DNA from: an uncultured Actinomycetes bacterium
GTDB lineage: Bacteria; Actinomycetota; Humimicrobiia; Humimicrobiales; Humimicrobiaceae
Reading direction: 5' to 3'
NCBI GenBank assembly: GCA_963847665.1
Contig: CAWKAO010000001.1
Coordinates: 120,131 to 184,130, forward strand
DNA: 64,000 nucleotides
A program made the translations under genes and the position numbers. Under the pieces are notes generated by a model. It saw only the letters and a list, made by a program, of their open reading frames with translations, did not search any database and had not been told where the DNA came from. Below are positions 1-64,000 of the stretch, in pieces. Each line of letters opens with the position of its first letter. Within the stretch, counting starts at the first letter, position 1.

Positions 1-336
1 GGTGTAAAAATAGACGGAACTCTTAGTTTTAAAGGCTCAGTCAAAATAGATGGTGAGGTTACTGGTGAAATAAAATCAGATGAAACTATAACAATTGGCA
101 GAACTGCAAAAGTTAAAGCAAATATAAATACCAAAAATGCAATAATATCAGGCTCTTTTGAAGGAGTTTTAAATGCATCAGGTCAGGTCGATATTACATC
201 AACAGGAAGATTTATCGGAAATTTAATTCAACCCAATTCTCTTTTCAGTCTCGAAAAGGGTGGGTTGTTTAAGGGTAAGAGTGTTGTTGAGACAGATAAA
301 GAACAAGACGATTTTAAAAATAATAAAGAAAATTAA
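1..336 (+). CDS. Bactofilin (polymer-forming cytoskeletal protein), 5'-truncated by window edge
   Basis: Manual frame-1 translation GVKIDGTLSFKGSVKIDGEVTGEIKSDETITIGRTAKVKANINTKNAIISGSFEG... shows the bactofilin beta-helix pattern; stop TAA at 334-336. Confidence 0.85.
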   Translation, partial: GVKIDGTLSFKGSVKIDGEVTGEIKSDETITIGRTAKVKANINTKNAIISGSFEGVLNASGQVDITSTGRFIGNLIQPNSLFSLEKGGLFKGKSVVETDKEQDDFKNNKEN

Positions 337-520
337 TATACTTATATTTATTTACCAATAATTCAAATTATATAAAACACCATTGATAATATAGGATCTT
401 AATTATTATTATAATAAGATCAATGTGATGTAGACGTCCAAAGTTGGCTACTTAGGGCTTACAATAGCAAGAACTTTTAAAATCAATATTAAAATCTAAT
501 ATTAATTGTCTTATTTATAC

Positions 521-600
521 GCACCAAGGTAGTGAAATTTCGAACCATTTTTTAAAGCAATTAATCAATTTAAAACTGCTCTTAAGATAATTTGATAATT
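521..600 (+). repeat. Intergenic repeat copy A (core GAAATTTCGAACCATTTTTTA at 534-554)
   Basis: 21-bp exact match to 2175-2195, with further similarity downstream (TTAATCAATwTAAAA...). Confidence 0.85.
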
Positions 601-735
601 GAAAATTCCAGTCTTATAATCAGATTAAAGAATATTATTCACTTAAGTAAATATAAAATAAAAATTTAGTAGCATTAAGGCTTTTCCTAATACACTTGGT
701 CGCCAATTGTATAGAAGGGCTTAAAGCAAATAGCG

Positions 736-762
736 AAACCGACTAAATGCAGTCGGTTTTTT
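736..762 (+). terminator. Intrinsic terminator-like hairpin upstream of the ankyrin/HEAT gene
   Basis: AAACCGACT-aaatgc-AGTCGGTTT followed by a T-run. Confidence 0.7.
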
Positions 763-791
763 ATTTTAAAAACGTTATTTAAGTATAACTT

Positions 792-2108
792 ATGGAGGTA
801 GTCATGGATTTAATAGAAGCAGTAAACCAAGGCAGTGCAATAGATAAGGGCAATATAGACGCAGTAAGATTAGCTTTAGAAAAAGGTGCTGATATTAATA
901 CCAGGGATAAAAATGGCAATACTGCACTGATTATTGCTATAAGTATTGCGCATAACGAAATAGCTAAGCTACTTATAGAAAGAGGAGTTGATGTTAATGC
1001 TAAAAATAACTTAGGCACGACCGCACTAATAAGTGCTTCATTTTGGGGAAATACAGAAATAGCCAAGCTACTCATAGAGAAAGGAGCTGATATTAATGCT
1101 AAAGATAATGAAGGTAGAACTGTATTGATGCAGTCTTGTATTCTTTGGCATACAACTCAAGATATGGCTAAGCTACTGATAGAAAATGGTGCCGATGTTA
1201 ATGCAAAAGATAATGAAGGTAAAACTGTGTTTATGCGTGTTTCAAACGAGACACGAATGGAATTAGAAAGTCTGTTAGAATCTAAGCAAAGCATTAATAC
1301 TAGTAAAGAGACTACTATTGAAAAAAGAGAAAAACCAAACATAAAAGAGTTAGAACAAAAAGGAGAAATCGAAGCACTGATAGAGGCACTAAAGTATAAT
1401 GATGCAGAAGTTAGAGAGTATGCTGCCGAAGCAGTAGGAAAGATTGGAGGTAAAGCTGCAATTGAGCCCCTTATTGAAAGCTTAAAGGACGAAAGCTGGA
1501 GAGTGCGTATGTGGGCCGCTTGGGCGCTTGGTAATATTAAAGATAATAGAGCCATAGAAGCTCTTATTGAAGCACTTAGCGATGACAGTATAGATGTACG
1601 AAGGGTATCAGCAGATGCACTAAGTGTTATTGGTGAACCAGCCATTGACACTCTAATTAAATTATTGGGCAATGAAGATTCTACATTTGTTGCACGTATT
1701 GAGTATATACTTTGGAATATTGGCAACCCTGTAGTAGTACCTCTTATTAAAGCTCTTGGTTATAGTGACTGGCGTATACGCATGAATTCTTCAAATGTGT
1801 TGGGCACAATCAATTATAAAAGAGCTAATGACCCACCGAAAATGATCTCTGATCCAAGTGCAATTTTTTGCCTTGATACTAAGATTGTAATACCTTCATC
1901 AAAGCGAGATGAGACACTAGCGGTTGAGCCTCTCATTCAAGTACTTACTGATGAAGTTGCAAATGTCAGAAAGGCTGCAATAATGGCTCTTGAAAAGATC
2001 GGTGATTTAAGAGCAATACAACCACTTGCTAGGGCTTTAAAGGATAGAGATAGAGACGTCAGGGTAGCAGCTAAAGAAGCTTTCAAGAAGTTAAAGAACA
2101 GAAGATAG
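792..2108 (+). CDS. Ankyrin repeat + HEAT/PBS-lyase repeat fusion protein
   Basis: N-half has repeated GADIN.KD..G.TAL ankyrin units; C-half has repeated AIEPLIE.L.D....VR..AA.ALG HEAT-like units. Start may be ATG 804, which follows GGAGG. Confidence 0.9.
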   Translation: MEVVMDLIEAVNQGSAIDKGNIDAVRLALEKGADINTRDKNGNTALIIAISIAHNEIAKLLIERGVDVNAKNNLGTTALISASFWGNTEIAKLLIEKGADINAKDNEGRTVLMQSCILWHTTQDMAKLLIENGADVNAKDNEGKTVFMRVSNETRMELESLLESKQSINTSKETTIEKREKPNIKELEQKGEIEALIEALKYNDAEVREYAAEAVGKIGGKAAIEPLIESLKDESWRVRMWAAWALGNIKDNRAIEALIEALSDDSIDVRRVSADALSVIGEPAIDTLIKLLGNEDSTFVARIEYILWNIGNPVVVPLIKALGYSDWRIRMNSSNVLGTINYKRANDPPKMISDPSAIFCLDTKIVIPSSKRDETLAVEPLIQVLTDEVANVRKAAIMALEKIGDLRAIQPLARALKDRDRDVRVAAKEAFKKLKNRR

Positions 2109-2160
2109 ATTTAAAAAGATTATAAGATTATTATTGAATTAGTTATAAAAACTTGCCGAC

Positions 2161-2240
2161 CTGCCCCGAGTTACGAAATTTCGAACCATTTTTTAGAAGG
2201 AAATTTAATCAATATAAAAATACTATTTAAAAATATTTAA
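2161..2240 (+). repeat. Intergenic repeat copy B (AGTTACGAAATTTCGAACCAT at 2169-2189)
   Basis: 21-bp exact match to 2548-2568 and 21-bp match to 534-554. Confidence 0.9.
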
Positions 2241-2309
2241 ATTAATTATATATTCGAGTTTGAAATATATATAATGGAGGTGGTTAATATCTCAAAAAGG
2301 AGGTAATAA

Positions 2310-2483
2310 ATGGCTGAAAAAAGAATATGGAGTATTAGCGATACATTACAATCTATTAGTATTCCTTTAGTAGTTCTTGGTATAATCTTTAGCGAAAATC
2401 GTGTGGTAGGTTATTTGTTTATCGGAGTGGGAGTATTACTTGCAATTATAAGTTTGATTTTAAGAAAGATAAGCCGAAAATAA
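2310..2483 (+). CDS. Small two-helix membrane protein (57 aa), not in ORF track
   Basis: AGGAGGT RBS then ATG; MAEKRIWSISDTLQSISIPLVVLGIIFSENRVVGYLFIGVGVLLAIISLILRKISRK*. Confidence 0.75.
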   Translation: MAEKRIWSISDTLQSISIPLVVLGIIFSENRVVGYLFIGVGVLLAIISLILRKISRK

Positions 2484-2536
2484 TTTAGATATAAAAAAAT
2501 TATTGATAAGCCCAAAATACAACAAAGATGTCGTAA

Positions 2537-2576
2537 TGGCTGGCCCAAGTTACGAAATTTCGAACCATATTTTTAG
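2537..2576 (+). repeat. Intergenic repeat copy C
   Basis: TGGCTGGCCCAAGTTACGAAATTTCGAACCATATTTTTAG; matches copies A and B. Confidence 0.9.
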
Positions 2577-2609
2577 GGAACTGACTAGGATAAAGATATT
2601 TTTTATTGT

Positions 2610-3752
2610 TTAAGGTTTTTCTCCCTTTAAGCCAAAAAATAACCTTAACCCATAATGCCCAAGAAGTATTTCATATATAAGTAATGTTGTAATAAAAGAC
2701 AAAATACTTACTAAAAAAAACTCAAAATAAGGATTTAAGGATAATTTTAGAAAAATAAATGAAAATGCTGTTACTGAGAAAAGATGGAGAATATAAAATG
2801 GAAAGGAAGCTTCGGAAAGATAAACAAGCATTTTGTTTGTTTTATTTAATGTTTTCTTACCGAAGCCTATAAAGAACAAAACCCACATATATGAATTGAA
2901 TCCTATTAATACTCTAAAAAAAATATATCCGTAAAATGTTCCTGAATTCAATATATGAAAGACATCGGATATGAAGTATAAAGCGACAATGAAAACAGAA
3001 CTTATGAGGGCCATTACAAGAGAATGCATTTTTTTGTTTTCAATTTTTTCAATTATTTTTGTATTAGAATTAAAAATATAACCGATTATAAAAAATGTGA
3101 TATATACCGAAAAATTAGCCCAGTCATCTATCAAATTTTGAAAACCTGGCCACCTATATCTAAGGGAAGCTTCAAAAATTATTACCAGTATTACAGGCAT
3201 ATAAAAGAAATTTTTCTTTGTGAAAATACTACCAGCCCTTTCCCTAAGACTATCTTGTCTAAAGCTTTTATAATATATAAAAAAAGGCAGGCATAATAAG
3301 GAAAATACAAATAAATAGACTAAAAACCAAAGGTGAGCCCAGCCAAGATAATCCATAATCCCGGTAAAAAACATCGGATAGAACTTTATTAGTGAGCCTT
3401 TAAAGCCAAAATCATTTATAGCTTTGAAGTAAGCAGTTAGCGGACATATTGTAATTATCCCAAAAATTGCCGGTACTAATAGTCTTTTTGCTCTTTCAGA
3501 TATAAATTCTGCAGCATTCCTCGAATTTAAAATATACCAGCAAACCATTCCCGATATAAAAAACAAAAGGGGCATCATCCAGGTTGAAAAAAATACATTA
3601 AACCCTATAAGGAAATTTGGTGAAGAAATATTATTATCATATAAATAAACATCGCCGATTTTTGTATACGTAAGAGCTGCATGATAAGGAATAAGGGAGG
3701 CAATGACAATTATTCTTAACCAGTCCAAATAAAATTGTCTTTTTATTTTCAT
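2610..3752 (-). CDS. Acyltransferase family 3 (OpgC/MdoC-like) membrane protein
   Basis: RQFYLDWLR, MPLLFFISG, RAKRLLVP, HLWFL and ASFPFYILH motifs; polytopic. Confidence 0.88.
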   Translation of the reverse strand: MKIKRQFYLDWLRIIVIASLIPYHAALTYTKIGDVYLYDNNISSPNFLIGFNVFFSTWMMPLLFFISGMVCWYILNSRNAAEFISERAKRLLVPAIFGIITICPLTAYFKAINDFGFKGSLIKFYPMFFTGIMDYLGWAHLWFLVYLFVFSLLCLPFFIYYKSFRQDSLRERAGSIFTKKNFFYMPVILVIIFEASLRYRWPGFQNLIDDWANFSVYITFFIIGYIFNSNTKIIEKIENKKMHSLVMALISSVFIVALYFISDVFHILNSGTFYGYIFFRVLIGFNSYMWVLFFIGFGKKTLNKTNKMLVYLSEASFPFYILHLFSVTAFSFIFLKLSLNPYFEFFLVSILSFITTLLIYEILLGHYGLRLFFGLKGEKP

Positions 3753-3815
3753 TTAATAAGACCAAACATTTATTTATTCAGAATTATATTGATTTATAAT
3801 TTATAAAGGAGTTTT

Positions 3816-4094
3816 TTATTTATCTTTATCCATCTTATCCATTACTTCTTTTATTTTTTGCTCTTCCCATTTCTTATTTGGGAATCTATTGAAAACAAAT
3901 ACTCCCATAGCATGGAAAAATAATCCTATACCCCATCCAAAAAGTGCCCAATAGAACCACCAACCACCAGGATTTGTAAATAAGTTAAGAAGAAACAAGC
4001 CAATATTTACAACTACATACACAATAGCATGGGTATAAAACCCTTTGATTTCCTCTACTCTTTTTTTAGCCTTTTCATATTTTTCATCAGCCAT
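3816..4094 (-). CDS. 2TM domain protein
   Basis: AKKRVEEIKGFY.H...Y..VN..L, WF.W...GWGIGL..H and WEEQKIKE motifs; AGGAGG RBS. Confidence 0.85.
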   Translation of the reverse strand: MADEKYEKAKKRVEEIKGFYTHAIVYVVVNIGLFLLNLFTNPGGWWFYWALFGWGIGLFFHAMGVFVFNRFPNKKWEEQKIKEVMDKMDKDK

Positions 4095-4182
4095 TTGAAA
4101 CCTCCTTTCTTAAATTCTTGATTTTATTATATATAGATTGATATATTAAAGGAAATCAATAGTTCTATAAATTATTGGTTGA

Positions 4183-4206
4183 GCTGGGGAGAGAGGATTC
4201 GAACCC
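4183..4206 (-). other. tRNA(Gln)-like 3'-end fragment (att-site-like remnant)
   Basis: Minus strand reads GGGTTCGAATCCTCTCTCCCCAGC, i.e. T-loop, 3' T-stem and acceptor strand; no D or anticodon arm upstream. Confidence 0.7.
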
Positions 4207-4671
4207 AATTATTAAGTTAGATAAAAGTGTTTAAGAAATTGTCTTAAATATATGTTTAATTAGCAAAAGGGTACTGAATCGTTAGATTTTATATTAGAGA
4301 AGAAATAATAGATTGAAATATTTTAAGAAAAAGCCCCCCTACCTATAATGTCGGTAATCCGGCTTATTTGCTCCTGTGGCCAGGCTCCTGGTAAAGTCAC
4401 CTGGAGTCATATTGTCCAGTGAACTATGGGGCTTTATTGTATGGCGTAGGGAGAGATCCAGTATTCCAGTGTAATTTTGCACTGAAATCCTTTGGGGCAT
4501 TTTTATATATCATCTCTGCTGAGATATCTTCTTCAGTTGTTTCAATATTGTCTTTTTTACTTATATCGTCTGAAGTAATATCATATATTTTATTATCAGG
4601 ACCGGAGGGCTTATAACCTGGCATTCTTTTAAATTTGGTTAAATATTTATTATAAATAAAGAGCTTAGGCC

Positions 4672-5679
4672 ATGAGACTTGAAAAAATAGAAGAAATATT
4701 AAAAAATGAGAAACCCTACAGGTTGAAACAGGTGGAAAAAGCGCTCTATACAGACCTGGTACAGGATTGGGAAGAGGTCACAGTATTGCCGACATACTTG
4801 AGGAGACGACTAAAAGTGGAAGTCCCACTGGATCTTGATCTTGAAGCGGTAAGCTCATCAGGTAGCAATTCGTTTAAAGCAGTCATCACGCTGGAAGACG
4901 GTTTGAAGGTGGAGACTGTGCTGCTCAGGCACAGAGAAAATAGAAATACTGTATGCGTGTCTTCGCAGGTAGGATGTCCGATGGGATGTGCCTTCTGCAG
5001 GACTGCAAGCCTTGAGTTTAAAAGAAATCTCTCATCTTATGAGATCATTGAACAGGTCCTGTTCTTCATGCATTATTTAAAACCACTTGGCCAGAAAGTG
5101 ACAAATGTCGTTTTTATGGGTATGGGAGAACCTTTCCTGAACTATGAAAATGTCAGCAGGGCCATAATTATGTTAAATTACAAGGACAGATTCAATATCG
5201 GGGCAAGAAAGATATCTGTGTCCACGTGCGGCATCTTAGATAAGATAGAGAGATTTTCAATGGAGCACCAACAGGTAAATCTTGCCATTTCATTAAATGC
5301 CCCTGATGATGAGTTGAGGGCAATATTGATGCCTGTGGCCAGGAATTATCCATTAAAAGAACTGATGTCATCGGTAAAAAAATACATCTCAACAACAAAC
5401 CGCAGGGTGATGTTTGAGTATGTGCTGATAAGGGATCTTAATGATTCTTCACTGCACGCTGTCAGGGTATCAGATCTTGTCAGGGGACTACTCTGTTTCG
5501 TGAATCTGATACCTTTTAATGGCAATAAAGGATTTACGGCCCCATCAGGTGGGAAGATAAAAGAATTCAAAAGAATCCTTGAAGAAAATGGCGTTGCAGT
5601 CACACAGAGGCAGAGGTTTGGCTCAGATATCAGCGCTGCCTGCGGACAATTAGTGTATACAGAAGAGCAGGATAGTTAA
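4672..5679 (+). CDS. rlmN: 23S rRNA m2A2503 methyltransferase RlmN (radical SAM)
   Basis: CVSSQVGCPMGCAFC, MGMGEP, and C-terminal DISAACGQL. Confidence 0.93.
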   Translation: MRLEKIEEILKNEKPYRLKQVEKALYTDLVQDWEEVTVLPTYLRRRLKVEVPLDLDLEAVSSSGSNSFKAVITLEDGLKVETVLLRHRENRNTVCVSSQVGCPMGCAFCRTASLEFKRNLSSYEIIEQVLFFMHYLKPLGQKVTNVVFMGMGEPFLNYENVSRAIIMLNYKDRFNIGARKISVSTCGILDKIERFSMEHQQVNLAISLNAPDDELRAILMPVARNYPLKELMSSVKKYISTTNRRVMFEYVLIRDLNDSSLHAVRVSDLVRGLLCFVNLIPFNGNKGFTAPSGGKIKEFKRILEENGVAVTQRQRFGSDISAACGQLVYTEEQDS

Positions 5680-5918
5680 AGATATTTAAAAGCTCGGTGT
5701 GAGCACTGTGAGTACACAATTTTTCATCTCATGACCCTGATATTTCAATATTACTTTCACTAGTAAGCGCTGCCGATAATCCTACCGTATTAATCAAATA
5801 AAAAAAATTGTTTCATTTTAGATGCTCTCAGTTTTGAAATAGCTAAAAAATTTCTTATTTATGCATTTACATAATTATCCAATTATGCTATTATATCAAA
5901 AGTGAGAGGACATATTTA

Positions 5919-6692
5919 ATGAACAGACTATTTTTAATATTGAGACAAAAACTATTTATTGTCATTTTTATAGTTGCAGTAGCATCAGGAGCTATTGTGC
6001 TTTATCTATATATTAGCAATATAAGCAGGGACAGCGGTTATGATATGAAAAATCCTGAGGTCTATGTAGCAAATACTGATATTGCTGCAGGCACTGAAAT
6101 AACTGAGGACCTCATCGGACTAAAGATGATAACTGAAAATATTAACTCCGAAAAATTTATAACCTCAGCAGAAGATGTAATAGGAGAGAAAACAAACTGC
6201 GCCATTCTGGCTGGTGAAATAATATCGATTGAAAAGCTGGACAGTGCGGATCTAAAAGAAGAGAAATATTTAAGGTTGTCTTCATATATTCCAGAAAACA
6301 GCAGAGCTGTAAATATCCCTGTAAATTATTATGGTGAAAAGTTAATGATCGAATGTGGTGATAAGATCGATCTGATAACTACTTATTATGATAAAACATT
6401 AGACGATCTTGCATCAAAAACATTATTATCAGGTAAAGAAGTCATGTTGATAGAAGGAAAATCAGATATTCAAGAGACTGTTGAAGGAAGAGTAGGATCT
6501 GAAGGGAAGACCGAAAGTACAGGTATTTTCCAGGATGTGCTCGGAAGCAATATTGGGAGCTCTCCAGTAGCACACAATGTTGTTATAACTCTTTACCTGA
6601 GTAAAGACGAAGTTGAAAATGTCTTTCTTGCTCTGGAATCCGGTGTGCTTAATATGGCTATATGCCCTGGAAGGCAGTATGCAGGATTATGA
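5919..6692 (+). CDS. cpaB: Flp pilus assembly protein CpaB/RcpC (SAF domain)
   Basis: N-terminal TM; VYVANTDIAAGTEIT SAF motif; RAVNIPV...GDKIDLI; first gene of the Tad cluster. Confidence 0.8.
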   Translation: MNRLFLILRQKLFIVIFIVAVASGAIVLYLYISNISRDSGYDMKNPEVYVANTDIAAGTEITEDLIGLKMITENINSEKFITSAEDVIGEKTNCAILAGEIISIEKLDSADLKEEKYLRLSSYIPENSRAVNIPVNYYGEKLMIECGDKIDLITTYYDKTLDDLASKTLLSGKEVMLIEGKSDIQETVEGRVGSEGKTESTGIFQDVLGSNIGSSPVAHNVVITLYLSKDEVENVFLALESGVLNMAICPGRQYAGL

Positions 6693-6722
6693 AAATAAAT
6701 TCAGGTAGAAAGGGGGTAGTAA

Positions 6723-7487
6723 TTGCCTGCGGATAGTGAGATCTTAAGAGATTCAAAAATAATACTGCTTTCCGGAACAAAAGGTGGATGTGGCTGCAGT
6801 TTTATTGCAAATACTGTTGCAAGTTTTCTGGCAATGAAAAAAAGTAAAAACATCCTACTTCTGGATTTAAATGCAGGCAAAAAGGATTCCAGAGTGATCT
6901 TTGATCTGGACACTACTGATAACAGGGATCTGGGAGACATAAGTGAAAATATTAAGGATATAGACATTTCAGCTTTAAAAAGACTGGTAGTAAATTTTGA
7001 TAATAGCCTTAATATCATATTACCATCCCTGAAATTTGAAAAAGATAATGAGTTACATGAAGAGGGCCTTATGAGTTTTTTAAAGATATTATCAGAGACC
7101 TTTGATCTTATAATCATAGATTTCCCTTATTATAAGTTTCTGGCCCCCTGCAGGATCTTGCTTGAGATGATAGATAAACTGGTGCTTGTTTCTCAGGCGG
7201 ACATAGTCTCAATAAATAATATGAGTAGCATTATAAAAAATTTAGATCTTGAGAATACACCTGTTAATTTTGAAATAGTGATCAATAAATTTAATCTTAA
7301 GCAGATGATATCTCCAGCACGGATAATCAATATTCTTAAATATCCTATTAATACTTTTATACCTTATGACAGGGATATTGAGCTTTTATATCTTATGCAG
7401 GGGCCTTTTCCTGTCTTTAAATACAATCTCAGAATAGTCAAGAGCATATGTTGCCTGGCAGAGGGTCTATTTGAAATTATTAACTGA
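6723..7487 (+). CDS. cpaE: CpaE/TadZ-like MinD/ParA-family ATPase
   Basis: Deviant Walker A GTKGGCGCS, LLLDL, FDLIIID; Tad context. Confidence 0.8.
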   Translation: MPADSEILRDSKIILLSGTKGGCGCSFIANTVASFLAMKKSKNILLLDLNAGKKDSRVIFDLDTTDNRDLGDISENIKDIDISALKRLVVNFDNSLNIILPSLKFEKDNELHEEGLMSFLKILSETFDLIIIDFPYYKFLAPCRILLEMIDKLVLVSQADIVSINNMSSIIKNLDLENTPVNFEIVINKFNLKQMISPARIINILKYPINTFIPYDRDIELLYLMQGPFPVFKYNLRIVKSICCLAEGLFEIIN

Positions 7488-8676
7488 TTTATCAAGAGAT
7501 ATTTTTAATGAAATGAACAGAGAAATCAAAATCGAAAATACAAAAAATACAATATTAACCAGTATTACAAATGAAATAGTCAAGATCCTCGATATTGATT
7601 CACTCTTAAAATTGACGCCCCCTGGACGTCTGGAGAGACTTTCTTTTGCTATTAAAAAAATAATCAAAGAGAAAAGAATGGTTATCAGTGACCATAATAT
7701 AGCAGGTCTTGTAAGAGAGATATACGAAGAGATATTTGAATATGGACCAATAAGTGCTCTTGTCCGGGACGATTCTGTTTCTGAGATAATGATAAATAAC
7801 TGGGATGATATATACATTGAAAAAGCGGACCAACTTATAAAAACTGATTATTCCTTCAGGGGCAGTGATCAATTAATAAATATGATCGAAAGGATCATCA
7901 GTCCACTTGGATTAAGGATCGATGAAAGTTCTCCGATGGTGGACGCAAGGCTCAGGGACGGGTCCAGAATAAATGCAGTATTGAACCCTGTGACTTTCAG
8001 TGAAATAGCAGTCACTATCAGGAAATTTAAAAAAAATCTTTTAAGCATAGACGACCTGATATCTGCAGGGACCTTAAGTAAAAAAATCGCTGAATTTATC
8101 AGTGATTGTGTCAAAAATAAATTAAATATAATAGTTTCTGGTGGAAGCTCGACTGGAAAGACTACTCTTCTAAATATCATTTCAAATTTCATACCTTGTA
8201 AAGAAAGAATAGTCAGCATAGAGGACACTCTAGAACTTGATCTTGCACTGAAAAATATTGTAAGGCTCGAAAGCAGGCCGGCAAATATTGAAGGCGAAGG
8301 CGCCGTCACCTTGCGGGATCTTGTAAGAAATGCATTGCGTATGCGGCCTGACCGGATAATCGTAGGGGAGATAAGGGGTATCGAGGCAATAGATGTACTT
8401 CAGGCTATGAATACCGGCCATGAAGGATCGATGACCACAGTTCATGCTAATAACCCGATGGATCTTATTTCACGTTTGGAAGCGATGCTTTTAATGTCAG
8501 GTATAAACCTGACACCTTCTTCTGCTCGTCAGATAATATTATCTTCCATAGATATAGTAATACATCTTGAAAGAAAAACATCGGGTAAAAGATTTATATC
8601 AAAGATAAGTAAATTTATAAAGAGTGGTATGGAAATAGGAGAAAGTACCACCCTGACCGTAAAAGATATTTTTTAG
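7471..8676 (+). CDS. cpaF: Tad secretion ATPase CpaF/TadA
   Basis: PMVDARLRDGSRINAV, GGSSTGKTT, LRMRPDRIIVGEIRG, AMNTGHEGSMTTVHAN. Confidence 0.95.
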   Translation: MKLLTDLSRDIFNEMNREIKIENTKNTILTSITNEIVKILDIDSLLKLTPPGRLERLSFAIKKIIKEKRMVISDHNIAGLVREIYEEIFEYGPISALVRDDSVSEIMINNWDDIYIEKADQLIKTDYSFRGSDQLINMIERIISPLGLRIDESSPMVDARLRDGSRINAVLNPVTFSEIAVTIRKFKKNLLSIDDLISAGTLSKKIAEFISDCVKNKLNIIVSGGSSTGKTTLLNIISNFIPCKERIVSIEDTLELDLALKNIVRLESRPANIEGEGAVTLRDLVRNALRMRPDRIIVGEIRGIEAIDVLQAMNTGHEGSMTTVHANNPMDLISRLEAMLLMSGINLTPSSARQIILSSIDIVIHLERKTSGKRFISKISKFIKSGMEIGESTTLTVKDIF

Positions 8677-8693
8677 ACTTAAAGGCAGGTATT

Positions 8694-9425
8694 TTGATTT
8701 TAAGGATATATGATTTTTTTATAAGGAAATCTTCCGGGGTAAGAACAGCTTTAAAAATACTTCTCTTTGTGATCATTGCTTTAATATTTTTATTCATCTT
8801 CAGAAATCCTGTCTTTGCTATTTTTCTGGGTATCTGTATTTCCCTGGGTATTTCTGAGATAGCACGTTCCATAAATGAAAGAAGACTGGAAGTGCTTCAT
8901 TCACAGTTAATAGAATTTTTAATCAATATGATAGTGATGGTAAGAGCCGGAAGAAATGTAAGAAACATAATAATCGAGTCAGTGAACTGGACAAAAGACC
9001 CTCTCCGTTTTTATTTAAAAAACCTCGCAAGTGAATTAGAATTAAATGTCCTGTTTGATATTGCATTGGATGACTTTGCAAAAAGTTGTTCAAGCAGGGA
9101 AGCAATACTCCTTGTAACTGCTCTAAAATTAAACAACAGGATCGGTGGTGACCTGGTCTTTGTTCTTGGTAATATAGTAGAGACACTGCAGGAAAGTCTT
9201 CGCTTCAGGTCAAATGCCCGTACCATTACACTGCAGAGCAGGTATTCCGGTACAATAATCGCCCTTCTTCCTGTTATAATCCTGTTTTTTCTTTTCTTCT
9301 TTATTAGAGGGTCCCTCCAGGAATTCTTTTCCAGTAGGGCGGGCAATATCTTGATCATTGCAGGAGGCATTCTGGAGATCCTGGGAATTATTTCGATAAG
9401 GAAAATACTGACCCAAAAGAGTTGA
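8694..9425 (+). CDS. tadB: TadB-like type II secretion F-family membrane protein
   Basis: VRAG, GGDL..VL, T.QSRYS...IALLP; position after cpaF. Confidence 0.82.
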   Translation: MILRIYDFFIRKSSGVRTALKILLFVIIALIFLFIFRNPVFAIFLGICISLGISEIARSINERRLEVLHSQLIEFLINMIVMVRAGRNVRNIIIESVNWTKDPLRFYLKNLASELELNVLFDIALDDFAKSCSSREAILLVTALKLNNRIGGDLVFVLGNIVETLQESLRFRSNARTITLQSRYSGTIIALLPVIILFFLFFFIRGSLQEFFSSRAGNILIIAGGILEILGIISIRKILTQKS

Positions 9426-9428
9426 TAT

Positions 9429-10328
9429 ATGTTATATCTGATGACCCCAATATTATTTTATTTATTTATTGTTGCTGGTTTATTTTTTATGTTAAAAAAC
9501 ATTACAAATAGCAGGAGGCTTAGATATTTAAAGATCCAGTTACAGGACAAGACGACAGGTAAAAAAAACAATAAAATAAAAGGAATCTTTGCTATTATCG
9601 CAGGCAGGGTTGGAGACTTTTTTTCTAAAATCACAAATGAAAGATTCAGGAGAAAATATGAAAGATCCATTGAGTTTATAAGATCATACCAGGATATCAA
9701 TTTTGATTTTAATATATTGTTCGGATATAAAATATTATCTGCATTATGTGGATTTCTCATAGCTCTTTTCGCACTGGAAAAATTATTCTATCTGATACCT
9801 GGATTGATATGCCTTTTTTTAACAGGTTTTTTTATACCCGACATAGTCATTAAAATATTGATATCCAGAAAACTTGAAGAGTTTAATTTAGACCTTCCTT
9901 ATGTGATAGACCTTTTATACATTACTTCACTGTCAGGACAAAATATTTATAATTCGATCAAAATACTTATACAAAAATATAATGGCGCAATTGCTTCTGA
10001 GCTTCAAAGGTTTTTAAGAGAACTTGAATTGGGACTTGGGAGGGAACAGGCTTATGAAAATGCAATTAGCAGAAATAATCCTGATGGTTTTAAAAATCTG
10101 CTCTTTTTACTTATGCAGGCAGAAAAATTCGGTTCAAAGACCAGTGAGATATTGAAGCAAAAATCAAAGTATTTAAGATTCGAGACGGCTCAGAAGGTCG
10201 AAGCGGAATCAAGAAGAGTATCTGTATTTTTAATATTTCCACTTGTATTTTTTATACTGCCGGCCTTTATTTTGCTTGTAGGTGGTCCACTAATATTTTC
10301 TATAGCCGGCAGTTTTAAAGTTGTATAA
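9429..10328 (+). CDS. tadC: TadC-like membrane protein
   Basis: DLPYVIDLL, QAEKFGS, FPLVFFILPA. Confidence 0.85.
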   Translation: MLYLMTPILFYLFIVAGLFFMLKNITNSRRLRYLKIQLQDKTTGKKNNKIKGIFAIIAGRVGDFFSKITNERFRRKYERSIEFIRSYQDINFDFNILFGYKILSALCGFLIALFALEKLFYLIPGLICLFLTGFFIPDIVIKILISRKLEEFNLDLPYVIDLLYITSLSGQNIYNSIKILIQKYNGAIASELQRFLRELELGLGREQAYENAISRNNPDGFKNLLFLLMQAEKFGSKTSEILKQKSKYLRFETAQKVEAESRRVSVFLIFPLVFFILPAFILLVGGPLIFSIAGSFKVV

Positions 10329-10427
10329 AGGTAAAAAAATCTTAAAGTTTTTAGTTTTTCTATTATTTAAAAAGCTTCAATTCTGAAGGGAGGTGACGAC
10401 TGTAATAATTATTATTCGGGAAAGGGG

Positions 10428-10625
10428 GTGATGAAAATCAATAGTATTTTTAAAAAAACAGATAGAAAGTCAAAGATGCTAAATGAAAGGGGCCAGTCTA
10501 CGATGGAATATGCGCTCGTTATGGTAGTGGCCGGAATAATAAGTGCGATACTTGTAGCAGTTGGCAAACCTATGATAGTCGATATTATTTCGAAGGCATT
10601 CAGCAAGATCGCAGAGATGGTCTGA
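10428..10625 (+). CDS. flp: Flp family type IVb pilin
   Basis: ERG|QSTMEYAL prepilin motif followed by a hydrophobic helix. Confidence 0.85.
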   Translation: MMKINSIFKKTDRKSKMLNERGQSTMEYALVMVVAGIISAILVAVGKPMIVDIISKAFSKIAEMV

Positions 10626-10710
10626 AAATACCAATATGAATGATCTGATCGGGAAGCAGTCTTTAAAAAAATAGTTCTTTGTTCTAATGATCACTAAGTC
10701 AATTTAATTA

Positions 10711-11181
10711 ATGCTCAAAAATAGTTTTATGAAAAAGATAAATAAAATAAATCATATTAAAAAAACTTCAAAATTAAATAAATATATGGCCTCCGGTTCG
10801 AAAGCTCAGGCTTCAATTGAGTTTATTCTGGTCATTCCTATTTTAATAATAGTTATTTTGATTGTTTCCCAGTTAGGTCACTATGTATATCTTCAAAATG
10901 TCCTTGAACAGGCAGCGCGCGAAGGTGCAAGAATAATCTCTACAACAAACTCGGACAATGATGCGCGCAACCAGATATCTGGTATCTGTAAGACATTGGA
11001 AAAAGATAAAATAAATATAGAAATCCAGCCAGATAATAGACACGAGAGAAAAGTAGGGGACAATGTCAGGGTCACTATCAGCTATCAGCATGGTGGAATT
11101 GCAAATATATTTAATTTCCTTACGGGAAATGATTACTTAATAAAAAGTTCAAGTACCATGAGGATGGAATGCAACACTTAA
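10711..11181 (+). CDS. tadE: TadE-like pseudopilin
   Basis: AQASIEFILVIP...LEQAAREGAR; start uncertain. Confidence 0.85.
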   Translation: MLKNSFMKKINKINHIKKTSKLNKYMASGSKAQASIEFILVIPILIIVILIVSQLGHYVYLQNVLEQAAREGARIISTTNSDNDARNQISGICKTLEKDKINIEIQPDNRHERKVGDNVRVTISYQHGGIANIFNFLTGNDYLIKSSSTMRMECNT

Positions 11182-11612
11182 AGATAAAACCGGAATCAAA
11201 TAAAACATCGATCTCCGGGAATATAAGTATTATTTCCCTTATTTCTATTGCAGTAGTCGCATTTATTTTTTTTATTCTTACGGACATTTGCAGGATTTTT
11301 ATAATCAGGGAAATGACTAAAAATACTGCAGATGCAATAGCCTTATCCTGTGCACAGGATATACTTTTTTTTGAAGTCGATAAAACAGAATCCCTAGCTC
11401 AGGATATGGCTGAAAGAAATTCATGCAAACTGTTAGAAATCAAGATCTTTTATGACAGGGTATTTGTCTCTGTGGAAAAAGAATTACATTTTGTTATGCT
11501 CAAATCCTTTTATCCTGAAGGCTGTACCATTTCATCTTCTTCTTCTGCAACGGTAATTTTCCCCTGGGATGAGAGCTTTGAATACTGTGATTCATACTTG
11601 TTCAGCTACTGA
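11169..11612 (+). CDS. TadG/TadE-like pilus assembly protein
   Basis: G-NIS hydrophobic N-terminus, KNTADAIALSCA motif; last Tad gene. Confidence 0.65.
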   Translation: MQHLKIKPESNKTSISGNISIISLISIAVVAFIFFILTDICRIFIIREMTKNTADAIALSCAQDILFFEVDKTESLAQDMAERNSCKLLEIKIFYDRVFVSVEKELHFVMLKSFYPEGCTISSSSSATVIFPWDESFEYCDSYLFSY

Positions 11613-11641
11613 TTTTTTTAAAAAAATAATGAGGAGGTAAA

Positions 11642-12142
11642 TTGGCAAATATAAATCAAGTATATTTACTGGGTAACCTGACAAAGGACCCGGAACTAAA
11701 ATACACCTATGAAGGAATGGCTATTGCAGAGATGGGAATAGCCATAAGCAAAAAATGGAAAGATAATGATGGAACCGAGAACAGGATGACAGATTTTTTT
11801 AATATTACAGCATGGAACCATTTAGCAGAAAACTGCGCAGGTACTCTTAAAAAAGGAGATAGGGTCTTTGTAGGAGGGCATCTGAATCTAAGGACCTGGG
11901 AAAACAGGGATGGTAAAAAATTCAATATAGTAAATATCACAGCAGATGTAGTATCCAGCAGCCTGGAATTCTCAGGGGCAAAAGATGATAACAGTAAACA
12001 AAAGAAAATTGTTGAGACCATAAAAAACAACGAGGGAGGCAAAAAAGGAAACGACTTGAAAAAAAACACTGAGAAAGATACTCCTGAAATAAAAAGTATT
12101 GATCCTGATGATGAGTTATCAGATGAAGGTGACAGTAGTTGA
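11642..12142 (+). CDS. ssb: Single-stranded DNA-binding protein (non-canonical C-terminus)
   Basis: INQVYLLGNLTKDPELKYT, LKKGDRVFV.G.L..RTWE; GAGGAGG RBS with TTG start. Confidence 0.92.
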   Translation: MANINQVYLLGNLTKDPELKYTYEGMAIAEMGIAISKKWKDNDGTENRMTDFFNITAWNHLAENCAGTLKKGDRVFVGGHLNLRTWENRDGKKFNIVNITADVVSSSLEFSGAKDDNSKQKKIVETIKNNEGGKKGNDLKKNTEKDTPEIKSIDPDDELSDEGDSS

Positions 12143-12202
12143 TAAATTAAGATAAATGGTCAAGAAAAAATCTGAAGTCAAAAAGAAAAAGTTTTAAATT
12201 AT

Positions 12203-12240
12203 AAAAGTCCTGTACAGCTACCAGTACAGGACTTTTTTTT
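12203..12240 (+). terminator. Intrinsic terminator after the tad-ssb operon
   Basis: AAAAGTCCTGTAC-agctacca-GTACAGGACTTTT plus T-run. Confidence 0.85.
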
Positions 12241-12277
12241 ATTTTATTTATTTTAAATAAATTAATACAATTACTTT

Positions 12278-13357
12278 ATGCAGGTAGGAATCATAGGTTT
12301 ACCAAATGTAGGAAAATCAACAATATTTAATGCACTTACGAGTGCAAATGCAGCCGTTGCAAATTACCCTTTTTGTACTATCGATCCAAATGCCGGCCAG
12401 GTAAATGTCCCTGATAAAAACCTTGTTGGCCTGGCCAATATATATGATTCAAAAAAAATAACAAATTCCTCGATAAAGATACTTGATGTGGCAGGACTGG
12501 TCAAAGGTGCAAGTAAAGGTGAAGGGCTTGGCAACATGTTTCTTTCACACATACGGGAAGTAGATGTTGTGGTCCATATAGTCAGATGCTTTGAAGATGG
12601 TGATATCCCCCATTCTTCCCTCCAGATAGATCCTGTTGATGATATCGAGACAATAGAGACAGAACTTATCCTTGCGGACCTCGAAATGCTTGAGAAGAAG
12701 AAGGAAGGACTTTCGAGCCTACTAAAAGCGCAGGACCAGGGGGCAAAAGAGAATAGTGTTATTATCGACTTGTTAATAAAAAGTTTAAACAGCGGGGAAA
12801 TACCTGAAGCTCTAAAGTTGAAGGAAAAATATCCGGAGTTTTTGACAAGCCTGGGTTTATTTATTTTGAAGCCCTCACTGATAGTGGCCAATTTGGGTGA
12901 AGAAAAAGGTAGCGAGGTGCTTTACAGGAAGCTTATCGAAAGATTTGAGAACAGGAAAAATATTATTAAGGTATACGGCAAGCTTGAAAAGGAACTCACA
13001 GAACTTCAGGAGACAGAACGAGAAGAGTACAGGAAGGAAATGGGAATACCTGAGGGAGGTTTGGATGACTTCATTTCGGTATGTTATCGGATGCTCGATC
13101 TTATAACCTTCTATACAATCAATGAGAATGAGACCAGGGCCTGGCCCATAAGAGCCGGTTCTTCAGTAATAGAAGCTGCAGGAAAGATCCATACAGATAT
13201 GCAGAGAGGCTTTATAAAAGCAGAAGTCATAGACTGCAGCACTTTATTGGAACACGGTTCGATACATAGAGCCAGGGAAGAAGGTAGGGTAAGGATAGAA
13301 GGCAGGGACTATATAGTAAAAGATGAAGATGTTGTACAAATAAGATTTGCAGTTTAG
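12278..13357 (+). CDS. ychF: Ribosome-binding ATPase YchF
   Basis: GLPNVGKST, ANYPFCTIDPN, GLVKGASKGEGLGN, AAGKIHTD. Confidence 0.96.
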   Translation: MQVGIIGLPNVGKSTIFNALTSANAAVANYPFCTIDPNAGQVNVPDKNLVGLANIYDSKKITNSSIKILDVAGLVKGASKGEGLGNMFLSHIREVDVVVHIVRCFEDGDIPHSSLQIDPVDDIETIETELILADLEMLEKKKEGLSSLLKAQDQGAKENSVIIDLLIKSLNSGEIPEALKLKEKYPEFLTSLGLFILKPSLIVANLGEEKGSEVLYRKLIERFENRKNIIKVYGKLEKELTELQETEREEYRKEMGIPEGGLDDFISVCYRMLDLITFYTINENETRAWPIRAGSSVIEAAGKIHTDMQRGFIKAEVIDCSTLLEHGSIHRAREEGRVRIEGRDYIVKDEDVVQIRFAV

Positions 13358-13386
13358 TAATACACGATCCGCTCATTATTTTATAA

Positions 13387-14337
13387 ATGGAGGCTTTTTT
13401 GATTAGAAGATCTGACTATGAAGATTATGATTACAGGGAATTCTGGCAGGATGATAAAAGATTGTACGAGGATATCTCTGAACGTATTGCTATCAGGAAG
13501 CTCCTTAAAACAATAAAAAACAGGGAAGCAACATTTTTGGATCTGGGTTGTGGTTACGGGAGATTGTTTAATGAGTATAGTGATTTTAAAAATATAATAC
13601 TTGTAGATTATTCAATAAAGAACCTGAATAATGCAAAGGCTTCAATCGAAAGGTTTTTAAATAATGACTCAAATAAGATGGCAGGCATTTTTTTTGTTTC
13701 TGCTGACGTTAATAACCTGCCAATAAAAGACAGCATTGTTGATATTGCTTTTTCAGTAAGGCTTATACATCATCTTTCGGACCTAAAAGTTTTTTTCACC
13801 GAAGTAAAAAGGATACTGGGTAGTAGCGGACTGTTTATTTTTGAGTTCGCGAATAAACGTAACTTAAAAAATATCTTGCGGTTTCTTTCAGGAAGGATCA
13901 AGGCGTCACCATTCAGTGAGGCTGGATTCCAGGTAGGGGAGACAATCCTTAACTACCACCCAGGGTATATAAAGCGTTTATTGAAATACTCAGGTTTTTC
14001 AATTCTTAAGAAAAAAAGTGTATCTAATTTCAGGTTGGATATCTTAAAAAGACTGATCAATATAAGAATACTTATTTTTTTTGAAAACCTATATCAAAAT
14101 ATTTTTTCTTTTATCGATCTTGGTCCCAGTATTTTTTTTAAGACAAAGAGCATTAAAAAAGAAAGTGCCAGCTTTTCTGATGACGGAAAAATGGCAATCC
14201 TTAAACCATCAGAAATATTTGTTTGTCCATATTGCAGGAAGTCCGGTCTTGACTTTGCATTAGAAAACAAGATCGTGTGCATGGATTGTAAGAGGGAATT
14301 TACTTTGACAAACGGTGTATATGATTTCAAGCTGTAG
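13387..14337 (+). CDS. Class I SAM-dependent methyltransferase with C-terminal Trm112-like zinc ribbon
   Basis: LDLGCGYGR; C-terminal CPYC...CMDC...NGVYDF. Confidence 0.8.
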   Translation: MEAFLIRRSDYEDYDYREFWQDDKRLYEDISERIAIRKLLKTIKNREATFLDLGCGYGRLFNEYSDFKNIILVDYSIKNLNNAKASIERFLNNDSNKMAGIFFVSADVNNLPIKDSIVDIAFSVRLIHHLSDLKVFFTEVKRILGSSGLFIFEFANKRNLKNILRFLSGRIKASPFSEAGFQVGETILNYHPGYIKRLLKYSGFSILKKKSVSNFRLDILKRLINIRILIFFENLYQNIFSFIDLGPSIFFKTKSIKKESASFSDDGKMAILKPSEIFVCPYCRKSGLDFALENKIVCMDCKREFTLTNGVYDFKL

Positions 14338-14442
14338 TATCAATATATTTAAAAATATATGCGAATCATTGTAATAATAATAATATTTGTTACAATTGTG
14401 CTACAAAGTATTTTTTAGTTTACCAGGAAAAGGCTGATTTTT

Positions 14443-15093
14443 ATGGAAGTTAAAGACAGGATATACTCTGAGGGTATAATAACGAGATTATCGCAGTATC
14501 TAAAATATATTGTACACCTGAGGGATATCGGTAAAAGAACCGTGACATCACTTGAAATTTCAGGACATACGAAGATCAATAGCGCAGAAGTAAGAAGGGA
14601 CCTGATCTACTTCGGGCTAAAAGGAAAAAGAGGAGTAGGTTTTAATATTGAGGACCTTATAATTGCTTTCAACAAAATACTCGGATATAACGAAAGAGTA
14701 AATGTAGCCTTAGTCGGCGCCGGAAATCTGGGGAAAGCTATACTCAATTATAAGATGCTTGATAAATTTGGTTTTAAGATAGAAAACGTTTTTGATAATA
14801 AATCAGAAGTGATCGGTAAAATAATATCAGGCAGGAGAATAAATGATATCGAGATGATGAAGACTATTGTTAAAGACCAGGGTATTAATATAGCAATACT
14901 CGCAGTGCCTGAAGATTCTGCCCAGAAAGTAGCTGATCAGCTTGTAAATGCCGGTATCAGGGTCATAATCAATTATACCTCTGTACCGATAAAAGTACCG
15001 AAAAATATCAGTATTGAGACGAATGATCCAATAGAAAAATTACTTCATACACTTTATTATTTGTCAAATACAGTATACGCGGGCCATAATTAA
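14443..15093 (+). CDS. rex: Redox-sensing transcriptional repressor Rex
   Basis: RLSQY, VRRDLIYFG..GKRGVGF, VGAGNLGKA. Confidence 0.93.
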   Translation: MEVKDRIYSEGIITRLSQYLKYIVHLRDIGKRTVTSLEISGHTKINSAEVRRDLIYFGLKGKRGVGFNIEDLIIAFNKILGYNERVNVALVGAGNLGKAILNYKMLDKFGFKIENVFDNKSEVIGKIISGRRINDIEMMKTIVKDQGINIAILAVPEDSAQKVADQLVNAGIRVIINYTSVPIKVPKNISIETNDPIEKLLHTLYYLSNTVYAGHN

Positions 15094-15096
15094 ATT

Positions 15097-15978
15097 ATGA
15101 ATAAAGCAAAAGGTTGTTTTATAGTTTTTGTTGTGATCTTTGTTATAGCGGTCTTTACAGTACTCATTTTTTCACTCCCGAAGTTTTTTCAATCAGATAG
15201 TTCAAACGCCCAATCATCCTCCGCTGCATCAGGGGATATTTCACTTGGTTTTTCTGCAAAGGATTACCTTTTCCTTGGTGTAGATGAGAGAGAGGGATTT
15301 AAAGATTTTAAGGGCAGGACTGATACGATACTCATATATCACATTGGAAGCTGGGGCAAAAAAGATGTACTTATATCCGTACCAAGAGATACAAGAGTAG
15401 ACCTGGAAGGTCATGGCTGGAACAAAATAAATGCTGCTTATGTCTATGGCGGCGAGGAAATGTTAAAAGATGAGATTTTAAAGCTTACAGGTATATCAAT
15501 AGACAAGACAATGATGATTAATTTTGATGGTTTTAAAGAGCTGATAGATACCCTTGGTGGAGTTGAGATAACTGTCGATGAGCCAATGCATGACCCTTTG
15601 TCGGGAGCAGATTTTGAGCCTGGTACTTATATGATGAACGGTGAGCAGGCTCTGGCTTTTGCCCGTAACAGAAAAACTGCGATGGGTGATTTTGACAGGG
15701 TCGATAGGCAGAAATATCTGATCAGCCAAATAATAAAACAAAAATTAAACGCTTCGATAATACTAAAAGCCCCGCAACTGATATCGATTCTAAACAAGGA
15801 CACAAAATCAGATTTTTCTACCTTCGACTATATAAATTTTGGAGCAATACTGATTTTTTCAGATAAAGATATAGAGAGGGTGACACTTCCAGGCAAGACT
15901 GCCACAATTGATGGTATAAGTTATGTACTGGTGGATGAAGCAGAAGCTAAAGAGTTTTTAAAAGATTATCTGGAATAA
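15097..15978 (+). CDS. LCP family cell-wall glycopolymer transferase
   Basis: GRTDTI, SVPRDT, KINAAY, ALAFARNR...GDFDRVDRQ. Confidence 0.92.
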   Translation: MNKAKGCFIVFVVIFVIAVFTVLIFSLPKFFQSDSSNAQSSSAASGDISLGFSAKDYLFLGVDEREGFKDFKGRTDTILIYHIGSWGKKDVLISVPRDTRVDLEGHGWNKINAAYVYGGEEMLKDEILKLTGISIDKTMMINFDGFKELIDTLGGVEITVDEPMHDPLSGADFEPGTYMMNGEQALAFARNRKTAMGDFDRVDRQKYLISQIIKQKLNASIILKAPQLISILNKDTKSDFSTFDYINFGAILIFSDKDIERVTLPGKTATIDGISYVLVDEAEAKEFLKDYLE

Positions 15979-16129
15979 CCAGGTTATTATTTCCCTTGTC
16001 AGACAACTAAAAATCTATAGTAATTATTTTGATTTTATGATTAAATTTTTTAGGGTTAATGAATATCTTCATCAACAGATGCAATAAAAAAAATACTTAT
16101 TAGTTTTTTATGTTAACAAGGTAGGAAAT

Positions 16130-16438
16130 ATGTGTGCAGAAGAAGAATTAAGCATAGCCAATCTTTCTCAGCTTTCTGAAGAAAAGAAGTTTTTACTTCA
16201 AGTCTCCTCAAAATCAGAAAGACTTTTAAACTTCATAAAAAATGATATACCCGGCACTGAAAAAGAATGGCTGGCAGATTTCAAGAGCTGGGAAATGACA
16301 CATAACTGGTTAAAGATCATCAGTGATATCTGTATAAATGAATACGACCAGGTCTTTTTTGATATCGGTGATGAACTTTATGATCTGAAGGATCCCCAGA
16401 ATTATCAAACGTTCAAGAAAAAAATACTTGATGTTTAG
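16130..16438 (+). CDS. Hypothetical protein
   Basis: 102-aa ORF with AGG-type RBS directly upstream of purB; no recognised motif. Confidence 0.6.
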   Translation: MCAEEELSIANLSQLSEEKKFLLQVSSKSERLLNFIKNDIPGTEKEWLADFKSWEMTHNWLKIISDICINEYDQVFFDIGDELYDLKDPQNYQTFKKKILDV

Positions 16439-16456
16439 CTTTTTTCAGGAGTTATA

Positions 16457-17758
16457 ATGATTCCAAGATATACAAATCCTGAAATGGGAAAGATATGGGA
16501 GGAAGATTCCAAATTTGATTACTGGCTGCAGATCGAAAAAGCTGTAAGTAAGGCACAGGCAGAAAATGGCATAATACCTGCAAAGGCAGCTAAAGACATC
16601 AATGATCTGGCAAGATTTGAGATAGAAAAAATAGATGAGATAGAGGCACAGACCCACCATGACGTGATCGCATTTCTCACAAATGTTTCTTCATACATCG
16701 GGCAATCATCAAAATATCTTCATTATGGATTGACCTCTTCAGATATAGGTGATACAGCTCTTTCCATGCAGATGAGGGATTCAAGCATAATAATCATAGA
16801 TAAAGTAAAGAAAATGCTTAAAGTACTTATCCAGTCTGCAAGAAAATATAAGAATACTGTCATGGTAGGAAGGACGCATGGCATACATGCTGAACCTATA
16901 ACACTTGGTTTTAAATTTGCAGTCTGGGCCTTTGAGATGGATAGAAACCTAAAGAGGATAGAGAATGCAAAGGAAACAATAAGTTATGGAAAAATATCCG
17001 GAGCGGTAGGGACCTACGCAAATACATCACCTGAAATAGAAAAAAAGGTGTGCGAAATACTTGGCCTCAAACCTTCTCCCGCTTCAACACAGATACTTCA
17101 GAGAGACAGGCATGCACAGATGCTATCCGTGATCGCAATCTGCGGTGCGACTCTTGAAAAGATCGCCCTTGAAGTAAGAGGGTTGCAGAAGACTGATATC
17201 AAGGAGATAGAGGAACCTTTCCAGAAGGGCCAGAAGGGATCTTCAGCAATGCCTCATAAAAGAAACCCAATACTGTGTGAAAGAATATGTGGACTTGCAA
17301 GAGTGCTGAGGTCCAATGCTGGGGCAGGGTATGAAAACATAGCTCTCTGGCATGAAAGGGATATCTCACATTCTTCTGCTGAGCGTATTATTCTTCCTGA
17401 TAGCTTTATCCTGCTTGACTATATGCTGGATAAAACCACTTTTGTTGTAGATAATTTAAATGTATTCGAGGGTAACATGAAGAGAAACCTCATGAAATAC
17501 GGTGGTATAATATTTTCTCAAAGAGTCCTGCTGGAGCTTATCGACAGGGGAATGCTCAGGGAAGATGCCTATGCATTAATACAGGCTTCAGCCATGAAAG
17601 CTTGGGAAGAAGAGGGCAGCTTCAAAGATAATATAATAAATGATGCAAAAGTCCTGCAATATCTAAATGGGGATGAAATAGAAGCCCTGTTTGACGTAAA
17701 ATATCACCTGCAGTATGTAGATACTGTAATTGAAAGATTGAAAGTCCTGGAGCTATAA
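16457..17758 (+). CDS. purB: Adenylosuccinate lyase
   Basis: GRTHGIHAEP, GSSAMPHKRNP, WHERDISHSS. Confidence 0.97.
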   Translation: MIPRYTNPEMGKIWEEDSKFDYWLQIEKAVSKAQAENGIIPAKAAKDINDLARFEIEKIDEIEAQTHHDVIAFLTNVSSYIGQSSKYLHYGLTSSDIGDTALSMQMRDSSIIIIDKVKKMLKVLIQSARKYKNTVMVGRTHGIHAEPITLGFKFAVWAFEMDRNLKRIENAKETISYGKISGAVGTYANTSPEIEKKVCEILGLKPSPASTQILQRDRHAQMLSVIAICGATLEKIALEVRGLQKTDIKEIEEPFQKGQKGSSAMPHKRNPILCERICGLARVLRSNAGAGYENIALWHERDISHSSAERIILPDSFILLDYMLDKTTFVVDNLNVFEGNMKRNLMKYGGIIFSQRVLLELIDRGMLREDAYALIQASAMKAWEEEGSFKDNIINDAKVLQYLNGDEIEALFDVKYHLQYVDTVIERLKVLEL

Positions 17759-17818
17759 TTGCTGATCATTTAGAAATTTTTTAGTCTCATAATCTTTTAT
17801 CATAGAAAGGAAAAAGTA

Positions 17819-20800
17819 TTGCTTCACTTTTATCGTTTTATCGATAAGAGTTTTGAATATTGTTTCTATGTTGAGACATCAGCAGGACTTTCAAAACAGG
17901 AAATAAAAAAATTAAAGTGGTTGCTTTCTGAGACCTTCCAGCCACAATTTTTTGGCCAGGATTCTTTTTTAAATCCCTCAGCGACAAAAAAATCAAAAGG
18001 TATAACTGTTGAAATAGGCCCACGGCTTAATTTTGAGACATCCTATTCCACTAATGCTGTTGCGATCTGTAATTCTTGCGGTTTAAATAAGGTGATAAGG
18101 CTGGAACGCTCCCATAATTACCATCTGGATGCAAAAGCAAATGCAGTAGAATTCATAAAAGATCACCATGACAGGATGACCGAGATGCAGTACGAGCAGC
18201 CTCTTGCCAGTTTTGAGACAGGCGTAAGGCCTGAAGAAGTCACCCTGTTACCCCTTATTCAAAGAGGACGTCAACTATTAATAGAAATAAACGAATATTA
18301 TGGACTTGGATTTGATGCTTGGGATATAGACTTTTATTATAACCTTTTTACCAAGGAATTCGGCAGGGATCCGACCAATGTAGAATGCTATCATCTCAGT
18401 CAGGCAAACAGCGAACATTCGAGGCACTGGTTTTTTAAGGGTAAAATGGTAATAGACGGAAAGGTCCAGGAAAAATCCCTTTTCCAGATCATAAAAGACA
18501 CATTATCATCAAGTCCTGCCAATAGTCTTATAGCCTTTAAAGATAATTCGAGTGCAATAGTGGGATTTTTGATCGATACTATCCTGCCTGAAAGTCCCGG
18601 TTTTTGCTCAACTTTTAATAAAAATAAAGTCAAATATCATATTATTTTTACAGCAGAAACTCACAATTTCCCCAGTGGAGTGGCCCCTTTTCCTGGAGCT
18701 GAAACAGGTACAGGTGGGAGGATAAGAGATGTAGAAGCTACTGGAAGGGGAGGGCTCGTTGTTGCAGGAACCGCAGGTTATGCGACAGGCAATCTGAATA
18801 TCTATGGCTATAGGATACCAGGCGAAGACAGGTCTTTTAGATACCCTGTAAATCTTTCGGTCCCCTTAAAGATCTTAATAGAGGAAAGCAATGGAGCCTC
18901 AGATTATGGAAATAAGTTCGGGGAACCTGTTATACAGGGTTTTACAAGGACATTTGGACAGAAACTGCCAAATGGAGAAAGAAAAGAATGGATAAAGCCC
19001 ATAATGTTTACAGGCGGTATAGGGCAGATAGATGGAAGGCATTTAGATAAAAAACCTGCAGAAAAGGGCATGCTGATCATCCAGGTCGGCGGTCCGGCGT
19101 ACAGGATCGGACTCGGAGGAGGTTCTGCTTCCAGCCTCATACAGGGTGAAAACAGGGAAGAGCTTGATTTTAATGCTGTACAGCGTGGAAACGCAGAAAT
19201 GGAACAGAAACTGAACAGGGTGGTAAGAGCATGTGTCGAGATGGGGGATAGAAATCCTATACTTAGCATACATGACCAGGGAGCAGGGGGCCCCTGCAAT
19301 GTCATCACTGAAATAGTGGAGCCTGCTGGAGGAAGGATAAATATCAGAAATATAACTGTAGGTGATAAGACTATGTCTGTGCTTGAAATATGGGTATCGG
19401 AATACCAGGAGAGAAATGCGTTCCTTATTGCTCCAGTGGACATAAAAAGATTCAGGGATATTTGCAACAGGGAAAAAGTCAACTGTGAAGTACTTGGTGA
19501 AATAACCGGCAGCGGCAGTATAGTCGTCAGCGACAGTCTTGATGATTCTACACCTGTGGATCTTGAACTTTCTAAAATACTGGGTAATATTCCACAAAAG
19601 CAGTTTGAATCTGAAAGGATAAAAAAATCCTTAGAACCTTTTAAGATACCGGAAGACCTCGATATAAAAAATACCCTCAGGGAACTTTTTAAGCTTCCGT
19701 CTATAGGCTCAAAAGGTTTTTTGGTAAGAAAAGTCGACAGGAGCGTTACCGGACTTGTTTCAAGGCAACAATGCTGCGGCCCTCTTCAATTGCCTGTATC
19801 TGATGTCGCAGTTATCGCTCAGAGTCATTTTGGGTTAACAGGGGCAGCGATCTCCATAGGTGAGCAGCCGCTTAAGATCCTTGTGGACCCCTGTGCCGGA
19901 GCAAGAATGGCAGTAGCAGAAGCCCTGACCAATATGATCTGGGCAAAGATCACAGATCTTTCCCACATAAAATGTTCGGTAAACTGGATGTGGCCCGCAA
20001 AATTACCTGGTGAGGGTGCAGAATTATGGGATTGCGCAAATGCACTTTCAGATCTTATGAAGGGCCTTGGTATAGCAGCAGATGGCGGAAAAGACAGTGT
20101 CTCAATGGCTGCTCAGGTCGATGAGAATACCGTAAAGTCACCAGGAACTGTTGTGGTATCTGCTTATGCTACAGTCCAGGATATAAGAAAAGTCGTAACA
20201 CCGGATTTAAAAAAACCGGGTGAAAGCATATTGATACTGATCGAACCCGAAACTGGACAATACAGGCTGGGAGGTTCTGCACTGGGGCAGATCTTATCCC
20301 AGACAGGTGATTCAACTCCTGATATCAGCAGTCCTGAAATGCTGAAAAATACTTTTTTTGCTATTCAGGGACTCATAGATGCCGGCTTGTTATTATCGGG
20401 ACATGATAGAAGTGACGGGGGGCTTGCAACCGCTATATCTGAGATGGTGATGTCGGGTAATTGTGGGGCAGAGATAAGTCTTCTTGATCAAATGGGCTCT
20501 TTAAGTAAAAACAGTCCACTTGTGCAAGATAAAAGGAATTTAAAAACAGCTGATGCAGTAAGTCAGCTTTTTAGTGAGGAGATAGGGCTAATAATAGAAG
20601 TATTACCTGAAAATAATACGAAAATAGCAGCTGTTCTGAATAAATATGGTATACCAAACAGGGTTCTTGGCAGGACTACCAGCGAAAGGCAATTGACCAT
20701 CAGCAACTGTAATGATGTAATACTTGAGATTGAGACTTCTGAACTTATACAATGGTGGGAATCTACAAGTGATGAACTGGAAAAACATCAGATGGAAAAA

Positions 20801-21718
20801 AGTTTTGCAGAGACCCAAAAAAAAGCCCATATAAGAAAAGGTCCGTCTTATTGTCTTTCATTTGTCCCGGAGGATAAGCAACAATGGTCTGCACACAACG
20901 GTCAAAAACCCAAAGTCGCTATAATCCGTGAAGAAGGCAGTAATGGCGACAGGGAGATGACTTCAGCTTTTTACATGGCAGGTTTTGATACATGGGATGT
21001 CACCATGACAGATCTTTTGGATGGAAGGACTTCTTTAAGTGAGTTCAGGGGTGCTGTCTTCGTGGGAGGTTTTTCATATGCTGATGTCCTTGATAGCGCC
21101 AAGGGCTGGGCCGGGATAATTAGGTTTAATCAGGGACTTTCAAAGATGTTTAAAGATTTCTATGAAAGGCAGGATACATTCTCGCTTGGTGTATGCAACG
21201 GCTGCCAGTTGATGACATTGCTTGGCTGGGTGCCCTGGGATGGGATAGCAGAAGAAGGACAACCAAGATTCATATCAAATCCCTCCGGGAGATTCGAGTC
21301 CAGGTGGGCCACAGTAAAAATCCTTGAAAGCCCCGCAATAATGTTAAAGGGTATGGAAAACTCAGTACTTGGTATCTGGGTTGCTCACAGGGAAGGCTAT
21401 ATGCATTGCCCGGATAAAGCGATCTTCAGTAAAGCAAAAGATGCACGGCTTTTCCCACTCGCTTATGTAGATGATGATCTTGGTCTCACAGAAAAATATC
21501 CTTTTAATCCAAATAGTTCACCGGGAGGCTATACTTCTATCTGCTCCCTCGACGGAAGACATCTTTGTATGATGCCTCACCCGGAAAGATCTTTCCTGTC
21601 ATGGCAATGGCCATGGGTCCCCGAAGGTTTTATCACAGAAGACCTCAAGGATGTTAACGCTTCTCCATGGTTAAGGATGTTTCAGAATGCGAGAAAATGG
21701 TGTGATGAAAACAAATAG
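17819..21718 (+). CDS. purL: Phosphoribosylformylglycinamidine synthase, large fused type
   Basis: QANSEHSRH, AETHNFP, SIHDQGAGG and a C-terminal glutaminase (REEGSNGDREM, GVCNGCQ, MMPHPER) in one 1299-aa chain. Confidence 0.96.
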   Translation: MLHFYRFIDKSFEYCFYVETSAGLSKQEIKKLKWLLSETFQPQFFGQDSFLNPSATKKSKGITVEIGPRLNFETSYSTNAVAICNSCGLNKVIRLERSHNYHLDAKANAVEFIKDHHDRMTEMQYEQPLASFETGVRPEEVTLLPLIQRGRQLLIEINEYYGLGFDAWDIDFYYNLFTKEFGRDPTNVECYHLSQANSEHSRHWFFKGKMVIDGKVQEKSLFQIIKDTLSSSPANSLIAFKDNSSAIVGFLIDTILPESPGFCSTFNKNKVKYHIIFTAETHNFPSGVAPFPGAETGTGGRIRDVEATGRGGLVVAGTAGYATGNLNIYGYRIPGEDRSFRYPVNLSVPLKILIEESNGASDYGNKFGEPVIQGFTRTFGQKLPNGERKEWIKPIMFTGGIGQIDGRHLDKKPAEKGMLIIQVGGPAYRIGLGGGSASSLIQGENREELDFNAVQRGNAEMEQKLNRVVRACVEMGDRNPILSIHDQGAGGPCNVITEIVEPAGGRINIRNITVGDKTMSVLEIWVSEYQERNAFLIAPVDIKRFRDICNREKVNCEVLGEITGSGSIVVSDSLDDSTPVDLELSKILGNIPQKQFESERIKKSLEPFKIPEDLDIKNTLRELFKLPSIGSKGFLVRKVDRSVTGLVSRQQCCGPLQLPVSDVAVIAQSHFGLTGAAISIGEQPLKILVDPCAGARMAVAEALTNMIWAKITDLSHIKCSVNWMWPAKLPGEGAELWDCANALSDLMKGLGIAADGGKDSVSMAAQVDENTVKSPGTVVVSAYATVQDIRKVVTPDLKKPGESILILIEPETGQYRLGGSALGQILSQTGDSTPDISSPEMLKNTFFAIQGLIDAGLLLSGHDRSDGGLATAISEMVMSGNCGAEISLLDQMGSLSKNSPLVQDKRNLKTADAVSQLFSEEIGLIIEVLPENNTKIAAVLNKYGIPNRVLGRTTSERQLTISNCNDVILEIETSELIQWWESTSDELEKHQMEKSFAETQKKAHIRKGPSYCLSFVPEDKQQWSAHNGQKPKVAIIREEGSNGDREMTSAFYMAGFDTWDVTMTDLLDGRTSLSEFRGAVFVGGFSYADVLDSAKGWAGIIRFNQGLSKMFKDFYERQDTFSLGVCNGCQLMTLLGWVPWDGIAEEGQPRFISNPSGRFESRWATVKILESPAIMLKGMENSVLGIWVAHREGYMHCPDKAIFSKAKDARLFPLAYVDDDLGLTEKYPFNPNSSPGGYTSICSLDGRHLCMMPHPERSFLSWQWPWVPEGFITEDLKDVNASPWLRMFQNARKWCDENK

Positions 21719-21827
21719 ATTCTTTTTCCTTATTTTGATAATCTAAATGTATCAAAAGAGGGCAAAATAAAAGATAATGGAAATAAAGAGATATTGATGG
21801 CCTTCCATTACGGGCAAAAAGACTAAT

Positions 21828-23297
21828 ATGGTAAAAAAGATTTATATACATGACCAAAAGATAAAAGATGAATGCGGAGTATTTGGAATATATACCAGAA
21901 GCAGAAATGCTGCCGAGTTTATTTTTTATGGTCTACAGGCTCTTCAGCACAGGGGACAGGAAAGTGCAGGAATAGCAGTATCTGACGGAGAAGACATACT
22001 GGTCTTTAAAGATCTGGGTCTCGTATCCCAGGTTTTTTCTGAGCAGAATCTTGCGCCCCTGCAGGGAAATATCGGTATAGGGCATACAAGGTACTCTACT
22101 ACAGGCAGCAACATATGGGATAATTCACAGCCTCTTTATCGGATGTTTGGGGAAGAAGTCTTTGCTGTTGCCCATAATGGCAACCTTACAAATACTGAAG
22201 AACTTAGAAAAGAACAAATGCGAAAGGGTATAAGGTTTGAAACGACAACTGATACTGAAGTCATTGCATCCCTTATTGAAAGCTATGACGGTACAAGCAT
22301 AGAGGATGCCGTAAAAGAAACTGCCGGTAAGATAAAGGGCTCATACTCATTACTGGTCCTGACCAAGAATAAGGTATTTGCTATAAGAGATCCACACGGC
22401 TTCAGGCCCATGGTCCTTGGTGACCGGGAGGGGGACTATATTGTCGCATCTGAGACATGCGCACTGGATATAATAGATGCTGATTTTGTCAGGGAGATAG
22501 ACCCCGGAGAGATCGTTATCATAGATAAAGATGGATTGCGTTCCCAGATGATGCTTCCTGTAGACAGAATATCGATGTGTGTTTTCGAACTGATATATTT
22601 TGCCCGCCCTGACAGTTACCTGTACAATAAAAATATTTTCAAGATAAGGCATGCAATGGGCAGGGAACTTGCAAAAGAGAATCCTGTTATAGCTGATCTT
22701 GTCATTTCTGTTCCCGACTCAGGGACACCGGCAGCCATAGGGTATTCTGAGCAGTCAGGGATACCTTATAGCGAGGGTCTTATAAAGAACAGGTACATAG
22801 GCAGGACATTTATACAACCCATTCAGGAAATAAGGGAGATCGGGGTAAAAATAAAATTAAATCCACTTACAGAAGTGATCAAGAAGAAAAAGCTGGTCGT
22901 AGTTGATGATTCTATAGTGAGGGGCAATACGTCAAAAAAAGTGGTCCAGATGTTATATTCTGCAGGGGCAAAAGAGGTACATATGAGGATAAGCAGCCCA
23001 CCTCTTCTATATCCCTGTTATTATGGCATTGATATGGCAACAAAAAAGGAATTTATTGCAAACCACAGGACTCTTGAAGATATAAGGAAATACCTGAATG
23101 TCGACTCCCTCAGGTACCTGTCCATCGACGGACTCGTCCACGCTATTGGCGAGACAAAGGATAAATTCTGTTTTGCCTGTTTTAACGGAGATTACCCGGT
23201 ACCAATACCTGATGAAGCTGACTTTGATAAATATTTTATGGAGAAAAACGAATACCTCGAAGAAAAAGAACAGACAGGACTCCCTTCTAATATTTGA
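21828..23297 (+). CDS. purF: Amidophosphoribosyltransferase
   Basis: DE|CGVFG, LQHRGQESAG, VVVDDSIVRG, PCYYGIDM. Confidence 0.97.
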   Translation: MVKKIYIHDQKIKDECGVFGIYTRSRNAAEFIFYGLQALQHRGQESAGIAVSDGEDILVFKDLGLVSQVFSEQNLAPLQGNIGIGHTRYSTTGSNIWDNSQPLYRMFGEEVFAVAHNGNLTNTEELRKEQMRKGIRFETTTDTEVIASLIESYDGTSIEDAVKETAGKIKGSYSLLVLTKNKVFAIRDPHGFRPMVLGDREGDYIVASETCALDIIDADFVREIDPGEIVIIDKDGLRSQMMLPVDRISMCVFELIYFARPDSYLYNKNIFKIRHAMGRELAKENPVIADLVISVPDSGTPAAIGYSEQSGIPYSEGLIKNRYIGRTFIQPIQEIREIGVKIKLNPLTEVIKKKKLVVVDDSIVRGNTSKKVVQMLYSAGAKEVHMRISSPPLLYPCYYGIDMATKKEFIANHRTLEDIRKYLNVDSLRYLSIDGLVHAIGETKDKFCFACFNGDYPVPIPDEADFDKYFMEKNEYLEEKEQTGLPSNI

Positions 23298-23307
23298 AAG
23301 GACTAAA

Positions 23308-24385
23308 TTGAAAGATAAATACAGTTCATCTGGAGTTGATCTTGATGAAGCAGCCAGGGCTGTTGATCTTATTAAAAAACCTGTTTTCAGTACTTTTTCT
23401 TCAAATGTCTTAAATGACCTCACCTCATTTGCAGGATTGTTCCGGCTTGATAGCAGCAAATTATAAAGAGCCTGTTCTTGTTTCTTCAACTGATGGTGTC
23501 GGTACCAAGCTTTTGATAGCGAGGGAAACAGGGATTTATGACCATATAGGCCAGGACCTTGTAGGGATGTGCATAAACGATATTTTATGCTGCGGGGCCA
23601 CCCCTTTATTTTTTCTTGATTATATTGCGTGCGGAAAGCTGGTGCCTGAAAGAATAAATACCATAGTCAGCTCTATAGCTTCCAGCTGTATTGAATGCGA
23701 GACTTCCCTGATCGGAGGAGAAACTGCTGAGATGCCGGGTATGTACGAACCTGGAGATATAGATCTTGCAGGATTTGCTGTAGGGGTCGTAGATAAAAAA
23801 GATATTATAAATCCAGCTCTTGTAAAAAGGGGAGATATCGTTTTTGGTATCGCATCATCAGGACTTCACAGTAACGGGTTTTCTCTTGTAAGAAAGATCA
23901 TCAAAGATAAAAATATTGATATCAATGAGGAGTTTGGTCCGGGTACAGATAAAGAACATGCATTTGGTTCCGTTTCTGCTGATAGTAAAAAACCTCATAG
24001 TCTTAGAGAAGTGATATTGGAGCCAACAAATCTATATTTTAAGACCCTGAAGCAAATAAAAGAGGCAGATATCAAACTCAGCGGGATAGCACATATAACC
24101 GGTGGAGGTTTCTTTGAAAATATAAACAGGGTCATACCCAGGGAAAATGACGCAGTCATCAGAAGCGGGACCTGGCCGGTCCCGGAGATATTCAGGTTTT
24201 TACAAAAGATGGGATCTGTAAGTGCTGAAGAGATGTTCAGGGTATTCAATATGGGTATCGGTATGGTGATGCTGGTTTCTAAAAAAAATGCAGAAAAGCT
24301 AAGAGGTATTTCACAAAAACTTCCTTTTAAAATTTTTGAAATAGGAGCCATAATCGAGGGAAGTGGAAGGGTAATAATAAATTAG
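23308..24385 (+). CDS. purM: AIR synthetase PurM, frameshifted near 23455-23463 (sequencing error or pseudogene)
   Basis: N-terminus (TTG 23308) KYSSSGVDLD...FAGLF lies in one frame; YKEPVLVSSTDGVGTK, GGETAEMPG, GLHSNGFSL and AHITGGG lie in the +1 frame. Confidence 0.9.
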
Positions 24386-24429
24386 ACCTTTCAAGATCAT
24401 CCGACTCCTGGTCTTACAAAAAAATTAAT

Positions 24430-25041
24430 ATGAAAGATAAAAAAAGAATAGCAGTATTTGCTTCAGGGTATGGCTCAAATCTTCAGGCAATCATCGATTA
24501 CTCACAAAAAAAAGATATAAGCGGTTCGATAGTCCTTGTCTTAAGCAACAATGCCGATTCCTATGCTTTGAAGAGAGCCGAAAAAAACTCCATAAGATCC
24601 GTTTGTATTGAGCCTGGAGGATTTAAAGACAGGGCAGCATTTGATGCTGAAATCCTAATGGTATTGAGTAAAGAAAAGATAGACCTGATAGTCCTTGCAG
24701 GTTATATGCTGCTTCTAGGAGAGGAAATAGTCGGAAATTATCAAAACAGGATATTGAATATACACCCGGCACTCTTACCTGCGTTTAAAGGTTTGCATGG
24801 AATAAAAGATGCTTATGATTATGGTGTCAGGGTCACGGGTGTGACTGTGCATTTTGTAGATAATGGACTTGACAGCGGTCCTATAATCTTTCAGCAGGCA
24901 GTGATCCTTGACCAGGATGACAGCCTTGAAATGATTGGAAAAAAGATCCATGAAGTGGAACATAAGGTCTACCCTGAAGCCATAAGACTTTTTTGTCAGG
25001 ACCGCCTGCAGATCAGGGGAAGAAAAGTCCTGATAAAATAA
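24430..25041 (+). CDS. purN: Phosphoribosylglycinamide formyltransferase
   Basis: ASGYGSNLQA, LAGYM, NIHPALLPAF.G, HFVD.GLDSGPII. Confidence 0.97.
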   Translation: MKDKKRIAVFASGYGSNLQAIIDYSQKKDISGSIVLVLSNNADSYALKRAEKNSIRSVCIEPGGFKDRAAFDAEILMVLSKEKIDLIVLAGYMLLLGEEIVGNYQNRILNIHPALLPAFKGLHGIKDAYDYGVRVTGVTVHFVDNGLDSGPIIFQQAVILDQDDSLEMIGKKIHEVEHKVYPEAIRLFCQDRLQIRGRKVLIK

Positions 25042-25118
25042 AACATTAAAAACTGCAGTTTGAAAAAAATATATGGTTTTTTAATTACAAAATAATTTTT
25101 TAAAGACAGGAGAAAAAA

Positions 25119-26825
25119 ATGTCAATCAAGATCAAAAGGGCATTACTGAGCGTCTCCAGTAAGATCGGTATCATTAAATTTGCTGAAGCACTTCAAAGCT
25201 TCGGAGTAGAGCTTATTTCGACAGGCGGTACATATAAGCAATTATTGGATGCAGGGATAAAGGTAAAGAGGATAGAGGAACTTACTAATTTCCCAGAAAT
25301 GCTAAACGGCCGGCTCAAGACTCTTCATCCTTTTGTACATGGCGGGATCCTTGCAAACAGGTCTATAGAAGAACATCTAAGTCAGGTAAATAGTATGGGT
25401 ATTAAATTAATAGATATGGTCGTTGTCAATCTCTATCCTTTTAAAGAGACAATTTCAAAACCTGATGTCACTCTTGAGGAAGCTATAGAGAATATCGATA
25501 TAGGCGGACCGACTATGTTGAGAAGTGCCGCAAAAAACAGCAGAAATGTCGCAGCAGTTGTAGATCCACAGGACTATGAACTAATAACCGAAGAACTGAA
25601 TGCTTCAGGAGGTGAGTTGAGCCAGGCAACACTATTCAAATTGTGCGCAAAAGCATTTCAGCATACATGTGAGTATGACAGCGTGATATTTAATTACCTG
25701 TTAAAAAAATATGAAGAAAAGAAAGAGATGGATTACAGCGGCTCTGATGTCTATATAAAACCCTATTTAAAAATAGACTGCACCAAAGTTGAAAACGATT
25801 TTATAGGGGACACTTCTTCAAATTATTTTAAGGATGAAGCCGGCGGTTTTACGAAGCACCTTAATCTTGATTATGAAAAAATCAGTGATCTCAGATACGG
25901 AGAGAATCCTCACCAGAAAGCTGCTTATTATAAGATAGGAAATGCGGGGCCTGAGTGTTTCGCAAACAGCGTACAGCTCCAGGGCAAGGAACTTTCATAT
26001 AACAATATTATGGATGCAAATTCGGCATTTGCTATTGTAAAGGAATTCGATGAGCCATGTGTTGCAGTCATAAAACACAATAATCCGTGCGGGGTCGCAT
26101 TATCATCGACGGTCACACAGGCTTACCATGATGCGCATTTCTGTGATCCGGTTTCTGCTTTCGGCAGCATTGTAGCAAGCAACTTTAAATGGACCTCTGA
26201 TGCGGCCAGATTTTTACAGGATAAATTTGTAGAGGTGCTTATCGCTCCAGATTTTGAAGATGAAGCACTTGAGATACTTAAGAAGAAAGAAAACCTCAGG
26301 ATCTTAAAGATCGGTTTCAATTCTGATGAATATAAAGATAAGATAAAAAACGCTTCCTTTAAACAGTATGATGTCGACATTAAAAGTATCGATGGGGGAC
26401 TGCTTGTCCAGGATATCGATACAGCCATGTCAGGCTCAGAAACATATGATTTTGCTACAACCCTGAAACCCTCAAGGTCACAGATAGAGGACCTTTTGTT
26501 CGCATGGCAGGTATCCAAAAATGTAAAGTCAAATGCAATTGTCCTTGTGAAGGGAAGGATGACTGTAGGTATCGGAGCGGGCCAGATGAGCAGGGTCGAT
26601 GCAACAAAGATCGCTATTGAAAAAGCAGGTGAAAGAGCAAAAGGATCCGTACTTGCATCAGATGCATTTTTCCCATTTGGTGATGCCGTAGAAGCCGCTA
26701 TAGATGCTGGTGTTAAGGCGATTATCCAGCCTGGAGGTTCGGTAAAGGATAAAGAAGTAATAGAGATATGTGAGAGATTAAAAGTACCGATGCTTTTTAC
26801 AGGAAAAAGGCATTTCAGGCACTGA
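25119..26825 (+). CDS. purH: Bifunctional AICAR transformylase/IMP cyclohydrolase
   Basis: ISTGGT, KTLHP, IDIGGP, LRYGENPHQ, ASDAFFPF, RHFRH. Confidence 0.97.
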   Translation: MSIKIKRALLSVSSKIGIIKFAEALQSFGVELISTGGTYKQLLDAGIKVKRIEELTNFPEMLNGRLKTLHPFVHGGILANRSIEEHLSQVNSMGIKLIDMVVVNLYPFKETISKPDVTLEEAIENIDIGGPTMLRSAAKNSRNVAAVVDPQDYELITEELNASGGELSQATLFKLCAKAFQHTCEYDSVIFNYLLKKYEEKKEMDYSGSDVYIKPYLKIDCTKVENDFIGDTSSNYFKDEAGGFTKHLNLDYEKISDLRYGENPHQKAAYYKIGNAGPECFANSVQLQGKELSYNNIMDANSAFAIVKEFDEPCVAVIKHNNPCGVALSSTVTQAYHDAHFCDPVSAFGSIVASNFKWTSDAARFLQDKFVEVLIAPDFEDEALEILKKKENLRILKIGFNSDEYKDKIKNASFKQYDVDIKSIDGGLLVQDIDTAMSGSETYDFATTLKPSRSQIEDLLFAWQVSKNVKSNAIVLVKGRMTVGIGAGQMSRVDATKIAIEKAGERAKGSVLASDAFFPFGDAVEAAIDAGVKAIIQPGGSVKDKEVIEICERLKVPMLFTGKRHFRH

Positions 26826-26851
26826 GATTTAAAAACTTGCATCTAAATAAA

Positions 26852-26890
26852 ACTGATCCCCGCCATCCTTTTTGGGATCAGGGGATCAGT
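26852..26890. terminator. Hairpin between convergent purH and lon
   Basis: ACTGATCCCC...GGGGATCAGT inverted repeat. Confidence 0.65.
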
Positions 26891-26943
26891 AATTATTTAT
26901 TTAACTCAGCTATTCACTTACATTTCATCTGTATTTGACTGGT

Positions 26944-29364
26944 TTAAGCTGTAAATGCTGATATTTTTTGCTCTTGACCGATTATATGTTTTTTTGCATT
27001 CTGAAATGGGTCTTTTTCAAGAGCGTTTCTTACAGCCTCGTCAATATTGTCTACAAAGACAAGCTTAAGTCCCTTAAGTATATTAGAAGGTATTTCTTCC
27101 AGGTCCTTCTTATTCTTTGCAGGAAGGATGACCAATCTAAGTCCAGCTCTTTTGGCTGCAAGAAGTTTTTCCTTCAGGCCACCGATAGGGAGGACCCTTC
27201 CTCTGAGAGTAATTTCGCCTGTCATACCTACATCCCTAAGGACTGGTATACCAGTCATTGCTGACAGGAGAGACGTAGTTATAGCTACTCCTGCAGACGG
27301 GCCGTCTTTTGGCACTGCTCCAGCTGGGACATGTATATGAGTATCAGATTTGCTGAACATGTTGTCATTTATACCAAATGCTCCAGCTTTCGAGTGTACA
27401 TAACTGATCGCTGCTTTCGCAGATTCCTGCATTACTTCTCCAAGATTACCTGTCAGTATCAGCTTGCCATTTCCCTTGTAATGAGTTGATTCTATTAATA
27501 TTATATCTCCACCCACTGGAGTATAGGCCAGTCCTGTCGAAACACCGATACTGTTTTTATCCTCAAGCTCACTGGGCTGTATTTTTGAGACACCCAGATA
27601 TTCATTTATTTTATTGCGAGTTATGATCTTAGGATATTTCTTATTTTCCAGTATTTCCCTGGCTACTTTTTTACAGATATTCCCGATCTCACGCTCAAGA
27701 TTCCTGACCCCTGCTTCTCTTGTATACTCCTCGATTAAAAGAAGGGTCGAATCATTCGAGAATTTAACATTATACTTATCGATTCCCTGTTCCTTCATCT
27801 GCTTTGGGATCAAAAATCTTTCAGCGATATGGATCTTTTCTTCTGAGCTGTACCCCGGTATCTCTATGACCTCCATCCTGTCGCGCAGTGCCGGGTGTAT
27901 CGTATCAAGTATATTTGCCGTTGTTATAAACATGACATTGGACAGGTCATAAGGAACTTCAAGATAATGGTCCCTGAAGGAATTGTTCTGTTCAGGATCC
28001 AGTACCTCAAGTAAGGCTGAAGAAGGGTCTCCCCTGTAATCGGCGCCTACCTTATCTATCTCATCAAGCATAAATACCGGATTGTTTGTCTTGACCTGTG
28101 AAAGACCCTGAATGACCCTTCCAGGTAATGCACCGACATATGTCCTTCGATGCCCCCTTATTTCTGCTTCATCCCTGATACCGCCAATAGACATCCTGAT
28201 AAACTTTCTACCCATAGCTTTTGCGATGGATTGCCCGAGGGATGTCTTACCTACACCGGGAGGTCCGACAAAGCAAAGGATAGGTCCTTTTGTCGTCTTT
28301 CCTTTCAATTTTCTTACTGCAAGGTAATCAAGGATATGTTCCTTGACTTTTTCAAGATCATAATGGTCATTATCCAGTACTTTCTTTGCTTTTTTGAGTT
28401 CGAGAACATCCTTTGTCCTTTCAGACCAGGGGACATCAAGCATCCAGTCTATGTAAGTCCTTATATATGAATATTCAGGTGACATACTGTTCATGGATTC
28501 AAGTCTTTTTATTTCCTTTTTTACTTTTTCCCTTGCATCTTTGGGCATTTTTTTCTTTAAGAGTTTCTTCTCAAGGTCATTAATAAGCTCAAAAGATTCA
28601 TCTGCTTCTCCCAGCTCTTCTTTGATAGCTTTTAATTGCTGCCTTAGGTAATACTCTCTCTGGGTTTTTCCGACTTCCTTCTGTACCTTGTCCCTTATTT
28701 GAGATTGTACCTCAAACTTACGTAACTCTTCGCTCAAGTATTCTGTAAGTTTTTTTAATCTGCTGATCACATTTACTTCCTCAAGTATTGACTGCTTCTG
28801 TATTGTTTCAGTTAAAAGGTAAGATGCAAAAAGATCAGCCTGTACTTCCGGTTTGGATATATTTGTAGCTGCCACTACAAAAGCTGTAGGAAGCGGAATA
28901 CCAAGCTGGATGAACTTCTCGACCTGTATCCTTATTGTAGTATTAAGATTCTCTGTTTCCTCTGTAATAGTAAAAGGTTCCTCTTCGACCACTTCAGTAA
29001 ATACCCTGAAATAAGGTTCGGTCTGGGTAAAATATTTTACTTTCACCCTGCTGATACCTTCGACAATACATTTCAATTCATCATGTCCAAGATTTACTAC
29101 CTGCTTTAAAACACAGGCCGTACCTATATCATAAAGATCCTCTCTTGAGATGTCTTCTTTGCCTTCTTCCCGCTGTGCCATAACGACTATTATCTTGTGC
29201 TCTTTTGAAGCATTATTTATAGCCTCTATAGATTTTTTCCGGCCTACTACAAGTGGAGTAGAAAGGAACGGAAATACCACGCTGTTTTTTAAAGCCAATA
29301 AAGGCAATTCCTGCGGTATTTTTATTGCAGTATTTTTTTCGTTTGTTTTGCTTTCTTCTGCCAT
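26944..29364 (-). CDS. lon: ATP-dependent Lon protease
   Basis: GPPGVGKTS, GHRRTYVGA, PKDGPSAG; ATG 29364 follows AGGAG. Confidence 0.97.
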   Translation of the reverse strand: MAEESKTNEKNTAIKIPQELPLLALKNSVVFPFLSTPLVVGRKKSIEAINNASKEHKIIVVMAQREEGKEDISREDLYDIGTACVLKQVVNLGHDELKCIVEGISRVKVKYFTQTEPYFRVFTEVVEEEPFTITEETENLNTTIRIQVEKFIQLGIPLPTAFVVAATNISKPEVQADLFASYLLTETIQKQSILEEVNVISRLKKLTEYLSEELRKFEVQSQIRDKVQKEVGKTQREYYLRQQLKAIKEELGEADESFELINDLEKKLLKKKMPKDAREKVKKEIKRLESMNSMSPEYSYIRTYIDWMLDVPWSERTKDVLELKKAKKVLDNDHYDLEKVKEHILDYLAVRKLKGKTTKGPILCFVGPPGVGKTSLGQSIAKAMGRKFIRMSIGGIRDEAEIRGHRRTYVGALPGRVIQGLSQVKTNNPVFMLDEIDKVGADYRGDPSSALLEVLDPEQNNSFRDHYLEVPYDLSNVMFITTANILDTIHPALRDRMEVIEIPGYSSEEKIHIAERFLIPKQMKEQGIDKYNVKFSNDSTLLLIEEYTREAGVRNLEREIGNICKKVAREILENKKYPKIITRNKINEYLGVSKIQPSELEDKNSIGVSTGLAYTPVGGDIILIESTHYKGNGKLILTGNLGEVMQESAKAAISYVHSKAGAFGINDNMFSKSDTHIHVPAGAVPKDGPSAGVAITTSLLSAMTGIPVLRDVGMTGEITLRGRVLPIGGLKEKLLAAKRAGLRLVILPAKNKKDLEEIPSNILKGLKLVFVDNIDEAVRNALEKDPFQNAKKHIIGQEQKISAFTA

Positions 29365-29572
29365 TAAATTCAACTCCTATAAATTATTTGAAACCAGTAA
29401 AAAATACTGGGTCAATTATTATATCGACTGACTTTTATTAAATCATTACTTTATTCTGACATAGATTATACCATGGTAGGTGTATATAGAACAGTGATTA
29501 AACCAAAAATATAAAATAATTTTTTAAATAAAGTAAATTATATTTTCACTTTAAGTGAAAAATATATTAGTA

Positions 29573-29600
29573 ATTATAATTGTTTTTTCATGGTTGTCAA
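29573..29600 (-). promoter_or_regulatory. Sigma70-type promoter upstream of lon
   Basis: Minus strand TTGACA-N16-TATAAT. Confidence 0.65.
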
Positions 29601-29615
29601 TAGAGGATTTTCTAT

Positions 29616-29978
29616 CTAATATCCGAGAAGTCTGAGTTTTTTTTCATCCATACCGAAATAGTGTCCGATTTCATGCAGTACGACTTTCTTTACAGTTCTT
29701 TTTATATCTTCAGGTCCGCTGCAGACTGATTCTATTGCTTTTTTAAAAATAGTGATCTTATCTGGAAGAGCAGGGCTGCGCATGCCTCTCTTTGTAAATG
29801 GCACCCCCTGATAAAGGGCAAGTATTATCTTCTGTTCAGATTCCTTCCCCTGGTTCTCGGGTTTCTGTATATTGTGCTCATCGATGACAATATCGATGTT
29901 TTCAAGTTTTTCCTTGAAGTATTTGGGTACTGTTTCAAGCACCTGGATGACTATTATTTCAAATTCTTCTCTATCCAT
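29616..29978 (-). CDS. Zincin-like metallopeptidase family protein
   Basis: LYQGVP, PDKITIF, VVLHEIGHYFG. Confidence 0.88.
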   Translation of the reverse strand: MDREEFEIIVIQVLETVPKYFKEKLENIDIVIDEHNIQKPENQGKESEQKIILALYQGVPFTKRGMRSPALPDKITIFKKAIESVCSGPEDIKRTVKKVVLHEIGHYFGMDEKKLRLLGY

Positions 29979-30093
29979 ATCCGATTTTTATAACATTCTT
30001 TGGTTGAAATGATAATTAATATGTTAAAATTATTACAGAATTTTTGTTAATATTAAATAGGACCTTCAAAAAACATTTAAAGCGGGGGCTGCA

Positions 30094-30834
30094 ATGTCAA
30101 GAATAAGATGGCAGATCATACTTGGAATTATACTACTCGTACTTTCAGGGGTATTATATGCCGTTCATTTTGTAATATTTAGGGACTCTCACCACATCTT
30201 TATTTATATGCTTGGAGATGTCGCTTTTTTACCTATAGAGGTTCTGCTCGTAACACTCATAGTCGACAGGGTCCTGAGTGTCAGGGAAAAAAGAGCGATG
30301 CTGGAAAAACTAAACATGGTCATAGGAGCATTTTTCAGTGAGGTCGGTCTTAAGCTTATTTACCATTTTTCCTGTTTTGACCTGAACACAGAAAATGTAA
30401 AAAAGGAATTGCGCGATGTCAGTAAATGGGGAGATAAAGATTTCCAGGAGGTAAATAAGATTCTTAAAAAATTGAAGTATTCCATAAGCTGTAAATCGGG
30501 AAATCTTATGGATCTTAAAGCATTCCTTTCAGAAAGAAGGGAATTTTTACTGAGGCTTCTTGAAAACCCGAACCTGCTGGAGCATGAAGAATTCACAGGA
30601 CTGCTCTGGGCCGTTTTTCATCTTACTGAAGAACTTGAATACAGGAAGGATCTTGAGAGCCTGCCTGGATCTGATTACAGCCACATAGAAGGTGATATAA
30701 AGAGAGCATATGTCATCCTGATAGCAGAATGGCTTGATTATATGAAGCATCTAAAAAACAGCTATCCGTATCTCTTTTCGCTTGCATCCCGAATGAATCC
30801 GTTTAACGAAGACGCCTCTCCGATCATAAGCTAA
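30094..30834 (+). CDS. Conserved hypothetical membrane protein
   Basis: Two N-terminal TM helices, KLNMVIGAFFSEVG, LLENPNLLEHE, YPYLFSLA.R.NPF. Confidence 0.7.
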   Translation: MSRIRWQIILGIILLVLSGVLYAVHFVIFRDSHHIFIYMLGDVAFLPIEVLLVTLIVDRVLSVREKRAMLEKLNMVIGAFFSEVGLKLIYHFSCFDLNTENVKKELRDVSKWGDKDFQEVNKILKKLKYSISCKSGNLMDLKAFLSERREFLLRLLENPNLLEHEEFTGLLWAVFHLTEELEYRKDLESLPGSDYSHIEGDIKRAYVILIAEWLDYMKHLKNSYPYLFSLASRMNPFNEDASPIIS

Positions 30835-30877
30835 AACATCTATCGATTGGAGTCACCAGAAAAATGCAGGAAAGTAA

Positions 30878-31795
30878 ATGAAAAAGATAATAAGAATAAT
30901 CACAAATAGAAATTTTATTTTTATTCTCTCTATTGTTCTCGGGATCGTAATAAGGGATGTACCAAAATGGACATCGCATCTGACCATTCCTGCACTGGCA
31001 ATAGTAATGACGGTCTCCCTTACGCAGATATCACTACGCAGTATCACAAGCATAAAAAGCATTATCAGGCCTGTTCTTTATTCTATTCTATTCAATTATA
31101 TTATCTTTGCTGCATTCATGCTGGCCATCGCAAGATTTCTTATTATCGATAAAGAACTTTGGATTGGCTTTATCGTTTTAGCTTTCGCACCTCCAGGTGT
31201 CGCTATCCCGCCATTTACCCATATAATCGGTGGCAATGAGAAGTTTTCTATAATAAGTGTAGTGGCCGGATACATTGCGGCTCTTGCTATAATACCGTTA
31301 GCAGGACTGGTATTCATTGGAAAAAATTTTATCCAACCATTGAAGCTGATACTGGTTTTTCTGGAGCTTATTATTGCCCCTCTTATAATATCCCAGATAC
31401 TGATTAGGTTTAAACTTGATAAGCATATAGCAAAATGGAGGGGTACTGTCGTTAACTATGGTTTATTTATTGTAATATTTGTTGTCATTGCTTTAAACAG
31501 GGAAATATTTTTCACAGATCTCAAGGTACTGGGGTTTATTATACTGATAGCATCATTAACAATATTCGGGTTATGGTTCCTGATCAGTTTCAGTCTGAAA
31601 AAGTTAAGATTTGAAGAAGAAACAAGAAGGAGCCTCATCCTGGTCGGCCTGATAAAAAACAGTGGTTTTGCTGCAGCGACTGCTCTTGAACTGTTTGGCA
31701 TAAGATCTTCTCTCCCTGGTGCAGTTTTTAGTGTTTTTATAATTATCTTTCTAATATTAGTCCCGCTTCAATTTAGGAGTCCGGCTACAAAATAG
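30878..31795 (+). CDS. Bile acid:sodium symporter (BASS)-like transporter
   Basis: Polytopic protein; APPGVA and KNSGFAAA motifs. Confidence 0.75.
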   Translation: MKKIIRIITNRNFIFILSIVLGIVIRDVPKWTSHLTIPALAIVMTVSLTQISLRSITSIKSIIRPVLYSILFNYIIFAAFMLAIARFLIIDKELWIGFIVLAFAPPGVAIPPFTHIIGGNEKFSIISVVAGYIAALAIIPLAGLVFIGKNFIQPLKLILVFLELIIAPLIISQILIRFKLDKHIAKWRGTVVNYGLFIVIFVVIALNREIFFTDLKVLGFIILIASLTIFGLWFLISFSLKKLRFEEETRRSLILVGLIKNSGFAAATALELFGIRSSLPGAVFSVFIIIFLILVPLQFRSPATK

Positions 31796-31808
31796 CCTCA
31801 TACCCAAT

Positions 31809-32609
31809 ATGACCATAGACCATAAAATTTTATATGATACTGAACATATCTCCAGAGAATATGCTGGAAGGGATTATCTTGATCCGGCAGAAAAAGCACT
31901 GATAAAAGAACTCGGAACCAGTTTGTCAGAAATGGATATGCTTGATATGGGAGTAGGTGGAGGTAGGACCACGAAATACTTTGCTCCTCTTGTAAAAAGT
32001 TATATTGGAGCGGATTATTCTCCCTTAATGCTTAATGAGTGCAGGAAAAAATATCCTAAAGGTTATAGTTTTATAGAATGCGATGTAAGGAAAATGCAGG
32101 TCTTTGAAGACGATTCATTTGATTTTATACTCTTCAGCTACAACGGAATAGATAGCTTTTCTCATAAAGACCGGATCTCAGCTCTTAAGGAAATAAAAAG
32201 AGTATTAAGAGATGGAGGTATTCTGTTTTTTTCATCCCATAATCTTGGATGGGAGAGACTTTTGGAAATCTTCACAATAAAAAAAAGCAAAACTAAAAAA
32301 ATATTCACACTTCTTTCATTCCTGAAAATAGTCCGCCTGAATGTATTAAATCGCAGCTTTGATATGAAAAACCGCATAAATAAGCTCCGGGAAAAAAACA
32401 GGGGACATATTTATGACAATTCTTTAAACGGTAAAGCCGGGGTCTATTATATCACTCAAAACGAGCAGGTAAGGCAGTTAAGGGGATTGGGTTTTAAAGA
32501 TATTGTTACTTATTGCTGTGAAGGCATCCAAACGACAAACCAGGACCTTTTGAACCGTGGAGGCTGGATATATTACTTTTGCAGAACATCCACAAAAAGG
32601 GAAAGATGA
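31809..32609 (+). CDS. Class I SAM-dependent methyltransferase
   Basis: LDMGVGGGRT, GADYS, FSYNGID, FFSSHN. Confidence 0.85.
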   Translation: MTIDHKILYDTEHISREYAGRDYLDPAEKALIKELGTSLSEMDMLDMGVGGGRTTKYFAPLVKSYIGADYSPLMLNECRKKYPKGYSFIECDVRKMQVFEDDSFDFILFSYNGIDSFSHKDRISALKEIKRVLRDGGILFFSSHNLGWERLLEIFTIKKSKTKKIFTLLSFLKIVRLNVLNRSFDMKNRINKLREKNRGHIYDNSLNGKAGVYYITQNEQVRQLRGLGFKDIVTYCCEGIQTTNQDLLNRGGWIYYFCRTSTKRER

Positions 32610-32951
32610 TAAATAAGAAAGAAAAAGCCAGGGCATTATCAATTTTTAGTTTGGACGGTTAAATATAGAATATAGATATCATCAGTATTAAGTGGTAAAA
32701 ACAAGTAAATCAACTAACCTTGGTGTTAATTAAGTAAAAAAGTAATGCTTAGTTAGCAAAAGCAATTTCAAGAATAGCTATTATAGTCTACTCTGCATGA
32801 CCAAAATAGTTATATGTTTTTTGGGAAAAAGTTTGATTTTTTCAGTGTTATTCTGTAATATTTCGAGCTAACTTTTTTCATTTTTTTACAAACTTTTTTT
32901 ACTGATGATTATTGACTTTTTGCATGTCTAATATCACTAAAGGAGGATAAT

Positions 32952-33260
32952 ATGAGTCACGGTCCGGCTACAGAATGGAAGGAAGATGCAAAAACATCCA
33001 GGAAAAAATCAAAACTCGGTATCTGGATGTTTCTTTTGTATGCTGTTATTTATGCTGTTTTTATCATTATTAATGTCATAGACCCAAAGATCATGGGACT
33101 TGATATAGGCGGATTAAACTTGGCTATTGTATATGGATTTGGACTTATTATTTTTGCTCTTATTCTTGCACTTATATATAACGCAATCTGCGGGAAAATG
33201 GAACAGGAAGCAGAAAAGACCATAAAACTTGAAAAGAAGCTGCAGAAAGGCGGTAAATAA
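32952..33260 (+). CDS. DUF485 (YjcH-like) membrane protein
   Basis: Two TM helices, GLNLAIVYGFGLI; overlaps the actP start. Confidence 0.82.
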   Translation: MSHGPATEWKEDAKTSRKKSKLGIWMFLLYAVIYAVFIIINVIDPKIMGLDIGGLNLAIVYGFGLIIFALILALIYNAICGKMEQEAEKTIKLEKKLQKGGK

Positions 33261-35254
33261 TGAACTACACTCCTTCTATTTGGGCAATAATAATATTTGC
33301 TGCTTTTGTGGCCATAGTGCTTTATATTTCATATTACTTTGCAAAAAAGGCAAATAGTGCGTCTGGTTATTTTGCAGCTGGAGGAAAGATCCACTGGTCA
33401 ATAAATGGCATAGCGTTTGCAGGTGATTATCTATCTGCTGCATCTTTTCTGGGTATAGCCGGAATGATAGCAGTGGCAGGATTCGACGGTTTTTTATATT
33501 CAATAGGATATCTTGCAGGCTGGATAGTGGCTCTCTTTGTTGTAGCAGAACCCATAAAAAGAATGGGCAAGTTTACGTTTACGGATGCTGTGGATGCTAA
33601 ATTTAATTCAAAGGGAATAAAGCTTATAGCAGCAATCAGCACACTAATAGTCTCACTGTTTTATCTTATCCCTCAGATGGTCGGAGCAGGGTCACTGATA
33701 ACCCCCCTTCTTGGATTGCCTCACTGGGTCGGAGTATTGATAGTCGGCACGATTGTAATAATTATAGTTGCTACTGCAGGGATGACATCAACGACTTATG
33801 TGCAGTTCTTAAAAGGTACACTGCTTATTGTATTCTCTCTCGCACTTGTCATAACCCTCTTTTCCAGGGGTTTTTCTACTGCACCTGACCAGGGAGGAGA
33901 TGTACCATACCACGATCTCCAAACCATACAGATCCAAACAATAAGCGATACAGAAATAATACTAAACAATACTGGATCCAAGATCATCGAGCGATGGGAC
34001 GTAGAAAATAAGGGGAAGGAATTAACTTTTGTAGAACTGGCAAATAATGATGTAAATACAATATGGAGTGTTAACAAAGAGAAAAATGTACTGGAGGAGA
34101 CCTTATTTGTTTCAAAACTCTCAGACGGTACAACACTTTATAATGGGGGCACTCTACAGGAAGAGAAGTTTTACCAGGTCGGTAACCTGCTTGATATAGA
34201 AGGGAAGACACCTGCCAAGACAGGCACTCTTAACCCCTTAAGTTTTTTTGGTATCATTAAAAATAGCGATGTACTTCTCTGGAGTAAATATATAATAAAA
34301 GACCAGGACAGGACCCTGACTGTTTATTACCAGAATCCTACTCCTGGTGAAGAGGTCCTGCGTCCGGGCAGGGTATACAAGCTTGATAGTGCCCTGGGAG
34401 CCACCTGGAAGGACAAGCTTGATTTTATCTCACTGATGATAGCACTGTTCTTTGGTACGGCAGCACTTCCACATATCCTGATAAGATATTACACCGTCTC
34501 GAGTCCAATAGCGGCAAGAAAGTCTACTATAGTAGCAATAGCTGCAATAGGGCTTTTTTATGTATTGACACTATATATGGGCCTTGGTGCCATGACAAGC
34601 GGGGTAATAGACCTTACTAATGAAAATATGTCTGCGCCTCTGCTTGCCCGGTCATTTGGAGTAATACTCTTTTCCGTGATCTCAGCAATAGCTTTTGCAA
34701 CTGTCCTGGGGACTGTAAGCGGTCTTATCTGCGCATCCTCTGGAGCGGTTGCACATGATATCATGGACAGATATATGGGTATGAAGATGAGTGAAAGAAA
34801 GAAAGTCAGGGCAGGAAAGATCACTGCAGTAGGCGTTGGAGTGATCGCGATGGTACTTGGGATAGTTTTTAAAAACATGAATGTCTCATACCTTGTGGGA
34901 TGGGCCTTTTCTGTAGCCGCCTCAGCAAATCTTCCTGCAATCTTGATGATCCTTTTCTGGAAGAGGACCACGGCTCAGGGAGTCATCGCGTCTATAAGTG
35001 TTGGGCTTATTTCCGCGCTGGCCTTGATACTTCTGTCACAGAAGACATTTAATGAAGTGTATGGTATTCCAAATGTTACGGCACCTTTGCAAATAAATAA
35101 TCCGGCAATATTTTCAGTTCCACTCAGCTTTTTAACTCTTGTGATAGTCTCGCTTATAACCGGGCGAAAGAACAAAAATAAGCTTAATTCACCGGATGCT
35201 GCCGAATCAAATACTGCGACATCAGAAGCAGGAACTGAAAGATGTGGTATATAA
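33260..35254 (+). CDS. actP: Cation/acetate symporter ActP-like (SSS family)
   Basis: NGIAFAGDYLSAASFLG, YLIPQMVGAG, GTAALPHILIRYYTV, AFSVAASANLP. Confidence 0.9.
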   Translation: MNYTPSIWAIIIFAAFVAIVLYISYYFAKKANSASGYFAAGGKIHWSINGIAFAGDYLSAASFLGIAGMIAVAGFDGFLYSIGYLAGWIVALFVVAEPIKRMGKFTFTDAVDAKFNSKGIKLIAAISTLIVSLFYLIPQMVGAGSLITPLLGLPHWVGVLIVGTIVIIIVATAGMTSTTYVQFLKGTLLIVFSLALVITLFSRGFSTAPDQGGDVPYHDLQTIQIQTISDTEIILNNTGSKIIERWDVENKGKELTFVELANNDVNTIWSVNKEKNVLEETLFVSKLSDGTTLYNGGTLQEEKFYQVGNLLDIEGKTPAKTGTLNPLSFFGIIKNSDVLLWSKYIIKDQDRTLTVYYQNPTPGEEVLRPGRVYKLDSALGATWKDKLDFISLMIALFFGTAALPHILIRYYTVSSPIAARKSTIVAIAAIGLFYVLTLYMGLGAMTSGVIDLTNENMSAPLLARSFGVILFSVISAIAFATVLGTVSGLICASSGAVAHDIMDRYMGMKMSERKKVRAGKITAVGVGVIAMVLGIVFKNMNVSYLVGWAFSVAASANLPAILMILFWKRTTAQGVIASISVGLISALALILLSQKTFNEVYGIPNVTAPLQINNPAIFSVPLSFLTLVIVSLITGRKNKNKLNSPDAAESNTATSEAGTERCGI

Positions 35255-35268
35255 ATTCTGGTAAATAA

Positions 35269-35307
35269 AAAAAGACACAGGTCTGATTTTCTTTCCTGTG
35301 TCTTTTT
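35269..35307. terminator. Bidirectional intrinsic terminator
   Basis: AAAAAGACACAGG...CCTGTGTCTTTTT between convergent units. Confidence 0.8.
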
Positions 35308-35339
35308 GTTTAGGTCTGACATTTTTAACCTTTCTTTTT

Positions 35340-35441
35340 TTATCCAGCTAGGTATGCTATCAGGATGATTATCAGGGTAAAAGGTACCAGCCAGAATTTT
35401 TCAAGTATTGTAAGCATTGTATCTTTGACTTTAGGACTCAT
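35340..35441 (-). CDS. 33-aa single-TM small protein, not in ORF track
   Basis: AAAGGAGGTG RBS inside the lacI 3' end; MSPKVKDTMLTILEKFWLVPFTLIIILIAYLAG*. Confidence 0.6.
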   Translation of the reverse strand: MSPKVKDTMLTILEKFWLVPFTLIIILIAYLAG

Positions 35442-35442
35442 A

Positions 35443-36453
35443 TTACACACCTCCTTTCAATTTAGCTGATTCACGGATCTCAAGCTCACCATTTATCACT
35501 ACCTTCTCAGGTAGCATACCTGTGTTGCCTGAAATCCTTTTTAGCAGTACTTTTACTGCAGTTTTGCCTATATCATAAAAAGGTCTTTTTATGGTCGTCA
35601 GAGCAGGATTAATATATTTACTCAAATAGATATCTCCGAAACCGATGATCGATATACTGCCGGGTATATCTATTTTTTCTTCGACTATCGCATTGATGGC
35701 ACCAATAGCGATTAGATCACTGGAAGCAAAAACAGCATCAATATTGTTTTTATTTTTAAGCAGTGCTTCTTTCATCAACCTGTGACCCGACCCTACAGAA
35801 CAGTCTCCAAAAAAAACAAGGTCATCCCTGTACAGGTTTTTTTCTTCCAGTGCTTCCTTCCAGCCCATAAAACGGTCCATAAAGGACCTTGAGTATTCCG
35901 GACCCGCCAGTATCATTATGTTTTTATGTCCACTATCTATCAGAAAGCGGGCCGCCTTTAAACCACCATTAAAATTATCAAAAATAACAAGGTCTTTTTT
36001 TAATCCTTTTATCTCCCGGTTTACCATTACGATGGGAACATCCAGACCATTTAAAAAACCGGTATCTCTATATTTGTCATAAACAGGTATCAATATTATC
36101 CCGTCTACCCATAGTGATAGCAGGTCTTTAATGATATGTTCTTCTTTTTCTAATTTATTATTTGAACCAGACAAAAAGACATTATAACCTTTTAATTCCA
36201 GGGCTTCTGCCACTCCTTTTATAAGATCTGAATAATAGGGGCTGGAGATGTCAGGAACAATAAGACCTATATTTAAGGTCTTTTTGTTTATAAGGCTCGC
36301 AGCTATTTTATTTGGTCTGTAACCAGTATTTTCTATTACATCAAGTACCTTTTGCCTGTTTTTATCAGTAACAGTTTCAGCACCATTTATGACATTGGAT
36401 ACTGTTCCTATAGATACTCCCGCTTTTCTTGCGACTTCTTTTATTGTAATCAT
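35443..36453 (-). CDS. LacI family transcriptional regulator
   Basis: TIKEVARKAGVSIGTVSNVIN HTH; IP..ISIIGF; PALTTI. Confidence 0.95.
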   Translation of the reverse strand: MITIKEVARKAGVSIGTVSNVINGAETVTDKNRQKVLDVIENTGYRPNKIAASLINKKTLNIGLIVPDISSPYYSDLIKGVAEALELKGYNVFLSGSNNKLEKEEHIIKDLLSLWVDGIILIPVYDKYRDTGFLNGLDVPIVMVNREIKGLKKDLVIFDNFNGGLKAARFLIDSGHKNIMILAGPEYSRSFMDRFMGWKEALEEKNLYRDDLVFFGDCSVGSGHRLMKEALLKNKNNIDAVFASSDLIAIGAINAIVEEKIDIPGSISIIGFGDIYLSKYINPALTTIKRPFYDIGKTAVKVLLKRISGNTGMLPEKVVINGELEIRESAKLKGGV

Positions 36454-36529
36454 ATCTTCTTCATTCTTTTCTATTAAATCTAAGTCCACTATTCTGTTGT
36501 AAAGCTATCCTTATCAAGACGGACTTACT

Positions 36530-36557
36530 ATGAAACGATTCAATGAAACGTTTCATT
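36530..36557. promoter_or_regulatory. Tandem LacI-type operators
   Basis: Perfect 16-bp palindrome AATGAAACGTTTCATT (36542-36557) and near-copy ATGAAACGATTCAAT (36530-36544), both with the central CG typical of LacI-family sites. Confidence 0.8.
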
Positions 36558-36561
36558 TGTT

Positions 36562-36589
36562 ATTCTATATGATTGCTGGAAGTTGTCAA
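36562..36589 (-). promoter_or_regulatory. Sigma70-type promoter of the LacI gene
   Basis: TTGACA-N16-TAGAAT just upstream of the operators. Confidence 0.7.
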
Positions 36590-36616
36590 GAAAAATTTTA
36601 GAAAAATTTTAGAATC

Positions 36617-38113
36617 TTAAGCAGACACAGCCCTAAAATGAATACCTGCTATAGAATATCCTATGACATATGGAAATAACCCGGGGTTTTTGATGAGGGC
36701 CCAGAATATAAGCTTCCAGAAATATCTTCTTCCTTTGTTTTTTATTCCCAGAAGCCATAATGAACCGAAAAGTGCTCTGACATGGAACATCTTGAGCCTT
36801 TGAGCTCTTTTTTTAGGTGGTTTGAATTCTTTAAGAAAAGTCTTTATTCTTTCGTAGTAAGCTTTTGGTGCGTAGATAGTATCTAATATTTTCTTATATC
36901 CACTTGAAAGTACTTTTATATCCATTTTCGGTATAAAGTTCAGAGCAGAAAGCATGGTATTGTTTGCTGGAGATTGATTTGTTATCCTTTTTGTTTCGGA
37001 GAGGCGCTGGTAAAGCCTTGTCTTGGGCAAGGCAGTGAGCATCCCGACCATAGCAGTTATAATACCACTTTTCTGGATGAATTCTATCTGTCTCTGGAAT
37101 ATTGCCGGAGTATCGCTATCAAATCCTACAATAAAACCACCCTGTACCTCAAGACCAAAATTCTGTATTTTTTTGACAGACGACATAAGATCCCTGTTTT
37201 TATTATGGAATTTACCGCACTCTTCCAGGCTGTTTTCATCAGGAGTCTCTATACCTATAAATACAGTTGTAAAACCAGAGTCAGTCATCAATTTCATAAG
37301 TTCTGTATCGTCAGCCAGATTTATTGACACCTGTGTGTTGAAAGAAAAAGGATGCTTTTTGACCCTTTGCCATTCAATTATCGCAGGGAGTATCTCGTTT
37401 TTCAGTTTTTGTTTATTCCCTATCAGATTATCATCAACAAAAAATATACCTCCTCGCCATCCAAGGTCATATAGTGCGTCAAGTTCCGTGATTATCTGCT
37501 CTTTTGACTTTGTCCTCGGATTCCTTCCATTAAGTATCACGACATCACAAAACTCACAGTTAAACGGGCATCCTCTTGAATATTGTATGCACATAGAATG
37601 GTATTTATGAATATTTATAAGTCTCCAGTCAGGTACCGGAGTAAAGGAAACATCTGGAAATTCTTCTGATCTGTAAAACTTTTTTATTGAGTCATTTTCA
37701 ATATCTGTTATAAATCCTGAAAAAGTATTCTCTGCTTCTCCAAGGAAGAAATGGTCCACTTCAGGGAACTCTTCGCTGCTTGTTGTAAACAGGGGACCCC
37801 CTGCAACTATCTTTTTATTGAATTTTTTTATTCTTTCTATGACTTTTTTTGCTGATTCTTTCTGTACTATCATCCCGCTTATAAAGACTATATCAGCCCA
37901 TTGGATATTAGTATCGCTCAAATTTTCTACATTTAGATCTATCAGTTTTTTATTCCAGCTGGCAGGCAGCATGCTTGAAATAGTAAGAAGACCCAGGGGA
38001 GGAAAAGATGCTTTTTCTCCGAGTATCTTTAAAATATTTTCAAAGCTCCAAAAAGTCTTTGAATATCCTGGATATATCATAAGTATATTTTTATCTCTAT
38101 TGTCTTTGTCCAC
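36617..38113 (-). CDS. B12-binding radical SAM protein (DUF4070 type)
   Basis: PPLGLLT B12 domain, SRGCPFNCEFC, FVDDNLIGN, GFIVGFDSD. Confidence 0.9.
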   Translation of the reverse strand: MDKDNRDKNILMIYPGYSKTFWSFENILKILGEKASFPPLGLLTISSMLPASWNKKLIDLNVENLSDTNIQWADIVFISGMIVQKESAKKVIERIKKFNKKIVAGGPLFTTSSEEFPEVDHFFLGEAENTFSGFITDIENDSIKKFYRSEEFPDVSFTPVPDWRLINIHKYHSMCIQYSRGCPFNCEFCDVVILNGRNPRTKSKEQIITELDALYDLGWRGGIFFVDDNLIGNKQKLKNEILPAIIEWQRVKKHPFSFNTQVSINLADDTELMKLMTDSGFTTVFIGIETPDENSLEECGKFHNKNRDLMSSVKKIQNFGLEVQGGFIVGFDSDTPAIFQRQIEFIQKSGIITAMVGMLTALPKTRLYQRLSETKRITNQSPANNTMLSALNFIPKMDIKVLSSGYKKILDTIYAPKAYYERIKTFLKEFKPPKKRAQRLKMFHVRALFGSLWLLGIKNKGRRYFWKLIFWALIKNPGLFPYVIGYSIAGIHFRAVSA

Positions 38114-38316
38114 TAAAAATCAACTCCGTATTAATTTTTTAACAAATCTGGCAAAATTTTAATGATTATTTCAGAATAGCAGGTCAAAGTAAAGAATTAC
38201 GCAACCTCTGCTATATAAAATTACTGTAAATTTTGCACGTGTTGAGTATAAGACGCTTGAGAACAAAAAAAGTTACTGATTTATAAAATAAAAAAGATTA
38301 AATACAATTATGGCGA

Positions 38317-38817
38317 CTAGCTTTCAGAACTTTTTTGCTGCAGGGTTATAAGCTCATCTAATTTTTTCTTGATATCCTCGATGTCTTCCTGTGTCGGGAC
38401 ATTTAATTTGCGCATGACTGATTCCATTTTTTCCTCATAAGACATGCTGGAGACGATTTTGGATTTTGCTTTTTTGCTTTTAGCCATTATTTCTTTTACG
38501 GCGCTATTGACCTTTTTTTCCATCTCTGTACTGAGAGCTTTTGCTTTTTCAGCGATGTCCTTTACAAGTACATCCTGCTTTTCTTTTAGGGGCCTGCCCT
38601 TTTCGGCCAGTACTTCTATCTTTTCTTTTACAACGACCTCTACCTTATTTGTGTTCTCTTTTGCTTTTTCCACAAGAGTATTTATAAATTCCTGTTGTTT
38701 TTCTTTTGCGAGTGTACCTTTTTTAATAAGTTCCCTTGCAAATTTTTCAGCTTTCTCATAAGAGATAGCAATAATACCAAGACTGGCAAGATAAGTCTTT
38801 TTTATGGTACTTGTCAT
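38317..38817 (-). CDS. Phasin-like (PHA granule-associated) coiled-coil protein
   Basis: LASLG......EKAEK...ELIKKG and LNVPTQEDI..I..KLDEL. Confidence 0.7.
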   Translation of the reverse strand: MTSTIKKTYLASLGIIAISYEKAEKFARELIKKGTLAKEKQQEFINTLVEKAKENTNKVEVVVKEKIEVLAEKGRPLKEKQDVLVKDIAEKAKALSTEMEKKVNSAVKEIMAKSKKAKSKIVSSMSYEEKMESVMRKLNVPTQEDIEDIKKKLDELITLQQKSSES

Positions 38818-38818
38818 A

Positions 38819-41312
38819 TTATCCTCCTATAATTTTTTTCATTTTTTCTATTCTCTCAATACATTTTATCATATCTATACCTTTACCTATTACACCTTTC
38901 CATATATCTCCCAGTTTTTCAAGTCTTATAAATATATTTTTTATATTAAAATCCTCAGGTTCAAATTGTGTTTCAAGTTCTTCCCATAGAAGGGGGGTGG
39001 AGACCGGAGCACCTTCTTTAGGGCGCACACAGTATACAGCCGCGACAGTCTGGCCTATTCTGTTCTGGTAACAATCCAGATAGACTTTTTCGTGCCTTTT
39101 TTCAGGACTTCGATCGGTACTGGTTAAATCAGGCAACCGTATCCTGATAATTTCGGCGATCAATTTCATGAAATACAATGCCTGTTCGTAAGAGTATCTG
39201 GCAGCCAGCGGAAAATAGATATGTATGCCCTTTGAGCCGGAAGTCTTGCAGTATGCGTTGATCTTCAGTTCATTGATGACGTTTCTGGCTTCAATGGCTA
39301 CTTTGACGACATCTCTGAAGCTGACATCCAGGGGGTCGAGGTCCAGTATGGCAAAATCAGGATGTTCAAGACTGGATACCCTTGAACTCCATGGATGTAT
39401 ATCAATACAGCCAAGATTGACCATATACAGAAGGGAATTTATATCAGCTGCATACAAAATAATCTATATAATCCTTTTTAGACCCGGAATATATTCTTTT
39501 AGTGGCCTGGCCCTCCGGCAATGTATAATCCAGGTCCTTCTGGTAAAAACATTCTCCTGTTATACCGTCAGGGCACCTGTTCATCGATTGAAGCCTGTCT
39601 TTTATGTATGGAAGAATATACGGGGCGATCTTGCTATAATATTGGAAAAGATCACTTTTTGTATAACCTTCCTTTGGCCAGAAAACCTTTTTCGGGTGTT
39701 TTAATTCCACCTTGAATACGGGAAATATATTATTCGCATTTTCCCCTGCGGGATGTTCAGCAGCTGTATTATCCTGCTTGTTTTCTTTGGAGGATTTTTC
39801 CAGGATGACATCTTCAGCATTTTTATCATCTCTCATCCCCAGATAAACTGGTTGTCTCATGATCATATCCCGTGTCCATTCTGTAAATCTTACTTCTGCG
39901 ACTGTCAAAGGGGCCACCCAGATAGGAGCAGATGTAGTTTTTGGAACATGTGAGAATGGAGAGTTCAAGTTCTTTATTTTATTTAACCTTACATAGAGTT
40001 CTTCTGCTTCTTTCAGGTCAAAACCTGTTCCGACCTGGCCTGTAAAAGTAAGATCACCATCCATGTATACACCGGTTATCAGTGAACCGATTTTTTGTTT
40101 TTGTCCCTTTGCCATGGTAAATCCAGCCACAACCAGTTCCTGCCGCATACTTGTCTTTATCTTTAACCAATCCGCACTCCTGGTACCTGGAACATATATG
40201 CTGTTTTTCTTTTTAGCCATGATACCTTCGAGCTCGTTCATTTTTGAGATATTGAAGAAATCTACTCCCTTTTCTTCTATAAAGTCACTGAACCTGATAT
40301 CGGTATGGTCGAGTCCCTTGATCATTTTCTTAAGGATCTTTTTTCTTTCAGTTAGTCTTTCTTCCATGAGGTCTTTACCATCAAGTGCGAGAATATCAAA
40401 GGCATAAAAGACTATTTTGCCCCTCCCGGTTCTAAGGTAATTCTGAAGTCCCTGAAAATCAGACCTTCCATTCTGATCCAGTGCAACGATCTCCCCGTCG
40501 AGAATAGTATTGGCAGGGACACCTAAAAGCGAATCAGCTATCTGTGGAAATTTCTTATTCAGCAGCACACCGTTTCTTGAAAAAATGTAGGAAATGTTTT
40601 CTTTGGTCTGTGCTATTGCCCTGTAACCATCCCACTTTATCTCAAAGATCCAGTCTTTGTCATCAAAGGGTCTATCAGCAGTAGCAGCAAGCATTGGCTT
40701 TAAAGGGGAGGGTGTCAGATCTGTTTTTTTTACCTGTTTTTTTTTGATCAGTTCTTCAGGTATTTCATCATCAGTGAACTCTATGATATCACTGGCATAT
40801 TCATCATTCTTCTTTATCATCAACCAGTCTTTTTCTGAAGCTTTTTTAAATTTTACAAGTGCAAATTCACCCCTTAACTTCTGGCCCTCAAGAATAAATG
40901 TAATATGGCCCTTCTGAAGGCCGTCTCTTATCATTTTAGAGCTTTCTTCCCTGTCGTTTACACCGTATGCGTGGTATGTGCCGCTATCCCAGATATAGAC
41001 TTTACCTGCGCCATAATTTCCTTCAGGTATAATCCCTTCAAAATCCCTGTACTCAAATGGATGGTCCTCGACCATCACTGCAAGCCTTTTTTCTTTTGGA
41101 TCCAGCGAAGGACCTTTTGGGATAGCCCAGCTTTTAAGCACGCCATCAAGCTCTAACCTTAAGTCGTAATGCAGGTGGGATGCATAATGCTTCTGTATTA
41201 CAAAGACAAGTGACCCCAACCCCTTTTTTGTGTCCGGTTTTTTAACTTCCTCAATTACAGGTTCAGGGGTATTGGTAAAATCTCTTTTTTTCTTATATTT
41301 ATCAAGAGGCAT
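38819..41312 (-). CDS. ligD: DNA ligase D (phosphoesterase-ligase-polymerase), frameshifted near 39444-39452
   Basis: Y..KRDF..TPEP, QKHYASHLHYDLRLE, EIKWDGYR; the polymerase domain continues in a second frame (DLDP, KTSGSKGIH, YLDCYQN). Confidence 0.9.
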
Positions 41313-42093
41313 TCTTTTTCATCCTTGCTTCATCAAGGCTTTGCTTGAGTTTTGACATAAGGTCCACTATTTCTCCAGGTTTTTCCAGGACTTTTTCTTC
41401 AGTTGAACTTATCTTACCTGTTTTTATTTTTTCTTCGATCAGCAGCTTCAATTCCTTCGTATAATTATCCCTGAAATCAGCGGGATTAAAAGCGGCGCTT
41501 AATTGATCTATAAGCATAATAGCAGTCTCTACTTCTTTCTGTGACAGCTTGTTTTCAGGTGGGATATTTAGATCAGCAGTATCCCTTATCTCACTTTGAA
41601 ACCTTATCTTATTTAATATCAACAGATCTTTTTCAGCTTTTAGAATACCCAGATGCTCAAGATTATGCAGGACATAGCGGGAAACTCCCACCATACCTGA
41701 TTTTTTTAGTGCTTCCCGGAGCAGGCTGTAGACTTTTGCAGCACTTTTTCCGGGTTCGAGGTAGTAGGGCTGCTCAAAATATTTTGTCTCTATCTCACTT
41801 TCAGGGCAAAATTGGACTATTTCAATATTTTCGGTCCTTTTAGAGTAGGCTTTTTTAAAGTCCTCGTCATCAAGAGTTATAAAACTACCCTTTTTATATT
41901 CATAACTTTTTATGATCTTATCAAACGGGACCTCTTCCCCCGTTGACTTGCATACTCTCATATATTTTATTGGGCAGTTATCATCCTCTCTGACAAGGTG
42001 AAAATCAGGTTTTCTGTCTTCTGTAGCTTTAAACATCCTGACAGGTATAAGTATAAGGCCAAATGTGATTGCTCCTTCCCATAATGGTCTCAT
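41302..42093 (-). CDS. ku: Ku protein (NHEJ)
   Basis: MRPLWEGAITFGLILIPV, YFEQPYYLEP, VDLM..LKQSL; overlaps the ligD start. Confidence 0.95.
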   Translation of the reverse strand: MRPLWEGAITFGLILIPVRMFKATEDRKPDFHLVREDDNCPIKYMRVCKSTGEEVPFDKIIKSYEYKKGSFITLDDEDFKKAYSKRTENIEIVQFCPESEIETKYFEQPYYLEPGKSAAKVYSLLREALKKSGMVGVSRYVLHNLEHLGILKAEKDLLILNKIRFQSEIRDTADLNIPPENKLSQKEVETAIMLIDQLSAAFNPADFRDNYTKELKLLIEEKIKTGKISSTEEKVLEKPGEIVDLMSKLKQSLDEARMKKNAS

Positions 42094-42269
42094 AATATCT
42101 CCCAATTCTAAAAATCAAATTATATTTGAAATAATATCTATATCAGAAATAATTAGTAAAAATAGTATTAGTTATTTTATAATATTATTCACATAATAGT
42201 AACAAGGTATAATGTTTATAAAATTATTGACTCTAAACACTGGTTTTGATCCGGAAAGGAGAAAAAACT

Positions 42270-42704
42270 TTGAAGGAATTTAAACAATTTATTATGCGTG
42301 GAAGTGTAGTCGATCTTGCCGTGGGCATTATCATCGGAGTAGCATTCAGTGCTGTGATCAATTCTCTGGTCAAAGACATCTTAATGCCTCCAATAGGGCT
42401 TGCACTCGGAAAAGTCGATTTTGTAAATCTCTTTGCAGTATTAAAACAAGGAGTTCCTGCCGGGCCATATCTTTCACTTGAAGCAGCCCGATCGGCAGGT
42501 GCGGTGACACTTAACTATGGTGTTTTTGTAAATACTGTAATCAGTTTTATTATAATCGCGCTAGTCATCTTCCTTATTATCAAAGGCATAAATAGTCTAA
42601 AGAAAAAAGAAGAGGCAAAAGTCATAACTAAATCATGCCCTTACTGTTTTTCAGTAATAAATCTGGAAGCTACCAGATGTCCAAACTGTACATCAAAGCT
42701 TTAA
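42270..42704 (+). CDS. mscL: Large-conductance mechanosensitive channel with C-terminal zinc ribbon
   Basis: EFKQFIMRGSVVDLAVGIIIG; CPYC...RCPNCTS. Confidence 0.93.
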   Translation: MKEFKQFIMRGSVVDLAVGIIIGVAFSAVINSLVKDILMPPIGLALGKVDFVNLFAVLKQGVPAGPYLSLEAARSAGAVTLNYGVFVNTVISFIIIALVIFLIIKGINSLKKKEEAKVITKSCPYCFSVINLEATRCPNCTSKL

Positions 42705-42803
42705 ATATCAGGGCATAAAATAGGGATGTAAAGAAATTTAATAAAAAAATATGAAAAAAGGATCCAATATCCGGGGATATCAGGGATCTGAAGAAGGTTG
42801 TGA

Positions 42804-43358
42804 TTGCTGATGACGATATTTATTTCAGACAGGAAGAGAATATTAAAATGGGAGATGTTCGGAATACTTTTTATTGTCTTGCTCGGTTCGTTCCTACATT
42901 TTGCCTTTGAGCTTAGCGGCAGTATCAGGGCAGTTGCCCTGATAGGAGCTGTAAATGAAAGTGTCTGGGAACATCTAAAGATCGGTTTCTGGCCTGCATT
43001 TATCTGGGCGTTTATTGAATTCTTTGTCTTTGGAAAGAGGACTAAAAATTTTCTCTTTGCAAAAGGTCTTTCTTTTATGCTCATCGGACTTTTAATAACC
43101 GGTATTTATTATGGTTCAGTGGCTTTTGGGGTTGAAAGCCTTGTGCTCGATATAGGGAATTTTATTGTGTCTATCATAATAGCCCAGATAATTAGCTACA
43201 GGATAAACCTGGTCCAGAAGCATTATAAGGTGTTAAATGTAATAGGTATTTTTCTCATAATTATAAATATAGCAGTTTTCAGTCTTTTGACTTATTTTCC
43301 TCCACAATGTCCTCTTTTTAAAGATCCGGTCTCTGGAGGTTATGGGATAGTAGATTAG
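42804..43358 (+). CDS. DUF6512-like membrane protein
   Basis: GSFLHFAFE, VNESVWEHLK, TYFPP..PLFKDP..G.YGI. Confidence 0.75.
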   Translation: MLMTIFISDRKRILKWEMFGILFIVLLGSFLHFAFELSGSIRAVALIGAVNESVWEHLKIGFWPAFIWAFIEFFVFGKRTKNFLFAKGLSFMLIGLLITGIYYGSVAFGVESLVLDIGNFIVSIIIAQIISYRINLVQKHYKVLNVIGIFLIIINIAVFSLLTYFPPQCPLFKDPVSGGYGIVD

Positions 43359-44222
43359 ACTCCCACCTTTGTCCTATTCAGGAGTCTTATAAATTTTTTT
43401 ATCAAATCCGGGTCAAACTGTGTTCCTGCAGCTTTTTTAATTTCTTTTAATGCGCCTATTACAGGTATCGACTCCTTGTAGGGTTGGTCATGGGTCATGA
43501 CATCAAATGCATCGATTATTGATATTATCCTTGATTCAAAGGGGATCTCTTCTCCCTTTAAGCCCTGGGGATACCCGGAACCATCAAATTTTTCATGGTG
43601 CGAAAGGACAATCGGTGCGATTCGGGAAAGTTGAGTGGAAGACTCGCATATGCTGCAACCTATTTCCGGATGTCTTTTTAAAATATCCCATTCTCTTTCA
43701 GTGCGAGAATCTTTCTTTTCCAGAAGCTCATCAGATACTGCGATCTTACCTATATCATGCAGTGACGCAAGAAGTGAAAGGTTATCCAGTTTTTCCTGTT
43801 CAAGATACAGCACCCTGCCTATCTCAAGAGCAAGTTCCTGGACCCTCTGGGTATGTTTTTCGGTTTCAAAGTTCTTTTCAAAAAGGGCAGTGGTCAGGGA
43901 AGAAATGATAGAGCTTGAAAGACCTTTTTTCTCGATCAGTTTATTCTTGTACATGTTGTCCTCAGCTTCGCTTATTATACTATCGATCTCCTGTTTATAA
44001 GTCTCCTTGGAAGCAAAACCGAGGGCGACACTGATCGGGATTTTATATCTTGATGTCTTTTTACATGCTTCTTTTATCCTCCTGACTATTTGTTTTGCAT
44101 AATCTTTTGGTGTCAGTGGGAGCAGAACAGCATATTCATCCCCACCCCAGCGTGCTATTATGTCTTCCTTCCTGCAGAAACCCTGTATCGATTTAGCTAC
44201 ATTCTGAAGCAGTTTATCGCCT
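43355..44222 (-). pseudogene. 5'-truncated GGDEF + HD-GYP protein
   Basis: Upstream of ATG 43954 the frame stays open: GDKLLQNVAKSIQGFCRKEDIIARWGGDEYAVLLP; it begins abruptly just after the degV stop. The HD-GYP part (LHDIGK, HHEKFDGSGYP) is intact. Confidence 0.75.
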
Positions 44223-44235
44223 TATGGTGAGATCT

Positions 44236-45108
44236 TTATCGAGCAGGTATTGCGGCAAGGCCTATAACAGTGGGCCCTGAATGGGTACCTATGACAGGGG
44301 TTATTTCTGAAAAGATTATTTCTTCTATATCCAGATCTGGTATTTCTGATATCTGTTGCTTAATATTGAGTGCTGACTCCAGTTCATTTCCATAAAAAAT
44401 GCCGATCCTTATTTTACCTTTACCGGTAAAAGTATTTTTTAATTCATGGAGTATTATATTTACTGCGCCTTTTTTGGTCCTTGAGATCTTAAATACTTTT
44501 ACCTTGCCATCATCTGTAGAAAAAACAGGTTTTATTTTTAACATATAGTTCAATAGTTTTTTAAGGCCTGTAATCCGGCCTCCCTTCAAAAGATATTCGA
44601 AATTTTCTACAGTCGCCATAAACACTGCATTATCAATAAGGTACCTTATAAAGTCTTTTATTTTATCCGGTTCTATTTTATTCTCTGTTTCCAGTCTCTT
44701 TATTTCCATTGCTGCTCCTAGAACTATCAAACCAAGAGCCAGAGAGACTGTTTTAGAGTCGAATACTTCTATTACTTTATCAGGAAATCTTTGTCTCGCC
44801 AGATTTGCAGAATCGAAAGTGTTTGATAACTTTGCACTGAGATGTATGGAATAAATTATATCAGGGTTATCTTTTTCTATGATCGAAGAATAAAGAGCAA
44901 TAAAATCTTTCGGTGAGGGTGCAGACGTCTTTACATCTACATTGCTTTCAAGAAGCTTATAGATCCTGTCATTTGTGATATCGATCTTGTCACGATATTC
45001 TTTATTTTGTGAATGGATATAGAGAGGAGCAATACCAATATTATATTTATTCAACAGTTCCTCTGGAAGATCAGATGTACTATCCGTTACTATAAATATT
45101 TTTTTCAT
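44236..45108 (-). CDS. DegV family fatty acid-binding protein
   Basis: IVTDSTSDLP, TSAPS, SAKLS.T, L.KGGRI, IGTHSGP. Confidence 0.93.
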   Translation of the reverse strand: MKKIFIVTDSTSDLPEELLNKYNIGIAPLYIHSQNKEYRDKIDITNDRIYKLLESNVDVKTSAPSPKDFIALYSSIIEKDNPDIIYSIHLSAKLSNTFDSANLARQRFPDKVIEVFDSKTVSLALGLIVLGAAMEIKRLETENKIEPDKIKDFIRYLIDNAVFMATVENFEYLLKGGRITGLKKLLNYMLKIKPVFSTDDGKVKVFKISRTKKGAVNIILHELKNTFTGKGKIRIGIFYGNELESALNIKQQISEIPDLDIEEIIFSEITPVIGTHSGPTVIGLAAIPAR

Positions 45109-45439
45109 AACTAAGATCCTTCAAATATAATCTTCTAAGGTCTCAGTTTCTGTTTCTGCAGATTGATAAATAAGATCTTTGGTGCACCAAACAGTACTTT
45201 CTTTAATAGTCCAAGTGATCTTTGAAGCATCTGTTTTTTAAATAGGTTTTATTTAAAAATAGAAAATGATCTATGATATTATACCAGCACTCAAATGCTA
45301 TAACAACAAAAGTCTACCCACAAATCTTTTCTTACTGTTACTTAGGGATCTTATAACAGTTTATATTTAATGCAGGACTTTATTATTGATCAGTAAGCCT
45401 CTGCTTGATTTGCAACAAACAATACTGAAAGGAAAAACA

Positions 45440-45844
45440 ATGGCAAGCATAATAGAAATAGAAGGAATAGGCTCCGAATATAAGAAGAAGCTGGCAGTTG
45501 CCGGGATCAAAACCACGGAGGGGCTGCTTAAAAGAGGTGCAACACCTAAAGGCAGGAAAGAAATAGAAGAAAAAACAGGTATTGGCCACAAGCTTATACT
45601 TGAATGGGTAAATCTTTCAGATCTGTTCAGGGTCAAAGGAATAGGGGAGCAATACTCAGATCTGCTTGAAGAGGCAGGGGTAGATACTGTAGTAGAACTG
45701 TCAAACAGGAATGCTGAAAACCTTTACACAAAAGTCATTGAGATAAATAATTCGAAGAGACTTGTAAGAAAGCCACCAGCCCTGACAATGATAAAAGCCT
45801 GGATACAACAGGCAAAAAAACTTAATAGAGTTGTTCAGTATTAG
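45440..45844 (+). CDS. DUF4332 family protein (HhH-like)
   Basis: IEGIG, DLFRVKGIGEQYSDLLEEAGVDTVVEL; ATG 45440 after AAGGA. Confidence 0.85.
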   Translation: MASIIEIEGIGSEYKKKLAVAGIKTTEGLLKRGATPKGRKEIEEKTGIGHKLILEWVNLSDLFRVKGIGEQYSDLLEEAGVDTVVELSNRNAENLYTKVIEINNSKRLVRKPPALTMIKAWIQQAKKLNRVVQY

Positions 45845-45874
45845 AATATCAAAATCTAATAAGGGAGATAAACA

Positions 45875-46264
45875 ATGGGTTTAGAAGATGAAATGAAAGC
45901 ACGTATGGAAGGGGCAAAAAAAATCCAGCAGGAGATCATCTCAAAGCGAAGAGCAGCTCAGTCAGCAGCCAGACCCGGCTCCAGACCTGGTTCAATCATC
46001 ACACCAGGTGCAGCAAGTATTCATGGTAATGTAAATGGTCCTCTTTCAACTGCTGCAAGTTTTTCTAAAATCATTGCCGAATATACTGTCAAAAAGGGAG
46101 ACACACTAAGCCAGATCGCCAAGGACCATTATGGATCCGGAAGCCAACCCTACTGGAAATTGATCCAGGAAGCAAATAAAGATATTATCAAGGATGCAAA
46201 TCTTATTTATCCCGGGCAGGTTTTTAAGATACCGGTACTTCCTGAAGTATTAAAAAAGAAATAA
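45875..46264 (+). CDS. LysM domain protein
   Basis: YTVKKGDTLSQIAK..YG......I.EANK..I.DANLIYPGQVFKIP. Confidence 0.9.
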   Translation: MGLEDEMKARMEGAKKIQQEIISKRRAAQSAARPGSRPGSIITPGAASIHGNVNGPLSTAASFSKIIAEYTVKKGDTLSQIAKDHYGSGSQPYWKLIQEANKDIIKDANLIYPGQVFKIPVLPEVLKKK

Positions 46265-46313
46265 AAAGTTCTATAGTTATTTTCATTATTGTTACAATAA
46301 ACTTCAGAACAGT

Positions 46314-47588
46314 TCAGTTCTCCTGTTGAGGCATTTTTTCTATTGCTATTAGCCTCTCCATTATTGGCGGATGGGAGTAGATGATGTTTTTCAATAAAGA
46401 CCCTGGAGATACATTGGATAGATTGGTCACTGCGATATTCTGAAATATTTCAATCTGGGATTCTTTGTCTCCAGTCAATTCTATTGCTGTACTGTCTGCC
46501 TGTTTTTCAAACTGCCTGGATATAAGGTTTTGAAGAGGCATGCTTAAATAACTTATGAGGCTGAAAAGTATAAATAAAACGATTACAAGACGCACACTAT
46601 TTCCAAGGCCTGCAGTTGAAAGGAAAATGCTAAGAAAATAGGATATAAGTATCACACCTGCTGATCCGAAAAGTATACTCCACAGAATATGCCTGTACTT
46701 CCAGTGTCCTATTTCATGCGATATGACACTTAAGGTCTCATCTTCTGAGTGATTTTTTAACAGGTTGTCATATATGACTATTCTCTTTGTACTGCCGATT
46801 CCGGTAAAATAAGCATTTATCCTTGTAGTTTTATTGCTCGCATCTGCCACAAGTACCCTGTCTATCTCTATACCTGCTTTTTCAGTCAAAGCTTATGTAT
46901 CTTGTTGTTGAGACTCACGTTTTCCAGGGGTGTGAACTTATAGAAAAGAGGGTCTATTATAACCGGGAAAATAAAACTTGAGATTGCAATAAAAATAATA
47001 AAAATACCTGCAGTGATAGCCCACCAGTATTTGGATGTATATATCAAGCAAAATATAAATGAGAGTCAGTGCTGCAGTATTTATTACAAGTGAAATAGCC
47101 CTGTCTTTCAGTATGTCCAAAAACCAGGCGCTCAATGTCTGATTGGAAAGCCCAAAGTTATGATCTATTATAAAACCCCTGTAATACTGAAGAGGCAGTA
47201 GTATAAGAAACAATACGATATTAAAAACAGCAAATATCGCAACAGCTGTAAAAATAGGTATCCTGTTAATGAATAAGGAACTTCGCCAGAAGATCAATAA
47301 AACAGCACCAAAAAAAATCCAGGTCAGAAACCGTTCTGCTATTGATAATAACAAAACTGTTCTGTTGTATTGCGCAGATATTTCCAGGAAAGACCTTTCG
47401 AAATATTTATTTGCTGCATCATCCTGAGGCGGCTTTATCTGCATTGCGGCCACAAGCAAAATTATAAGCATTATTATACTTAACACAGCTATGGCTATAG
47501 AAACATTTATTGCCCATCCCGATCCAAACAAATGCATTTTTTTATCTTTTGTTTTTTTTAAATACTTTGAATCTTTTTTATTATACAT
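46314..47588 (-). pseudogene. M48 (Ste24-like) metalloprotease broken by two frameshifts
   Basis: FGLSNQT...W..D..K in the first ORF; YWWAI...FPVIIDPLFYKFTPLE in an intervening frame; NAYFTGIG..KRIV.YD.LL, HEIGHW, E..AD and SHPP in the last ORF. Confidence 0.8.
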
Positions 47589-47695
47589 CCTAATAGTTGA
47601 TTTTTTGTTTTTTATTCACCAAATCCTACTGATATATAATAACAGTACGCAGAAAAAAACTAAAAATAAGGTAAAAAATAATTATACATATATTA

Positions 47696-47724
47696 TTGAC
47701 AAATGATACTATTATAGTATCATT
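47696..47724 (+). promoter_or_regulatory. Promoter -35 overlapped by an 11-1-11 inverted repeat (candidate Rrf2 operator)
   Basis: TTGACA (47696-47701) followed by AATGATACTAT-T-ATAGTATCATT (47702-47724). Confidence 0.75.
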
Positions 47725-47814
47725 AAGAATATGTATGGATACGACCTGAAAAATAATAAGATCATTGATTCGGTTTGATCAAAAAAACTAATTCTGGTTG
47801 GAAGGAGGATAGAA

Positions 47815-48234
47815 TTGAAGCTTATAACAAGGGATATTGATTATGCGGTAAGGGCGCTTATCTTTATCGGAAATAACAATAAAGATAATTCTGACTCTAC
47901 TGCTGTTTCGATATCTGAGATCGTAGAAAAACTTGATGTCCCTAAACCTTTTATGAGAAAGATCCTCCAGGTGTTAAGCAGCAATGGGATATTGACTTCC
48001 CATAAAGGGAATAAAGGAGGTTTTAATCTTGCATTGAAACCAGAAGAAGTCTTTTTATATGATATTGTTGAGATATTTCAGGGCAAGTTCAGCCTTAATG
48101 ATTGTTTATTTAAAAAAAATATTTGTCCTGACAGGAGCAGGTGCCTGCTTAAAAAAAAGATAGACTCTATCCAGGAGCAGGTTGAGGATGAATTAAAAAA
48201 AATAAGTCTTAAAAGTTTAATGGAAGGAGAATAA
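47815..48234 (+). CDS. Rrf2 family transcriptional regulator
   Basis: DYAVRAL, G.KGGF.LA..PEE, three Cys (CLFKKNICPDRSRC). Confidence 0.93.
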   Translation: MKLITRDIDYAVRALIFIGNNNKDNSDSTAVSISEIVEKLDVPKPFMRKILQVLSSNGILTSHKGNKGGFNLALKPEEVFLYDIVEIFQGKFSLNDCLFKKNICPDRSRCLLKKKIDSIQEQVEDELKKISLKSLMEGE

Positions 48235-48235
48235 G

Positions 48236-49165
48236 ATGGGTATAAGAAATATTATAGAAATAGATGAAGATAAATGTACTGGATGCGGGCAGTGTATCCC
48301 GAATTGCCCTGAAGGAGCCCTTCAGGTCATTGATGATAAAGCAAGATTGATAAGCGATCTATTTTGCGATGGACTTGGCGCATGCATCGGGGAATGTCCT
48401 GAAGGAGCCATTAATATAATAGAAAGGGAGGCCCAGCCATATGATGAAGAAAAAGTCATGGAAAATATAGTAAAACAGGGGGAAAACGTTATAATCGCAC
48501 ATCTGGAACATCTGAAGCATCATAATGAGACTGTTCTTCTTGAAGAAGCAGAAAAATATCTTGAAAAACATAATATAAAAATAACTGTAAAAACAGGTCT
48601 AGACCACAGTGAATGTGATCATTCCGGTGACCTGCCATGCGGTTGTCCCGGTTCAGCAGTAATGGATCTCAGGGAAGAAGAGAGCAGGTCGAGTATCAAT
48701 AAAACTGAAAGCGGGAAGACATTAAAAGAAGATCCAAAAGCAGCAAAGATACAGGAGCTCTTAAATCAGCTGACCGAGCGCAGATCAAGTCTGAAGCAAT
48801 GGCCGGTGCAGATAATGCTTGTCCCGCCTAATGCACCCTATTTTGAAGGAGCTGACATTTTAATAGCTGCTGATTGTGTACCATTTGCATACCCTGGTTT
48901 TCATGAAGACCTTCTGGAGGGAAAAATACTCCTTGTAGGCTGTCCCAAACTTGACGACAGTGAGATATATGTAAAGAAGATAACAGAGATATTAAAATTA
49001 AATGATATAAGATCTATAACTGTGGCGCATATGGAGGTACCGTGCTGTTCGGGTATGCTCAGAATTGTTAAGCAGGCTATAACTTCTTCAGCAAAACAAA
49101 TTCCATTTGACTCTATAGAAATAGGCATCAAGGGTGACATATTATCAAGAAATAAAGTAGCCTAG
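48236..49165 (+). CDS. 4Fe-4S ferredoxin domain iron-sulfur protein
   Basis: CTGCGQCIPNCP, CDGLGACIGECP, QWPVQ, GCPKLD, MEVPCC. Confidence 0.9.
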   Translation: MGIRNIIEIDEDKCTGCGQCIPNCPEGALQVIDDKARLISDLFCDGLGACIGECPEGAINIIEREAQPYDEEKVMENIVKQGENVIIAHLEHLKHHNETVLLEEAEKYLEKHNIKITVKTGLDHSECDHSGDLPCGCPGSAVMDLREEESRSSINKTESGKTLKEDPKAAKIQELLNQLTERRSSLKQWPVQIMLVPPNAPYFEGADILIAADCVPFAYPGFHEDLLEGKILLVGCPKLDDSEIYVKKITEILKLNDIRSITVAHMEVPCCSGMLRIVKQAITSSAKQIPFDSIEIGIKGDILSRNKVA

Positions 49166-49438
49166 TAACCTGAACTTTATTATTGGGGGATAGGTGTATC
49201 AATTTCCAGATGCATTAAAAAATGAGGTTATGCCTCCTTATTATTTTTAATAGTCAAATATTTTTGTTGTGTTTCTATACAGTTTTTCGATTTTAGTTTT
49301 AAAAATTTTTAATTTAAACACTTTATATGATATCCTTATTTTATAATAAATCACATCATTAATAAAAATTCAATAGACCTTGAGGATCAAATAAATTCTT
49401 TAAAACTTTTAAAAATAATTTTGAAAGAGGGATTTAAA

Positions 49439-50536
49439 ATGGATAAACCAAGATTTGCAGTCATTGGCGCTGGACATGGCGGAAAGGCCATGGCGGCGCA
49501 TCTTGCAATAAAAGGATTTTCTGTAAAGCTATATAACAGGACACTTAGTAAGATAGAACCTATTATCAAGATGCATGGGATCGAGGTCGAAGGAGAAGTA
49601 ACAGGTTTCGGAAAAATAGAAATTGCTACTGATAATATAGGCGATGTAGTAAAGGGATCAGACGTAATCATGGTCTGTGTTCCAGCTTTCGCACATGCAT
49701 CTATTGCTGAAAGGTGCGCCCCTTATCTTGAAGATGGACAGATAGTGATGTTGAACCCTGGAAGGACGTGCGGCGCTCTTGAGTTTATAAACATTCTGAG
49801 GGAGAGAGGCAATAAAAAGGACTTGATGATTGCAGAGGCCCAGACTTTTATATATGCCAGCAGGGGAATGGGACCTGCATCTGTGAAGATATTCAGGACA
49901 AAACAGGCAATACCAGTCGCAGTTATACCTGCTGTTAAGACCGAGGAGGCACTTGATAAGATAAACCAGGCTTACCCAGAGTTTATTTCTGCGACCAGTG
50001 TTATCGAGACAAGTTTCAATAACATCGGTGCGGTCTTTCATCCTGCTATTACTATTCTCAATGCCAGCAGGATAGAATCTACCATGGGTAACTTCCAGTT
50101 CTATATTGAAGGCGTAACTTCTTCTGTCGCCAGAGTACTTGAAATAGTAGACAATGAGAGAGTGGAAGTCGCAAATAAGCTTAGATGCAAGAATATCCTT
50201 ACAGCTCTGGACTGGCTGACAATGGCATATAATGTCGTAGAGGACAATCTGTTTGACGGGATACACAGTAACCCCGGTTATTACGGGATAATGGCTCCCA
50301 AGACTTCCAATGTCCGTTATATAACTGAAGATGTGCCTATGAGCCTTGTACCTATTTCTGAGATAGGGCGGGTCTTTGGAGTAGATACTCCTGTTACTGA
50401 CTCACTGATACATCTTGCGAATGTGATTTTCAGGAAGGATTTTAGAAAGTCCGGAAGAAATATCACAAATCTTCGTCTGGAAAACCTGACAATCGATGAA
50501 ATAAGAAATCTGTTTATTGAAGGCAAGATAAAGTGA
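49439..50536 (+). CDS. NAD/NADP octopine/nopaline (opine) dehydrogenase family protein
   Basis: GAGHGGKAMA, LNPGRTCGALE, NIGAVFHP, FQFYIEG, D.ER, RYITEDVP.SLVP. Confidence 0.9.
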   Translation: MDKPRFAVIGAGHGGKAMAAHLAIKGFSVKLYNRTLSKIEPIIKMHGIEVEGEVTGFGKIEIATDNIGDVVKGSDVIMVCVPAFAHASIAERCAPYLEDGQIVMLNPGRTCGALEFINILRERGNKKDLMIAEAQTFIYASRGMGPASVKIFRTKQAIPVAVIPAVKTEEALDKINQAYPEFISATSVIETSFNNIGAVFHPAITILNASRIESTMGNFQFYIEGVTSSVARVLEIVDNERVEVANKLRCKNILTALDWLTMAYNVVEDNLFDGIHSNPGYYGIMAPKTSNVRYITEDVPMSLVPISEIGRVFGVDTPVTDSLIHLANVIFRKDFRKSGRNITNLRLENLTIDEIRNLFIEGKIK

Positions 50537-50616
50537 TCATTTTTTAGCTTTTTTATAAGAAAAATGAAAATGTCCTGATGTATTATATCTAAAGAGACCG
50601 AACCCTGGAGGTTTGT

Positions 50617-52248
50617 ATGAAAAAGATCCTTGGAGCCGCGATCGGCAGCTGTGTGCACGTTGCCGGGGTGATGAATTTTTTAAACATCAGCAGGTTTTTT
50701 GGATTTGAAACACGATTTATCGGTTCTGCAATAGATATATCTGATCTGAAAAAAGAAATCGAGAAAAATAGACCTGACATTGTCGGTATAAGTTACAGAC
50801 TTACTCCTGAAAGTGCAGTAAAACTTTTCAGGGAATTTAAAAGGTCTGTTGCTGATGAATATAAAAATATATCTTTTATTCTTGGGACCACCGGTTCAGT
50901 AGCTGACCTGCTTGAGAACAGAGGACTTTTAGATATTTTTGACAAGGTCTTTACCGGTGGGGAAAGCAGGGAAGAGATCGCAGAATACCTTCAGGTAAAA
51001 AAAATAGACGGTTTAAAGGATAAAATTCCTCCCCAGGAGCTCATCAAAAGAATCGCTTACAGTAAACCTTATCCTTTATTGAGGCACCACTTTGGAAGGC
51101 CAACTGTAAAAGAGACTGTGGAGGGGATAAAGAAAATAGCAGAAAGCATGCTTATAGATGTGGTCTCGCTTGGCCCGGACCAGAATGCTCAGGAGTTTTT
51201 CTTTAAACCTGAAAAAATGGACAGGATGCAGGATGGAGCAGGTGGTGTGCCGGTTAGAAGCGCTGCAGACCTAAAGATCCTTTTTGATGCTACAAGGACG
51301 GGTAATTATCCCATGATGAGATGTTATAGTGGTACGAATGATATTATAAAGTTTGCTGCTATCCTTCTTGATTCAATTCACAATGCATGGTGTGCAGTAC
51401 CATTATGCTGGTACAACGAGATCGACAATAGAAGCCATAGGAAACTGATCGACGCAATAAGGGAAAATAAGGAAGTAATGAAATGGCATGCAGAAAGAGG
51501 GGTTCCGGTCGAAGTCAACGAGTCGCATCACTGGAGCCTTAGGTATGCATCCGATGCCATAGCTGTTGCTTCTGCATATCTGGCAGCATATAATGCCAAG
51601 AAAATGGGTGTTAGGGATTATGTATCTCAGTATATGTTTAATACTCCACCAGAGACTTCTTTCACCATGGACCTTGCAAAAATGCTTGCAAAAATAGAAC
51701 TGATAGAATCTCTTCATGATGATGATTTTGTTTCAATAAGGGAGACAAGGTCAGGTCTATACAGCATGCCAGTCGACTTTAATCAGGGTAAAGGGCAGCT
51801 TGCATCATCTACTTTGCTCCAGATGCAGGTCAAGCCTTCAATAGTCCATGTCGTCGCTTACTGTGAATCCAGTTATGCTGCAAAACCTGATGATATTATA
51901 GAAAGCTGTCAGATAGTAAAAAAAGTGATAGAGAACTGCATCGAAGGATGTCCTGATATGAGATCAGACCGCGATGTCATAAAAAGAAAAGATACTCTTC
52001 TGAGCGAAGCAGGCATGATAATAAAGGCAATAAAAGATCTTGATACCAGTCACAGGTTTGAAGACCCACTGATAGAGCCAGATATAATAGGAGCTGCAAT
52101 TCAAAAGGGTATCCTTGACGCCCCCCATCTTGAAGGTGTAAAAGGTGCTGCCGGTAAAATAAAGACGATGTTTTTTGATGGAGCAAACCTGCCGGTAGAT
52201 GATTGCGGAAATATGATATCAGAATCTGAAAGATTAAATGATCTTTAA
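50617..52248 (+). CDS. Cobalamin-binding domain protein (putative B12-dependent enzyme of unknown function)
   Basis: N-terminal Rossmann B12 domain with CVHVAG (DxHxxG-like) and VGISY; long conserved-looking C-terminal domain (RHHFGRP, GNYP..RCYSGT, NESHHW); no radical SAM CxxxCxxC motif. Confidence 0.8.
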   Translation: MKKILGAAIGSCVHVAGVMNFLNISRFFGFETRFIGSAIDISDLKKEIEKNRPDIVGISYRLTPESAVKLFREFKRSVADEYKNISFILGTTGSVADLLENRGLLDIFDKVFTGGESREEIAEYLQVKKIDGLKDKIPPQELIKRIAYSKPYPLLRHHFGRPTVKETVEGIKKIAESMLIDVVSLGPDQNAQEFFFKPEKMDRMQDGAGGVPVRSAADLKILFDATRTGNYPMMRCYSGTNDIIKFAAILLDSIHNAWCAVPLCWYNEIDNRSHRKLIDAIRENKEVMKWHAERGVPVEVNESHHWSLRYASDAIAVASAYLAAYNAKKMGVRDYVSQYMFNTPPETSFTMDLAKMLAKIELIESLHDDDFVSIRETRSGLYSMPVDFNQGKGQLASSTLLQMQVKPSIVHVVAYCESSYAAKPDDIIESCQIVKKVIENCIEGCPDMRSDRDVIKRKDTLLSEAGMIIKAIKDLDTSHRFEDPLIEPDIIGAAIQKGILDAPHLEGVKGAAGKIKTMFFDGANLPVDDCGNMISESERLNDL

Positions 52249-52359
52249 GATCTTCTGCTCATTCTTTTTTTCTTATCAGTGCTTGACTTTTTATAGACAT
52301 CAAATATATTTATCCGTATATCAAAAACAATATTAGCTTCGAAGAAAGAATGGTTTAAA

Positions 52360-52884
52360 TTGGAAACATTATGGTGGGTACTTGCAATATTTTTTGGAAG
52401 AATTGTTGATGTTGCGCTGGGTACAATAAGAATAAATTTTATTGTCAGGCACAAGAAGTTTTTTGCAGCTCTAGTAGGTTTTGTAGAGGTCACTATATTT
52501 ATATATGTCGTATCAAGAGTAATTCAGGACCTGAGTGGGAATTTTTTTGGTATCCTTGCCTATGGAGCAGGTTTCGCTGCAGGTACGATTGTAGGGATGA
52601 CCATATCAGATAAGCTTTCACAGGATCTCATAAGTATAAACATAATCTCAAGACAGAATAGCACCGAGATCGAAAAACTCCTGAGAGATGCGGGATTTGG
52701 TGCTACATGTTATAACGGTGTTGGAAAATATGGGGAGGTCAAAATAATAAATATCGTTTGCAGGCAAAAATTTGTCCCAAAACTGAGCAGAATAGTATTT
52801 GAAGAGGACCCAACTGCTTTTTTAAGTACACATGTTGTAGGGACTCACAGAGGCGGGTTCTTATTTGGAAGCAAAAAAAAGTGA
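52360..52884 (+). CDS. UPF0316/DUF5698 membrane protein
   Basis: RIVDVALGTIR, GFVEV, AYGAGFAAG..VG, LRDAGFGAT. Confidence 0.85.
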   Translation: METLWWVLAIFFGRIVDVALGTIRINFIVRHKKFFAALVGFVEVTIFIYVVSRVIQDLSGNFFGILAYGAGFAAGTIVGMTISDKLSQDLISINIISRQNSTEIEKLLRDAGFGATCYNGVGKYGEVKIINIVCRQKFVPKLSRIVFEEDPTAFLSTHVVGTHRGGFLFGSKKK

Positions 52885-52950
52885 CCATTATAAAAACCGA
52901 TGAGTTCAGGCGAACTGAATTCCAGCAGACAATCTATTTTAATATAAGTA

Positions 52951-54507
52951 TTAATTAAAGTTTCTTGTAAAAGAAAGAAAGTCATAAAAATCTACATCAG
53001 CAAAAAATTCTCTGAATACCTTATAATAATAATATTCTTCTTTGTTTCTTAGTATAAAACCATTTTCAAGGGATTTATTATTTTCATATTCATTTTCGCT
53101 TACTTCTATATCTATTTTTTCTGTGAGTGTATTGAGTATGCCTGAACCCTCCCAGAACTTATCCTTGGGCCGCCATACTATAGAAGCAGGGAGATATTTT
53201 TCGGCTACTTTTCTTAAAATGTCCTTTGTAAGCTGTTTATCATAATTTAATTTAAGTTCCGGTGGTATCCTCAGTACATATTCCATCAATATCTCGTCAA
53301 GCATGGGCAATTTTGTATTTACACCATTTACATTTGATACCCTGTCGACTCTCTGCAGCGCTGTGTTATGAAGGCTTTTAATGGCTTTTATTAGTTCAGT
53401 TTGTATTTCCTGCTGTGATTCTAGGTCCAGAAAGTAATTATATCCCGCAAAGATCTCATCTCCTCCTTCTCCAGAAAAGATCACATCTGATTTTGAGGAA
53501 AGCTTGGACACTATCATGTTGCCAAGCGTACTCCTGACCAAAGGTGCGTCAAAAGACTCGAGAGCATATATAGTCTCCGGAATAGAAGAGAAAAGGATGT
53601 CTCTGTTTAATTCATACTCAGCATGAATTGTACCGAGGTGTTTTGCGACAAGTCTAGCAGCTTCTAGATCAGGTGATCCCTTATAACCTACAGAAAATGT
53701 AAAAATGTCACTGCTGAATTCCTTTAAGGCTCCTGCAATTACACTCGAGTCCAGCCCTCCGCTTAACCATGTTCCCAGTTTGACTTTTTTATTGCCGGCA
53801 GGAATGCGTTTTTCAATGGATTTGAGTAATAATTCATTGATCCTATCTGTAATGTTATCTATATTTATATCTTTTATAAGGCCTTCCGAAAGGATCCCGT
53901 CAACATAATTGTCGAAAGTCATGTCTTTAAATACTTTAGGAGTATCAAGGTTTTTAATATAGTGACCAGGTTCTAGTATGAAGATCTTCCCTCCAAGACC
54001 TATTAGTGATTTTACTTCTGAAGCAAAATAAAGACGGTCCTTATTATTGAAAGTATAATATAGGGGTTTTCTTCCAAGGAAATCTCGTAATAAATATACA
54101 TCTTTAGCCTGATCGTAAAATACTAAAGCAAATTGTCCATTAAGTTTGCTAATAGTATTTTTATTAAAATCTGTAAGTATCAAAGACAGCCCTTTTCTTT
54201 TTAGGCTATCATATTCAGCAATACTGTAAGTATCACTGATGATCTTTGCAATATTATCGATCTTACCATCAAGAAAATGATCGGATATCTGATTGTCATC
54301 ATCATTTATTTGCCCATTTGCTGTTTCCCTTTTAGTGATACCAATAACTGTACTATATTTTTTATTACTGATTTCTATTATTTCATTAGGCTCAGAACCT
54401 CTATAGCTGATCTTATTGAGCATAAAAACTACCTGGTCTTTTAATTTACTTTGATATAGTTCTTTTTTATTCTCTGATCTGGATATTACTCCTGCTAATC
54501 CTGCCAA
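52951..54507 (-). CDS. Asparagine synthetase-like amide ligase lacking the N-terminal catalytic Cys
   Basis: RD.LGRKPLYY, FASEVKSL, LSGGLDSS, SGEGGDEIFAGY, LQRVDR, WRPK; starts MAGLAGV (TTG 54507 after AGAGGAG) instead of MCGI.G. Confidence 0.88.
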   Translation of the reverse strand: MAGLAGVISRSENKKELYQSKLKDQVVFMLNKISYRGSEPNEIIEISNKKYSTVIGITKRETANGQINDDDNQISDHFLDGKIDNIAKIISDTYSIAEYDSLKRKGLSLILTDFNKNTISKLNGQFALVFYDQAKDVYLLRDFLGRKPLYYTFNNKDRLYFASEVKSLIGLGGKIFILEPGHYIKNLDTPKVFKDMTFDNYVDGILSEGLIKDINIDNITDRINELLLKSIEKRIPAGNKKVKLGTWLSGGLDSSVIAGALKEFSSDIFTFSVGYKGSPDLEAARLVAKHLGTIHAEYELNRDILFSSIPETIYALESFDAPLVRSTLGNMIVSKLSSKSDVIFSGEGGDEIFAGYNYFLDLESQQEIQTELIKAIKSLHNTALQRVDRVSNVNGVNTKLPMLDEILMEYVLRIPPELKLNYDKQLTKDILRKVAEKYLPASIVWRPKDKFWEGSGILNTLTEKIDIEVSENEYENNKSLENGFILRNKEEYYYYKVFREFFADVDFYDFLSFTRNFN

Positions 54508-54677
54508 AACTATCAACTCCTCTTTGATTTTTATTAAACCTTAACATATAAACTGCATATTTTGAAATCAGCGATAGCTTTTTAACAACAATTTAAAAAA
54601 TATTTTAAATATTAGTTCAAATTGTTTATGATATTTTTAGATAAGATTATTATTGATGCAAGGAGGTAGGATCATCT

Positions 54678-55550
54678 ATGGCGGATACACAAAATATCAA
54701 TATTGATTCGCAAACAATAGTAGAAAGCTTCAGAAATAACTGGATTACTATTGCTGCTGTGGCTTTTGCAGTAATAGTAATAATACTGGTAATAAAATTT
54801 ATCTCAAGAAGATTAAAAAAAGTAATAGAGAAAAAAATAGGGGATGATAGGATCGAAGTAAGAAAAAGGTCTTTCACTTTTAATAGTGTTGTCTCTAATT
54901 TAATAATCTTAGCCAGTTTTTTTGCTGGTATCCTGATAATTATGGATCAGCTTAGCATCCCTATACTTCCTATCATAACCGGTGCTGGTATACTGGGAGT
55001 GATAATAGGGCTTGGCGCCCAGAGCCTCATCAAGGATCTGATAAACGGGTCATTTATTCTATTTGAGCAGTGGTATCAGGTAAACGACATAATAACCATA
55101 GGAGATATTACCGGGACTGTAGAAAGATTCAGCCTGAGGACGACTGTAATAAGAGATATTGAAGGTACTGTCCACTTCATACCCAATTCAGAAATAAAAA
55201 CACTTGGTAACAGGACCCAGGTATGGACAAAAGCAGTCGTAAAAATAGGCGTTCATTATAAGGAAAAAATCGATAGAGTAGTTGATGTTCTTCAAGAGGT
55301 CTTTGATGAATTTATGGACGATAGAAAATATAGGAAGCTGATACTGGAACCACCTAAAATACTTGGTGACGGAGGTGTAAGCGAGCTGGGTGATTCTGCA
55401 GTTACATTTACTATAGTATGCAAGGTCAAACCACCTGAGCAGTGGACTATAGAAAGGCAGCTCAGAAAGAGAATAAAAGATAAATTTGACGAAGTAGGTA
55501 TAGAAATACCCTATCCCTGCAGGAACCTATATATGAGAAATGATCAATAG
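54678..55550 (+). CDS. mscS: Small-conductance mechanosensitive channel (MscS family)
   Basis: GLGAQSLIKDLING, GTVE..SLRTT.IRD..G.VHFIPNS, GIEIPYP. Confidence 0.92.
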   Translation: MADTQNINIDSQTIVESFRNNWITIAAVAFAVIVIILVIKFISRRLKKVIEKKIGDDRIEVRKRSFTFNSVVSNLIILASFFAGILIIMDQLSIPILPIITGAGILGVIIGLGAQSLIKDLINGSFILFEQWYQVNDIITIGDITGTVERFSLRTTVIRDIEGTVHFIPNSEIKTLGNRTQVWTKAVVKIGVHYKEKIDRVVDVLQEVFDEFMDDRKYRKLILEPPKILGDGGVSELGDSAVTFTIVCKVKPPEQWTIERQLRKRIKDKFDEVGIEIPYPCRNLYMRNDQ

Positions 55551-56345
55551 AAACCTGATGACTTCTGCAGGATTTTCTAAATAATAATCAGCGATGGTTT
55601 TTTCTGTCTCAATATTATCTGTGACCTTTATATTGATCCCGGTCCTGTTACCGGAAAAGAGGTCTTCATCTGTTACATCATCTCCAATGCAGATGGCAAG
55701 GACAGATCCTTTAGAAGTATTTTTCTTATCAACTCTGAGGAATTTTTCTAAAACAATTCCTTTATTTATATCTTCAGGCATTATTTCAATGACTTTTTTC
55801 ATTTTTATAAACCTGAAAATGTATTGCTTTCTAAGTTTTTTTAAATGTTCGCCAAGTTCTTCGATCCTTGGAATATCTTTTTTTTCTACCTGTCTATAAT
55901 GGATCGCAAGTGAATGAGGTTTATCTTCGATGATAATATTTTTTATATCCTTTATCTGCTCTATTACTATACTTTTTAGAGCTTCAGGTATACCACTGCC
56001 ATAAGTCTTATCACAGGACGCCTGAGGGTTTTTCAAAAGGCTGGAGTTTTTTAATTCTGCGCCATGGCTTCCTGCCATGATAATATTTGTGGGCTCCAGG
56101 GCCCCGGTTATTTTTTCAAGGTCATCAAGAGACCGGCCTGAGATTATTATAATCCTGAATCTGCTATTATTTAAGTCTTTGAATAACCTTATAAGCTCGC
56201 TGCCTGGTAATGCATCACCTGGTCTTTCGACGATGTCAGTGAGGGTCCCATCGTAATCAAGAAACAAGTAGACTTTGCGAGATCTTTCAATCCTTTTTTT
56301 TATATCTTCGATCTCTGTAAAAGCATTTTTTAGGATTTTCATCAT
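55527..56345 (-). CDS. otsB: Trehalose-6-phosphate phosphatase
   Basis: FLDYDGTL, ISGR, GSHGAE, HYR, NKG, IGDDVTDEDLF. Confidence 0.93.
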   Translation of the reverse strand: MMKILKNAFTEIEDIKKRIERSRKVYLFLDYDGTLTDIVERPGDALPGSELIRLFKDLNNSRFRIIIISGRSLDDLEKITGALEPTNIIMAGSHGAELKNSSLLKNPQASCDKTYGSGIPEALKSIVIEQIKDIKNIIIEDKPHSLAIHYRQVEKKDIPRIEELGEHLKKLRKQYIFRFIKMKKVIEIMPEDINKGIVLEKFLRVDKKNTSKGSVLAICIGDDVTDEDLFSGNRTGINIKVTDNIETEKTIADYYLENPAEVIRFLLIISHI

Positions 56346-56385
56346 TTATAATTGGAAATATAGACTTAACTGATGAAGAATTTCA

Positions 56386-57831
56386 TTATTGTGGTGTTTG
56401 AACGAAATAATTTAAAAAGCTTAAACACCATTTGTATACATCATTTTCTTTTATTATTTTCTGTAGAGCTCTAATATTGGATCTTTTTTCTTCTGCATCC
56501 ATCTTAAGTGCAAGATATATTTTATCTGCTATATCTTCGGTATCATAAGGGTTTACCATTGCCGAGTGTTCCCTTAACTCATCAGCGCAACCAGCAAATT
56601 CGCTTAATATAAGAACACCATTTAAATCGTTTTTACAGGTGACATATTCTTTTGCAATAAGGTTCATGCCGTCTCTTAGAGGGGTTACAAGGCAGACATC
56701 TGCTGATGCGTAAAAAGCTGAAAGTTTTTCCCGGTTTAATGATTTGTAAAGATACACAATAGGGGTCCATACCTCTTCAGCAAACCTCCCATTGATCTTT
56801 CCGATAAGCTCATCAATCTCATTTTTGAAACTGATATATTCACGTATTTTTGTCCTGCTTGGAACAGAGACCTGGATAAATACCACCCGTTTCCTGTATT
56901 CAGGATACTTTTCAAAAAACCGCTCGATCGAACAGAGTCTTTCTTTTATTCCTTTTGTATAATCCAGCCGTTCAACGCTAAGGACTATTTTTTTATCGAT
57001 TGTGTTCTTTCTTATACTGCTCAGGCTTCTATTTGAAGCCGCTCCGCTGGATATTTTTTTAAACTGTTCGTAATCTATACTTATGGGAAAATGCCATACT
57101 TTTACAGTCCTTGAATTATATAATACTGTAGATCTCTGCATATCTACTTCTGCCTTCAAAAGTTTTTTACAGGAGATCAAAAAATTGTCTGAATCATTTT
57201 CAGTCTGAAAGCCTACAAGATCACAACCCAGCATTCCTTTTAGCATATCTTTATGCCATGGAAGAGCCCTGAAAGTCTCGTAATTTGGAAAGGGAATATG
57301 ATTGAAAAAAGCTATCCTGAGGTCTTTGTTTTTTGTCCTTAACATTTCAGGGACCAGCATAAGATGGTAATCATGTATCCATATCAGTTCATCTCCCTTT
57401 ATTTCTTCGAGGACCGCTTTTGCATATTTTTTATTGGCAGAAAAGTAAGAATCCCAGTAATTATGATCAAAATGAGTCTGGAATAAAAAACCATGGAAAA
57501 GTGGCCAGAGGGTTCTATTGGTAAAGCCGTGGTAAAAGAGATTTATATCGTTTTCGCTTAGATTTACAAATTTTATCTGGTAGTCTCCCGGGCTATCGAC
57601 AGGTATTTTAGTACTGGTATCCAGAAATCTTGTTTTTTTAGAAAGACCACTCCATCCTATCCATACCCCGCCTTTTAATGTCATTATTGGATCAAGGGCC
57701 GTTACCAGGCCGCCAACACTTCTTTTATAACTGATCCCTTCTTTTGTCCTGTAAAAATTAAAGGGGACCCTGTTTGAGACTATTACCAATTTTTCTCTGG
57801 GTACCAGTTTTAAAAATTCTTCTTTTTGCAT
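56386..57831 (-). CDS. otsA: Trehalose-6-phosphate synthase
   Basis: VSNRVP, GGLVTAL, WPLFH, WIHDYHL, HIPFP, ERLDYTKG, DGMNLIAKEY, LSEFAG. Confidence 0.95.
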   Translation of the reverse strand: MQKEEFLKLVPREKLVIVSNRVPFNFYRTKEGISYKRSVGGLVTALDPIMTLKGGVWIGWSGLSKKTRFLDTSTKIPVDSPGDYQIKFVNLSENDINLFYHGFTNRTLWPLFHGFLFQTHFDHNYWDSYFSANKKYAKAVLEEIKGDELIWIHDYHLMLVPEMLRTKNKDLRIAFFNHIPFPNYETFRALPWHKDMLKGMLGCDLVGFQTENDSDNFLISCKKLLKAEVDMQRSTVLYNSRTVKVWHFPISIDYEQFKKISSGAASNRSLSSIRKNTIDKKIVLSVERLDYTKGIKERLCSIERFFEKYPEYRKRVVFIQVSVPSRTKIREYISFKNEIDELIGKINGRFAEEVWTPIVYLYKSLNREKLSAFYASADVCLVTPLRDGMNLIAKEYVTCKNDLNGVLILSEFAGCADELREHSAMVNPYDTEDIADKIYLALKMDAEEKRSNIRALQKIIKENDVYKWCLSFLNYFVQTPQ

Positions 57832-58031
57832 ATTTTTACATGGGAATAAGCATAATGATAAATTTTATTATAGTTCTAAAATGCACATGTTTCAAACTGG
57901 AAGACTGTAAGCTGTCTGATCATTAGATATATTTTTTGCATTTTACTTTTAGAATCTTTATGGTTATCATAACTAAAGTTATTAAATTATTACAATTAAA
58001 TTGATCTAATAAATACTTTATATACTAAAAA

Positions 58032-58679
58032 ATGACAGAATTTGAATTTTACGACTACATTACTATCATAAGTCCCACAGGGCTTAGGGCTTCCAATCTT
58101 CGGGAGTTTTTATCGATTATCGAAGAATCAGAAGACAATGTCCTATTCCACCATATGTTTCAGGCGCAATTGAAATACCATTCAAGGATACTGAATTACA
58201 ACGGGGATTTTGCAAACTGGGCTGCGGACTCACTTGAAGACTATGCCCTTGCAGAAAAACTTGGTAACTTTAATCCCTATGATTATTCAACCATAGCTGA
58301 GGCAAAGGACTACCTTGTGGAGATAATAGAAGAACATATGTGGGACCTCCCAAATATCCCCTGGACCAGGCCCGGGTTAGAATTTTACTTCTCATATTCG
58401 ACTTCAATTATAATGCCTTCTGGAATAAAAGTAGCAAACATAAAAGAGCTCAAGGATGCCTTAAAGAATATAAGTATTAATTCATTTTACTACCATTTTT
58501 GTGAAACAAGAAAAATTAAAAAAGAGAAGATGCACGATGATTTCTCTACCTGGATGGATGAGAACTTTGACTTAAAGGAACTTGTTAAAAGTTTAAGGGA
58601 TATAGACTTTTATTTTTTCAGTCTGGATGAGAGCAGGAAAAAAATAATTAGATTATTAAGGAATGAATTAGCAAAGTAG
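58032..58679 (+). CDS. DUF5752 family protein (TreT-associated)
   Basis: Duplicated module (LFHH / FYYH; DFANW / DFSTW); directly upstream of treT. Confidence 0.78.
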   Translation: MTEFEFYDYITIISPTGLRASNLREFLSIIEESEDNVLFHHMFQAQLKYHSRILNYNGDFANWAADSLEDYALAEKLGNFNPYDYSTIAEAKDYLVEIIEEHMWDLPNIPWTRPGLEFYFSYSTSIIMPSGIKVANIKELKDALKNISINSFYYHFCETRKIKKEKMHDDFSTWMDENFDLKELVKSLRDIDFYFFSLDESRKKIIRLLRNELAK

Positions 58680-58682
58680 AAC

Positions 58683-59930
58683 ATGCAAAACAATATAAGT
58701 ATCAATGATTATAAAGATGTAGTAGGAGAAAGATACATCCAACAGCTCAGGAATCTGGCAAAGGTCTCCCGTGATAAAAAGGTCATCATGGTAAATTCTA
58801 CAAAACTTGGTGGTGGAGTCGCAGAGATCCTTCACAGGCTAGTACCTTTATTAAATGAACTTGGTATATATTGTGAATGGAAAGTAATAAATGGTGACGA
58901 GAAGTTTTTTAAGATAACAAAGAATATGCATAATGCCCTGCAGGGAAATAAGGTATGTTTTTCACCTGATGACCTGCAATATTATCTCGAAGTAAACATG
59001 CAAAACTCCAGGGACCTCGATCTGGATGCAGATATAGTAGTAATACATGACCCTCAACCTCTCCCACTGTTAAAATTCTATGATAAGAAGAGCTCACGAT
59101 GGGCATGGCGCTGCCACATCGATATGTCTAAACCGGATATCACATTGTGGAAACATCTTAAGAAATATCTTAATCCATATGATGCAAGTATCTTTTCAAT
59201 AGCAAAATTCTCAAGGAAACTGCCACATCCACAATTTTTGATACTCCCTTCCATTGATCCTCTAAGTGATAAAAATCGCGAGGTGGACGAGCAGAAAATA
59301 GAAGCAATATTAAAGAGATTTAAAATAGAGCATGATAAACCCATTATTTTACAGGTCTCAAGATTTGACAGGTTCAAAGACCCTGTTGGGGTCATCAAGG
59401 CATACAGGCTCGTTAAGAATGAGATCGATTGCCAGCTGATTCTTGCAGGGGGGACCGCCACAGATGACCCCGAAGGCTTAGAAGTGCTGGAGGAGGTAAA
59501 GGCTGAGGCTGGAAATGATCCTGATGTCCACATCCTTATGCTTGAAGCGAACAGTGATATTGAAATAAATGCACTGCAGAGGGCTGCAGATGTAGTCATC
59601 CAGAAATCGACTAAAGAAGGATTCGGGCTTGTTGTCACGGAGGCACTATGGAAAGAAAAGCCTGTTATCGGTGGGGCAGTCGGTGGCATAACTACCCAGA
59701 TAAGGAATTACTATGACGGTTTTTTAGTCCATTCCATCGAAGGCGCCGCATACCGGATAAGATACCTTTTAAACAGACCTCACATGAGCAGTATAATGGG
59801 CCGTCAGGCCAAAAAATTTACTCTTGAAAATTTTCTTATAACGAGACATTTAAGGGATTATCTAAGCCTTTTTATATGCATGTATAACCAGGGCAAGAAT
59901 ATAATCAATGTGAAAGATACTGTATCATAA
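58683..59930 (+). CDS. treT: Trehalose synthase TreT-type glycosyltransferase
   Basis: NSTKLGGGVAEIL, HNALQG, IHDPQP, WRCHID, QVSRFDRFKDP, QKSTKEGFGL. Confidence 0.9.
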   Translation: MQNNISINDYKDVVGERYIQQLRNLAKVSRDKKVIMVNSTKLGGGVAEILHRLVPLLNELGIYCEWKVINGDEKFFKITKNMHNALQGNKVCFSPDDLQYYLEVNMQNSRDLDLDADIVVIHDPQPLPLLKFYDKKSSRWAWRCHIDMSKPDITLWKHLKKYLNPYDASIFSIAKFSRKLPHPQFLILPSIDPLSDKNREVDEQKIEAILKRFKIEHDKPIILQVSRFDRFKDPVGVIKAYRLVKNEIDCQLILAGGTATDDPEGLEVLEEVKAEAGNDPDVHILMLEANSDIEINALQRAADVVIQKSTKEGFGLVVTEALWKEKPVIGGAVGGITTQIRNYYDGFLVHSIEGAAYRIRYLLNRPHMSSIMGRQAKKFTLENFLITRHLRDYLSLFICMYNQGKNIINVKDTVS

Positions 59931-60063
59931 CACAAGTATCTTTTAATATATTTTTATAAAAATTCATCTAGTAAAAAACCATATACTTATAATGTGAATT
60001 TGTCCTATAATAAAAAATAATCTTTTTAAAAAATAGTTTATTTTATAAAAAGGAGGAGGAAAT

Positions 60064-60378
60064 ATGACGGATAAAAATCAATTCAGCCAGATGAATGAAG
60101 AAGAAAAGTATAAATTTGCAAAGAAAAGAGTTGAAGAGATAAAAGGTTTTTATGCGCATCTTATAACTTATCTTGCTGTAAATGTCGCTCTTTTTCTGAT
60201 TTGGTACTTCACAAGCGGTGGTGATTTTAGAAGTTATCCCTGGTTTGTATGGGTTCTTGGCTGGTGGGGCTTTGGTCTTTTCTGGCATATGATGGGAGTC
60301 TTTGTGTTCAACAGGGGTGGCGGAACATGGGAAAAGAAAAAAATAAAAGAGATCATGGACCAGATGGACAATAAATAA
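60064..60378 (+). CDS. 2TM domain protein
   Basis: AKKRVEEIKGFYAH..Y..VN; paralogue of 3816-4094; AGGAGGAGG RBS. Confidence 0.85.
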   Translation: MTDKNQFSQMNEEEKYKFAKKRVEEIKGFYAHLITYLAVNVALFLIWYFTSGGDFRSYPWFVWVLGWWGFGLFWHMMGVFVFNRGGGTWEKKKIKEIMDQMDNK

Positions 60379-60474
60379 AGACTTGTTTGTCCTTGATTTA
60401 ATTCCATAACCACTTCTTTAAAAATTTTTAACTGATAAATAATACTTAATAATGAGTATAAAGGGAAGGTATAA

Positions 60475-61644
60475 ATGAATTCTAGGGAACGGGTTAGGAC
60501 GGCACTGGATTTAAAAGAACCGGATAGGGTGCCGGTAGATAATAATGGAAATGTATCCGGGATACATGAAGTCGCATACCGGAATCTGCTTGGGTACCTG
60601 AATATCTCTGATGATATTCGTATTTATGATTATGTCCAGAGGCTCGCTGAGATAAAGGACGAGATAAAAGACACCCTTGGAATAGATACGAGATACCTCT
60701 ATCCAAATCCACCTGATAATTTTAAGTTTGTTGAGGGACCCGATGGTACCTTTAAAGATGAATTCGGGACAATCTACAGGAGAGTAAATTACTATTCTGA
60801 TATCTCCAAACCTGTATTAAGTGGAAAGACGCTTGAGGAAATAAAAGCATATAAGTTTCCTGATCCTTCGGACCTTACAAGATTTTATGGTTTAAAGGAA
60901 AAAGCAGAGAAGCTTTATAATGAAACTGATTATTCCCTTTGGGCAGGCCTTGTCAATTCACTCTTTTATTTTGCCTGGTGCTTGAGGGGTATAGAAGAAT
61001 TCATGACCGATCTTTACGGGGAACCGGAAACTGCCCAATATATAATGGATAGTATAGTAGATTGGAATATCGGCTTTTTTGAAAGTTTTTATTCAATAGT
61101 AGGTCCATATATCGACGTTTTCTGGATCGGAGATGACTGGGGCATACAGGATGGCTGCCTTATTTCTCCGGTATATTTTAAGAAAGAAGTCGTTCCAAGA
61201 TTTAAAAAAATGATAAGTTTCATCAAGACCAAAACAGATGCAAAATGCTGCTATCATACATGCGGGGCTACTTACTGGTGTCTCGACGACCTGAAGGACA
61301 TGGGTGTGGACATAGTGCATCCTTTGCAGGCTAATGCTGCTGGAAACGATACGGCGAAGATAAAAAAGGAGTACGGCCGAAAATTTGCTTTTCACGGTGG
61401 CACAAACAACCAGGGTGTGTTTCATAAGGATATAAAAACACTGACTATAGACACTCTTCAGAGGATAAAGGACCTTGCTCCCGGTGGTGGATATATCTTT
61501 TCTTCAGGGCATAACATACAGGCTAATATGCCACCGGAGAATATAATCAGGTTATTTGATCTCATAAAAGAATTTGGTGGCTATCCAATAGATATAGAAG
61601 CAATCGACAAAAGAATAGAAATTGAAAAAAATAAAAAATATTGA
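60475..61644 (+). CDS. Uroporphyrinogen decarboxylase / MtaA-CmuA family protein
   Basis: SRERV..AL...EPDRVP, GDDWG.Q, HTCG, PGGGYIFSSGHNIQ...PPENI. Confidence 0.88.
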   Translation: MNSRERVRTALDLKEPDRVPVDNNGNVSGIHEVAYRNLLGYLNISDDIRIYDYVQRLAEIKDEIKDTLGIDTRYLYPNPPDNFKFVEGPDGTFKDEFGTIYRRVNYYSDISKPVLSGKTLEEIKAYKFPDPSDLTRFYGLKEKAEKLYNETDYSLWAGLVNSLFYFAWCLRGIEEFMTDLYGEPETAQYIMDSIVDWNIGFFESFYSIVGPYIDVFWIGDDWGIQDGCLISPVYFKKEVVPRFKKMISFIKTKTDAKCCYHTCGATYWCLDDLKDMGVDIVHPLQANAAGNDTAKIKKEYGRKFAFHGGTNNQGVFHKDIKTLTIDTLQRIKDLAPGGGYIFSSGHNIQANMPPENIIRLFDLIKEFGGYPIDIEAIDKRIEIEKNKKY

Positions 61645-61669
61645 CATTTATATAAAATTTGTGTATATT
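61641..61669 (+). promoter_or_regulatory. Sigma70-type promoter of the orphan flp gene
   Basis: TTGACA-N17-TATATT. Confidence 0.65.
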
Positions 61670-61718
61670 ATATTAACAATAAAAATATTAATATAATAAT
61701 TTATATATTTATGGATTA

Positions 61719-61910
61719 ATGAAGAACTTATTTAACAGGATAAAGTTAGGTCTTTATTGCCATAGGGGGGCTTCTGCCACCGAATATGGTTTAATTATAA
61801 CAGGTGTAGCGTTAGCACTTATTATTGTTTTTAGTGTTGTGACAGGAGCGTTAAGTGATGGCTTCTATTTTATCAGGGACACAATAGTAAATGCAGCATC
61901 CGGAGGTTAA
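61719..61910 (+). CDS. flp: Flp family type IVb pilin (stand-alone)
   Basis: RG|ASATEYGLII prepilin motif plus a hydrophobic helix. Confidence 0.82.
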   Translation: MKNLFNRIKLGLYCHRGASATEYGLIITGVALALIIVFSVVTGALSDGFYFIRDTIVNAASGG

Positions 61911-61943
61911 AAAGAAAATTTCAACAGTTTTTATAAATATTTA

Positions 61944-61972
61944 TTAAAACAGGCCTTTATGGCCTGTTTTAA
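61944..61972 (+). terminator. Intrinsic terminator after the orphan flp
   Basis: TTAAAACAGGCC-tttat-GGCCTGTTTTAA. Confidence 0.8.
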
Positions 61973-62141
61973 TTTGATCTTATATTAAATATCTGCTCCT
62001 GATTTTTCTTCATGTTTTTATTATTTTAACGATTCAATAATGGATATGGACCTGGAAGATGATATTTGTGACTATTAATAATCTTTTTTAGATAAAAAAT
62101 GTTAAAATATTGTCCAACTTGTTATGGATAGAGGTCCCAAT

Positions 62142-63341
62142 ATGAAAGAAAAAAAATTGATAAAGGTTTTGAATATCGTCCCAACTCCTTTTTTTGCAGA
62201 CAGGGGTTGTCATATGCGGATACTTGGTGAGATGCGGGCGCTCGAGAAAAATGGGTTTTATAATATAATCTGCACTTACCACAATGGTAGAGATCTGGAA
62301 GGATTGGATATAAGAAGGACCATAAACATACCCTGGTATAAGAAGCTTGAGGCCGGTCCATCGATCCACAAGTTTTATCTGGATATGCTTCTTTTTTTTA
62401 AAGCTGCCGCAATATTTTTTAAAGAAAGACCTGACATAATCTATGGACATCTGCACGAAGGTGCTTTTGTTGGGGGCCTTGTAAAATATATATGTTCGTT
62501 CGGGAAAGTACCCCTGGTCTTTGATGTCCAGGGCAGCCTTACTTCTGAACTCGGGACTTTTAACTGGTTGAAGAGTCGTCCCGTGAAATGGTTTTTTTAT
62601 AATTTTGAAAAATTCATCTGCAAGATGCCCGATTTTTTCATATGTAGCTCAGTTTCTAATGGAGATATTATAAAGGAGCGTTTCAAAATCGATCCTGACA
62701 GGGTACGGGTAGTAATAGATGGGGTACATACTGATTTCTTTAATAAGGTCCCGGAGAAGGGATTCAGAAAAAAGATGGGGATACCTGATAATGCACCACT
62801 TATTATTTTTACTGGAGCCCTGCTCGTTGCAAAAGGTATCGATAACCTTGTTGAGAGCATTCCCGTGGTGTTAAAAAAGCTTAAAAATGTACATTTCTTA
62901 ATAGTAGGATACCCTGTTGAAGACACAAGGAAAAGAATAAAGGAACTGGCGGTAGAAGATAATGTCCATATGACCGGAATGGTCGATTACTTTGATCTTC
63001 CAGATTATTTGAATATAAGTGATATTGCCGTAGAACCAAAGATAGATAAAGCAGGAGAGGCAAGTGGAAAGGTCATTAATTACATGGGTGCAGGTCTTCC
63101 GGTTGTTTGTTTTGATTCTAAAAACAACAGAAGATTTCTTGAGGATGGCGGGATCTATGCGGAAAGCAGTGAGGTAAAAAACCTTGCTGAAAAAATGATC
63201 TGGGCAGTAGAAAATCCGGAGGAATCCAAAAGGCTTGGCGATATGAATAAAAAACGAGTCCAGGAAGTATTTTCCTGGGATAACAGCATAAAAGAAACTG
63301 TCAATGCTTTTAACAATCTACTTGGTATTGACGCCGGTTAA
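62142..63341 (+). CDS. Glycosyltransferase family 4 protein
   Basis: PFFADRGCHMRI, KGIDNL, E.SGKVINYMGAGLPVV. Confidence 0.9.
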   Translation: MKEKKLIKVLNIVPTPFFADRGCHMRILGEMRALEKNGFYNIICTYHNGRDLEGLDIRRTINIPWYKKLEAGPSIHKFYLDMLLFFKAAAIFFKERPDIIYGHLHEGAFVGGLVKYICSFGKVPLVFDVQGSLTSELGTFNWLKSRPVKWFFYNFEKFICKMPDFFICSSVSNGDIIKERFKIDPDRVRVVIDGVHTDFFNKVPEKGFRKKMGIPDNAPLIIFTGALLVAKGIDNLVESIPVVLKKLKNVHFLIVGYPVEDTRKRIKELAVEDNVHMTGMVDYFDLPDYLNISDIAVEPKIDKAGEASGKVINYMGAGLPVVCFDSKNNRRFLEDGGIYAESSEVKNLAEKMIWAVENPEESKRLGDMNKKRVQEVFSWDNSIKETVNAFNNLLGIDAG

Positions 63342-64000
63342 CTTATGGTGCCAGTATGGATAAGCAATCCCTGGCTCGCTTATATCATCCAGTTTTTTTA
63401 TCTCATCAGCATTAAGTTCCCAGGTAGTGGTATTTATATTATCGGAAAGCTGTTCCTTTTTTCTCGTCCCGAGCACAACAGAGGAGACTGCAGGTTTTTT
63501 TAATATATAATTTAATGCCACCTGTGCAACACTTGCATTGTGCCCTACTGCTATTTTTTGCATCAGGTCTACAATATCATAGGTCTTTTCTGAGTCCACC
63601 GGAGGAATGAAATTTGATTTTTTATTATCACCCAATCTCGTGCCCTCTGGTACGTTTGTTCCCCTTGAAAATTTTCCGGAAAGATATCCGCCGCTTAAAG
63701 GGCTCCAGACCATTATCCCTAGACCCTGGTCAAGGCATAATGGCACTATTTCATTTTCCAGCTCTCTTGCAAGAAGAGAATAGTAACCCTGATATGTTAT
63801 AAATCTTTCAAATCCATGAAGTGTTGAAACACACATAGCTTTCATCAGGTACCACCCGGAATAATTTGAACATCCTATATATCTGACCTTTCCTGCTTTT
63901 ACGAGTCCGGTTAAGGCACTTAGAGTTTCCTCAAGAGGTGTATTAAGATCCATGCTATGTATCATATAGATGTCAATATGATCGGTGTTCAACCTTTTAA
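63318..64000 (-). CDS. Aldo/keto reductase, 5'-truncated by window edge
   Basis: KRLNTDHIDIYMIH, GKVRYIGCSN, WSPLSGGYLSGK, AQVALNY. Confidence 0.92.
   Translation of the reverse strand, partial: KRLNTDHIDIYMIHSMDLNTPLEETLSALTGLVKAGKVRYIGCSNYSGWYLMKAMCVSTLHGFERFITYQGYYSLLARELENEIVPLCLDQGLGIMVWSPLSGGYLSGKFSRGTNVPEGTRLGDNKKSNFIPPVDSEKTYDIVDLMQKIAVGHNASVAQVALNYILKKPAVSSVVLGTRKKEQLSDNINTTTWELNADEIKKLDDISEPGIAYPYWHHKLTGVNTK

Follow-up and report, generated by a model that had tools for sequence, protein, structure and literature searches.

Opine dehydrogenases (ODHs) are reversible enzymes, and among the known systems closest to the locus described here is 1bg6, an N-(1-D-carboxyethyl)-L-norvaline dehydrogenase (CENDH) from Arthrobacter sp. 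1C. Its two-domain layout is shared by the ODH encoded in the window (the whole 64,000-nucleotide stretch of DNA analyzed). Glutamate mutase (GlmS/GlmE, EC 5.4.99.1, Clostridium cochlearium, 1cb7 and 6h9e) has a Rossmann B12 domain, a histidine ligand, and a TIM barrel in common with the B12 protein of the window, while Escherichia coli AsnB (1ct9) is the closest solved relative of the asparagine synthetase-like enzyme. Among the AsnB-type amidotransferases of solute pathways, the N-acetylglutaminylglutamine amide enzyme (TIGR03104) is an analogous case, in which a homologue of AsnB converts a solute carboxylate to an amide. The window differs from the CENDH system in that a B12 mutase gene accompanies its ODH gene, a linkage that to our knowledge has not been described for CENDH or the marine octopine dehydrogenases. 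The first-pass annotation had proposed a candidate undescribed pathway, but the gene set as such had been noticed before: the passages on this family in an earlier study (Zhang, Rodionov, Gelfand, and Gladyshev, BMC Genomics 2009; PMC2667541) predicted a new protein family dependent on B12 with the same neighborhood in 11 genomes, always beside an octopine/nopaline dehydrogenase (pfam02317), where several organisms also had genes for D-Ala-D-Ala ligase and asparagine synthase close by, and with the large domain left without a fold assignment. Relative to those passages, the present analysis adds the GlmE-like barrel, the Cys-His motif, and the Cys-less state of the AsnB relative, and it confirms riboswitch control.

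ORF and Pfam analysis located all genes of the set within 49439-54507, as first annotated. The ODH ORF (49421-50536, + strand) likely starts at ATG 49439, with GAAAGAGGGA 5' of this codon and a ribosome-binding site present, giving a protein of 365 amino acids (49439-50536). It matched Octopine_DH (PF02317; E 7.6e-46 and 156 bits, cut-off 30) and 1bg6 over the full length (E 1.4e-76), and H201, R293, and D298 were invariant in 28 homologues at conserved His, Arg, and Asp positions that are presumably the active-site residues of opine dehydrogenases. In sequence, the window ODH stands close to an established opine dehydrogenase along its full length, in agreement with its initial family assignment. 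A staphylopine-type locus had been considered improbable for want of a nicotianamine-synthase-like gene and a metal ABC transporter, and neither was found among the 17 ORFs scanned (43.6-59.9 kb).

The ODH gene is followed by an 80-nt spacer (50537-50616, +) containing a GGAGG ribosome-binding site, in which a sequence scan found no terminator-like site, and then by the gene for the 543-amino acid B12 protein (50617-52248, +). The N-terminal cobalamin-binding Rossmann domain (residues 1-125; 50617-50991, +) was matched by PF02310 on residues 3-118 with a score just below the cut-off (E 2.4e-7; 31.1 versus 32.1 bits), and the CxxxCxxC motif was absent from the whole translation, in agreement with the lack of a radical SAM motif noted in the first pass. 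Its CVHVAG (residues 12-17, C12-x-H14-x-x-G17) replaces DxHxxG, and a profile alignment matches it to this motif in corrinoid proteins of solved structure (GDLHDIG of 4jgi). The CxHxxG form was found in 116/119 close and 18/20 diverse homologues, whereas a paralogous clade retains DxHxxG and includes three members fused to a GlmL reactivase domain (PF13941). The window's genome (92% complete) encodes a CobA/BtuR adenosyltransferase (209.8 bits), and no GlmL-like reactivase was found in it.

The remainder of the protein (residues ~150-543; 51064-52248, +) forms a predicted GlmE-like TIM barrel. Foldseek comparison of the predicted structure (pLDDT 92) ranked glutamate mutase E first (1cb7_B, E 3.7e-17, TMq 0.60, then 6h9e_B), followed by the ornithine and lysine aminomutases and methylmalonyl-CoA mutase, so among the GlmE, OraE, and KamD barrels proposed for comparison GlmE came out on top. 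Profile alignment with hhalign against five genuine GlmE sequences, taken from true glmL-glmE-mal operons, paired residues 152-535 with 60-438 (93%, E 3e-7), and PF06368 was touched by 7/26 members of the B12 family. The GlmE fold of the barrel and the paralogues fused to the GlmL reactivase point to a mutase, and the protein is best described as a predicted single-chain GlmS-GlmE-like mutase rather than the plain methyl carrier against which the first-pass annotation had weighed it. A role as a corrinoid methyl carrier or a sensor, or a loss of cobalamin binding altogether, is very improbable: the Cys in place of the Asp of DxHxxG, the PF02310 score under its cut-off, and the reactivase not found in the genome would suit such readings, but the motif His and Gly are kept in 116 of the 119 close homologues, both DxHxxG and GlmL fusions occur in sister clades, and the ~390-residue barrel, homologous along its whole length, is a part that methyl carriers do not have.

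Within this likeness, which covers ~380 residues of the barrel, several features set the window protein apart from glutamate mutase. The latter consists of two subunits whereas the window protein is one chain with the B12 domain at its N-terminus and CxHxxG for DxHxxG, and in place of GlmL and a methylaspartase partner it is paired with an opine dehydrogenase. In an alignment at 17% identity, on which the residue mapping rests, GlmE D89/D96, G124, and P145 are matched by D181/D188, G210, and P232, but R66, R100, and R149 align with H158, Q192, and Y237, and E171 aligns with position 259, where the residue varies but is always small (C, S, A, or G). R66, R100, R149, and E171 are presumably the substrate-binding residues of GlmE, and their replacement suggests that the substrate differs from plain glutamate; with only a small side chain in place of E171, an N-substituent could find room. 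The window mutase family has invariant arginines of its own (R156, R214, R235, R272, and R309).

The B12 family comprised 7665 homologues at E<=1e-3 (8000 candidates scored), and an ODH gene adjoined the mutase gene in 78/80 related loci (72 full-length, five truncated at a contig edge, and one internally deleted). The pair ranged over Actinomycetota, Bacillota, Bacteroidota, Ignavibacteriota, metagenome-assembled genomes (MAGs) of Asgard and Bathyarchaeia, and other groups. Owing to this recurrence the adjacency exceeds chance, and ODH and mutase constitute the core of a widespread two-enzyme module.

The module is tentatively read, with slightly more doubt than conviction, as a biosynthetic route to a small stress solute that uses the ODH, an adenosylcobalamin-type mutase and, in some lineages, an amide ligase. 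The CENDH-like NAD(P)H enzyme would condense an amino acid reductively with a 2-oxo acid to give an N-(carboxyalkyl) amino acid with a glutamate or 2-oxoglutarate-derived arm, and the mutase would subject this secondary-amine polycarboxylate to a 1,2 carbon shift of the glutamate-mutase type, yielding a methyl-branched, aspartate-like arm; the two steps may also occur in the reverse order. In some lineages, including that of the window, an ATP-dependent amide-forming enzyme, either an AsnB relative without the glutamine-hydrolyzing Cys or a Ddl-like ATP-grasp ligase, would then cap a carboxylate with ammonia or an amine as nitrogen donor. The product could be a small molecule of high solubility, made when cells face osmotic or potassium stress and serving as a solute or as a counter-ion for potassium.

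In 8-9 Tissierellia-type loci, 2-oxoacid:ferredoxin oxidoreductase, phosphotransacylase, and acetate/butyrate-kinase-family genes lie upstream of the pair, a set that would fit catabolism as well. It is unlikely, though with an appreciable chance, that the module as a whole breaks down an amino acid or opine-like compound, with the mutase linearizing or branching the skeleton and the ODH oxidatively cutting the C-N bond to pass a 2-oxo acid to fermentation. The reversibility of opine dehydrogenases and the fermentations in which the known mutases of glutamate, lysine, and ornithine operate agree with breakdown, as does the Tissierellia synteny, but the latter is limited to one lineage and the neighborhood survey of the loci revealed no uptake transporter or binding protein recurring beside the pair. 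The presence of ATP-consuming amide ligases in the operon (20/81 loci) favors the biosynthetic direction, and the riboswitch control described below fits ion or osmolyte homeostasis genes.

The convergent AsnB relative (ORF 52951-54516, - strand; Asn_synthase E 5.9e-56) most likely starts at TTG 54507, 9 nt after GAGGAG, yielding a 518-amino acid protein (52951-54507) that begins MAGLAGV; the start coincides exactly with the end coordinate given in the first-pass annotation for a Cys-less homologue. Ala2 thus occupies the position of the catalytic Cys nucleophile in AsnB, such that glutamine cannot be the nitrogen donor by the usual mechanism. Orthologues in relatives all have Ala, Ser, or Gly at this position, and among the best 120 homologues (related proteins carry the NCBI label "asparagine synthase-related protein") it was Ser in 77, Ala in 22, and scored as Cys in one, with a second homologue showing MCGFAGV deeper in the sequence. 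The SGGLDS pyrophosphatase loop is present in the synthetase domain as in AsnB, and the NF006949 match (323.7 bits) lies below the cut-off of 499. This domain is far nearer to 1ct9 AsnB (E 6e-52) than to either CarA or beta-lactam synthetase, whose matches reached E 1e-11 to 1e-12, which speaks against the beta-amino-acid-derived lactam suggested earlier as an alternative product.

The co-occurrence of the three families proposed in the first pass held up: besides the almost universal ODH-mutase pair, the order ODH-B12-AsnB-like was found in 13/81 loci of several phyla. A Ddl-like ATP-grasp gene lay directly beside the pair in 7/81 loci, none of which also carries the AsnB-like gene; four of the five Ddl-like ligases scanned scored 142-199 bits and the fifth 93.5 (cut-off 243), and one B12-protein homologue was fused to a GshB/RimK-type ATP-grasp domain. 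The window's AsnB clade is separate in the tree from an operon-linked truncated clade, with the joining node unresolved, and the Thermoanaerobacter copy is a canonical Cys-bearing AsnB. Neither the truncated relative nor the mutase was found across 200 other Bacteroidia genomes. As module-linked AsnB genes fall into at least three clades, the amide ligase was recruited repeatedly, and the tree does not establish common ancestry.

Membership of the AsnB relative in the set is upheld by the operon-type loci and by the window's ODH-B12-UPF0316-AsnB layout recurring in two close relatives (G001 and L106, which share ~60% protein identity), but the gene proved optional within the window's own family of 24 genomes, where it occurs in nine and the mutase in 22. 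The functional unit here could be the ODH-mutase pair alone, with the AsnB relative (e.g., as the ammonia-dependent asparagine synthetase of the cell) and UPF0316 as unrelated neighbors, a reading also considered unlikely. It would account for the convergent orientation, the gene between the AsnB relative and the pair, the location on a contig other than that of the mutase gene in 8/9 family genomes (the same contig in one), the 13/22 mutase-bearing genomes without an orthologue, and the nearness of the synthetase domain to AsnB. A housekeeping role is possible given that the gene is the sole Asn_synthase-type match in its genome, in which no AsnA and no canonical AsnB turned up. Against this, AsnB-family genes directly 3' of the mutase gene recur across phyla and the exact layout reappears in both relatives; eight family genomes have no AsnB-type match, and neither an AsnRS above its cut-off nor GatB was found in the window's genome (92% complete), so that, lacking such an AsnRS, translation may not need free asparagine.

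A stress role for the proposed solute is favored by c-di-AMP riboswitches (RF00379), which precede the module's first gene by 13-284 nt in 11/19 loci scanned, all Bacillota, a count that is no frequency as the loci were picked for long leaders or short length. Such riboswitches typically control ion and osmolyte homeostasis genes, and they also control cell-wall genes. The latter would suit a module that makes or modifies a building block of the cell envelope or of peptides instead of a free solute, e.g., an unusual D-configured or branched amino-dicarboxylate ligated or amidated by the Ddl-like or AsnB-like enzyme, as would the Ddl-like partner ligases (all below their cut-off), the D-alanine-like center of CENDH-type opines, and the amidation of peptidoglycan diaminopimelate by AsnB relatives in some bacteria. 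D,D-carboxypeptidase, LytR, M14 peptidase, gamma-glutamyltranspeptidase, and beta-lactamase-fold genes were also present near some loci. Nevertheless, an envelope product is distinctly improbable: each of these neighbors is restricted to one lineage (2-3 loci), Mur-type genes did not recur beside the pair in the neighborhood survey, and the pair also occurs in the Asgard and Bathyarchaeia MAGs, organisms without peptidoglycan.

The compatible-solute idea of the first-pass annotation had been drawn from the adjacent mscS (54678-55550, +), otsB (-), otsA (-), DUF5752 (+), and treT (+) genes (Pfam; 54678-59930), of which mscS, ots, and treT serve turgor release and trehalose synthesis. The idea gains from the Bacillota riboswitches, but the adjacency on which it rested is not conserved (MscS in 3/81 loci, ots/treT in the window only) and a sequence scan found no riboswitch in the window. 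Upstream of the module lie genes for an Rrf2 regulator and a 309-amino acid ferredoxin-domain protein (47815-49165, +; Pfam), the latter kept in only 3/81 loci and followed by a terminator-like hairpin at 49224-49236. The UPF0316 membrane protein gene (DUF5698 and DUF2179; 52360-52884, +) is present as annotated, with a promoter-like site ahead of it at 52283-52310, but its linkage 3' of the B12 gene is local (6/81 loci, all close Actinomycetota, and also L106), making it a lineage-specific neighbor that may belong to the operon.

Analysis of the module at 49439-54507 suggested, at a confidence just short of even, a three-step biosynthetic route that would yield a soluble stress solute or a counter-ion for potassium. 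The genes for an opine dehydrogenase (ODH), a B12 protein, a UPF0316 membrane protein, and a convergent homologue of asparagine synthetase (AsnB) lay where the first-pass annotation had placed them. The ODH ORF (49421-50536, + strand) has a likely ATG start at 49439 with the ribosome binding site GAAAGAGGGA 5' of it, and is separated by an 80 nt spacer containing GGAGG, in which no terminator-like site was found, from the gene for the 543 aa B12 protein (50617-52248, + strand; PF02310 B12-binding domain over the first 118 residues). The UPF0316 gene (52360-52884; DUF5698 and DUF2179) and the convergent Asn_synthase-family gene (52951-54516; PF00733, E 5.9e-56) followed, and in the 66 nt gap between them a small hairpin did not stand out from shuffled sequence (z -0.83), leaving a convergent terminator unsupported. 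Beyond the AsnB relative lay mscS and, directly after it, two adjoining trehalose routes encoded by otsB and otsA (55527-57831, - strand) and by DUF5752 and treT (58032-59930, + strand). An Rrf2 regulator and a 309 aa ferredoxin-domain protein are encoded 5' of the ODH; they were considered as module members and rejected because 256 nt and a terminator-like hairpin precede the ODH and because they were kept in only 3 of 81 loci. Further 5', an M48-family peptidase occurred as two ORFs on the - strand (46938-47588, Peptidase_M48_N; 46314-46889, Peptidase_M48) that are 48 nt apart and may represent one gene, split or frameshifted, with both parts also matching in the related loci L002 and L003. 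The earlier view that the locus is not of the staphylopine type was upheld, as a nicotianamine-synthase-like gene and a metal ABC transporter were absent from the 17 ORFs at 43.6-59.9 kb; staphylopine-type (CntKLM) partner genes were also not found among the recurrent neighbor clusters of related loci.

The first step of the proposed route would be a reductive condensation yielding an opine. The ODH matched PF02317 (Octopine_DH; E 7.6e-46; 156.3 bits, cut-off 30), carries GAGHGG as its N-terminal Rossmann GxGxxG motif, and was similar along its full length (residues 4-357, E 1.4e-76) to the N-(1-D-carboxyethyl)-L-norvaline dehydrogenase of Arthrobacter (1bg6). Residues H201, R293, and D298, whose positions presumably form the opine dehydrogenase active site, were invariant in 28 homologues. 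A survey of 80 related loci from genome contigs revealed a full-length ODH adjacent to the B12 protein gene in 72 (70 upstream and two downstream), one cut by the contig edge in five, and an internally deleted one in a single locus; in the remaining two (L025 and L028) an adjacent ODH was not found and the mutase gene was intact. The deleted copy, in an Actinomycetota MAG (L016:4636-5200), retained only residues 1-32 and 207-363. Complex prediction for the ODH and the mutase (alignments A3 and A1; score 0.00) speaks neither for nor against an interaction. The mutase family was large, with 7665 homologues at E<=1e-3 among 8000 candidates scored, and was seen in MAGs and isolates whose titles name Actinomycetota, Bacillota, Bacteroidota, Ignavibacteriota, Thorarchaeota, and Bathyarchaeia, among other groups. 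By record title, its cultured carriers included Caldanaerobacter subterraneus, Thermoanaerobacter thermocopriae, Tepidanaerobacter, Rosettibacter/Melioribacter, and Maledivibacter halophilus.

To our knowledge, B12-dependent radical isomerases have so far been shown to catalyze only about a dozen reactions, and the enzyme of the window would be a variant within the B12 mutases. The openly accessible literature held no characterization of the ODH-mutase pair and no reaction assigned to it, although subscription journals may differ. The family and its neighborhood were predicted in 2009 (Zhang et al., 2009; PMC2667541).

The B12 protein scored 31.1 bits against PF02310, just below the 32.1 cut-off, and its residues 12-17 read CVHVAG (C12-V-H14-V-A-G17), departing from the canonical DxHxxG. 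Within the ODH-linked clade, Cys took the place of Asp, with His and Gly kept, in 116 of the 119 close homologues and in 18 of the 20 that were diverse and full-length. No NCBIfam model for the protein was found, and sequence searches of solved structures, with the single protein and with a family profile, returned B12-domain matches only, so that the barrel had to be assigned by comparing folds and by aligning profile to profile. AlphaFold, given an alignment of 26 diverse homologues, produced a model (pLDDT 92, pTM 0.81) with its best Foldseek matches in the E chain of glutamate mutase (GlmE; 1cb7_B, E 3.7e-17, TMq 0.60; 6h9e_B), followed by ornithine 4,5-aminomutase, lysine 5,6-aminomutase, and methylmalonyl-CoA mutases. 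Five genuine GlmE genes from glmL-glmE-methylaspartase operons served as references, after a screen of 120 more genomes in the same class had turned up a GlmE in six; hhalign aligned mutase residues 152-535 with GlmE 60-438 (93%, E 3e-7). The GlmE family model PF06368 (Met_asp_mut_E) was weakly matched by 7 of the 26 mutase-family members and was absent from the window mutase at E<=1, and in five module-carrying genomes it gave weak matches to the mutase family itself only and no separate GlmE. Because of the fold matches, the hhalign alignment, and the PF06368 matches in seven members, the B12 protein is, on modeled structure and sequence comparison, a natural single-chain fusion resembling both glutamate mutase subunits (GlmS and GlmE).

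Three points of the first-pass annotation could be followed up: the translation was without the radical SAM motif CxxxCxxC, the fold comparison it had called for resolved the large domain as a GlmE-type TIM-barrel by Foldseek and hhalign, and these same results favored a mutase over a corrinoid methyl carrier. The broader alternative of a non-mutase corrinoid protein, to be weighed between the altered cobalamin motif and the GlmE-like barrel, was considered highly improbable. A sister clade of about 595-636 aa (P0160-P0261, P0156, P0158, and P0161) has a homologous barrel, keeps the canonical DxHxxG as DPHTxG or DAHTLG, and in three representatives is fused to a GlmL/MutL reactivase domain, which places the whole superfamily among the radical mutases. 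The window's genome encodes a CobA/BtuR-type adenosyltransferase, and neither a PduO-type enzyme nor GlmL (PF13941) was found in this 92% complete assembly. The fold, the GlmL-fused paralogues, and the genomic CobA/BtuR indirectly support the prediction that the mutase would bind adenosylcobalamin and form a substrate radical. Another mutase-like protein, P0144 (732 aa), bears a tail weakly matching Peptidase_M15_3.

In the second step, a carbon shift of the glutamate mutase type would act on a secondary-amine polycarboxylate, and the order of the first two steps could be reversed. The window mutase shares the GlmE-type TIM-barrel catalytic domain with glutamate mutase but is a single chain instead of separate S and E subunits, and it adjoins the ODH and UPF0316 genes whereas the glutamate mutase operon contains GlmL and methylaspartase. 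The GlmE residues R66, R100, R149, and E171, which we take to be substrate-binding in 1cb7, fell on window H158, Q192, Y237, and C259, a mapping that is suggestive rather than exact because hhalign aligned the two at 17% identity and small shifts are possible. The three arginines were invariant across the five GlmE sequences, and position 259 was C, S, A, or G in the mutase family, in which R156, H158, Q192, R214, R235, Y237, D270, R272, E299, R309, and others were invariant or nearly so. The openly accessible literature contained nothing relevant on the roles of the GlmE residues. These replacements suggest that, unlike glutamate mutase proper, the window mutase probably acts on a different, likely polycarboxylate substrate, and with a small residue where GlmE has E171, a substituent on the amino group would have space.

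The third step, in some lineages, would be an amidation at the expense of ATP, catalyzed by an enzyme that has lost the use of glutamine. Clustering of all ORFs within ~7 kb around the pair revealed that only AsnB and a D-Ala-D-Ala ligase (Ddl)-like ATP-grasp family recurred beside it across phyla, the others reflecting synteny within particular lineages, for instance that of dnaE and his genes in Actinomycetota. AsnB-family genes were present in 14 of 81 loci, directly after the pair in 13 (order ODH-B12-AsnB-like), and Ddl-like genes in 12, of which seven directly adjoined the pair in the same orientation; the two families occurred together in none of the 81. One mutase-like protein (P0133, 863 aa) is fused to a GshB/RimK-type ATP-grasp domain. 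The AsnB/Ddl-type neighborhood agrees with that in an earlier study of 11 genomes (Zhang et al., 2009; PMC2667541). With ligases of the Ddl type beside some pairs, the product could also be a cell-envelope or peptide building block, a reading thought quite improbable next to that of a soluble solute. In two Bacillota MAGs (L079:964-7168 and L063), M14 carboxypeptidase, gamma-glutamyltranspeptidase, and beta-lactamase-fold genes lay 5' of the Ddl-like-ODH-mutase row.

The AsnB relative probably starts at the second TTG (54507), 9 nt after GAGGAG, giving MAGLAGV and therefore Ala at the position of the Cys nucleophile of Ntn amidotransferases, in agreement with the Cys-less assignment made earlier. 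It fell below both AsnB equivalog cut-offs (NF006949, 323.7 versus 499; TIGR01536, 228.3 versus 267.1). The synthetase domain carries the SGGLDS ATP pyrophosphatase loop as LSGGLDSS and was closest to E. coli AsnB (1ct9, E 6.4e-52) as against CarA (1q15, E 4.4e-12) and beta-lactam synthetase (1jgt, E 2.2e-11), which disfavors the lactam product that had been offered as an alternative. Among its best 120 homologues the nucleophile position was Ser in 77 and Ala in 22, with Cys scored in one and another having MCGFAGV further into the sequence. Operon-linked copies, about 450 aa in length, mostly begin with MAG, MSG, or MTG; the Thermoanaerobacter operon copy was a canonical Cys-bearing AsnB (642 bits) and the neighboring Caldanaerobacter copy had Ala. 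In a maximum-likelihood tree of 29 sequences, an unresolved node connected four groups, each with good support: the Actinomycetota clade of the window, a Ser clade of the Chloroflexi type, a canonical Cys clade including the Thermoanaerobacteraceae operon copies, and a truncated operon clade. This implies repeated entry of AsnB-family genes into the module and repeated loss of the Cys; a single orthologous group for all module-linked AsnB relatives was rejected, one origin being unsupported by the tree. A search of 200 other Bacteroidia genomes recovered no copy of the truncated AsnB relative and none of the mutase.

The alternative that the AsnB relative is an unrelated housekeeping gene was regarded as unlikely and is compatible with the main reading of a solute-forming route. 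In 24 genomes of the window's family, the mutase was present in 22 and Cys-less AsnB orthologues in nine, all nine with Ala, Ser, or Gly at the Cys position, and in only one of these genomes (G001) did the orthologue share a contig with the mutase, in the same convergent arrangement that the window shows. A metagenome scan with a single protein query gave two loci: contig L106 with the B12, UPF0316, and convergent AsnB-relative genes at 81%, 72%, and 60% identity, respectively, and L105 with another ODH-B12-AsnB-like row. The AsnB relative was also the sole Asn_synthase-type hit in the window's own 92% complete genome, in which AsnA, canonical AsnB, and GatB (PF02934, TIGR00133) were not found and no AsnRS was above cut-off, so it may have a part in ordinary asparagine supply; the Asn-tRNA synthesis genes may lie in the genome's missing part.

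The regulatory context would link the pair to osmotic or potassium stress. Riboswitches for c-di-AMP turn genes on at low c-di-AMP, a state associated with potassium and osmolyte demand. A scan of 19 related loci, picked for long leaders or short length, identified the RF00379 c-di-AMP riboswitch (69-109 bits) 13-284 nt 5' of the first module gene in 11, all Bacillota-titled; in two of the 11 it preceded the Ddl-like gene and therefore covers Ddl-ODH-B12. The window had no Rfam match at gathering score and none at E<=1 within 47000-55000, thus lacking RF00379; its module adjoins mscS, otsBA, and treT, and its genome encodes a DAC-domain c-di-AMP synthase. Neighbors in Bacteroidales loci included a ClC channel with CBS domains, a CitMHS-family permease, DUF389, MarC, and a two-component system. 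The main text of the Na+ riboswitch paper (PMC9337991) mentions neither opine, cobalamin, nor mutase. A catabolic route, in which the dehydrogenase and mutase would serve breakdown, was judged rather unlikely.

Beyond the biosynthetic route itself, it is conceivable, if doubtful, that the family constitutes a new class of adenosylcobalamin mutases with a Cys-His lower-ligand dyad and a secondary-amine opine substrate, as opposed to a free amino acid or acyl-CoA, making with the ODH methyl-branched opine(-amide) osmolytes or potassium counter-ions. Its partners would be an obligate ODH and an optional glutamine-independent amide ligase of the AsnB or ATP-grasp type, and the osmolytes would be made when c-di-AMP falls in many anaerobic bacteria and some archaea. 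Solving the family would give a new B12 reaction, could show a new role of a Cys beside the cobalt-binding His, and could identify a stress metabolite tied to c-di-AMP signaling. To this the window adds an AsnB partner without the glutamine-using Cys, a loss recurring in separate module-linked AsnB clades, and an adenosyltransferase in the same genome as the module, which together narrow the set of experiments needed. Elsewhere in the window, positions 18001-28000, without Rfam hits, had a G+C content of 0.39-0.43 compared to about 0.35 in the rest.
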